Shown in pieces: positions 1 through 34,088 of a stretch of DNA of 34,088 bases. The notes below the pieces were generated by a model. That model was not told the origin of the DNA and did no database searches. It saw only the letters and a program-made list of their open reading frames with translations. The translations under genes were made by a program, and so were the position numbers. How positions within the stretch are numbered: position 1 is the stretch's first letter; every line of letters starts with the position of its first letter. Source of the stretch: a virus (lineage: Duplodnaviria > Caudoviricetes); the IMG/VR virus record IMGVR_UViG_3300017913_001889, positions 1-34,088 of that record; one strand, given 5' to 3'.

Positions 1-269
1 CAGAATGCAATTTCATAGTCAGCAGAAGACATCACGAATTATATGCCGCTTGTCGAGCAGGAATTCCATTCATAGCACTAGATAGTAACAGTTGGAAAAA
101 TCGTGCTCTAACACATCACAGCAACATACCAGTTTTAGATCACATGCCAGCAACATTATCCGAAACACAAAAGTTCGTAAACACTTATCGAGATCAATAC
201 TCAAAGATTTTTGATTGGTTATATTCATATACACTTGAAGATGTGCAAGCACATCTATTGACTCGTTAG
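1..269 (+). CDS. 3' end of polysaccharide pyruvyl transferase-like protein (partial; missing from ORF track)
   Basis: Frame from base 3 is open to TAG at 267-269 and reads ECNFIVSRRHHELYAACRAGIPFIALDSNSWKNRAL...LLTR*. The RxH..x.A...G.PFIAL...S.K pattern is typical of the C-terminus of PS_pyruv_trans family proteins. Confidence 0.7.
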   Translation, partial: ECNFIVSRRHHELYAACRAGIPFIALDSNSWKNRALTHHSNIPVLDHMPATLSETQKFVNTYRDQYSKIFDWLYSYTLEDVQAHLLTR

Positions 270-290
270 CACTCGTCAATATTTTTTTTT
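256..290. other. Hairpin with tandem GA/GA mismatch next to a T9/A9 tract (possible terminator or ssDNA signal)
   Basis: Minus strand reads TATTGAC-GA-GT-GCTA-AC-GA-GTCAATA (256-281). T9 lies at 282-290 on the plus strand, between convergent transcription units. Confidence 0.5.
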
Positions 291-299
291 ATAAAGAAC

Positions 300-696
300 T
301 GTTATAGGTCTTCCTGTAGATTAATTTGGTCAGACGGAACTATTTACAGTCCCGTCTAAATCTTCCTGTGAGTAGCACCGGCCAAGACTTGTTGGAAGTA
401 GGTATTTTATTTTATACACACCTCCATGGGCTCTGACCTTTCCCAACCTACATCGACATCAAAATATAGCTAATAAGCAATAATTTCTACATTATAGCTA
501 ATGCACTATATTTTTACCCGCACTCTCGTTCCTACTTGTACGGTTTTTAGGAGTATTTGTGTTTTCGAACCACAGCAATAGTTCTACACCAACCTACGAC
601 CAATGGGCTTTCACTCAGTGTGTTTCGTGTCTGATTACGTTTTCGTCAGTTTTTCCACAGCGGAATTATAACCGGCCCGCTAACCTTGTGTGCTGT
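300..696 (-). ncRNA. Putative ~400-nt structured non-coding RNA directly downstream of the GIY-YIG gene
   Basis: The region is ORF-free in a gene-dense genome. Stems: 332-341/348-357, 393-399/420-426, 461-469/506-514, 518-523/538-543, 631-649, 659-663/677-681, and long-range 690-694/374-378. The single mismatch in three of these stems is G-U on the minus strand and A-C on the plus strand. Confidence 0.65.
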
Positions 697-1140
697 TTAC
701 TTGTTTTCTTTGAGGATGCCTAAGTTTGTTAAGCCTTCTTGGAGAATTTTACTGCTGCCTACCCGGAGGTTGATGATGCCATTATAGTATTCGTCTGTGA
801 ATAACACTTGCCTGTCGAACTGTTCTTTTGCTTCCAGATAACTCATCAAGCCTCTACTGGAGCAAAAGTACAAGATCTCTCTAGAGAAATTTTCTTCGCC
901 TAATAGTTTTACATCTGCTTTCAGATGATCGTTTGAGCCCCAGTAATCGCGCCAATCGCTTTCTACCGTTCCTCTACGTCGATTCTTTTTGCCCTTGAGA
1001 GGCGGTTTACTTGTTTTAAACTTTGCCAGTTTTTTGCCAACATATTTTCGATTGTTTGTTAGATTAGTTATAAGGTAAACAAAACCTTCGCAGTCTGCGG
1101 GCAGTTCTTCTACTGTTTCGCCTTTATAAGTCCAACTCAT
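697..1140 (-). CDS. Small stand-alone GIY-YIG family endonuclease
   Basis: Shows GFVYLITNLTNNRKYVGKK (GIY-YIG), YWGS, a conserved Glu in YLEAKEQ and YYNG. It is 147 aa with no NUMOD/HTH tail, and has a GAGGA Shine-Dalgarno upstream. Confidence 0.85.
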   Translation of the reverse strand: MSWTYKGETVEELPADCEGFVYLITNLTNNRKYVGKKLAKFKTSKPPLKGKKNRRRGTVESDWRDYWGSNDHLKADVKLLGEENFSREILYFCSSRGLMSYLEAKEQFDRQVLFTDEYYNGIINLRVGSSKILQEGLTNLGILKENK

Positions 1141-1155
1141 ATATTTCCTCGGGGT

Positions 1156-1173
1156 ATGTACTTAGTGCGCACT
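1156..1173 (-). promoter_or_regulatory. Putative phage promoter TAAGTACAT (late-box variant) with adjoining palindrome AGTGCGCACT
   Basis: Minus-strand TAAGTACAT at 1156-1164 ends 15 nt before the ATG. The same 9-mer at the same spacing lies upstream of the sigma gene. A perfect 10-bp palindrome is at 1164-1173. Confidence 0.5.
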
Positions 1174-1195
1174 TTTCTCGAGTAATAAATTCTTA

Positions 1196-2959
1196 TTAAA
1201 CAATGTCAACATCGGTATTGTAGTTAGTAAATCCGTTTTCTTTAATAACTTTTAATATGTTGTGTACACGACCTGCTAGTTCGTCTTTGTGCGAGACCAA
1301 CCACACACTCTTGTGTCTTTCTCGGGCCATTTGTTTTAATAATCCTAGTGCGTTTTCAACACCTGATGTATCCATACCCGAATCAACTAGCTCGTCAATG
1401 AACAACAAGTTGATAGCACCGTACAAGCTCTCCCAAACATCGCGGAAGGCCCAACTCATTGACAGAATAAGTCTGTTACGTTCGCCACGACTCAAGTTAT
1501 CAAAATCCAAATCCCTGCCTAGTTCTTGAATCTCCACACTGAGATCGTTTTGAAAAATCACAGTGTGTGGCAACCCAATGCGGTCCAAGTAGTGTGTTAG
1601 TCTTGCGTTTAGGTAGCTCAAATTTTGATCAATAATGCGTTTACGAACAAAACTGTCTTTGTTGGTTAACAGTTTAAGCAAAAAATCTTGGTGCTCTTGT
1701 AGTTTTGTAAGCTCGTTGATAGTATTGTAGTCTACTTCTTGTAACGCCTGCTGTTTCATATCCTCAATTTGTTCAGTGTAAGGATCTGTTTCTTGCTGTC
1801 TGCTTTCTAATTGCTGCACCAGTGTGTTTAAACTGTTCTGATGTTCGTACGCTTGATCTAGATCATCATAAAAAACTGTTGGGGCTGTGCCTAGCGTTCC
1901 TACTTCGGCAATAGCATCTAGGTGTTCTTGCTCTTGTGTTTGGTTAGAAAGTATTTGCAGTGCTGTTTCTTGTAATGTGTCACGTTTGCCCGCTAGTATT
2001 TCTTCGTGAGCATTATCATGCAAATCCTGTCCGCAAGCATAACACCGATGGCTTTCGAGATCCTCAATTTCTTTTTGCAGTTTTTCGGTTAATCTTTGTA
2101 ATTTATTGTTGTCTTGCTGGATATTGCGAATCCATTTGTTGGCGTCGTCGATGGTTTTCTTGCGGTCGTAGAATGCATCCAACGCTTTGTGCGCACCAAT
2201 CTCATCATCAATATTCACGTGTGCCAGACTTTCGATTGCATTACTAAACTGTGCAATATCTTCTGCTTGTTTCTTTAGCCAAAGCCCGCGGCGATTTTCT
2301 AGACTTTTGATTTGATCTTCAATGCGAGTATTTGCTTCTTGCACTGCACGGATACGCATTTCTTCTTCTTTTTGCGCATCCTTGGTTTGTTTCATTTGTT
2401 CTTTGATAGTATCTGCACGTTCGCTGAGAAGCGTAATGCCCAGTAACTGTTCAATGATAGCACGTTGATCGTTTTGTCTCATGCTCAAAAACGGCTCGGT
2501 GTATGTGTTGAGTGCCAGTACATGTTTAAACATATTGTGACTCATGCCGAACAATTTTTCAATTGCTTGTTGTGTTTCTCGACTGTCGCCCTGACTTTCG
2601 TCTGTGGCTTCTTGTTCGTGATTATCAATATAAAACTTTAGAATGTTAGGTTTACGGCCGCGTTCGATGCGATACTCTTGTCCATTAATACTAAACTCCA
2701 AACTAACCAACATGTTTTTGCTGTTGGTTTTGTTAATTAAGTTATCTTTGCGAATTCGTGTAAGTGCTTCGCCAAATAAAGCATAACTAAGTGCATTGAT
2801 AATAGTGGTTTTGCCGGTGCCGTTGCGACTACCGTCACCACCTAAGTCTAAGTTTTCGCCTAATACAAGTGTAAGGTCTTGTCTATCAAAGTTAATGGCT
2901 TGTGTAGCGTTACCCACACTCATAAAGTTTTTAACTGTAAGGTCTTTTATTTCAATCAT
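1196..2959 (-). CDS. gp46: Recombination exonuclease ATPase subunit, T4 gp46 / SbcC / Rad50-like
   Basis: Has N-terminal KNFMSVGN, Walker A GSRNGTGKT, a coiled coil with zinc hook CYAC, signature LSRGE, Walker B LFIDE and H-loop LVSH. Confidence 0.95.
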   Translation of the reverse strand: MIEIKDLTVKNFMSVGNATQAINFDRQDLTLVLGENLDLGGDGSRNGTGKTTIINALSYALFGEALTRIRKDNLINKTNSKNMLVSLEFSINGQEYRIERGRKPNILKFYIDNHEQEATDESQGDSRETQQAIEKLFGMSHNMFKHVLALNTYTEPFLSMRQNDQRAIIEQLLGITLLSERADTIKEQMKQTKDAQKEEEMRIRAVQEANTRIEDQIKSLENRRGLWLKKQAEDIAQFSNAIESLAHVNIDDEIGAHKALDAFYDRKKTIDDANKWIRNIQQDNNKLQRLTEKLQKEIEDLESHRCYACGQDLHDNAHEEILAGKRDTLQETALQILSNQTQEQEHLDAIAEVGTLGTAPTVFYDDLDQAYEHQNSLNTLVQQLESRQQETDPYTEQIEDMKQQALQEVDYNTINELTKLQEHQDFLLKLLTNKDSFVRKRIIDQNLSYLNARLTHYLDRIGLPHTVIFQNDLSVEIQELGRDLDFDNLSRGERNRLILSMSWAFRDVWESLYGAINLLFIDELVDSGMDTSGVENALGLLKQMARERHKSVWLVSHKDELAGRVHNILKVIKENGFTNYNTDVDIV

Positions 2960-3501
2960 AATGTTATATTGTGATCTCTTGCAATTTGTTGCAATTCTAC
3001 TTCCTGTAGGTTACATAAAGTTTTAAAATTGTGATCAAATTTTTCATAATTTTTTTCCATGTAACTTTTAATATCTTCCAATGATAAGTCGCATATTCGT
3101 TTGATTTCTTTTTCTACTGCTTTGAATCTTTGCATTGGATCTTTAATCTGGTCATATGATTCGTCGATAAAATCGTTGAATGTATAGAACCCTTTTGAAT
3201 GTAAAAGTTCTAAAGTACCAGCAGCTCCTAGTACTATAAACATTCTTTTACAAGCAAACGATCTTAACGTTTTCTCTGAGACATACGCATATGGATAGTT
3301 TACAACAGTTTCTACCACGATGTCAACGGCAATATATTTGTAAAAGTCTGCTTGGTAACGAGTATCAAAGTCGTTAGGTTCGCCGGTAATCATTGGATGC
3401 TTAAAATTTTTACATGCCGGCGGTGTCGCATTTATAGAATCATCTGTAACCCAGTGATCATTGATCCGAGTCTTTGGTGTAATGTTTAGAATGTTAAGCA
3501 T
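2956..3501 (-). CDS. Glycosyltransferase-like protein (resembles GT10/fucosyltransferase C-terminal motif region)
   Basis: IVVET...YVSEKT..F...RMFIVLG..G.L..L...GF.TF..FIDESYD resembles the E..(D)YxxEK donor-binding motif of GT10-type enzymes. Overlaps both neighbours. Confidence 0.5.
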   Translation of the reverse strand: MLNILNITPKTRINDHWVTDDSINATPPACKNFKHPMITGEPNDFDTRYQADFYKYIAVDIVVETVVNYPYAYVSEKTLRSFACKRMFIVLGAAGTLELLHSKGFYTFNDFIDESYDQIKDPMQRFKAVEKEIKRICDLSLEDIKSYMEKNYEKFDHNFKTLCNLQEVELQQIARDHNITL

Positions 3502-4045
3502 CTCTGTCCACAGTAAACGATTTCATAACCTTCTCATTGCGTATGCTTTTAACAACATGATACATTGCATTGCGATGAGACCGTTGAATGTTAATCATGC
3601 AAAGAGCAGGATGGGTAATTGCATCTAAGTTCAACTCAGTATCCAGGTAACCACGTGGACTATAGTGTAGTCGGTCAATGAAAGATTCAATAACCATTGG
3701 TTGATCGTTAGCATCTTTGCAAAGTTGCAAGAGTTCCTGCTCGAGTCCAAAATGATTAGTATAAAATAAAAATACAAAGTTTGGAATGTCCAGCATTTCT
3801 GCAACGGTAAAAAAGTTTCTCAAATATACACCCACAGCACACTCATCAAAATAAAAGTCAGTATCCATATGATCAACAATAATTTTGTCGTTGATATCAT
3901 ACTCAGTTTTTTTCAGTTGGCTTAGGACATTCTTGAGTAAGTCAAAATCATAATCGCATTGATCGAAAGAAATTTCTCCAAGAATATTGTACTTTTTTTG
4001 CAACAACTGATAAACTGGCACAGGTATATTTGAAGTTATGGTCAT
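3494..4045 (-). CDS. Hypothetical protein, possibly the N-terminal partner domain of the downstream GT-like ORF
   Basis: 183-aa ORF overlapping gp47 by 4 nt and the next ORF by 8 nt. Its C-terminal CMINIQRSHR resembles the C-x-x-x-x-x-R-x-H-R motif that precedes the SEK domain in longer phage GT-like proteins. Confidence 0.55.
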   Translation of the reverse strand: MTITSNIPVPVYQLLQKKYNILGEISFDQCDYDFDLLKNVLSQLKKTEYDINDKIIVDHMDTDFYFDECAVGVYLRNFFTVAEMLDIPNFVFLFYTNHFGLEQELLQLCKDANDQPMVIESFIDRLHYSPRGYLDTELNLDAITHPALCMINIQRSHRNAMYHVVKSIRNEKVMKSFTVDRDA

Positions 4046-5058
4046 AGATTATTGTAAATTTCCAGCAATAGCTTGTTATCATAAAATTCACTGTCGATGT
4101 TTGTGATTTGATCAACTACAATTTGATCTACACTTTCGAACACTAGTTCTCCTGGCTGTGCATCATCTTCGAGCGCACTTCGTTTGTTTGGAATAAGTGC
4201 CATTTCTCTAAGATTATAATCTTTAACAAACTTTTCTTTGATAAAGTTTGCTTCTTCATAACTGATATCAATATCCAAGTTTACACGAACATGCATTTTT
4301 GGCTTGAGTATACTGTCTGCATGGTCGATCACAGTACTCAAGTCAAGTACATTATACAACGGTTGATCGGGCCATGCATGATATTCGGGCTCATTGCCCC
4401 ACTCCAGTATCATAGCACCTCGATCTGCATCGCCAGCATCTGAAAAGTTGTGTGGAAAAGCATTACCAATGTAGTGAACATTGCCTTTATTCTGTCGTAA
4501 ATGAAAATGTCCAGAAAACACTTTTTCAAAGTGTCCAAAGTCGTTTATCTTAACCTCACCATGATCGGGCATTTCAACCATAGCATTCATCTTGAAATGC
4601 GGAAGTTCAAAGTGACCAAACATGTATTTGCCTGACAGTTTTGAAAGACGCTTGTGGTCATCTCCTACTAACCAAGGAGCAATCACAGCGTCGCCTTCTA
4701 CAAACCAGTCATTGCAGATGTTAATATTAGGTAAATGCTTTGCCCAGGTTACACCTGTAACATCTCGCTTGTCACGATAGTATAAGTCGTGATTACCTGG
4801 AATGAAGTGTACAACATCAAACGCAGCATTGAGTTTTTCCAGTGCTTCTAAACTTTGGTGCAGTGTATTTAGGTTAATACTGGCACGTTGATGGTGCCAG
4901 TCACCTAAAAACAAACAAGTTTCGCAGTTTTGCTCTTTGGCTAGTTGTATTACCCAATCCACAAACTCCAAACAGTCTTGGTTATGCAAAGCACTGTTTG
5001 ATTTTAATCCAAAATGTATATCTGTAAACGCAATAGCACGTTTGAATAAGTTGCTCAT
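4042..5058 (-). CDS. gp47: Recombination endonuclease subunit, T4 gp47 / SbcD / Mre11-like metallophosphoesterase
   Basis: Has DIHFG, LGDWHH, GNHD, GHFE and SGHFH motifs. Start placed at MSNLF (5058), just after the sigma stop, rather than 5094. Confidence 0.93.
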   Translation of the reverse strand: MSNLFKRAIAFTDIHFGLKSNSALHNQDCLEFVDWVIQLAKEQNCETCLFLGDWHHQRASINLNTLHQSLEALEKLNAAFDVVHFIPGNHDLYYRDKRDVTGVTWAKHLPNINICNDWFVEGDAVIAPWLVGDDHKRLSKLSGKYMFGHFELPHFKMNAMVEMPDHGEVKINDFGHFEKVFSGHFHLRQNKGNVHYIGNAFPHNFSDAGDADRGAMILEWGNEPEYHAWPDQPLYNVLDLSTVIDHADSILKPKMHVRVNLDIDISYEEANFIKEKFVKDYNLREMALIPNKRSALEDDAQPGELVFESVDQIVVDQITNIDSEFYDNKLLLEIYNNL

Positions 5059-5059
5059 A

Positions 5060-5971
5060 TTATGACTCTTCAGGTGGTAATCCGTGTTCTGCATACTCAG
5101 CTAGTGTATTAGCTTCGCGTGAATTTTTAAACTGACGTGTATAACTTGGATTGAGTCCGTTTTGCTCTAATATATCGTCGCGGATGTTTTGATTTTTCTT
5201 TTCCAAGTTAAGTACTCGGGTGAAACTGTTTGTAATAGCCGCGGTATAGTATGCAAACGGATTTTGACTCTTTGCTTCGTTGAATTGCAAACCAATTTGA
5301 CTAAGTTGTAGCAGTGCTTGTCCACGCATTTCGTCGTTGTAAGTATAGCCTCGCCAGTTACTGCGAGTAGCATAACGTTCACACAGTTTAATAAACATGT
5401 GTGCTAGTTTGTTGGTCATCATGCCATGATCTTTGCAAAACTCTCCGTCTTCTAGACTGCCTCTCCAGTGACTCTTGCCTACTAGATACGGTTTTTTATT
5501 TTCGTCAATTCTATAGTGATAAAACGGAGGAAATGGTAATTTGATATAGTTGAGGTCTTGTTTGACATCTTCTATAAGTTCCTGTAAACCATCATCATTT
5601 TCGTCTACATCATCCATTTCTAACAATTCTTCCAGCTTTGACTTTTTCTTTTCCTGCGCTTTTGTTAGTTTTTTTGGCACCTTGGGGATATGCTCCCAGC
5701 ACTCAACACGAAATACTAAATCTGTGTTAGCAATTTTTTTAGGATCTATTACTTCACCTGTTTCTCTTTTGTGTCTATCTGCTTGGTTGCGTCTTGCTTC
5801 TGCAATGCTACGTTGATTGATCTTGTCAACACTAGGTACAATAATATCATACTGATGATCCGAAATAGGATCGCGATAAGAACAATAGGTGTTCTTGCTT
5901 TTATGAATTTCTTTAAGAATATCTCGGTTGTTGAGATAGTTTACTTTTTTTGGTTTTTTGACTTCTGCCAT
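5060..5971 (-). CDS. gp55: Late-transcription sigma factor, T4 gp55-like
   Basis: Has NYLNN(R)DI at the N-terminus and NWRGYTYNDEM...FNEAKSQNPFAYYT, matching gp55 region 2. The gp55-gp47-gp46 order is T4-like. Start at 5971 follows a GGAGA SD. Confidence 0.85.
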   Translation of the reverse strand: MAEVKKPKKVNYLNNRDILKEIHKSKNTYCSYRDPISDHQYDIIVPSVDKINQRSIAEARRNQADRHKRETGEVIDPKKIANTDLVFRVECWEHIPKVPKKLTKAQEKKKSKLEELLEMDDVDENDDGLQELIEDVKQDLNYIKLPFPPFYHYRIDENKKPYLVGKSHWRGSLEDGEFCKDHGMMTNKLAHMFIKLCERYATRSNWRGYTYNDEMRGQALLQLSQIGLQFNEAKSQNPFAYYTAAITNSFTRVLNLEKKNQNIRDDILEQNGLNPSYTRQFKNSREANTLAEYAEHGLPPEES

Positions 5972-5986
5972 TATTTTCTCCATAGG

Positions 5987-6022
5987 ATGTACTTATTATA
6001 CTGGTTTGAGTAGGTTTGTCAA
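5987..6022 (-). promoter_or_regulatory. Consensus sigma70 promoter (TTGACA-N16-TATAAT) with an overlapping TAAGTACAT box
   Basis: Minus-strand TTGACA at 6017-6022, TATAAT at 5995-6000 and TAAGTACAT at 5987-5995. Confidence 0.8.
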
Positions 6023-6048
6023 TCATTAAGTTAGCCGTTTTTAGAAGC

Positions 6049-6056
6049 CATAAATA
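6049..6056 (+). promoter_or_regulatory. T4-type late promoter (CATAAATA) for the baseplate operon
   Basis: One mismatch from TATAAATA. Followed by an AGGAGA SD and the GTG start at 6074. The context GCCATAAATA is repeated at 13572-13581. Confidence 0.7.
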
Positions 6057-6073
6057 ACACATAGGAGAATAGC

Positions 6074-7597
6074 GTGGCAAGCCAGCAAGAATTACAAGCA
6101 CTAGAAAAACAAAGAAGAAGTATACAACGAGCACTGGGAAACCAGAAAAGTGTCCTGGCGCCTTTAGAAAACAAAGTAAACAAAGGTACTACTTTGTCTC
6201 CTACTGAAACACAACTATACGACAACACAAAAAATGCGATTACTGCATTAGAAACCAGTTTAGTAAATGTTAGAGCTGAAATTGTTGAAATGAAAACAGC
6301 ATTAGGAAGATATGTTCCTAATAACCAAACTCCAAATGCTGCTGACGTAGTAGACCAAGATCCTTTTGCTACAGGTGCAGATGTAACCGATACTGTGCCA
6401 GAAACTGTAATTCGTCGTGATAGTATTACCCAACAGGTAGGGCAAGATACTATTAATGCCAGTAGTCTTGATCTAAACACTGTGCGTCAGTACAGTCAAG
6501 CAGAACTAAGCAGTTTATTAAACAGTACATATCAAGCAATTAACACTATTGATGCTTTGCCAACTAGGCAACGTAATACACCAGCAAATCAACAAGCGAG
6601 AGCAACACTACAAGCAAATTACGATATTTTAGAAGCAGAAACTACTCGAAGAGCTAATGCTGGCCAAGCTGTAGGTCCAGTAAAGACTGCACCAGCACCA
6701 GTGCAACAAATTGAAATCGATGATGCAGACGACCCTGTAGAGCCGGTGACTTTGCCTGAAGAGCCGGCACAAGCTAACAATGCAGCCCTACAAAGACTAC
6801 GTCAACAAAGCATAGTAAAACAAACAAGAGGCGACAGACCAGGCGACTGGCGTGTCAAACTAAGACTAGGCAGCGGATCTCAAAATTTTTATAAATCGTC
6901 CAATCCTGGTTTGTTAGAACCATTGCGAGCAACTGACGGTATTGTATTCCCTTATACTCCGAGTATTCAAACAATGTACTCTGCAGAATACAACCCTTAT
7001 CACCCTACGCATAGCAACTATCAACATTATTTTTACAAAGGTAGTCGTGTAACAGAAGTTCTTGTTACAGGAGCATTTACAGCCCAAGACACTCAAGAAG
7101 CAAACTATATGCTAGCAGTGATACATTTCTTAAAAAGCGCAAGCAAAATGTTTTACGGACAAGACAAAGAACGAGGAAGTCCTCCTCCGTTACTATTCTT
7201 TAGTGGGCTAGGAGATTATCAATTTAACGAAGCACCGTGTGTTATAACACAATTTAATTATATTTTGCCAGATGATGTTGATTACATTAGAGCAAAAGTT
7301 GGACAAATTCCACCAGGCAGTTTACAAAGCGATTTGAGAAATCAATTTACAAATGGTGCATCGTGGAGCAGTAGTACAAACAGATTGTTAAACAGCAATT
7401 TATCTAATGCTGTTGATAGCGAGCCTTTTAAAACGTCAAGGCCGGTAACATTAGGCAGTGACGATGCTAGTTATGTGCCTACAAAAATGGAAATTACAAT
7501 ATCATTGTTGCCGGTACAAAACAGACTACAGGTCAGCGAAGGATTTAGTCTTCGTGACTATGCAAATGGTAAATTAATCAAAGGAGGCTTCTGGTAA
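6074..7597 (+). CDS. Baseplate/tail-tube initiator-like protein (gp48/gp54 or CIS tube-like) with long N-terminal helical extension
   Basis: C-terminal half has DWRVKL, IVFPYTP, GSPPPLLFFSGLG and PCVITQFNYILPDDVDYI, a tube-fold initiator pattern. It directly precedes the gp53-like gene. GTG start with SD. Confidence 0.6.
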   Translation: MASQQELQALEKQRRSIQRALGNQKSVLAPLENKVNKGTTLSPTETQLYDNTKNAITALETSLVNVRAEIVEMKTALGRYVPNNQTPNAADVVDQDPFATGADVTDTVPETVIRRDSITQQVGQDTINASSLDLNTVRQYSQAELSSLLNSTYQAINTIDALPTRQRNTPANQQARATLQANYDILEAETTRRANAGQAVGPVKTAPAPVQQIEIDDADDPVEPVTLPEEPAQANNAALQRLRQQSIVKQTRGDRPGDWRVKLRLGSGSQNFYKSSNPGLLEPLRATDGIVFPYTPSIQTMYSAEYNPYHPTHSNYQHYFYKGSRVTEVLVTGAFTAQDTQEANYMLAVIHFLKSASKMFYGQDKERGSPPPLLFFSGLGDYQFNEAPCVITQFNYILPDDVDYIRAKVGQIPPGSLQSDLRNQFTNGASWSSSTNRLLNSNLSNAVDSEPFKTSRPVTLGSDDASYVPTKMEITISLLPVQNRLQVSEGFSLRDYANGKLIKGGFW

Positions 7598-7902
7598 TGG
7601 CCGGTAACTACAGTGCAACCAGCCCGTATGCACAAACACCCATTGTGGGGGGTGAGTATCTTGGAGTAATGGTAAACAGAAGCATACCTAAATACGCAGA
7701 TGACGTCAAGTTTACAATTAACGAAACCTACAATCTACGTCCAGACCTGTTGGCGTTTGATTTGTATGGCACTAGTAGTTTATGGTGGGTATTTGCACAA
7801 CGCAATCCAAATACTATAGCAGACCCGTTAATGGATTTCAAGAAAGGAACCAGCATCTATCTTCCTAAAAAAGATGTTTTAAAAACAGTATTAGGATTCT
7901 AA
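7597..7902 (+). CDS. gp53: Baseplate wedge subunit, gp53/LysM-like
   Basis: Has the RPDLLAFDLYGTSSLWWVFAQRN...IYLP motif. 101 aa with TAATG coupling. Confidence 0.8.
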   Translation: MAGNYSATSPYAQTPIVGGEYLGVMVNRSIPKYADDVKFTINETYNLRPDLLAFDLYGTSSLWWVFAQRNPNTIADPLMDFKKGTSIYLPKKDVLKTVLGF

Positions 7903-7905
7903 CCA

Positions 7906-10743
7906 GTGGCTACCTTTAATGAATATTCTGCCCGTTACGATAGGATACGCAACCTTTCATTTTCGCTGAGCAATCAAATCACTCTACTCAACAGCGAAGT
8001 ATCTCGGGGAGCTGTTAGTGGACCGCCGGATAACATTGACAGCAGAGCGGATGCTATAAACAGACAAATTGATGCTAGCATTGATCAACTTAATGCTCTC
8101 AGCGAGGAAATAGCTAGCTCAGATCTAACACTTTCTCAGCAGGAATCATTGCAAAACGTTATTGATGTAACTGGAAATGCATTGCTTGACATGCAACAAA
8201 GATTAAATGGCATAGAATCGCAAGCTAATCAAAATCAACAACGACGTAACCAGTTAGAACAAACACAAGCAAAAAACAGCGCACCAGAAATTGTAAAAAA
8301 CGAACAAGATGCAAATGCCGAAGGCGCTGAGGTTCAAAGCCCAGGGCAAGGCAATTTAATTCAGGACAAAAATGGCAGGGTCAGAACTGCACCTGAAAAC
8401 ACTAATACCTCTACTAATGCTAGAGTTGCCGAAACAGACGATGACGATCAAAGCAATGTAACTACGTCTACAGTAGGCGGAGATGGAGTTGTAGGCGGAG
8501 GAGATACAGCAAAAACAGCCGGCAATACTACCTTTGATGATGCAACAGACCCTGATCTTGTACGTTCTTCGACTGCTTCAACGACCAGTAGTACCAAACC
8601 TACAGTAGCAAAAGAATTTTTACAGCCTATTGTTGCTAAACCTAACCTGTTAAGCGGACTTAGTAGTATGACCTACAGTCTTAGCATGTACTTGATGAGT
8701 CCAGACGAGTTTGCTGCATTTGTAGAAGCAGAAGAAAAAATTGTGCCAACAAGACAACTTTTAATACAAAGTGGAGGCGCTAGCAAATCTGAACGCAACG
8801 AATGGTTTAATGTGGATTTCTACATAGAAAATCTTAAATTAGAAAGTGTAGTAGGAACGCAGGGTGTTGGCAGTCCTCACAACGCAGTAAGTTTGGAGTT
8901 TGAAGTGGTAGAGCCGCAAGGTATAACATTTCTCAATAGATTGAATAATGCAGTTATAAGCCATTTAGGAGAAGAGGCTACTGCTTCTAATGCAATGGCT
9001 CAGGGTTATTTGATGGTGATACGTTTTTACGGTTATGATGCTAGTGGTAATCCTGTAACGGCCTCAGATCTTGGACTACCACAAACTACTGATACAGAAG
9101 CAGTTGTTGAAAAATTTATACCTTTTAATATTACCAATTTCACATATAAAATTGGTGCCAAACTTACACAGTATAATATCAAAGGCGCTTGTACAGGAAC
9201 AAACACAGCATTTAGCACACAGCGAGGGGAAGTGCCTTTCAACATGCAACTCACAGCAGGTACTGTTGATCAGTTGTTCAACGGTAACGTAGTGCTTGCT
9301 GAATCACAAGCAGATGAAAGCAATGCACCAAAGCAAAATAACACAACAGGGACAGTTGTTTATGGGCTAACACAAGCACTTAACAAGCATCAACGTAAAC
9401 TGGTCAGCAACGGTAGTATTGAAATAGCAGACGAATATGAAATTGTATTCCAAGATTCGGATATTAAAAATGCTGAGTTACTTAAACCTGGTAATGCAAA
9501 TAAAGGAACTGCCAGCAATCAAACAAATCAACAAGCAGCACAAAAGTTTTTAAACAGCAAATTAAACTACAACAAAAAAGACCGAAGTTGGAGTGTACCA
9601 GCAGGTACACAAATAGCACAATTGCTAGACTTGGTTATAAGAACCAGCAGTTATATTACCAGCCAACAAAACTTTATTTTTGATGAAAAAACTGGCAAAT
9701 ACAAAGCACAGCAATCAAAAGTGCCAACCGTTCAGTGGTACAGAGTGAAGTCACAGGTTAAACCAATTGGTTATGACAAGAAAAGAAAAACACTTGCTTA
9801 CAAGATAACCTATTTTGTAAACAAGTATCAAATCAACACTCCAAGAAGTCCTCATTTTCCTGCAGCACAATACCGAGGAGTACACAAACTGTACAACTGG
9901 ATATTCACAGGACAAAACACAGAAGTTCTGGATTTTGAAATCGACGTCAACAGCAACTATTATGCGGTAATAGGCAATGATGGGCTTAGAGACGATACAC
10001 CAAATGGTAGTATTCCTGTACAACAATCGTACAGTTCAGCACCTGGGCAAAGCCTGCAAGGAGGAGAACGTAACAGTACTTTTCCTGCTGCAAACTTGAG
10101 CGATAGACTTTACAACGAAGGAGATGTTGCACGGAGTGAAATCGAAATCGTAGGCGATCCTGATTGGATACAACAAAGCGAAATAGTATACAACAAATCT
10201 GTTGGCTTATCACCATTTTTGCCTGACGGGGGTGTTAACTATGACAGTCAGGAAGTATTGTTTGAAATACGTTTCAACCCTGGGCAAGACTATGATTTAA
10301 GCACTGGTTTAAGCAATGTATACGAAAACAATAGAACTATACATGCCAATGGACAAGTATTAGATACAAATGTAGCACAAGAGAGTTTGGTTTTTAATGC
10401 TATTACTGTGACCAGTATGTTTAGTGACGGTTCCTTTACTCAAAGACTAGTAGGAACCTATAGAGATTTTGCAGGAGCAAAAGATGCGTCGCCAGATGAT
10501 CAAGTAAAACCTGCTAAGACAACTGAACAACAGTTAAGTAATACAGATTTAAATGCAAACGACACTGGGCCTGTGCAACGTAGATCTACAGGATTGCGAG
10601 AAGGTGTGTCAGCATCGGATGTTAGAACCAACAAAGGCGTAGTAGTTGAATTTGTAGATAGTGTCCCTGGAGGCAATGACGACGATGCAGGCTTTAGAAT
10701 TGACAGTAGAGGTAACAGGGTAAACTTTAACCTAAACAGATAG
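7906..10743 (+). CDS. Baseplate hub protein, gp27/GpD-like, with N-terminal coiled coil and low-complexity linker
   Basis: Lies between gp53 and gp5-like genes. Has FEVVEPQG.TF and the C-terminal EIEIVGDPDWI...VTSMFSDGSFTQRL pattern of hub proteins. Confidence 0.6.
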   Translation: MATFNEYSARYDRIRNLSFSLSNQITLLNSEVSRGAVSGPPDNIDSRADAINRQIDASIDQLNALSEEIASSDLTLSQQESLQNVIDVTGNALLDMQQRLNGIESQANQNQQRRNQLEQTQAKNSAPEIVKNEQDANAEGAEVQSPGQGNLIQDKNGRVRTAPENTNTSTNARVAETDDDDQSNVTTSTVGGDGVVGGGDTAKTAGNTTFDDATDPDLVRSSTASTTSSTKPTVAKEFLQPIVAKPNLLSGLSSMTYSLSMYLMSPDEFAAFVEAEEKIVPTRQLLIQSGGASKSERNEWFNVDFYIENLKLESVVGTQGVGSPHNAVSLEFEVVEPQGITFLNRLNNAVISHLGEEATASNAMAQGYLMVIRFYGYDASGNPVTASDLGLPQTTDTEAVVEKFIPFNITNFTYKIGAKLTQYNIKGACTGTNTAFSTQRGEVPFNMQLTAGTVDQLFNGNVVLAESQADESNAPKQNNTTGTVVYGLTQALNKHQRKLVSNGSIEIADEYEIVFQDSDIKNAELLKPGNANKGTASNQTNQQAAQKFLNSKLNYNKKDRSWSVPAGTQIAQLLDLVIRTSSYITSQQNFIFDEKTGKYKAQQSKVPTVQWYRVKSQVKPIGYDKKRKTLAYKITYFVNKYQINTPRSPHFPAAQYRGVHKLYNWIFTGQNTEVLDFEIDVNSNYYAVIGNDGLRDDTPNGSIPVQQSYSSAPGQSLQGGERNSTFPAANLSDRLYNEGDVARSEIEIVGDPDWIQQSEIVYNKSVGLSPFLPDGGVNYDSQEVLFEIRFNPGQDYDLSTGLSNVYENNRTIHANGQVLDTNVAQESLVFNAITVTSMFSDGSFTQRLVGTYRDFAGAKDASPDDQVKPAKTTEQQLSNTDLNANDTGPVQRRSTGLREGVSASDVRTNKGVVVEFVDSVPGGNDDDAGFRIDSRGNRVNFNLNR

Positions 10744-10744
10744 C

Positions 10745-13165
10745 ATGGCAGAAAATTTTGACAGAAGTGTAGGCCGTAGTAAGCGGTATAAATTGGATGC
10801 AGGTGGAGCACCAGCAGAATCTGGTCCGTTTGTTGGTTTGGTAAAAAATAACACAGACACTACCCGCACTGGTAAACTAATGGTTTACAACGAATTTCTC
10901 AGCGGTCCAGACGAAAACGACCCTGCAGGATGGACACCGGTAAGCTATGTAAGCCCATTTTTTGGTAGTACCAACGGAAGTTCAAGCGAAACCGGCGAAG
11001 GCGCTTTCGCTCAAAACAAACACAGCTATGGTATGTGGTTTACACCACCAGATGTAGGGACAAAAGTGCTTTTTGTTTTTGCAAACGGAGATCCTAACAT
11101 AGGATATTATTTAGGAACCGTTGTTAATGAAGATGCACACCACATGGTTCCTGCTATAGGAAGCACAAGTAACATAACACAAACAGATAGATCCAGTACT
11201 CCTTATTTTGCAAACAGCAATAGATTGCCTGCTGTAGAGTTCAACGATAATAACAAATCTCTAAGGGAAAGTCCTAGATTTTTTGATAGTGCAAAACCAG
11301 TGCATCAAGTTCAGGCATTTGCATTATTACAGCAAGGATTACTCAATGATCCTATTCGCGGAAGCATAGGATCGCACAGCTATAGAGAAAGTCCTAGTAC
11401 AGTGTTTGGTATCAGCACACCGGGTAGACCTATATATCAAGGAGGATATTCTGCTGACACTTTACAATCTAGATTAAATCAAGACGCAAATAATCCAGGC
11501 AGTGTACCTGCTGAAAGTATGAAAGTGGTCGGCCGGGAGGGCGGACACAGTGTTGTAATGGACGATGGTGACATCAACGGTGACGATCAACTAATCAGAA
11601 TTCGCACTGCAAAAGGACATCAAATACTTTTAAGTGACAGTGGAGACACACTGTACATTGCTCATGCCAACGGACAAACATGGTGGGAGTTGGGTGCTGA
11701 AGGCACTATAGACATGTATGCTGCAAACAGTGTTAACATACGCGGTGGTGATGTTAATATCCATGCTGACAGAACTTTGAATATGTTTGGCTCTAGTGTA
11801 AACTTGGTAAGCAATAGCACAATTAATGTCGAAGGCAAACAAATGCAAATTACCGCATCTGAAAGTTTACTTGCACACAGCGACAAGTTTATTGGCGTAA
11901 AAAGCGATGGCACTTTAAGCATGCAAAGCACCAAAGCAGGAACATGGGACGGTGGTGGATCAATGGTGCTAAGTGCAGGTTGTATTGATCTGAATGGCGG
12001 TAAAGCGCCTAGCGTGCCTAAAACTACACCAGTACCTAAACAAAAATTACCAGATACCAAGTTCACACAAAATGTTGGTTGGGAAGTTGAAAACAGCAAA
12101 ATAGAAACTATTGTTTCGAGAGCGCCGACACATGAACCCTGGCCTGCACACAACACAGGTGTAAGTAAAGTTACGAACTATGCTGGAACCACAACCACTG
12201 AAGCTTTGCCTGCTGTAACTGAAAAACTAGACAGTATACAAGACACAGAGTTTACAAAGATTACATCCACTAATTTTGAGACACAGCCATTAGTTGAAGC
12301 ATCACTGGGAACACTGCAACCTGAGCATTTAACAGGCATGCTAGCACAAGCAAACCTTAATGTTGATCAAGCCCACAATGTTATTAGCAACGAACTAGGT
12401 TTAGGAAAATACGGACTTAGTGCTGAACAATTGGAAAACGCCGGGTATCTTAAGCCTGGTACAACTGAATTTTTCTTAAAGGACGGCAAAGCTACTCTAG
12501 ATAATGTGCTACAAAGCACCACTGTGTGGAGCGGTAAAAATGGAGTAAGCAATCTTACAAGTATCTTAGGAGACGAACCACTTCAAGATTTTGTTAAAAC
12601 TGATTTGTACACTACATCATTTAATGACCTTAGATCACAAGGATTATTAACTGGCAGTGAAGATCCAGAAAACATTGCACCTCTTGTGGAAGCCACTAGT
12701 AAATTTGGTCTAACTGAAACTAAGAACTGGATAAATGGTAAAGAAACAACTAGTTTAGGCAAAGACATAGACAAAACAGCTAGAAGTTCGCAGTATAGTG
12801 TTAGTTTAGTTAATCAAAAGTTATCAGAGGAAGTTAAAGGATACTCAACAGTGTCGTCAAGTACAGGTACCGTAAACAGAACTGTAGTTGACAGTGCTGC
12901 TGAAACTATTATAACTGAGAAAAAAGTAAGCAAACCTTCTTATGCAACTGCAAGTACAGCAAGAACAAGAGATCCAAACGATCCTAGAAGACTTGCACTT
13001 GAACAACAGGTTAATAATATAACCAATGTAGAAATACCAGCAGCTAAAACAAAATATCTCAATGATAACCCAGGTAAAAAGTTTGCCGATTTCTTGCGTA
13101 GCAGTGAATATAAATCACTTAAAGCAAAACGAGATGCTTTACAATCACAAATAGAAAGTTTATAA
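10745..13165 (+). CDS. Baseplate central spike, gp5/VgrG-like (OB-fold, beta-helix, C-terminal lysozyme-like domain)
   Basis: Has the OB-fold motif SYGMWFTPPDVGTKVLFVFANGDPNIGYYLG, GHSVVMDDG/RTAKGHQILLSD, beta-strand repeats ending CIDLNG, then RAPTHEPWPAH, followed by a GKYG...GYLKPG...WSGKNG domain. Confidence 0.8.
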   Translation: MAENFDRSVGRSKRYKLDAGGAPAESGPFVGLVKNNTDTTRTGKLMVYNEFLSGPDENDPAGWTPVSYVSPFFGSTNGSSSETGEGAFAQNKHSYGMWFTPPDVGTKVLFVFANGDPNIGYYLGTVVNEDAHHMVPAIGSTSNITQTDRSSTPYFANSNRLPAVEFNDNNKSLRESPRFFDSAKPVHQVQAFALLQQGLLNDPIRGSIGSHSYRESPSTVFGISTPGRPIYQGGYSADTLQSRLNQDANNPGSVPAESMKVVGREGGHSVVMDDGDINGDDQLIRIRTAKGHQILLSDSGDTLYIAHANGQTWWELGAEGTIDMYAANSVNIRGGDVNIHADRTLNMFGSSVNLVSNSTINVEGKQMQITASESLLAHSDKFIGVKSDGTLSMQSTKAGTWDGGGSMVLSAGCIDLNGGKAPSVPKTTPVPKQKLPDTKFTQNVGWEVENSKIETIVSRAPTHEPWPAHNTGVSKVTNYAGTTTTEALPAVTEKLDSIQDTEFTKITSTNFETQPLVEASLGTLQPEHLTGMLAQANLNVDQAHNVISNELGLGKYGLSAEQLENAGYLKPGTTEFFLKDGKATLDNVLQSTTVWSGKNGVSNLTSILGDEPLQDFVKTDLYTTSFNDLRSQGLLTGSEDPENIAPLVEATSKFGLTETKNWINGKETTSLGKDIDKTARSSQYSVSLVNQKLSEEVKGYSTVSSSTGTVNRTVVDSAAETIITEKKVSKPSYATASTARTRDPNDPRRLALEQQVNNITNVEIPAAKTKYLNDNPGKKFADFLRSSEYKSLKAKRDALQSQIESL

Positions 13166-13168
13166 ATA
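13161..13168 (+). promoter_or_regulatory. T4-type late promoter TATAAATA
   Basis: Exact T4 late consensus. It contains the upstream gene's stop codon and ends 4 nt before the gp25 ATG. Confidence 0.75.
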
Positions 13169-13172
13169 CGTT

Positions 13173-13553
13173 ATGGCAACTTTTATTGGATATAACACAA
13201 TCGGACAGTACAAAACGTACACGTTAACTGACCAAGATCTTATTAAGAGAGATATACTAAATTCTTTGAGCATTCGCCAAGGCGAAAGTATAATGCGTCC
13301 TGAAAACGGGACATCTCTTTGGGATTTTGTGTTTGATCCAATGACAACAGAAGTTGTATCGCGTATCGAAGAAGAAGTACAACGTGTTATAGGAAAAGAT
13401 CCTAGAGTAAATGTAACAGAAGTTATTGTTTACACTCAGGAAAACGGTGTACTACTCGAAGTTCAAGTTGAAACAGTGTTAGGCATAGGCCCACTAGACC
13501 TAATTATTTTGTTTGATCAAGAAGCAAATTCTGTAAGTTACATTCAAACATAA
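13173..13553 (+). CDS. gp25: Baseplate wedge/sheath initiator, gp25-like
   Basis: Has the LIKRDILNSLSIRQGESIMRPENGTSLWDFVFDP...DPRV GPW/gp25 pattern. Confidence 0.9.
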   Translation: MATFIGYNTIGQYKTYTLTDQDLIKRDILNSLSIRQGESIMRPENGTSLWDFVFDPMTTEVVSRIEEEVQRVIGKDPRVNVTEVIVYTQENGVLLEVQVETVLGIGPLDLIILFDQEANSVSYIQT

Positions 13554-13573
13554 ACTACCCAGATTAAGATTGC

Positions 13574-13581
13574 CATAAATA
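13574..13581 (+). promoter_or_regulatory. T4-type late promoter CATAAATA
   Basis: Intergenic, upstream of a GGAAGGT SD-like sequence and the gp6 ATG at 13600. Confidence 0.7.
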
Positions 13582-13599
13582 CTCTATCGGAAGGTAATT

Positions 13600-16500
13600 A
13601 TGGCTAAAACAACAAGACAATCAAGTATTTTTGGAGTAGAAGACTGGAAGCGAATCTACGAAACCTATAGAGAAGCAGACTTTCAAAGCTACGATTTTGA
13701 AACTCTAAGAAAGAGTTTCGTAGACTATATTCGTCTTTACTACCCTGAAAGCTATAACGATTATATCGAAAGCAGTGAGTTTGTTGCACTGTTAGATTTG
13801 ATGGCTTTTATGGGTCAAGCCGTTAGTTTCCGTAATGATTTAAACACAAGAGAAAATTTTCTTGATACTGCTGAGCGTCGTGACAGTGTGGTACGTCTTG
13901 CAGAGCTTGTTGGTTACACACCCAAGCGAAATCAAAGTGCAAAAGGATATATCAAAGTCACTAGTGTTAGCACAACAGAAAATGTTGTAGATTACAACGG
14001 TATCAATCTTAGCAATGTTGTTGTGAACTGGAATGATACTGTCAACCCGGGCTGGCTTGAACAGTTTACAGTTATTATAAATGCAGCCTTAGTAAACAGC
14101 CAACGATTTGGACGTCCAGGAGCTACTAAGAGTATTCTCGGTACACAAACAGACGAATATACATTGAATCTTATCGAAGGCTTACTACCGGTTGTACCTT
14201 TTACATCAACTGTAAATGACACAGAAATGTCATTTGAAGCAATCAGTGCAACAACAGAAGACGCTGATTATGTGTATGAGCCGAATCCACGTCCAGATGG
14301 CGAATTCAATGTTTTATATAGAAACGACAGCAAAGGTTATGCTAGTCCAAACACAGGATTTTTCTTTTTCTTTAAACAAGGAAGTTTGCAAGCACAAAAC
14401 TTTACACTAACAGAGCGTGTAGCAAACAGATTGGTTAATATTAATATCGAAGGCATTAACAATGATGACGTGTGGCTTTACAAATTAAATTCTGACGGCA
14501 CTGTAGGAGGAGAGTGGACTAAGGTAGAAAACATTTATTCTGCTAGCAACGCACAAACTGACATCGACTCGAGAACTTTCTTTAGTGTAGGAAGTCGTGC
14601 TAATGATCAAATTGATCTCAGCTTTGGGGACGGTGTGTTTGGTGACATACCAGTTGGTAATTTTAGAACTTATGTAAGAAGCAGTAACGGGTTGCGTTAC
14701 ATTATCAATCCGCAAGACATGCAAAATGTTAGTTTAAGTTTTACCTATGTGAGTAGAACTGGCAGAAATGAAACTATAACATTCACCTGTCAACTTAGTC
14801 AACCAGTAAGTAATGCTAATAACAGAGAAAACATAGACGATATCAAGAACAGAGCTCCTGCAAAATTTTATACACAAAATAGAATGGTAAATGGTGAAGA
14901 TTATAACAATATGCCTTACACTCTGTTTGGGACAATCATAAAGAGTAAAGCAATTAATCGAAGCAGTATAGGTACAAGTAGATACTTAGATCTAGTTGAC
15001 ATCACAGGCAAGTATAGTTCAACAAATGTGTTTGGCAGTGACGGTCTACTATACGAAGAAAATAAACTGCCGAACTTTACTTTTACATTTGTTGACACCA
15101 ATGACATTAACAATGTGATTAGAAATCAGTTAGAGCCTGCTATTACAGAAAGAGGCATGCTGGAATTCTACTACAAGAATTTTGATAGACAAACTATCAG
15201 TGGGTTAGAGTGGGAACAAAGTACAACTTTGGCTAACCAAACTACTGGATATTTCAAAAATAGCAGTACTGAAGATCCTGCTCCTGTGGGATCTTCTACC
15301 ACAGATACCACGCAGTTTATCGTCGAAGATGCATTAGTTAAATTTGAAGCACCGTCTGGTCAGTATTTTGATAAAAACAATAGATTAAAAACAGGAACAC
15401 CAACTTTACCAGATGACAAACTTGTAATCTGGGCTACAGTGGTTGATTTATATCTAAATGGAACAAATTTTGGAGCAGGTAACTTGTCAGATGGATCAGG
15501 GCCTGTAACATTAAACAATTTTGTTCCAAGCGACGCAATACCTACACAAGTCATTCCAATTTTTATAAGTGATTTGCCGGTAGACTTTGAAACAGATATC
15601 ACTGAGCAAATAGAATTGTATAAAGAGTTTGGCATAGGCTTTGACGAAGTTGATGGAGAGTGGTATGTAATTACATCTGCTAACCTAAACTCAGCTAATA
15701 CATTTAGCAATACAAATGCCAAAGACACTAACGGCACTGGAAGAGACAATAGCTGGCTTGTAAAATTTACAAACGATGGTGTAACGTATACAGTTACATC
15801 AAGAAGTTTACAACGCTTCTTTGCTAGCATACAACAAACACGTTTCTTTTATGATGGCACACAACAAGTTTATGACTCAAAAACTGGTGAAGTAGTAAAT
15901 GATTTTGTTAACGTTCTCAAAACCAACAACAAACCAGATTCGAGTAGTCCTCTTAATGGCGATGTACTATTAGACATAATTGGGCAACCAGCAGAAAGCG
16001 ACGGCTTTGTGGATGATTTCCGAGTACGAGTAAGTTACAGTGATTTTGACAATGACGGAATTCCAGACGATCCAGATTACTTTGAAACATTGATTGCACC
16101 GGACACAAATTCTACTAGCAAAAAGATATTCTTACAGCAAACAACAGACTTTGACAATCTTGAAAGAAGCACACCACTTGCATCGGGTGATGTGATTACA
16201 AGCCTGGCTACATTGGCAGCAATTGAATTAGTAAAAAGTGAATACCCAGACGGGCAAGTGTTTTATGCAAGTACTGATGAAGAGTTTTACTCGTTGTCAG
16301 TTGACAGCGACGGCGTAAGAACTATCAGTGAAGCATCGGGTTACTCTGTGTTCACAGGTAGACAAGACTTTAGTTTTCAATATAGACATAATGCGCCACT
16401 AAGCAGAAGAATCGACCCAGGCACAACCAATATCATTGACATTTATTTGGTGACAAACAGTTACTACACAGCCTATCAAAACTACATCAACGACAGTACA

Positions 16501-17001
16501 AACACTGTAGCAGAACCAGTTCAACCTACTATTAACGAACTAAGCACAGATTATGAAAGCATAAACGAATATAAAATGATCAGTGACAATGTTATTTTAA
16601 ACAGTGTACGATTTAAACCATTGTTCGGTAGCAAAGCCGAAGCTGATCTTAGAGCTATTATTAAAGTTATTAAGAATGCAAACAGCACAGTTAGTAACAG
16701 TGAAATCAGAAGCAGAACGCTTGCTTCCATGAACATCTACTTTAGTATTGACAATTGGGATTTCGGCGATACATTTTATTTTTCGGAATTAAGTGCGTAC
16801 TTACACGAGCAACTGGGTGATATTATCAGCAGTGTTGTATTAGTGCCAGTTGATCCTCTCAAGAGCTTCGGGGATCTATATGAAATAAGAAGCGAAGCAG
16901 ACGAAATTTTTGTTAACGCAGCAAGTGTTAACGATATCGAAGTTGTAGATGCATTAACAAGTAGCACATTAAGAACAGCAAGTAACAGTGGAGTACAATA
17001 A
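13600..17001 (+). CDS. gp6: Baseplate wedge protein, gp6-like (extended, 1133 aa)
   Basis: Has YDFETLR, ENFLDTAERRDSVVRLAELVGYTPKR, FGDGVFGDIP and ENIDDIKNRAP...QNRMVNGEDY motifs. Follows gp25. Confidence 0.88.
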   Translation: MAKTTRQSSIFGVEDWKRIYETYREADFQSYDFETLRKSFVDYIRLYYPESYNDYIESSEFVALLDLMAFMGQAVSFRNDLNTRENFLDTAERRDSVVRLAELVGYTPKRNQSAKGYIKVTSVSTTENVVDYNGINLSNVVVNWNDTVNPGWLEQFTVIINAALVNSQRFGRPGATKSILGTQTDEYTLNLIEGLLPVVPFTSTVNDTEMSFEAISATTEDADYVYEPNPRPDGEFNVLYRNDSKGYASPNTGFFFFFKQGSLQAQNFTLTERVANRLVNINIEGINNDDVWLYKLNSDGTVGGEWTKVENIYSASNAQTDIDSRTFFSVGSRANDQIDLSFGDGVFGDIPVGNFRTYVRSSNGLRYIINPQDMQNVSLSFTYVSRTGRNETITFTCQLSQPVSNANNRENIDDIKNRAPAKFYTQNRMVNGEDYNNMPYTLFGTIIKSKAINRSSIGTSRYLDLVDITGKYSSTNVFGSDGLLYEENKLPNFTFTFVDTNDINNVIRNQLEPAITERGMLEFYYKNFDRQTISGLEWEQSTTLANQTTGYFKNSSTEDPAPVGSSTTDTTQFIVEDALVKFEAPSGQYFDKNNRLKTGTPTLPDDKLVIWATVVDLYLNGTNFGAGNLSDGSGPVTLNNFVPSDAIPTQVIPIFISDLPVDFETDITEQIELYKEFGIGFDEVDGEWYVITSANLNSANTFSNTNAKDTNGTGRDNSWLVKFTNDGVTYTVTSRSLQRFFASIQQTRFFYDGTQQVYDSKTGEVVNDFVNVLKTNNKPDSSSPLNGDVLLDIIGQPAESDGFVDDFRVRVSYSDFDNDGIPDDPDYFETLIAPDTNSTSKKIFLQQTTDFDNLERSTPLASGDVITSLATLAAIELVKSEYPDGQVFYASTDEEFYSLSVDSDGVRTISEASGYSVFTGRQDFSFQYRHNAPLSRRIDPGTTNIIDIYLVTNSYYTAYQNYINDSTNTVAEPVQPTINELSTDYESINEYKMISDNVILNSVRFKPLFGSKAEADLRAIIKVIKNANSTVSNSEIRSRTLASMNIYFSIDNWDFGDTFYFSELSAYLHEQLGDIISSVVLVPVDPLKSFGDLYEIRSEADEIFVNAASVNDIEVVDALTSSTLRTASNSGVQ

Positions 17002-20000
17002 TTGGCTAATAGAATAAGAACAATTGATTTTCTACCTGAAATTTTTAGAACTGAGACTAACAAACAGTTCTTAAGCAGTACATTAGACCAATTAGTACAA
17101 GAACCAAAACTTAGACCCACGCAAGGTTATATAGGCAGACGCACAGGACTTGGAGTAGAATCCACTGATCAATATGTAATTGAACCTACTCAACAGAGAA
17201 CAGACTATCAATTTGAACCAAGTTTGGTTTTTCTTGAAAATGATAAAAATGCTGTAACGGATGTTTTAACCTATCCAGGATACATCGATAGACTGCGTAT
17301 CAAGGGTGCTAATGTCGATCGTCATGACAGACTGTTTAACAGCGAGTTTTATAGCTGGGATCCTTTTGTTGATTTTGACAAATTTGTAAACTTTGGACAA
17401 TACTATTGGCTACCTGACGGACCGGACAGTGTTGATGTAAGTGCTTCGGAAGTTTTAGTAACAGACGACTTTACAGTTAGCAGAACATCAACTGGTTACA
17501 CTTTCAGCGATGTAGCTGGGACATTACCAACTATTACACTAGCTCGTAACGGAAGTTACACGTTTGATGTAAATCAAAATGGCAATCCATTTTACATTCA
17601 AACAACACCGGGCAAAGATGGCACATTATCATTCAATGATCAAAGCAGTAGAGATGTGTTGGGTGTTGTGAACAATGGCGAAGACAACGGTACAATCACA
17701 TTTAATGTGCCGGAAAGAACAGCACAAAATTTCTTTTTAGAGTTGACGAGTGCAGGTTCTGTTGATCTTGTTACGGATTTAAAGTTTAATCAAATCCATA
17801 ATGTATCCTTAAGTGCATTCTTAGAGGAACATGACGGTATTGACGGTATTACAGATTTAGATGATCGTACTATTATTTTTACTACCCGAGTAGCCGGCGA
17901 AGATGGCGGCTGGTTAGAATCTACACAATTTGATAATGTGCAAGGATTTGACGGCGAAGAATATGATAAAACTAGAACTATCACTGACAATTCAGAAAAG
18001 TACGGAACATGGAAAATAGTTTATGTTTACGATAGCAACGGTGAAAATCCTTTCCTTACATTGGTAAGCACTGGCACAGTTGATACACAAACAAAACTTA
18101 CAATCAATTATGGCACAACATACGCTAGTACACAGTTTTGGAAAACATCTGAAGAGTATTTTGAAAAAGTACCGTTAATCACTGCAAGTTTAGATGTCTT
18201 ATACTATCAAGACGGAACAAATGATAACTTCTTTGGCGTTATAAAATTAGTTGATCAAGAAGACAGTGATGTACTAGATATTAACGATATATTAGGATCT
18301 GTTTCATACACTAGCCCTAATGAGGTAGTGTTTACTAACGGACTTAAAGTTCAGTTCGAAGGAAGAGTAACACCTACAAGTTATGCAGGAAATGAATATT
18401 ATGTCGAAGGGGTAGGCACAAGTATACAACTTCTTCCTGTTAACGATTTTATTACACCCGAAGATTATGCTGAAAGTCTATCAACTCCTTTTGACACACT
18501 AGGTTTCGACGAAGGAGGCTGGGACGGTTCAGAAAATGCACCTCTAAATAAAGACTACATGATTATGAACCGTGCTAGCCCGGATAAAAATGCCTGGGCA
18601 AGAAACAATAGATGGTTCCATGTTGATGTAATTACAGACACAGCTAGTTATAATAATACCACGGCTGTGTTAGATAATACAAAAAGAGCAAATCGTCCAA
18701 TCTTGGAGTTTAGAGCAGGATTAAGTTTATATAATTCTGGGTCGCAAGCAATAGACCCAGTTGATATTATTGATAATCTAGAGCTTGATGCATTTACCAA
18801 CATCAACGGAGAAACAGGTTATAGTGTCGACGGTGTGGCATTAGAAGAAGGCACAAGAATAATTTTTGCAAAAGACACTGATCCTGCTGTGCGAAACAAA
18901 GTTTATACTGTAAACTTTGTTGAATTCGATGACAGCTCTGAGCCAGTTATTAGTTTGCAGGCTCCAAATATTGAGCACCCTAGTATTGCAGTGAATTCAT
19001 CTGTTTTGATAACCAGTGGTGTTGATAACGGCGGAAAAACATATTATTACGACGGCGTTGAATGGAAACTAGCACAGTACAAAGAAGAATTAAATCAAGC
19101 ACCCTTGTTTGATTTGTATGATATTAATGGCTATAGTTTTTCAGATCACTCTGTGTATCCTAGCTCTAGCTTTGTTGGAAGCAAATTATTTGGATATGCA
19201 GTAGGCACTGGTGTAAATGATACAGTAATCGGACAACCACTCAAGTATCTAAATATCAATAACGTAGGCGACATAGTTTTTGAGAATTATTTAAACACAG
19301 AAACATTTACATTTGTAAATGGCGCCGGAGTTGGAGAAACTGTTAAAATTAACACTGGTTATGCAAGAGAGTATTCTGATAGAACAACCTATACAACTTT
19401 GTTAGGTTGGCAAAAATCCAGTGACGAAGTTGTTTCCTTGCAGAGATTTAGTTTTGATTACACAGGCGATGACTTAATACTAGATGTAGAAGCAAACACA
19501 GCAAACAATGCAGTAAAGGTATTTGTAAATGGAGTTTTCTTATTACCTGAAAATTACACTTACTCTACGAACAGCAACAATGTAACACAAATAACTTTTA
19601 TAAATGCACCAGAACTAAACAGCTTAGTTGAAGTCTCTGTACAGAGTAACAGTGTAAGTCAAGTAGGACATTACACTGTTCCAAGTAACTTGGAAAACAA
19701 TAGTACTAACACTAACGAAAATGAACTTACACTAGGCACTATTCGTAATCATTATAACACAATATGCCAAAATATTGATAACTTTGATGGCAAGATCAAT
19801 GGAGCAAATAATCTAAGAGATCTAGGTAACACCGTGCCATACGGTAGAGGAATTTTGCAACAAAGTAGTCCACTTACTATGCTAGGCACATTCCTCAATG
19901 ATAGTAGATTTGATTTGTTTAATGCATTAGATTTTGCATCAAACGAATATGAAAAATTTAAAAATCGTTTGTTAGATGAAGCAATTAAATCTGACTGGCA

Positions 20001-23000
20001 AGGTAAAACTACAGATTTTATTTTAGATACTGTATTAGAAACACTAAATGCTGGTAAAAACCAATACAGTCCATTTTACTGGACCGATTCAATACCAAGT
20101 GGTAAAACTTACGAAGAAACAACATATACTGTGTCTGACATAACAACAGATACGTTTGATACATTGTATTCTTACGATTTTACTACTGCAAGCTATAATG
20201 GTATTTTGATATACTTAAATGATGAAATATTACTTGGCGATGCACATGAATACACAGTAGCAACGGATGGCCCAAGAATTACTATTAATACAGATCAAAT
20301 TACACTAACCAATGGCGACGTCTTAAAGATTAGAGAGTTTAGACAAACATACGGCAGTTTTGTGCCTTCTTCTCCTGCAAGTTTAGGACTATCTCCAGTT
20401 TGGGAACCTAATAAGTTTGCCGACGACACTTATACTACAACTACAAATGTAATCAGAGGACACGATGGTAGTATAACTGTAGCATATGATGATTTTAGAG
20501 ATGATTTACTTTTGGAATTTGAAAAAAGAATCTATAATAACATCAAAACAGATAACAGATATCAAGTGCCACTGGAAGTTGTTGACGTTATGCCTGGAGC
20601 AAGTCGTGAAACAGAATACAGTCTAACAGAAATAAATGAAATACTGAGCAAAGATTTCTTGCGTTGGGTAGGCACAAACAAATTACCATATAACGAACAA
20701 ACATATGATGCAAACAATCCGTTTACGTGGAACTATACAAGCAGTACCAGTAAACTCACTGGAGAAGTTTTGTTAGGTGGATGGAGAGCAATCTACAGAT
20801 ATTATTATGACACGGACCGTCCTCATAGTCACCCATGGGAAATGCTAGGCTTAACAGAAAAACCGAGCTGGTGGGATAACAAATATGGTGTTGCTCCTTA
20901 TACATCAGGTAATTTAGTTCTATGGGAAGACCTGCGTGATGGTTATCTTGCAGATCCAGATAACCCAAGAACACTAGCAGATTATGCTCGTCCGGATTTG
21001 TTAAGAATTATTCCAGTTGATAGTGAAGGAAATTTACTTTCGCCTAGAGATACAATTGTGGGCAACTATGATTCTAATAGTTTTGCAAAGAGTTGGGTAA
21101 TAGGTGATGAAGGACCGGTTGAGACTGCATGGAGACGTAGTAGCCATTATCAGTTTGCTCTACAAAGATTATTAGCATTAACAAAGCCAGCAAAATATTT
21201 TTCATTGTTTGCAGATAGAATTTCATACAAGTATAACACCGATTTCGAACAATTCCTAGTCGACAATCGTAGTAGATTACAACCAAATACTGTAAATGTA
21301 TACGGCAATGAAACTATTACAAACAGTTACATGAATTGGATAATCGATTATAACAGACTCCTAGGCGTAGATAGCACAACATTGTTAGAAGATCGTTTGG
21401 ATAACATAGATGTAAGACTCAGTTACAGAATGGCTGGATATAGCGATAAGCAATACCTGAAAATCTTTTCAGAAAAAAGTTCTCCGGATAGTCTAAACAA
21501 CAGTCTTCTAATACCTGATGAAAGTTATCAAATGCTGTTGTATAAAAATCCAGCATTTGAAGAAGTATCTTACAGTGGTGTGATTATTCAAAAAGCCGAC
21601 AACGGGTATACAATATTTGGATACAGCACACTTAATCCATACTTTGAAACTCTAAGCAGTATTCCTAATGGGCGTTATTCGACTTTTAATGTAGGCGGAG
21701 ACGACTATAGAATATCAAGTGATTTCCGTGACACTGTAGTAAGAATACCATACGGATATACTTTTACAAGCAAAAGCTCTGTTGTTGATTTCTTGGTAAG
21801 TTACGGAAAACTACTAGAAAATCAGGGCATGACATTTGATAATATTGAAAACAACATTGTTGTTGACTGGAAGCAAATGGCCCAAGAATTTGTTTACTGG
21901 GCAGATGCAAATTGGGTGACAGGTAGTTTGATTAATCTTAATCCTGGTGCTAATATTGTTAAAATATCTAAAGACTCAGCAGTAGCTGAAAGTTTGATTG
22001 CGCCGGGTCTAGATAACATAATGCTAGATCAGAACAAGCAAGCTATTAATGATACTGATTATGTGGTTGAACGTATCGAAAATGATTTAACGCTTCGTGC
22101 ATTGAGTAACAATAATTTTAACTTGTTAACTGCTAGATTTACAGCATATGAACATATTGTTGTTCTTGATAACACCAGTATTTTCAATGATTTGATTTAT
22201 AATCCGGGTACCGGTGCTAGACAAAACAGACTTTTGATTAACGGTTACAAGACATTCGATTGGAACGGTACTCTTGATGCACAAGGTTTTATACTCAATC
22301 AAGACAATGTGCAACAATGGGAACCAGATCAAAGCTACAGCAAAGGTGAGATTGTACTGTATAAAAATGCTTATTGGAGCGCATCTGAAATTATTCCGCC
22401 TAAGGCAGAGTTCGATTTCAATGATTGGATTAAGAGCGACTACAATAAAATACAAAAAGGATTATTACCTAATCTTGCAACCAAAGCCGATCTGTTGAAA
22501 GACAACTATAGTTTAAATTCTGCAAATTTGGAAAGAGACGGAGACCTCCTTGGGTTTGGTCTAATTGGATTCCGCCCAAGACAATACATGCAAAATCTTA
22601 ATCTAGACGATATAAGTCAGGTTAATTTATACAAACAATTCTTAGGGTCAAAAGGTACTCTAGCAAGTGCAGAAATTTTTAGTTTAGCAAATCTCAACAA
22701 AGAAGTTGCTGAGTATAACATTACAGAAAACTGGGCTATTAAACGAGCAAGTTATGGTGCAACTGCGAACAGAAACTTTATTGAATTGAATCTCAAAGAC
22801 GAAAATCTGTATGCGAACCCAAGCACAGTTAGCGTAGTTGATACAAACGGGTCAGCAAGCAGCACTGCTGATCAAACTATTTTGATAGAGGATATCTATA
22901 AAGAAAGTGTTAAAGTTACAGACACTAACATTTTACCTACCTATACTTTAGGCAAACCAGATAAAATCTTGCCTGATGCAGGATACGTTAACTTTGACGA

Positions 23001-26000
23001 TGTTGAAATCAAGGTGTTTGATTTTAACGATCTATCTGCAATTATAAACAACATAGAACTACTAGCTCTTGGTACAAACATATGGGTAGCTAAATCAAAC
23101 ACTTACGATTGGAATATTTACAGAGCAAATCTAATTGCTCCGAGAGTTACACAGGTCACTGATAATTTAAATGGCACATCCACTGTGCAGTTTGACGGCA
23201 TCCATAGTTTAAGTGCTGGCGACAAAATAATTATAAAATATTTTGACATACTAGTAGATGGTGCATATGAAGTTGCGAATGTGCCAAGTATAACCACAGC
23301 AACAATTGCATTAAGTTTACCAGGTGAAACTACATCAATTACCGAAAGTGGCATAGGGTTAGTATTGTCTAGTGTGCGAGTTGAACAATCTAGCGATATC
23401 CTTGACTTGAACATTGCTAATACAATTGTTCCCGGAAGTAGAGTATGGAGTGATAACAACGGTAGCGATAAGTGGAATGTTTACAAAAAAACAAGTCCTT
23501 ATGCGTTTGAATATCACCTAGAACCAGACGATAGCAAGTCGGTAGATATGCTATACGGCACCTCGGTGGCAATAGGAATAGATGGTTTTGGCGCAATAGT
23601 CGGTGCCCCAGGTTACGACAGTGGCAAAGGAGGAGTATATACCTATAATAAAGACGGTATTACATCCTTTGAACAAGTAAGTTTACTAGGACCAGACACC
23701 ACCGGCATAGTAGGATTTGGGACTTCCCTTGACATAGGCGGCACAGAATATGCTGTTTCTGGTGCACCAGAAAGTGACACTGATCGCGGATATGCTTTTA
23801 TAATTAACAGAAGCAGATCTACAGGACAATATCTTATTAGACAATGTTTGACCACGGATGGAGCACTAGCTGCAACTGGGGAATTCGGATATAGTGTTGC
23901 AATCAGCAATGATGAGCGTTGGATGTACATCGGTGCCCCCGGAGATGATAAGGTATATGCTTACAACAAGTTTGAAACAGAGCAACAAAGCATTGACTTT
24001 GTAGGCGACGGTAGTACCAATGAATTTGATATTAGCAACGCAGTAAAAGTTGATGACGACAGTACTGATAATGGAATTGGCAAAGATCAGTTAAGCGTTT
24101 TGATAAACAATCGTGCGCAAGACGATAGCGACTGGGCGTATGCCGATGGCGAAGTGTCATTTAGTACAATCCCAAATGCTGGAGATGCAATTCGAGTAAC
24201 TCGAAAACAAAGTTTGTTTTACGAAGCAACCAATATTGCAGAGCTAGAGTTAAACAACGTTTATACAATAGCAAAAGCCAACAACATATACGCATTTTCT
24301 GTATTCGTTGACGATGTAATACAGCGTCCGTTTATCGATTACACATATAACGAATCTACAAAGATTCTATCCTTCAGTTCAACTGAATATCCTTCGGGAG
24401 TAACAGGTGATATTCTAATTAGATCTGACTCTTATTGGCAACTTGTAGACTCATTTACATATTTTGATATCACAGGAGATGCAAAAGACCATAACACCAG
24501 ATTTGGTACTTCTATTGCAACAACAACTGATGGCAGACAGCTAATGGTTGGCGCACCTAACGATACTGTTAGCGGAAAAGATAATACCGGTACTGTGGTT
24601 GCAATTGATCGTAGCGTCTTAAAATATCAGATACAAGATAATGACCACGACGGCGAATTCACTGACTTTACCAGCACAGATTCAACAGAAACAGTTTACG
24701 GTACACCTACTGTAAAACTCAATGGTAGATTCTTAAAACTAGATGACGGAACTAATTTTGGCGGTGAATACACTTGGGAAAATGATACTGTTTCTATCTC
24801 AGAAGATTTAAGTGTTGGTGACATTGTTGAAATTGAAACCAATGCATTCAAGATGTTCCAAAGAGTTGCACCGCAAACTGCTGAAGTGAATTTAAACTTT
24901 GGTACTGAACTAGAACAATGTTCAACAAATTGCACATTGTATATCAGTAATATCAACGACAGTACAATTGTAAAAGAATCAGGAAGCGTAGATCGTTGGA
25001 CAAACAATGCAAGGGTTTACGGTACAATAACAGGAACTGTGCAAAATCCAACTCCTACTGTTGGGCATAGTATTAGAATAAACAACTACGAAGTGGTACT
25101 AACTGGAACGTCTCTTGCAGAAACTGTGGACGATATTAACAATGCAAATTTACCAAATATAACTGCAAGTGCAAGCAATGGTTATTTAAAATTAGATCTA
25201 GTGGATGTTGACGCAGGAGATGTATTTACAAAACTTCAAGTAATGCCTGGTGCAGGATCTGCTTATACGGATTTAGGAATACAAGTTCTTGGATATACGC
25301 AGACTATTCATCCTCCTGTTGCATCTGAAAACGGGCACTTCGGTACGTCTTTAATCAACGACATCAGCAATGGTGTAAACACTTTGTTTGTTGGAGCACC
25401 GGATGCATCTGCTATAAGAGCAACAACGTTTGACGACAATTCAACATCATTTGATGGCGGAAGCACTGAAATACAAACCACATTAGAAAAAACAGGTGTG
25501 GTTTACACTTACGATTATTTGTCAAGTACAAACTCTAGTGTAGATAATCCGGGCAAGTTTGTGTTTGGGCAACAAGTTTACAATTTGGATATTTTCGGAT
25601 TGGATAGATTTGGTGCATCATTGAGTTACTATAACGGCCTATTATTAATCGGAACACCGCAAGATGATCTAGGGGACAGTGTCGGAAACTTTGGGCAAGC
25701 ATCTCTATACTTTAATGAAAAAAGAGGCAGAGCATGGGCAACAGAATACGAACAGCAAGATATTGTTGATGTAGAATTATTGAATAGTGTGTTTGTTTAC
25801 AATAAAACAAGCAATCAAGTAATCGATTATATTGATTATGTTGATCCTATACAAGGAAAGATTCTAGGTGTTGCAAGACAAAACATTGATTATATAACTG
25901 GATTAGATCCAGCTCAGTACAATGTTGGTAACGAAAACAACAACGGGCAATTCTGGAGAGATGTACACGTTGGCGAAATTTGGTGGGATATAAGCACTGT

Positions 26001-29000
26001 TCGATTTATTGATTATCATCAAGATGATCTAGCCTATAAATCAAGAAGATGGGGACAGCAGTTCCCAGGAAGTAGTGTTGATATATATCAGTGGACGGAA
26101 AGTTCAGTGCCTCCTGCAGAGTATACAGGCCCAGGCACAGTTCATAGCACACAATCATTTGTTATACAAAGCACACTAGATACAACAGGGGTTTTTGTTA
26201 GCAAATATTATTTCTGGGTAAAAGGCATAGACACAATTGCAAGTGCAAAAAACAAAACTTTAAGCACAACAGCTATCACCCAATACATTGACAATCCTAG
26301 AAGCAGTGGAGTATCATATGTTGCAGCAATCGGAACAAGTGATGTAGCATTGTATAACTGTCGTGACAAAATTATTGCCAATGATTCAGTTTTGCACATT
26401 GAGTACGACAAAGAAAAGAATCAAGACAATGTTCACGTTGAGTATGATTTAATTGGCGATGGTAAAGCTGATAGTTTCTTAAGCGACAACTTATATCGCA
26501 AGTTGTTAGACAGCTTCTCGGGCAACGATACACTTGGTAATCCAGTGCCTGATGTAGCACTTAGTATTGCAAACAAATATGGTGTTGAGTTTAGACCTAG
26601 ACAAAGCATGTTCAAAGACAGATTTGAAGCTCTTAAAAATTACCTCACAAAAGCAAATGCTATTCTGGCAATGCATCCTGTGGCGGAAAGCAAGAGCTTT
26701 GCTTTACTAAACAGTAAAGAAGCAATGCCTAATAGTGTAAGCGGGCAATGGAACAAGTCTGTGGACACTTATGCCGAATTAACATATCAAAATTTGGATA
26801 TTGTCGACGAAGGATATCGTTACCTGGTTAAGTCAGACGAAAACGAAGGCGGATTGTGGACAATTTATACAAAACAAAGTGACAACAGTTTACTATTATC
26901 ACGAGTACAAACATATGATACCAGTGATTATTGGAGCTACATTGATTGGGTACGTCCAGGATACAACACAGCAATTAAACCAATTGCTGAAGTAGATAAT
27001 CAAAGTAATTTGCAAACAGTAACCAATGTAAACGAAGGTGACAGTGTTAAAGTTACAAGTAATAGTTTTGGCAAATTTGAAATTTACCAGTATGTAAGCG
27101 GCGAATGGATGAGAGTTGTTGCAGAAAATAGCACTATTGCTGTTAGCAATGAAATTTGGGATCTCACAGTTGGGTCATATGGGTTTGGTGCCGAGGTGTT
27201 TGACAATCAGCGTTTTGACCAAAACCCGTCAACTGAAACTAGACAAATTATCAAAGCACTCAATGAAGAAATCTTTGTCGGCGATTTATTATCTTATCGC
27301 AACGAACTTTTGATTTTGCTGTTTGAATACATCTTAACAGAAAGCAAGGCACCAGACTGGTTGATTAAAACAAGTCTAGTTGATGTTGACCACAAGATAC
27401 GAGATCTTGAGCCATTTAGCGTTTACCGCAGAGATAATCAAGATTTTGTACAAGACTACATTGAAGAAGTAAAGCCTTATCATGTTAAGATAAAAGAATT
27501 TAAATTGCGCTACGAAGGACTGGATACCTTTGCAGGTACCTTAAGTGATTTTGATCTGCCAGCTTTCTACAGTAACACCTATAGTAAATTTATAAGTCCT
27601 GTGTTAGATGATACAGATTATGCCACAGTAACCACAGCACTCGAAAGTCATATACCTAGCACAGATCCGTTATGGGATACTATACCTTACAGCCAGTGGT
27701 TTGAAAATTATAAACTAGGTGTTGCCAGTGTTACTGTTACAAACAGCGGAAGTGGATATACTGTGCCTCCAACAGTCACAGTATCAGGCACTGCGACAAG
27801 AGATGCTGAGCTGGTTGCAAGAATCAACACAGCTGGAAATGTTATTGCCATTGATGTTGTAGACGAAGGCGAAGGATACACTACAACACCAACTATTGTA
27901 TTTGAAGGCGGAAACGGTACTGGCGCAAGAGCTATTGCAGTTCTTACACAACGTTTAGCAAGAAGCTTCAATACTACACTGAAGTTTGACAGATACGAAT
28001 ACAGCACAAATGTTGTAAATTGGACAGCAAATACTTTCTATGAACCGGGCGATCTTGTCAAGTACAACAACAAAGTTTACACCGCTGTTGAATTACAGGA
28101 CAGTTCTGCAATTATTACAGATACATTTGAACCAAGCTACTTTGAAGAAGTGGACCAAGACACATTATCAGGTGTAGATCGTATTATAGGTTTGTACCAA
28201 CCGGATGTAAATGATCCAGGTAGAGAATTACAGCAACTTATCACAGGAATAGATTATCCTGGTGTACAAGTTAAAGGACCAAACTTCAACGAAGATCCCG
28301 GATTTGATGTGGGTAATTTTGATACTGTGCCATATGGCGATCCAGCAGATGGTGACTTACCGGAAGGATCTAGTAGAATCAGTGACACATACATTGACAC
28401 AATTTACAATAGTTCATTTACAGATACATATCTGGGAACAAGATCAACGGACGTAAATGTAGAAGGAGGAGCCTTTGTAGACACATATAGTTCTCATGCT
28501 CCAGAGGAGTTGGTACCAAGTAGTTTGTTTGACACGCTACAGCTTACAATCACTCAACTAGAAAGAGAGTTCAACCCGGACTATTCGTCGGACACACCTG
28601 TTGCTCTTGAGTTTAGAATCTTCCAAGACATGCGAGAAAATCAAAAGATCTATCGGATACTAGACAGTGTTACAGCTGAACTAACGCAAGATTTGTCAGT
28701 TACTGATGATACCATTTATGTAGACGACGCAAGCAAATTGCCTGAACCAAATCTAAGCGATGGGGTATTTGGAGTTATTACTATTAATGGCGAACGTATC
28801 CTTTATAGAACAAGAAATACCACTGACAATACATTGTCAGGATTACGTCGGGGTGTAAGCGGAACAGCAATAGCATCGCATTCAGAAGGCGACTATGTTT
28901 ACAGCAGTAGCACCACAGAACAACTGCCAGATGATTACCAAATTACAAAAGATTCTCACAAGTTTATATTCACCGGGGATGGATCAACTGATACATTTAC

Positions 29001-29292
29001 AGCAACTGGTGTCACAATTGGTACAAGTCTTGATAGTACAGAAATTGAAGAAGCAGTGTATGTAAAAGTAGGCGGTACTTTATTAACCAATACTGAGTAT
29101 ACAGTTACACAGCTAGATCCAGTTGTACAAATTGAATTGGATGATCCAATTGCTGACGGAGACAGAGTAGAGATAGAGATATTTGTTAACAAAGCAGTAT
29201 GGTTCTACGATGTCTATGCAGACGGTAGTACACTTGATGGCCTCGAGTATCAAAGCACTGATGCAGCTAGGTTCATAAGAGGCGAGATTTAA
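17002..29292 (+). CDS. Giant (4096 aa) baseplate wedge/adhesin protein, gp7-position
   Basis: TTG start directly after the gp6 TAA, with a GGAG SD. N-terminal FLPEIFRT and C-terminal YIEEVKPYH resemble wedge-protein motifs. Contains FG-GAP repeats, CBM5/12-like motifs and GSGY repeats. Confidence 0.75.
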   Translation: MANRIRTIDFLPEIFRTETNKQFLSSTLDQLVQEPKLRPTQGYIGRRTGLGVESTDQYVIEPTQQRTDYQFEPSLVFLENDKNAVTDVLTYPGYIDRLRIKGANVDRHDRLFNSEFYSWDPFVDFDKFVNFGQYYWLPDGPDSVDVSASEVLVTDDFTVSRTSTGYTFSDVAGTLPTITLARNGSYTFDVNQNGNPFYIQTTPGKDGTLSFNDQSSRDVLGVVNNGEDNGTITFNVPERTAQNFFLELTSAGSVDLVTDLKFNQIHNVSLSAFLEEHDGIDGITDLDDRTIIFTTRVAGEDGGWLESTQFDNVQGFDGEEYDKTRTITDNSEKYGTWKIVYVYDSNGENPFLTLVSTGTVDTQTKLTINYGTTYASTQFWKTSEEYFEKVPLITASLDVLYYQDGTNDNFFGVIKLVDQEDSDVLDINDILGSVSYTSPNEVVFTNGLKVQFEGRVTPTSYAGNEYYVEGVGTSIQLLPVNDFITPEDYAESLSTPFDTLGFDEGGWDGSENAPLNKDYMIMNRASPDKNAWARNNRWFHVDVITDTASYNNTTAVLDNTKRANRPILEFRAGLSLYNSGSQAIDPVDIIDNLELDAFTNINGETGYSVDGVALEEGTRIIFAKDTDPAVRNKVYTVNFVEFDDSSEPVISLQAPNIEHPSIAVNSSVLITSGVDNGGKTYYYDGVEWKLAQYKEELNQAPLFDLYDINGYSFSDHSVYPSSSFVGSKLFGYAVGTGVNDTVIGQPLKYLNINNVGDIVFENYLNTETFTFVNGAGVGETVKINTGYAREYSDRTTYTTLLGWQKSSDEVVSLQRFSFDYTGDDLILDVEANTANNAVKVFVNGVFLLPENYTYSTNSNNVTQITFINAPELNSLVEVSVQSNSVSQVGHYTVPSNLENNSTNTNENELTLGTIRNHYNTICQNIDNFDGKINGANNLRDLGNTVPYGRGILQQSSPLTMLGTFLNDSRFDLFNALDFASNEYEKFKNRLLDEAIKSDWQGKTTDFILDTVLETLNAGKNQYSPFYWTDSIPSGKTYEETTYTVSDITTDTFDTLYSYDFTTASYNGILIYLNDEILLGDAHEYTVATDGPRITINTDQITLTNGDVLKIREFRQTYGSFVPSSPASLGLSPVWEPNKFADDTYTTTTNVIRGHDGSITVAYDDFRDDLLLEFEKRIYNNIKTDNRYQVPLEVVDVMPGASRETEYSLTEINEILSKDFLRWVGTNKLPYNEQTYDANNPFTWNYTSSTSKLTGEVLLGGWRAIYRYYYDTDRPHSHPWEMLGLTEKPSWWDNKYGVAPYTSGNLVLWEDLRDGYLADPDNPRTLADYARPDLLRIIPVDSEGNLLSPRDTIVGNYDSNSFAKSWVIGDEGPVETAWRRSSHYQFALQRLLALTKPAKYFSLFADRISYKYNTDFEQFLVDNRSRLQPNTVNVYGNETITNSYMNWIIDYNRLLGVDSTTLLEDRLDNIDVRLSYRMAGYSDKQYLKIFSEKSSPDSLNNSLLIPDESYQMLLYKNPAFEEVSYSGVIIQKADNGYTIFGYSTLNPYFETLSSIPNGRYSTFNVGGDDYRISSDFRDTVVRIPYGYTFTSKSSVVDFLVSYGKLLENQGMTFDNIENNIVVDWKQMAQEFVYWADANWVTGSLINLNPGANIVKISKDSAVAESLIAPGLDNIMLDQNKQAINDTDYVVERIENDLTLRALSNNNFNLLTARFTAYEHIVVLDNTSIFNDLIYNPGTGARQNRLLINGYKTFDWNGTLDAQGFILNQDNVQQWEPDQSYSKGEIVLYKNAYWSASEIIPPKAEFDFNDWIKSDYNKIQKGLLPNLATKADLLKDNYSLNSANLERDGDLLGFGLIGFRPRQYMQNLNLDDISQVNLYKQFLGSKGTLASAEIFSLANLNKEVAEYNITENWAIKRASYGATANRNFIELNLKDENLYANPSTVSVVDTNGSASSTADQTILIEDIYKESVKVTDTNILPTYTLGKPDKILPDAGYVNFDDVEIKVFDFNDLSAIINNIELLALGTNIWVAKSNTYDWNIYRANLIAPRVTQVTDNLNGTSTVQFDGIHSLSAGDKIIIKYFDILVDGAYEVANVPSITTATIALSLPGETTSITESGIGLVLSSVRVEQSSDILDLNIANTIVPGSRVWSDNNGSDKWNVYKKTSPYAFEYHLEPDDSKSVDMLYGTSVAIGIDGFGAIVGAPGYDSGKGGVYTYNKDGITSFEQVSLLGPDTTGIVGFGTSLDIGGTEYAVSGAPESDTDRGYAFIINRSRSTGQYLIRQCLTTDGALAATGEFGYSVAISNDERWMYIGAPGDDKVYAYNKFETEQQSIDFVGDGSTNEFDISNAVKVDDDSTDNGIGKDQLSVLINNRAQDDSDWAYADGEVSFSTIPNAGDAIRVTRKQSLFYEATNIAELELNNVYTIAKANNIYAFSVFVDDVIQRPFIDYTYNESTKILSFSSTEYPSGVTGDILIRSDSYWQLVDSFTYFDITGDAKDHNTRFGTSIATTTDGRQLMVGAPNDTVSGKDNTGTVVAIDRSVLKYQIQDNDHDGEFTDFTSTDSTETVYGTPTVKLNGRFLKLDDGTNFGGEYTWENDTVSISEDLSVGDIVEIETNAFKMFQRVAPQTAEVNLNFGTELEQCSTNCTLYISNINDSTIVKESGSVDRWTNNARVYGTITGTVQNPTPTVGHSIRINNYEVVLTGTSLAETVDDINNANLPNITASASNGYLKLDLVDVDAGDVFTKLQVMPGAGSAYTDLGIQVLGYTQTIHPPVASENGHFGTSLINDISNGVNTLFVGAPDASAIRATTFDDNSTSFDGGSTEIQTTLEKTGVVYTYDYLSSTNSSVDNPGKFVFGQQVYNLDIFGLDRFGASLSYYNGLLLIGTPQDDLGDSVGNFGQASLYFNEKRGRAWATEYEQQDIVDVELLNSVFVYNKTSNQVIDYIDYVDPIQGKILGVARQNIDYITGLDPAQYNVGNENNNGQFWRDVHVGEIWWDISTVRFIDYHQDDLAYKSRRWGQQFPGSSVDIYQWTESSVPPAEYTGPGTVHSTQSFVIQSTLDTTGVFVSKYYFWVKGIDTIASAKNKTLSTTAITQYIDNPRSSGVSYVAAIGTSDVALYNCRDKIIANDSVLHIEYDKEKNQDNVHVEYDLIGDGKADSFLSDNLYRKLLDSFSGNDTLGNPVPDVALSIANKYGVEFRPRQSMFKDRFEALKNYLTKANAILAMHPVAESKSFALLNSKEAMPNSVSGQWNKSVDTYAELTYQNLDIVDEGYRYLVKSDENEGGLWTIYTKQSDNSLLLSRVQTYDTSDYWSYIDWVRPGYNTAIKPIAEVDNQSNLQTVTNVNEGDSVKVTSNSFGKFEIYQYVSGEWMRVVAENSTIAVSNEIWDLTVGSYGFGAEVFDNQRFDQNPSTETRQIIKALNEEIFVGDLLSYRNELLILLFEYILTESKAPDWLIKTSLVDVDHKIRDLEPFSVYRRDNQDFVQDYIEEVKPYHVKIKEFKLRYEGLDTFAGTLSDFDLPAFYSNTYSKFISPVLDDTDYATVTTALESHIPSTDPLWDTIPYSQWFENYKLGVASVTVTNSGSGYTVPPTVTVSGTATRDAELVARINTAGNVIAIDVVDEGEGYTTTPTIVFEGGNGTGARAIAVLTQRLARSFNTTLKFDRYEYSTNVVNWTANTFYEPGDLVKYNNKVYTAVELQDSSAIITDTFEPSYFEEVDQDTLSGVDRIIGLYQPDVNDPGRELQQLITGIDYPGVQVKGPNFNEDPGFDVGNFDTVPYGDPADGDLPEGSSRISDTYIDTIYNSSFTDTYLGTRSTDVNVEGGAFVDTYSSHAPEELVPSSLFDTLQLTITQLEREFNPDYSSDTPVALEFRIFQDMRENQKIYRILDSVTAELTQDLSVTDDTIYVDDASKLPEPNLSDGVFGVITINGERILYRTRNTTDNTLSGLRRGVSGTAIASHSEGDYVYSSSTTEQLPDDYQITKDSHKFIFTGDGSTDTFTATGVTIGTSLDSTEIEEAVYVKVGGTLLTNTEYTVTQLDPVVQIELDDPIADGDRVEIEIFVNKAVWFYDVYADGSTLDGLEYQSTDAARFIRGEI

Positions 29293-29296
29293 TACG

Positions 29297-29304
29297 GATA
29301 AATA
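29297..29304 (+). promoter_or_regulatory. Late promoter GATAAATA
   Basis: Lies in a 16-nt intergenic gap, 4 nt before the ATG at 29309, the same geometry as at gp25. Confidence 0.6.
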
Positions 29305-29308
29305 GTTT

Positions 29309-29974
29309 ATGAATTCTAAAGTACAAAATATAAAAGAGAAAACAGTGAAAAATCAAAATACCAAAAAGCCAGATGAGAACGGTTCGTTGGCGATTAGCGG
29401 TCATATCAAAATATTCGATCCTAATACCAACGAAGTTATTGTTGATAAGCGTAATGCTATTCACTATGAAAATATCAGTGAAAGCATTGCTAACAGTTTG
29501 TCGAACAAAACCATTGGGCAGATTTTTCAAATGAGCTTTGGCAACGGCGGAAGCAGTGTGGATCCTACTGGAGTAATCACTTACTTGCCGCCAAATACCA
29601 CTGGGCAAAATGCAGACTTGTACAATCCTACTTATAATAAAGTAGTAGACGATACCAGTTCTGCTAACCTTGATCCTAGCAGAAATAAATTAACAGTGTT
29701 ACATACAGCAGGTAATGTTTACACAGATATTCTTGTTAGTTGTTTGCTAGATTACGGAGAGCCAAGTGGACAAAGCGTATACGATAACAGCACAGATTTT
29801 AACGGGGATTTTGTATTTGACGAACTTGGACTTAAAACTTGGAACGGAAGTTCAGAAGATTTAAGATTGATTACACATGTAATTTTTCACCCAGTACAAA
29901 AGAGTTTAAACAGACAAATACAAATTGATTATACAGTTCGAATTCAAACTTTAACTAACTTGAGTTCAACATAA
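29309..29974 (+). CDS. Virion structural protein (baseplate/fibre attachment)
   Basis: Has GHIKIFDP...NAIH, FGNGG, FDELGL and LITHVIFHPVQKSLNRQIQIDYTVRI. Sits between the giant wedge gene and the fibre gene. Confidence 0.6.
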   Translation: MNSKVQNIKEKTVKNQNTKKPDENGSLAISGHIKIFDPNTNEVIVDKRNAIHYENISESIANSLSNKTIGQIFQMSFGNGGSSVDPTGVITYLPPNTTGQNADLYNPTYNKVVDDTSSANLDPSRNKLTVLHTAGNVYTDILVSCLLDYGEPSGQSVYDNSTDFNGDFVFDELGLKTWNGSSEDLRLITHVIFHPVQKSLNRQIQIDYTVRIQTLTNLSST

Positions 29975-30002
29975 ATATAGATATATTAAGATTTGGTAAA
30001 TA
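29970..30002 (+). promoter_or_regulatory. Tandem late promoter boxes CATAAATA (29970-29977) and GGTAAATA (29995-30002)
   Basis: Two TAAATA boxes upstream of a GGAG SD and the ATG at 30026. Confidence 0.6.
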
Positions 30003-30025
30003 CACTATAATTGGAGTAGAAACAA

Positions 30026-31222
30026 ATGGCATATACCATTAATAAAACAGATGGTTCGATCTTTGCAACAGTCGCAGACGGAACCATTAATACAGGATCA
30101 AGCCTAACGCTAGTTGGTAAAAACTATGCGGGTTATGGCGAGTTCTTGAATGAGAACTTTATAAAACTTTTGGAAAGCGGAGCAAAATCCTCAGCACCTA
30201 GCGCACCTTTAGAAGGACAGCTATGGTGGGATTCAACAAGTAATGTTTTAAAAGTTTACAATGGTTCAATTTTTAAGACCATTGGCGCCGCTACAGCTAG
30301 TGCTTCTGCTCCAACAAACCAAATAACTGGCGATTTGTGGTGGGATACTACAAACGAACAATTAAAACTTTATAATGGTACTGGTTTTACAACTATTGGA
30401 CCAAGTTTTACAAGCGGACAAGGACAAAGTGGTGCAGTTGCTACTACAGTAACTGATACATTCGGCGGATCGCATACTATTTTACAGATGTATTCAGGTA
30501 ATACAATTGTTGGTATATGGAGTCCAGATGCTACATTTACGCCGGCAAGTGCTATTGCAGGATTTGCTACAATCAGCCCAGGATTGAATATCAGTACTAG
30601 CGTATCTAGTGCAAAATTACACGGCACTGCAACAGATTCAGATAAACTAGGTGGCGAAAACTCAACCAGTTATTTGAGAAGTGATGTTGCTGATACATCT
30701 GACGGTGTAATTACCTTTACAAACGGATTGACTACAAGTGCAATTACCAAAACTGGTGTTGACGGAGTTGGTAATATTGGTAGCTCGTCGAACGCATTTA
30801 ATGTTGTTCACGCAAAGGCAACAAGCGCACAGTACGCCGATTTAGCAGAAAGATTTGCTACAGATACAGCGTACCCGGCTGGTACAGTTGTAGAAATAGG
30901 TGGTGTTGCAGAAATTACCAAAGCCGTTGATGAACTTACAGATAACGTTTTTGGTGTTATCAGTAATCGAGCGGCTTATCTTATGAATGGAGCTGCTGGA
31001 GACGACGATACGCATCCAGCAGTTGCTATGACTGGACGTGTACCTGTGATGGTTCTAGGAACAGTAAACAAAGGAGATAGACTAGTTAGTGCTGGCAATG
31101 GTTTTGCTAGAGCTGCTAGCGCAAATGAAGTAACAGCTTTCAATGTGATTGGAAGATCACTGGAAAGTAAAACAACAGCAGGCGAAGGTACTGTTGAAGC
31201 TATTGTAAAAATATCTAATTAA
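30026..31222 (+). CDS. Tail fibre/spike protein with C-terminal intramolecular chaperone (peptidase G2-like autocleavage domain)
   Basis: Has two AP....G(Q/D)LWWD.T...LK.YNG repeats. The C-terminus YADLAERF...GTVV...GVIS...AYLMN...VAMTGRVPV.V.G.V.KGD.LV matches the autoproteolytic chaperone pattern. Confidence 0.75.
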   Translation: MAYTINKTDGSIFATVADGTINTGSSLTLVGKNYAGYGEFLNENFIKLLESGAKSSAPSAPLEGQLWWDSTSNVLKVYNGSIFKTIGAATASASAPTNQITGDLWWDTTNEQLKLYNGTGFTTIGPSFTSGQGQSGAVATTVTDTFGGSHTILQMYSGNTIVGIWSPDATFTPASAIAGFATISPGLNISTSVSSAKLHGTATDSDKLGGENSTSYLRSDVADTSDGVITFTNGLTTSAITKTGVDGVGNIGSSSNAFNVVHAKATSAQYADLAERFATDTAYPAGTVVEIGGVAEITKAVDELTDNVFGVISNRAAYLMNGAAGDDDTHPAVAMTGRVPVMVLGTVNKGDRLVSAGNGFARAASANEVTAFNVIGRSLESKTTAGEGTVEAIVKISN

Positions 31223-31231
31223 GGAAACTAA

Positions 31232-32212
31232 ATGGCATATTCAAGCGGGTCAGTAATATTAGACGACGATTATAACATCTTCGCTACTGGTAATGCTGCA
31301 GGAACAGGAGACAATGACACTGCAAATGTAAACTCTGTATGGGGTACAGGAACCGGAGACAAAGGATATGGACAAAGCAGTCCTATCAGCGCAGTCAGTG
31401 CAGGATCAACTATTACTGCAACACAATGGTCATCATTATTAACAAGATGTACAACATTAAGTAATCACCAAGGTACGACAATTACTTCGATTACTAATCC
31501 AAGTGCAGGTGATACAATTGAAGCGTATGCGGCACTAAGTACAAACGTCACGAATTTGTATAACAATCGTCTTGATGCTGCGGCAAGTGGCACTGACATC
31601 ACTACAAACGGTTCCACAACTACAAGTAGTACTTGGGACGTAAGTGCAACTACAAGTAAAACAGTTACATTTGGTAGCGCAGAACAACTGCGTTTCTTCT
31701 TTAATGCAGGCGGTATGATCCGCATGAGCTTCAGTTTAACAGGCGGTAGTGATGACAAATCTCAAGAATGGGCAGACCTACTAACAAAAACTGGTACTAT
31801 CGTTGTCACTGGATCGGCTGCTAGTAAAACTATTGATAGTGTTGCATACACTGGTACCACAAAAATCGGTGGCGGCGGTACAGCCGATACACTAGCAACT
31901 GGTACCGGTGCGCTAGACTACACAGGCTCAGCAACTGAAATTTTCAAACAGTATGCAGATACCGCACCTTACACTGCAAACTATATTAAAATCGATGCTA
32001 GCGTGAGCGGAGCAGTAATAACATTTGCAGTAACATTACAAGATGATGCTGTAGATACTATTGCACCAGCGGCTGGTACAGGTGATGCACTTGACGTTGT
32101 TGATGGTACATTAACTATGACAACAGTAGTTCGTCCTCCGAGTACAACTTACTTAACAAGCACTTGGGGTACACCGTCTATGAACGCGGCTACGTGGACG
32201 CTAAGTAGTTAA
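31232..32212 (+). CDS. Virion structural protein (Thr/Ser/Gly-rich, fibre-associated)
   Basis: 326 aa with an AAGGA SD and RFFFNAGGMIR motif. Last gene before the terminator in the late operon. Confidence 0.6.
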   Translation: MAYSSGSVILDDDYNIFATGNAAGTGDNDTANVNSVWGTGTGDKGYGQSSPISAVSAGSTITATQWSSLLTRCTTLSNHQGTTITSITNPSAGDTIEAYAALSTNVTNLYNNRLDAAASGTDITTNGSTTTSSTWDVSATTSKTVTFGSAEQLRFFFNAGGMIRMSFSLTGGSDDKSQEWADLLTKTGTIVVTGSAASKTIDSVAYTGTTKIGGGGTADTLATGTGALDYTGSATEIFKQYADTAPYTANYIKIDASVSGAVITFAVTLQDDAVDTIAPAAGTGDALDVVDGTLTMTTVVRPPSTTYLTSTWGTPSMNAATWTLSS

Positions 32213-32229
32213 AAACTATCAAATCTACT

Positions 32230-32257
32230 ATAAAGGTCCTCCGGGGCCTTTATTTTT
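32230..32257 (+). terminator. Rho-independent terminator with C(UCCG)G tetraloop
   Basis: ATAAAGGTCC-TCCG-GGGCCTTTAT followed by TTTT: a 10-bp stem with a UNCG loop, as in T4-like terminators. Confidence 0.85.
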
Positions 32258-32283
32258 GACTAATTATTCTGTATACTAAAGAG

Positions 32284-32604
32284 ATGACTATGGATACAGA
32301 TAAACTATCACAAAGAATTCGCAAACGCTTTGATCACAATCAGGCAAAACTTGTCCTACAGGAAAAATATACTGCAAAAATGTTATTTGCTTATAGTGGC
32401 GGTATGTGGTATGCTGACCCTGCACTAGTTACACAGTGTAATTTGTGCATCGCTAACAGCCATCAACAGCCTGTGCTAATGGATACACACAATAATCCTA
32501 TACAAGTAGATGCTGAAGAATTAAAAACTCTTGCTCTGCAACGCTGGCAAGAACAAATGAACGCATGGCATGCTGAACTTGAAAGTATCAAGCGAGAAAG
32601 ATGA
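32284..32604 (+). CDS. Hypothetical protein, possibly a tail-fibre assembly chaperone (DUF4376-like)
   Basis: GGMWYAD...LMDTHNNPIQVDAEELKTLA pattern and position after the fibre genes. ATGA overlap with the next gene. Confidence 0.45.
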   Translation: MTMDTDKLSQRIRKRFDHNQAKLVLQEKYTAKMLFAYSGGMWYADPALVTQCNLCIANSHQQPVLMDTHNNPIQVDAEELKTLALQRWQEQMNAWHAELESIKRER

Positions 32605-33352
32605 GTACAGGCGCATTAATCTACGCAACAGATGGCGATATAGCATACACAAAAATTGCTCAAGAATGTGCTCGACGGGTAGAACAATATATTGGCTTAC
32701 CGTCAACGATTGTATCAGGCAGTAGCACAGTAACAGGAAACCGTGCATGGGCAGATTGTGAAAACCCAGTCGCCTGCGTAACAGCGGACGGTGTAATGCA
32801 TTACAGGATAGTCCTTACGAACGTACACTATTAATAGATGCTGATTATTGGATAGCAAGTGATTGTTTAAAATCACTTTTGCATGCAGATGGACACTTTT
32901 ATGCGCATAATAATCGAATGTATATAAATGAAACATCAAGTAAAGTAGAAACATTTGGCATACTAAAAACACCCATGTGGTGGGCAACTGTTTGTGTATT
33001 TGATCGCAGTGAATTTTCGCAAGATGTTTTTGATGCATGGAAAATGATACAAGACAACTATGGTCATTATGCAAATTTATTTCAATTTACTCGCAAACCA
33101 TTTAGAAATGATTATGCACTAAGCATGGCACTATTATTAGTTAACGGAGGAGAATATCCTGATTGTGCTATTCCGTGGCCACTAATAAATGTACCTGACA
33201 GTTGTGATATAGAATTAGAAAACAATAAATGGACACTAGGTTATACAGTGTACGAAAATGAAGAACACAAACCTAAACGTATAACCGTTCAAGACCAAGA
33301 CCTGCATATTATGGGCAAACGTAATTTGGAGAAACTGCTTGACTTACAATGA
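32601..33352 (+). pseudogene. GT-A fold (GT8-like) glycosyltransferase split by a -1 frameshift near 32776 (pseudogene or sequence error)
   Basis: Frame 1 reads MSTGALIYA...YTKIAQECARRV...ENPVA. The -1 frame continues RNSGRCNALQDSPYERTLLIDADYW (DxD motif) straight into the 32879-33352 ORF with RNDYALSMAL and LHIMGK. Confidence 0.8.
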
Positions 33353-34088
33353 AGACAGAGGATATATTATTCCTGCATTCAATACAGCAGATGTAGACTA
33401 TGTTGAGTGTGCCCGTACACTTGCTAAAAGTTTGCGTTGTTATCACAATGATGTTAAAATATGTTTGTTAACCAGTGAAAACATTAAAGATCCACTATTT
33501 GACTATGTTAGTGTGGTTGAGGATTTAGGCGGGTACCTAAATGATTATCAAGTTTACGCTAATAGTCCGTTCCACGAGACAGTAAAGTTAGAAGCAGACA
33601 TGATACTTACTGCACCCTTTGAACAATGGTGGACACTGTTTAGACATTATGATGTGTATGTAAGCACAGGATGTAACAACTTTCACAACGAGTCTGCAAC
33701 CAGTAGACACTATAGAAAAATCATTGATGCAAATCGATTGCCAGATGTGTACAATGCCATTACCTACTGGCGTGTTAGTCCGCTTGCAAAAAACTTTTTT
33801 ACTACAGTCCGTAATTTAATGAACAACTGGAGTAGTGTACAAAACAGTTTATTGTACGCCAAGGACGAACCTGTAAACACGGACCTTGCTTATGCTGTTG
33901 CAATTGAGTTCATGGGAGAAGAAAGTTTTATAGGTTGGTACGGACCTAAGATAACTCACATGAAGCCAAAGATTAATCAATTAACCGCAGATGACTGGAG
34001 CAAACAATTAGTTTGGGAAATACTAAAAGGTCAAGTAAGACTCAATGGATTCACACAGCATGGCATATTACACTATCACATCAAAAAG
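33339..34088 (+). CDS. GT-A fold (GT8-like) glycosyltransferase, paralog of upstream gene (partial, runs off the window; missing from ORF track)
   Basis: TTG start after a GGAGA SD. Reads MTYNEDRGYIIPAFNTADVDYVECARTLAKSL...SPFHETVKLEADM...NTDLAYAVA...THMK...LHYHIK and is open to the end of the window. Confidence 0.8.
   Translation, partial: MTYNEDRGYIIPAFNTADVDYVECARTLAKSLRCYHNDVKICLLTSENIKDPLFDYVSVVEDLGGYLNDYQVYANSPFHETVKLEADMILTAPFEQWWTLFRHYDVYVSTGCNNFHNESATSRHYRKIIDANRLPDVYNAITYWRVSPLAKNFFTTVRNLMNNWSSVQNSLLYAKDEPVNTDLAYAVAIEFMGEESFIGWYGPKITHMKPKINQLTADDWSKQLVWEILKGQVRLNGFTQHGILHYHIKK

Follow-up and report, generated by a model that had tools for sequence, protein, structure and literature searches.

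Large, ornate non-coding RNAs without an assigned function are rare, and the cases which have been solved have repeatedly given new biochemistry. The HEARO and IS605-orfB motifs, encoded next to nuclease genes, later proved to be guide RNAs. Other described systems use a transcript on its own DNA. According to the passages of PMC4412123 that treat them, the phage T4 origins oriF and oriG consist of a promoter and an unwinding element, where an RNA-DNA hybrid persists, and the ColE1 hybrid depends on a specific RNA stretch. The Polynucleobacter-1 motif (Weinberg et al. 2010, PMC2864571) has stood in Rfam since 2010 without an assigned function, and its table row and supplement listings mention neither nuclease neighbours nor twin repeats. 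The RNA family described here extends this motif, the catalogued 141 nt of which correspond to approximately the first third of the full RNA. The locus lies in IMGVR_UViG_3300017913_001889, a Caudoviricetes virus, the whole 34,088-nt stretch of which was analysed and is referred to as the window.

A multi-domain RNA on the nuclease strand

The region 270-696 is the sole long stretch without an ORF of at least 70 aa in the 34 kb, as the first-pass annotation of this DNA had pointed out. Its claim that a large structured RNA follows the nuclease ORF on the nuclease (minus) strand is borne out by decisive comparative support, while folding of the single stretch gives z-scores of -2.28 on the minus and -1.28 on the plus strand. 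The RNA is real and multi-domain. It covers ~306-696 (~390 nt, minus strand, with presumed ends), as delimited by covariation and by blocks conserved downstream of GIY-YIG homologues, and comprises a 5' domain, a GGAACGA hairpin, a variable hairpin and a 3' core, all on the minus strand.

The 5' domain (572-696) is closed by a long-range helix. The pairing proposed earlier, between 690-694 and 374-378, is not conserved, and the 5' strand at 691-696 pairs instead with 572-577 (pair types CG:20 / AU:14 / GC:2 and AU:21 / GC:15). Enclosed by it, the comparative alignment places hairpin P1 (677-682 / 658-663), hairpin P2a (631-649) and a further helix (613-620 / 587-594). Among the 29 pairs of this domain 18 show compensatory changes on both sides, 95.6% of the cells are paired versus 30-52% in slid controls, and the covariation score was reached by none of 500 shuffles. 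Hairpin H1 follows (518-543, stem 539-543 / 518-522; pair types UA:19 / CG:15 and CG:20 / GC:14 / UA:3), with an invariant GGAACGA in its loop (526-532), and then a hairpin at 463-512 which in the alignments varies from absent to ~100 nt in relatives.

The conserved 3' core (307-466), delimited by the model R1 (match of 127.4 bits, E 2e-31) and a 17-mer scan, contains 31 pairs and is 91.3% paired versus 30-44% in slid controls. Its alignment includes H3 (446-451 / 398-403), H4 (442-445 / 427-430), the 11-nt loop of which (431-441, AAAGGUCAGAG) is invariant, and the H5/H6 region (368-390). Next comes the first copy of a twin repeat, ACAGGAAGA (361-369), then hairpin H7 with a 10-bp stem (331-358), followed by an invariant UCUGAC, and the identical second copy (309-317). 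H7 is 94.9% paired; its 3' arm is invariant, and many A-U/G-U and C-G/U-G switches occur opposite it. Such toggling against an invariant partner is seen in many pairs of the RNA, which upholds the G-U signal reported earlier, and since the toggles would be A-C mismatches on the other strand, the RNA is placed on the nuclease-sense strand.

A possible loop-to-tail pseudoknot, GGUCAGA with UCUGACY, was seen by eye; both sides are invariant, so that it gives no covariation signal. Together with the invariant unpaired nucleotides, and with the precedent of nuclease genes inside catalytic introns, it would suit a ribozyme, either a degenerate group I-type element or a self-cleaving RNA excising the segment between the repeats. 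This is highly improbable, as no Rfam intron or ribozyme model matched the window or seven relatives at E values up to 5-10, and contigs from RNA libraries run through repeat 1, the hairpin and repeat 2 without splicing (X18 record 25), with no joint seen at the repeats. Neither an intron-model match nor an interrupted gene with exon continuity was found: the upstream gp46 gene is complete (587 aa) and the flanking genes differ between genomic contexts, and hence there are no exons at the locus. Joints at 2533/2534 of locus L084 in the RNA-library contigs are due to the variable hairpin of relatives and were discarded. The contigs, from three studies, cover the core at a depth at least equal to that of the ORF, these depths summing relatives and possibly including DNA carry-over. 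They derive from four to five runs, are assembled contigs with small query shares, leave 308-379 of the window partly uncovered, and allow no start, end, strand or splice to be read.

The family is widespread and, in the window's own form, absent from the RNA catalogue. The Rfam search proposed earlier gave no match to the window RNA, whether the gathering threshold was applied or E values up to 10 were allowed, and weak rows (snoR120, Trp leader, Phe leader, RyhB and similar), far below gathering scores, were dismissed as chance. The 5' domain of sister forms is Rfam Polynucleobacter-1 (RF01718), with 107.8 bits for L038 (cut-off 37) and nhmmer matches for L041 and L082, and the motif was also seen by eye in the set collected gp46-first. 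The window itself does not reach the 37-bit threshold of RF01718, nor does it match at E up to 10. Members of the superfamily share the 3' module of repeat, hairpin and repeat. The invariant 17-mer of the 3' core is estimated to occur in 820 IMG/VR stretches, its carriers being abundant among uncultured aquatic T4-like phages. The 17-mer was not encountered in any cultured phage, and the window RNA (megablast, blastn) and the L003 RNA (blastn) gave no match in 50,697 phage records. Scanning cellular genomes with the 17-mer gave 38 matches, roughly the estimated chance expectation, of which only three are real R1 matches (L203, L235, L239), on MAG contigs which are assumed to be mis-binned phage DNA.

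The nuclease gene and its association with the RNA

The gene preceding the RNA (697-1140, minus strand, TAA stop at 697-699) encodes a stand-alone SegE-type GIY-YIG nuclease of 147 aa, assigned to PHROG 447 and matching the entire Pfam model PF19835 (SegE_GIY-YIG; 1-123/123, 114.1 bits, cut-off 25, E 6e-33). GIY and YIG motifs lie ~11 residues apart and are accompanied by the conserved Arg, Glu and Asn; Y22, Y33-G35, R56, E88 and N120, which we take to be the equivalents of the catalytic residues of I-TevI, are invariant across 20 GIY-YIG sequences. The same number of sequences, with identity down to 47%, shows 34 invariant columns. Such conservation is unusually high for a selfish gene. The AlphaFold model (pLDDT 91.3) has the I-TevI catalytic domain as its top two PDB neighbours, weak matches at E 0.13-0.2 and TM 0.55-0.65, and a PDB search with the protein sequence gave no match. 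The C-terminal DNA-binding module of the homing endonucleases I-TevI and Seg is absent from the 147-aa protein, as stated earlier, and most of 79 measured homologues are 138-155 aa long. The Shine-Dalgarno-like box attributed to the ORF is present (GAGG, 7 nt before the ATG). A promoter of its own is not confirmed: no sigma-70-like promoter was found upstream on the minus strand.

As the first helix of the RNA abuts or overlaps the nuclease stop codon on the same strand, gene and RNA are likely co-transcribed. In many loci the 5' strand of the closing helix is made by the last codons. Sampled from the RNA side, 70 of 72 loci carry a GIY-YIG gene directly upstream. In L263 and L293 the slot is occupied by an unrelated PDDEXK_15 nuclease gene, which ends 6-7 nt before the RNA. 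One explanation of this arrangement is a selfish two-part cassette, in which the structured RNA serves a homing-endonuclease mRNA as its 3' untranslated tail and acts on it in cis through processing, stability or limited expression, for example if folding of the first helix competes with ribosomes terminating inside it. The start of the RNA at or over the stop codon, the nearly constant nuclease gene in front of it and the mobility of the unit are all consistent with this.

That the nuclease-plus-RNA unit is exchanged between phage backbones is evident from its occurrence behind four different upstream genes and from the negative correlation (r = -0.67 over 171 loci) between identity to the window gp46 and identity to the window GIY protein. 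The marks of a mobile gene, namely several contexts, incongruent phylogeny and sporadic presence, with 16 of 80 gp46 relatives lacking it, all apply to the GIY-YIG gene. Its usual upstream neighbour by synteny is a gp46-like gene, in the window a Rad50/SbcC-type ATPase gene (1196-2959, minus strand; Pfam AAA_23, SMC_N and Rad50 zinc hook, and synteny). The link with gp46/47 suggested earlier amounts to shared synteny, and no support was found for a functional tie.

A cassette of this selfish kind is nevertheless an unlikely account of the whole. An RNA of ~390 nt with invariant loops and twin repeats far exceeds known 3' regulatory elements, and the need for the repeats to be identical is left unexplained. 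Moreover, the RNA is kept where no nuclease gene is recognised: the GIY-YIG gene is absent from L117 and L126, the 166-aa ORF upstream in L117 having no usable match in the protein atlas or in Pfam/PHROGs, and in L287 the RNA follows a 335-aa gene without a recognised family. Directly upstream of the RNA there is thus either a GIY-YIG gene or a PDDEXK gene, and in rare cases neither of the two.

The first-pass annotation had gone further and proposed a ribonucleoprotein, the RNA of which would provide the target recognition missing from a domain-only nuclease. The lack of a DNA-binding module and the tight adjacency on one strand speak for such a guided or scaffolded enzyme. An obligate or guide-type pairing is not supported, since RNA and ORF occur independently, an outcome which the first-pass annotation itself had named as a refutation. 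Nucleases of 69-76% identity and the same architecture exist without the RNA; in the Melnitz phage the homologue (tblastn, 75.6% identical) is followed by a mere 148-nt spacer, and no R1 match is found across the 141.5-kb genome. The converse is given by the loci with the RNA and no nuclease and by those in which an unrelated PDDEXK enzyme replaces GIY-YIG. Furthermore, RNA domain types are shuffled across nuclease clades, which argues against co-evolution. The basic insert KPPLKGKKNRRR, pointed out earlier as a hint of RNA binding, is indeed present, but it is universal in the protein family, and as homologues that have the RNA and those that lack it carry it unchanged, it is uninformative on RNA binding. 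Judged from these comparisons, the RNA is not tied to the GIY-YIG enzyme, and the reading as an RNA-guided nuclease, which we consider very unlikely, is not supported. The negative result matters in itself, as the comparative data do not show an RNA-guided GIY-YIG nuclease.

Twin repeats and a possible action on the locus's own DNA

The two 7-nt repeats which flank H7 are unpaired in the consensus and hypervariable between lineages, and yet identical within each locus. In the statistics, based on 100 R1 matches (90 distinct rows after removal of two misaligned loci), the copies agree at all six variable positions with an identity of 0.98-1.0, and on average 6.52 of 7 positions are identical versus 5.33 (sd 0.12) with shuffled partners. 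The rule is obeyed by distant subfamilies with other repeats (AGAUAAU, GGAUGAU, CGUGAUG, UGUCAAG, AUCAUCAAGU) and is also kept behind the PDDEXK gene. An unbiased detector, set to repeats of at least 7 nt flanking a hairpin of at least 8 bp, was applied to 112 regions downstream of GIY genes and found the arrangement in 81 of them, versus 2 of 112 in shuffles. The requirement that the two repeats be identical provides a clean and testable rule.

Since no other unpaired segments of the conserved scaffold vary freely, the heptamers resemble the guide of a ribonucleoprotein. They do not match a flanking target, as an OMEGA guide does, but each other, and copy 2 lies ~70-150 nt inside the conserved unit, which weighs further against a guided enzyme. 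No consistent complementary partner of the repeats was found within ~1 kb in exact and G-U-tolerant searches, nor in a column-by-column scan of the core alignment. Pairing of the two copies with each other was discarded: some variants are palindrome-like (CAUG), but by eye the window repeat ACAGGAAG and that of L117, AUCAUCAAGU, are not. Matched take-off and landing sites with a hairpin pointed to translational bypass as in T4 gene 60; this reading was rejected, since upstream of repeat 1 each of the three frames is full of stop codons. Likenesses to the consensus sequences of Box C/D, K-turn and CsrA sites fit only some variants.

The repeats could also serve a trans-acting regulatory RNA, the body of which is a scaffold and the two single-stranded heptamers duplicated seeds for the same phage or host RNA target. 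Unpaired repeats placed just before a hairpin, hypervariable between lineages and matched within the locus, would suit such an RNA, and so, weakly, would the depth of the core in the RNA libraries, with the reservations on summed relatives and DNA carry-over given above. The window, however, shows no excess of matches to the extended repeat on either strand (14 versus 10.6 expected) and no complementary site that stands out, 7 nt is short for a seed which changes so freely, and several members lack a U-run after the repeat-2 hairpin. This explanation is accordingly rather doubtful.

Downstream of copy 2 the window contains an A+T-rich tract (278-306, minus strand, 26 of 29 bases) and two terminal hairpins (239-280; 257-280 and 239-256, minus strand), the position of which is conserved in all genomic contexts. 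The terminal hairpins overlap the 3' end of a plus-strand ORF (3-269). In relatives A+T makes up 68-76% of the first 40 nt beyond copy 2 versus about 0.6-0.67 further on, a modest difference, and the terminal hairpins carry GCGNNAGC and CGNAG mini-hairpin motifs, of which the window holds variants only. Of 58 distinct downstream regions, 47 have GCGNNAGC on the sense strand and 29 have GCGNAGC in antisense, located at +7 to +11, versus 0-2 of 51-61 in controls. According to the passages of PMC13037366 on these replicons, such mini-hairpins mark the primase sites of G4, St-1, alpha3 and RSF1010 ssiA. The motif GCGNNAGC can equally well be read as an ordinary RNA hairpin with a GNNA loop. On two long contigs the minimum of the cumulative GC skew lies 4-5 kb from the RNA, a position which is uninformative on an origin and is assumed to be the strand switch seen at ~6 kb in the window.

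The reading we tentatively prefer, and regard as possible rather than probable, is that the RNA at 306-696 is a tail of the nuclease mRNA which acts in cis on its own DNA, the nuclease being a swappable neighbour of the homing type and not a partner. As to how, our best guess, made with little confidence, is pairing of the RNA with the DNA that templates it, as an R-loop or an origin-like element. Each RNA copy of the repeat is the complement of the template DNA strand under the other copy, from which we infer that repeat pairing would anchor a persistent RNA-DNA hybrid, with the hairpin bringing the upstream RNA repeat beside the downstream DNA repeat. The A+T-rich tract and the DNA mini-hairpin motifs downstream would then form an unwinding or priming zone, and the element would be an R-loop-type origin or a start of recombination, by analogy with ColE1 RNA II or T4 oriF/oriG. 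Small nucleases may home to this conserved locus or cut a structure formed there. If the repeats do anchor the RNA in this way, T4-like phages of the ocean would have an origin or a recombination initiator of a new kind, and this would also explain why unrelated nucleases repeatedly land beside the RNA.

Several observations do not sit easily with an origin. The exact mini-hairpin motifs are missing from the window, where the locus lies between convergent genes, an atypical position for an origin, and an ornate 390-nt fold with invariant loops exceeds the needs of known R-loop primers. The fold could be a ribozyme or a binding platform, and the identity of the repeats could equally be maintained by a trans-acting RNA or a protein. 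The near-constant adjacency to a small nuclease of either family may reflect real cooperation rather than hitch-hiking. Such cooperation need not involve a guide: a slipped RNA-DNA hybrid, formed by the transcript at its locus through the twin repeats, might be cut by the structure-specific nuclease encoded upstream (domain-only GIY-YIG or junction-resolvase-like PDDEXK), and the resulting 3' end launch replication or copy the cassette into co-infecting genomes. We consider this version improbable; if true, the RNA would make the substrate of the nuclease, and phage DNA synthesis and homing would be started in a new way.

Comparison with known systems

The locus resembles HEARO and the OMEGA systems (IscB, TnpB) in that a large conserved RNA, the start of which overlaps the end of a nuclease ORF, lies behind this ORF on the same strand. 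OMEGA pairs, however, are obligate and co-evolve, whereas nuclease and RNA of the window type occur apart, are shuffled, and the nuclease is replaceable; likewise the OMEGA guide matches flanking DNA, while the variable segments here match each other. With the group I introns of I-TevI and the T4 Seg/Mob genes the locus shares a SegE-type GIY-YIG protein, the top (although weak) structural neighbour of which is I-TevI, and a homing-like distribution with sporadic presence, several contexts and incongruent phylogeny. It differs from these in that exons and an intron signature are absent and the protein lacks a C-terminal DNA-binding module.

The primase-recognition hairpins of G4, St-1, alpha3 and RSF1010 ssiA, as given in the relevant passages of PMC13037366, have the same 7-8-nt motifs that relatives of the window carry at fixed distances after repeat 2. 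Those hairpins are signals on single-stranded DNA replicons, whereas the present genome is double-stranded and T4-like, and the window lacks the exact motifs. ColE1 RNA II and T4 oriF/oriG, as far as the passages cited above describe them, have a transcript entering an A+T-rich zone, with a specific upstream RNA segment required for the persistent hybrid that primes DNA synthesis, as is predicted for the present RNA, and the locus is likewise located among replication and recombination genes. Neither a twin repeat nor an ornate conserved fold is known from these systems, and here both hybrid and origin are putative. Finally, the 5' domain of the window gives no RF01718 match at any threshold tried, but in sister loci the Polynucleobacter-1 motif directly follows the GIY stop codon and is in turn followed by the same module of repeat, hairpin and repeat.

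A conserved structured RNA behind the nuclease gene

As the first-pass annotation had observed, the window has a single long ORF-free stretch, 270-696, directly behind the nuclease stop codon; at its other side ends a plus-strand ORF (3-269) for which no Pfam or PHROG match was found. Two terminal hairpins conserved at the RNA locus (239-280) overlap the final codons of this ORF, so that either the hairpins constrain where it ends or the ORF call is too long. Folded as a single sequence, the stretch is only modestly better than its shuffles (z -2.28 on the minus and -1.28 on the plus strand), and an Rfam search of the window gave no match at gathering thresholds, with chance rows alone at E up to 10; a tRNA search of the window found none. 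Comparison with related loci is more informative. By blastn, the non-coding blocks of the window recur at 71-85% identity downstream of many nuclease homologues, and in alignments of these regions compensatory changes break up the invariant runs. The search for structure downstream of homologues recovered a conserved and covarying RNA in two alignments, A1 (39 non-redundant sequences of the 3' core, 307-466 minus, five helices) and A4 (37 sequences of the 5' domain). In A1, 91.3% of cells are paired, compared with 30-44% when the partner is slid, double changes occur in five pairs, and the covariation score was reached by none of 500 shuffles. In A4, 18 of the 29 predicted pairs show compensatory changes, 95.6% of cells are paired (control 30-52%), and the covariation score is 0.516 versus 0.217 when shuffled. 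The assignment of the RNA to the sense strand of the nuclease is borne out, since the many A-U/G-U or C-G/U-G switches against an invariant partner in A1 fit that strand alone. The long-range helix suggested earlier (690-694 with 374-378) is not conserved; its 5' strand pairs with 572-577 instead. The RNA (about 306-696, minus) is a real, conserved structured RNA. Two of its peripheral regions, A4 columns 100-160 (L140, L175) and the hairpin 463-512, range from absent to about 100 nt among members, much as expansion segments do in other large RNAs.

An estimated 820 IMG/VR stretches contain the invariant 17-mer of hairpin H4 (442-445 with 427-430). R1, a covariance model of the 3' core, matches the window and 25 of 80 loci collected through the GIY-YIG gene at E 1e-19 or better; L063 and L065 follow with 55.6 bits, and there are also four weak, correctly placed matches. 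Most loci lacking an R1 match, where enough downstream sequence is available, have an ORF-free gap of 400-770 nt, and these gaps hold sister RNAs sharing the 3' module. At one sister locus, L038, the stop codon is followed directly by 147 nt that belong to the Rfam family Polynucleobacter-1 (107.8 bits), also present in L041 and L082. A 2010 paper enters this family, without a function, as a candidate RNA of 16 members that come from Burkholderiales and from fresh or estuarine water (PMC2864571). No match to the RNA was obtained by blastn against cultured phage records, and in 596 Gb of cellular genomes it was found in three MAG contigs only.

The nuclease, its neighbourhood and its mobility

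The 147-aa ORF (697-1140, minus) is a minimal GIY-YIG protein, as originally described: its match to Pfam SegE_GIY-YIG spans the whole model (E 6e-33) and nothing follows the domain. Among named proteins it comes closest to a hypothetical protein of Methylophilales phage Melnitz (tblastn match, 75.6% identical). An AlphaFold model built from 20 homologues is confident (pLDDT 91.3), and the I-TevI catalytic domain supplies its two best PDB neighbours, both weak (E 0.13-0.2). Scanning IMG/VR with the protein gave at least 80 homologue loci, with about 3000 stretches estimated for the whole collection; most homologues have 138-155 aa, which makes the domain-only form the norm of the family. The basic insert, previously taken as a hint of RNA binding, loses this meaning, since it is invariant whether or not the RNA accompanies the protein. 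The name 'NAD synthetase', widely attached to this family in PHROGs (PHROG 447) and in cyanophage and rhizobiophage genome deposits, looks like an annotation error that has spread.

The window is a 34-kb piece of an uncultured viral contig. The minus-strand gene order runs from a gp55-like late sigma factor (5060-5983) through an SbcD/gp47-like gene (4042-5094), two small ORFs and a Rad50/gp46-like gene (1196-2959) to the GIY-YIG ORF. The baseplate region holds a gp25-like gene (13173-13553), an ORF of 1133 aa (13600-17001) and then a single ORF of 4096 aa (17002-29292, plus). CheckV completeness is 10% for the window and 30-53% for related contigs of 103-186 kb, which suggests genomes of roughly 340 kb.

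Linkage was assessed from both sides. Starting from the RNA, at least 120 loci with the 17-mer were fetched, and in 70 of the 72 with at least 900 nt upstream a same-strand GIY gene stops 158-580 nt upstream of the 17-mer. The two others, L117 and L126, belong to another type of phage; there the whole RNA follows a 159-166-aa ORF of no known family, with no GIY gene directly upstream, and precedes a terminase small-subunit-like gene. L126 also has a 65-aa ORF containing WGIPWPPPKGW and reading into the first block of the RNA, and L117 an HNH endonuclease gene about 1.4 kb upstream. Starting from gp46 (at least 80 loci), a GIY homologue (45-78% identical) lies within 3 kb downstream in 64 of 80, and the RNA is still present in three of the other 16: in L263 and L293 a 168-aa PDDEXK_15 endonuclease gene (PF24608, E 1e-23) ends 6-7 nt before it, and in L287 such a gene lies one ORF further upstream. 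Conversely, Melnitz has the nuclease with only a 148-nt spacer behind the gene and no R1 match in its whole genome, and several IMG/VR homologues have another ORF immediately 3'. Both 5' domain types, that of Polynucleobacter-1 and that of the window, are found beside close as well as distant GIY clades, and in either clade the R1 core may be present or absent. The nuclease-RNA system proposed at first is not supported: the nuclease occurs without the RNA, the RNA without the nuclease, another nuclease can fill the slot, and the parts are shuffled. The nuclease is not an obligate partner of the RNA.

Four different neighbours stand upstream of the GIY-plus-RNA pair: usually gp46, otherwise an ORF of 544-547 aa with an N-terminus resembling a nucleotide-binding motif (L106, L154), radical-SAM-like ORFs (L121) and tetrapyrrole-synthesis-like ORFs (L124), the last three likenesses being judged by eye. 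In the 171 loci that have both genes, the closer gp46 is to the window's, the less similar the GIY protein tends to be (r = -0.67 between the two identities); of the 40 loci whose gp46 reaches 65%, just three also reach 70% for GIY, and of the 78 whose GIY reaches 72%, just three also reach 65% for gp46. At this one locus, then, the cassette has passed from backbone to backbone, in the way expected of homing. Just upstream of the RNA there is steadily a small nuclease gene, from one or the other of two families, which could reflect homing genes hitch-hiking at a conserved site, or real cooperation with the structure that the RNA forms. L121 carries an extra 104-aa CxxC ORF between GIY and RNA, overlapping the GIY 3' end (oriented coordinates 1951-2265), and a tandem duplication of the first RNA block, UAACAGCACAUAA.

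Twin repeats and their flank

All members share one 3' layout: a short hairpin region, a heptamer, a 0-25-nt spacer, the strong hairpin H7 (331-358 in the window), an invariant UCUGAC or UGUGAC, a 7-12-nt linker and then the identical heptamer (window copies within 361-369 and 309-317, minus). Among 100 R1 matches there are 23 distinct copy pairs, and the twin copies agree at 98-100% at all six variable positions (90 distinct sequences, two misaligned rows dropped). Variants of the R1 family include ACAUGAA, ACAUGAU, ACAUAAU, ACAUAAA, ACGUGAA, GCAUGAA, GCAUAAA, GUAUGAA, ACAUGAG and, in the window, ACAGGAA; other subfamilies have AGAUAAU, GGAUGAA, AGAUGAA, GGAUGAU, CGUGAUG or UGUCAAG, with matching copies each time, as in L117 (AUCAUCAAGU). 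An unbiased detector found the module in 81 of 112 downstream regions versus two of 112 shuffles. In L291, L296 and L297, whose RNAs are of the Polynucleobacter-1 type, a second direct-repeat pair, AAAGACG, flanks another 14-bp hairpin about 160-235 nt past the GIY stop, so that the repeat-hairpin-repeat design may occur twice in one RNA.

G-U switches in H7 indicate that selection acts on the RNA. Excision between the repeats is not supported, since contigs from RNA libraries run unbroken from repeat 1 through H7 into repeat 2. No partner complementary to the heptamers was found within the RNA or about 1 kb around it, and the extended repeat has no excess of matches on either strand of the window. 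Copy 2 is followed by an A+T-rich tract (278-306 in the window, 26 of 29 bases) and, past it, by two or three small hairpins that persist whatever the genomic context. Among 58 distinct relatives, sense-strand GCGNNAGC lies 20-86 nt past copy 2 in 47, opposite-strand GCGNAGC at +7 to +11 in 29 and sense-strand GCGNAGC in 14; the RNA body excepted, control regions have these motifs in 0-2 of 51-61. The window carries them as variants only. According to a 2026 review, such sequences form extraordinarily stable DNA mini-hairpins and occur at the primase sites of phages G4, St-1 and alpha3 and in RSF1010 ssiA (PMC13037366).

For identical repeats without a complement in the RNA, the simplest explanation would be that each pairs with template-strand DNA at the other copy. 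The upstream RNA repeat would pair with the template strand under the downstream copy, H7 would hold the two side by side and stabilise the RNA-DNA hybrid, and the hybrid would be placed at the edge of an A+T-rich zone carrying priming-type hairpins. Set against this are the degenerate mini-hairpins of the window, the convergent genes around the locus, an uninformative GC skew and the far simpler fold that a primer would need, and the hybrid is put forward as a tentative reading, with the odds against it. A repeat-anchored hybrid of this kind would follow the logic of ColE1 RNA II and T4 oriF/oriG (PMC4412123).
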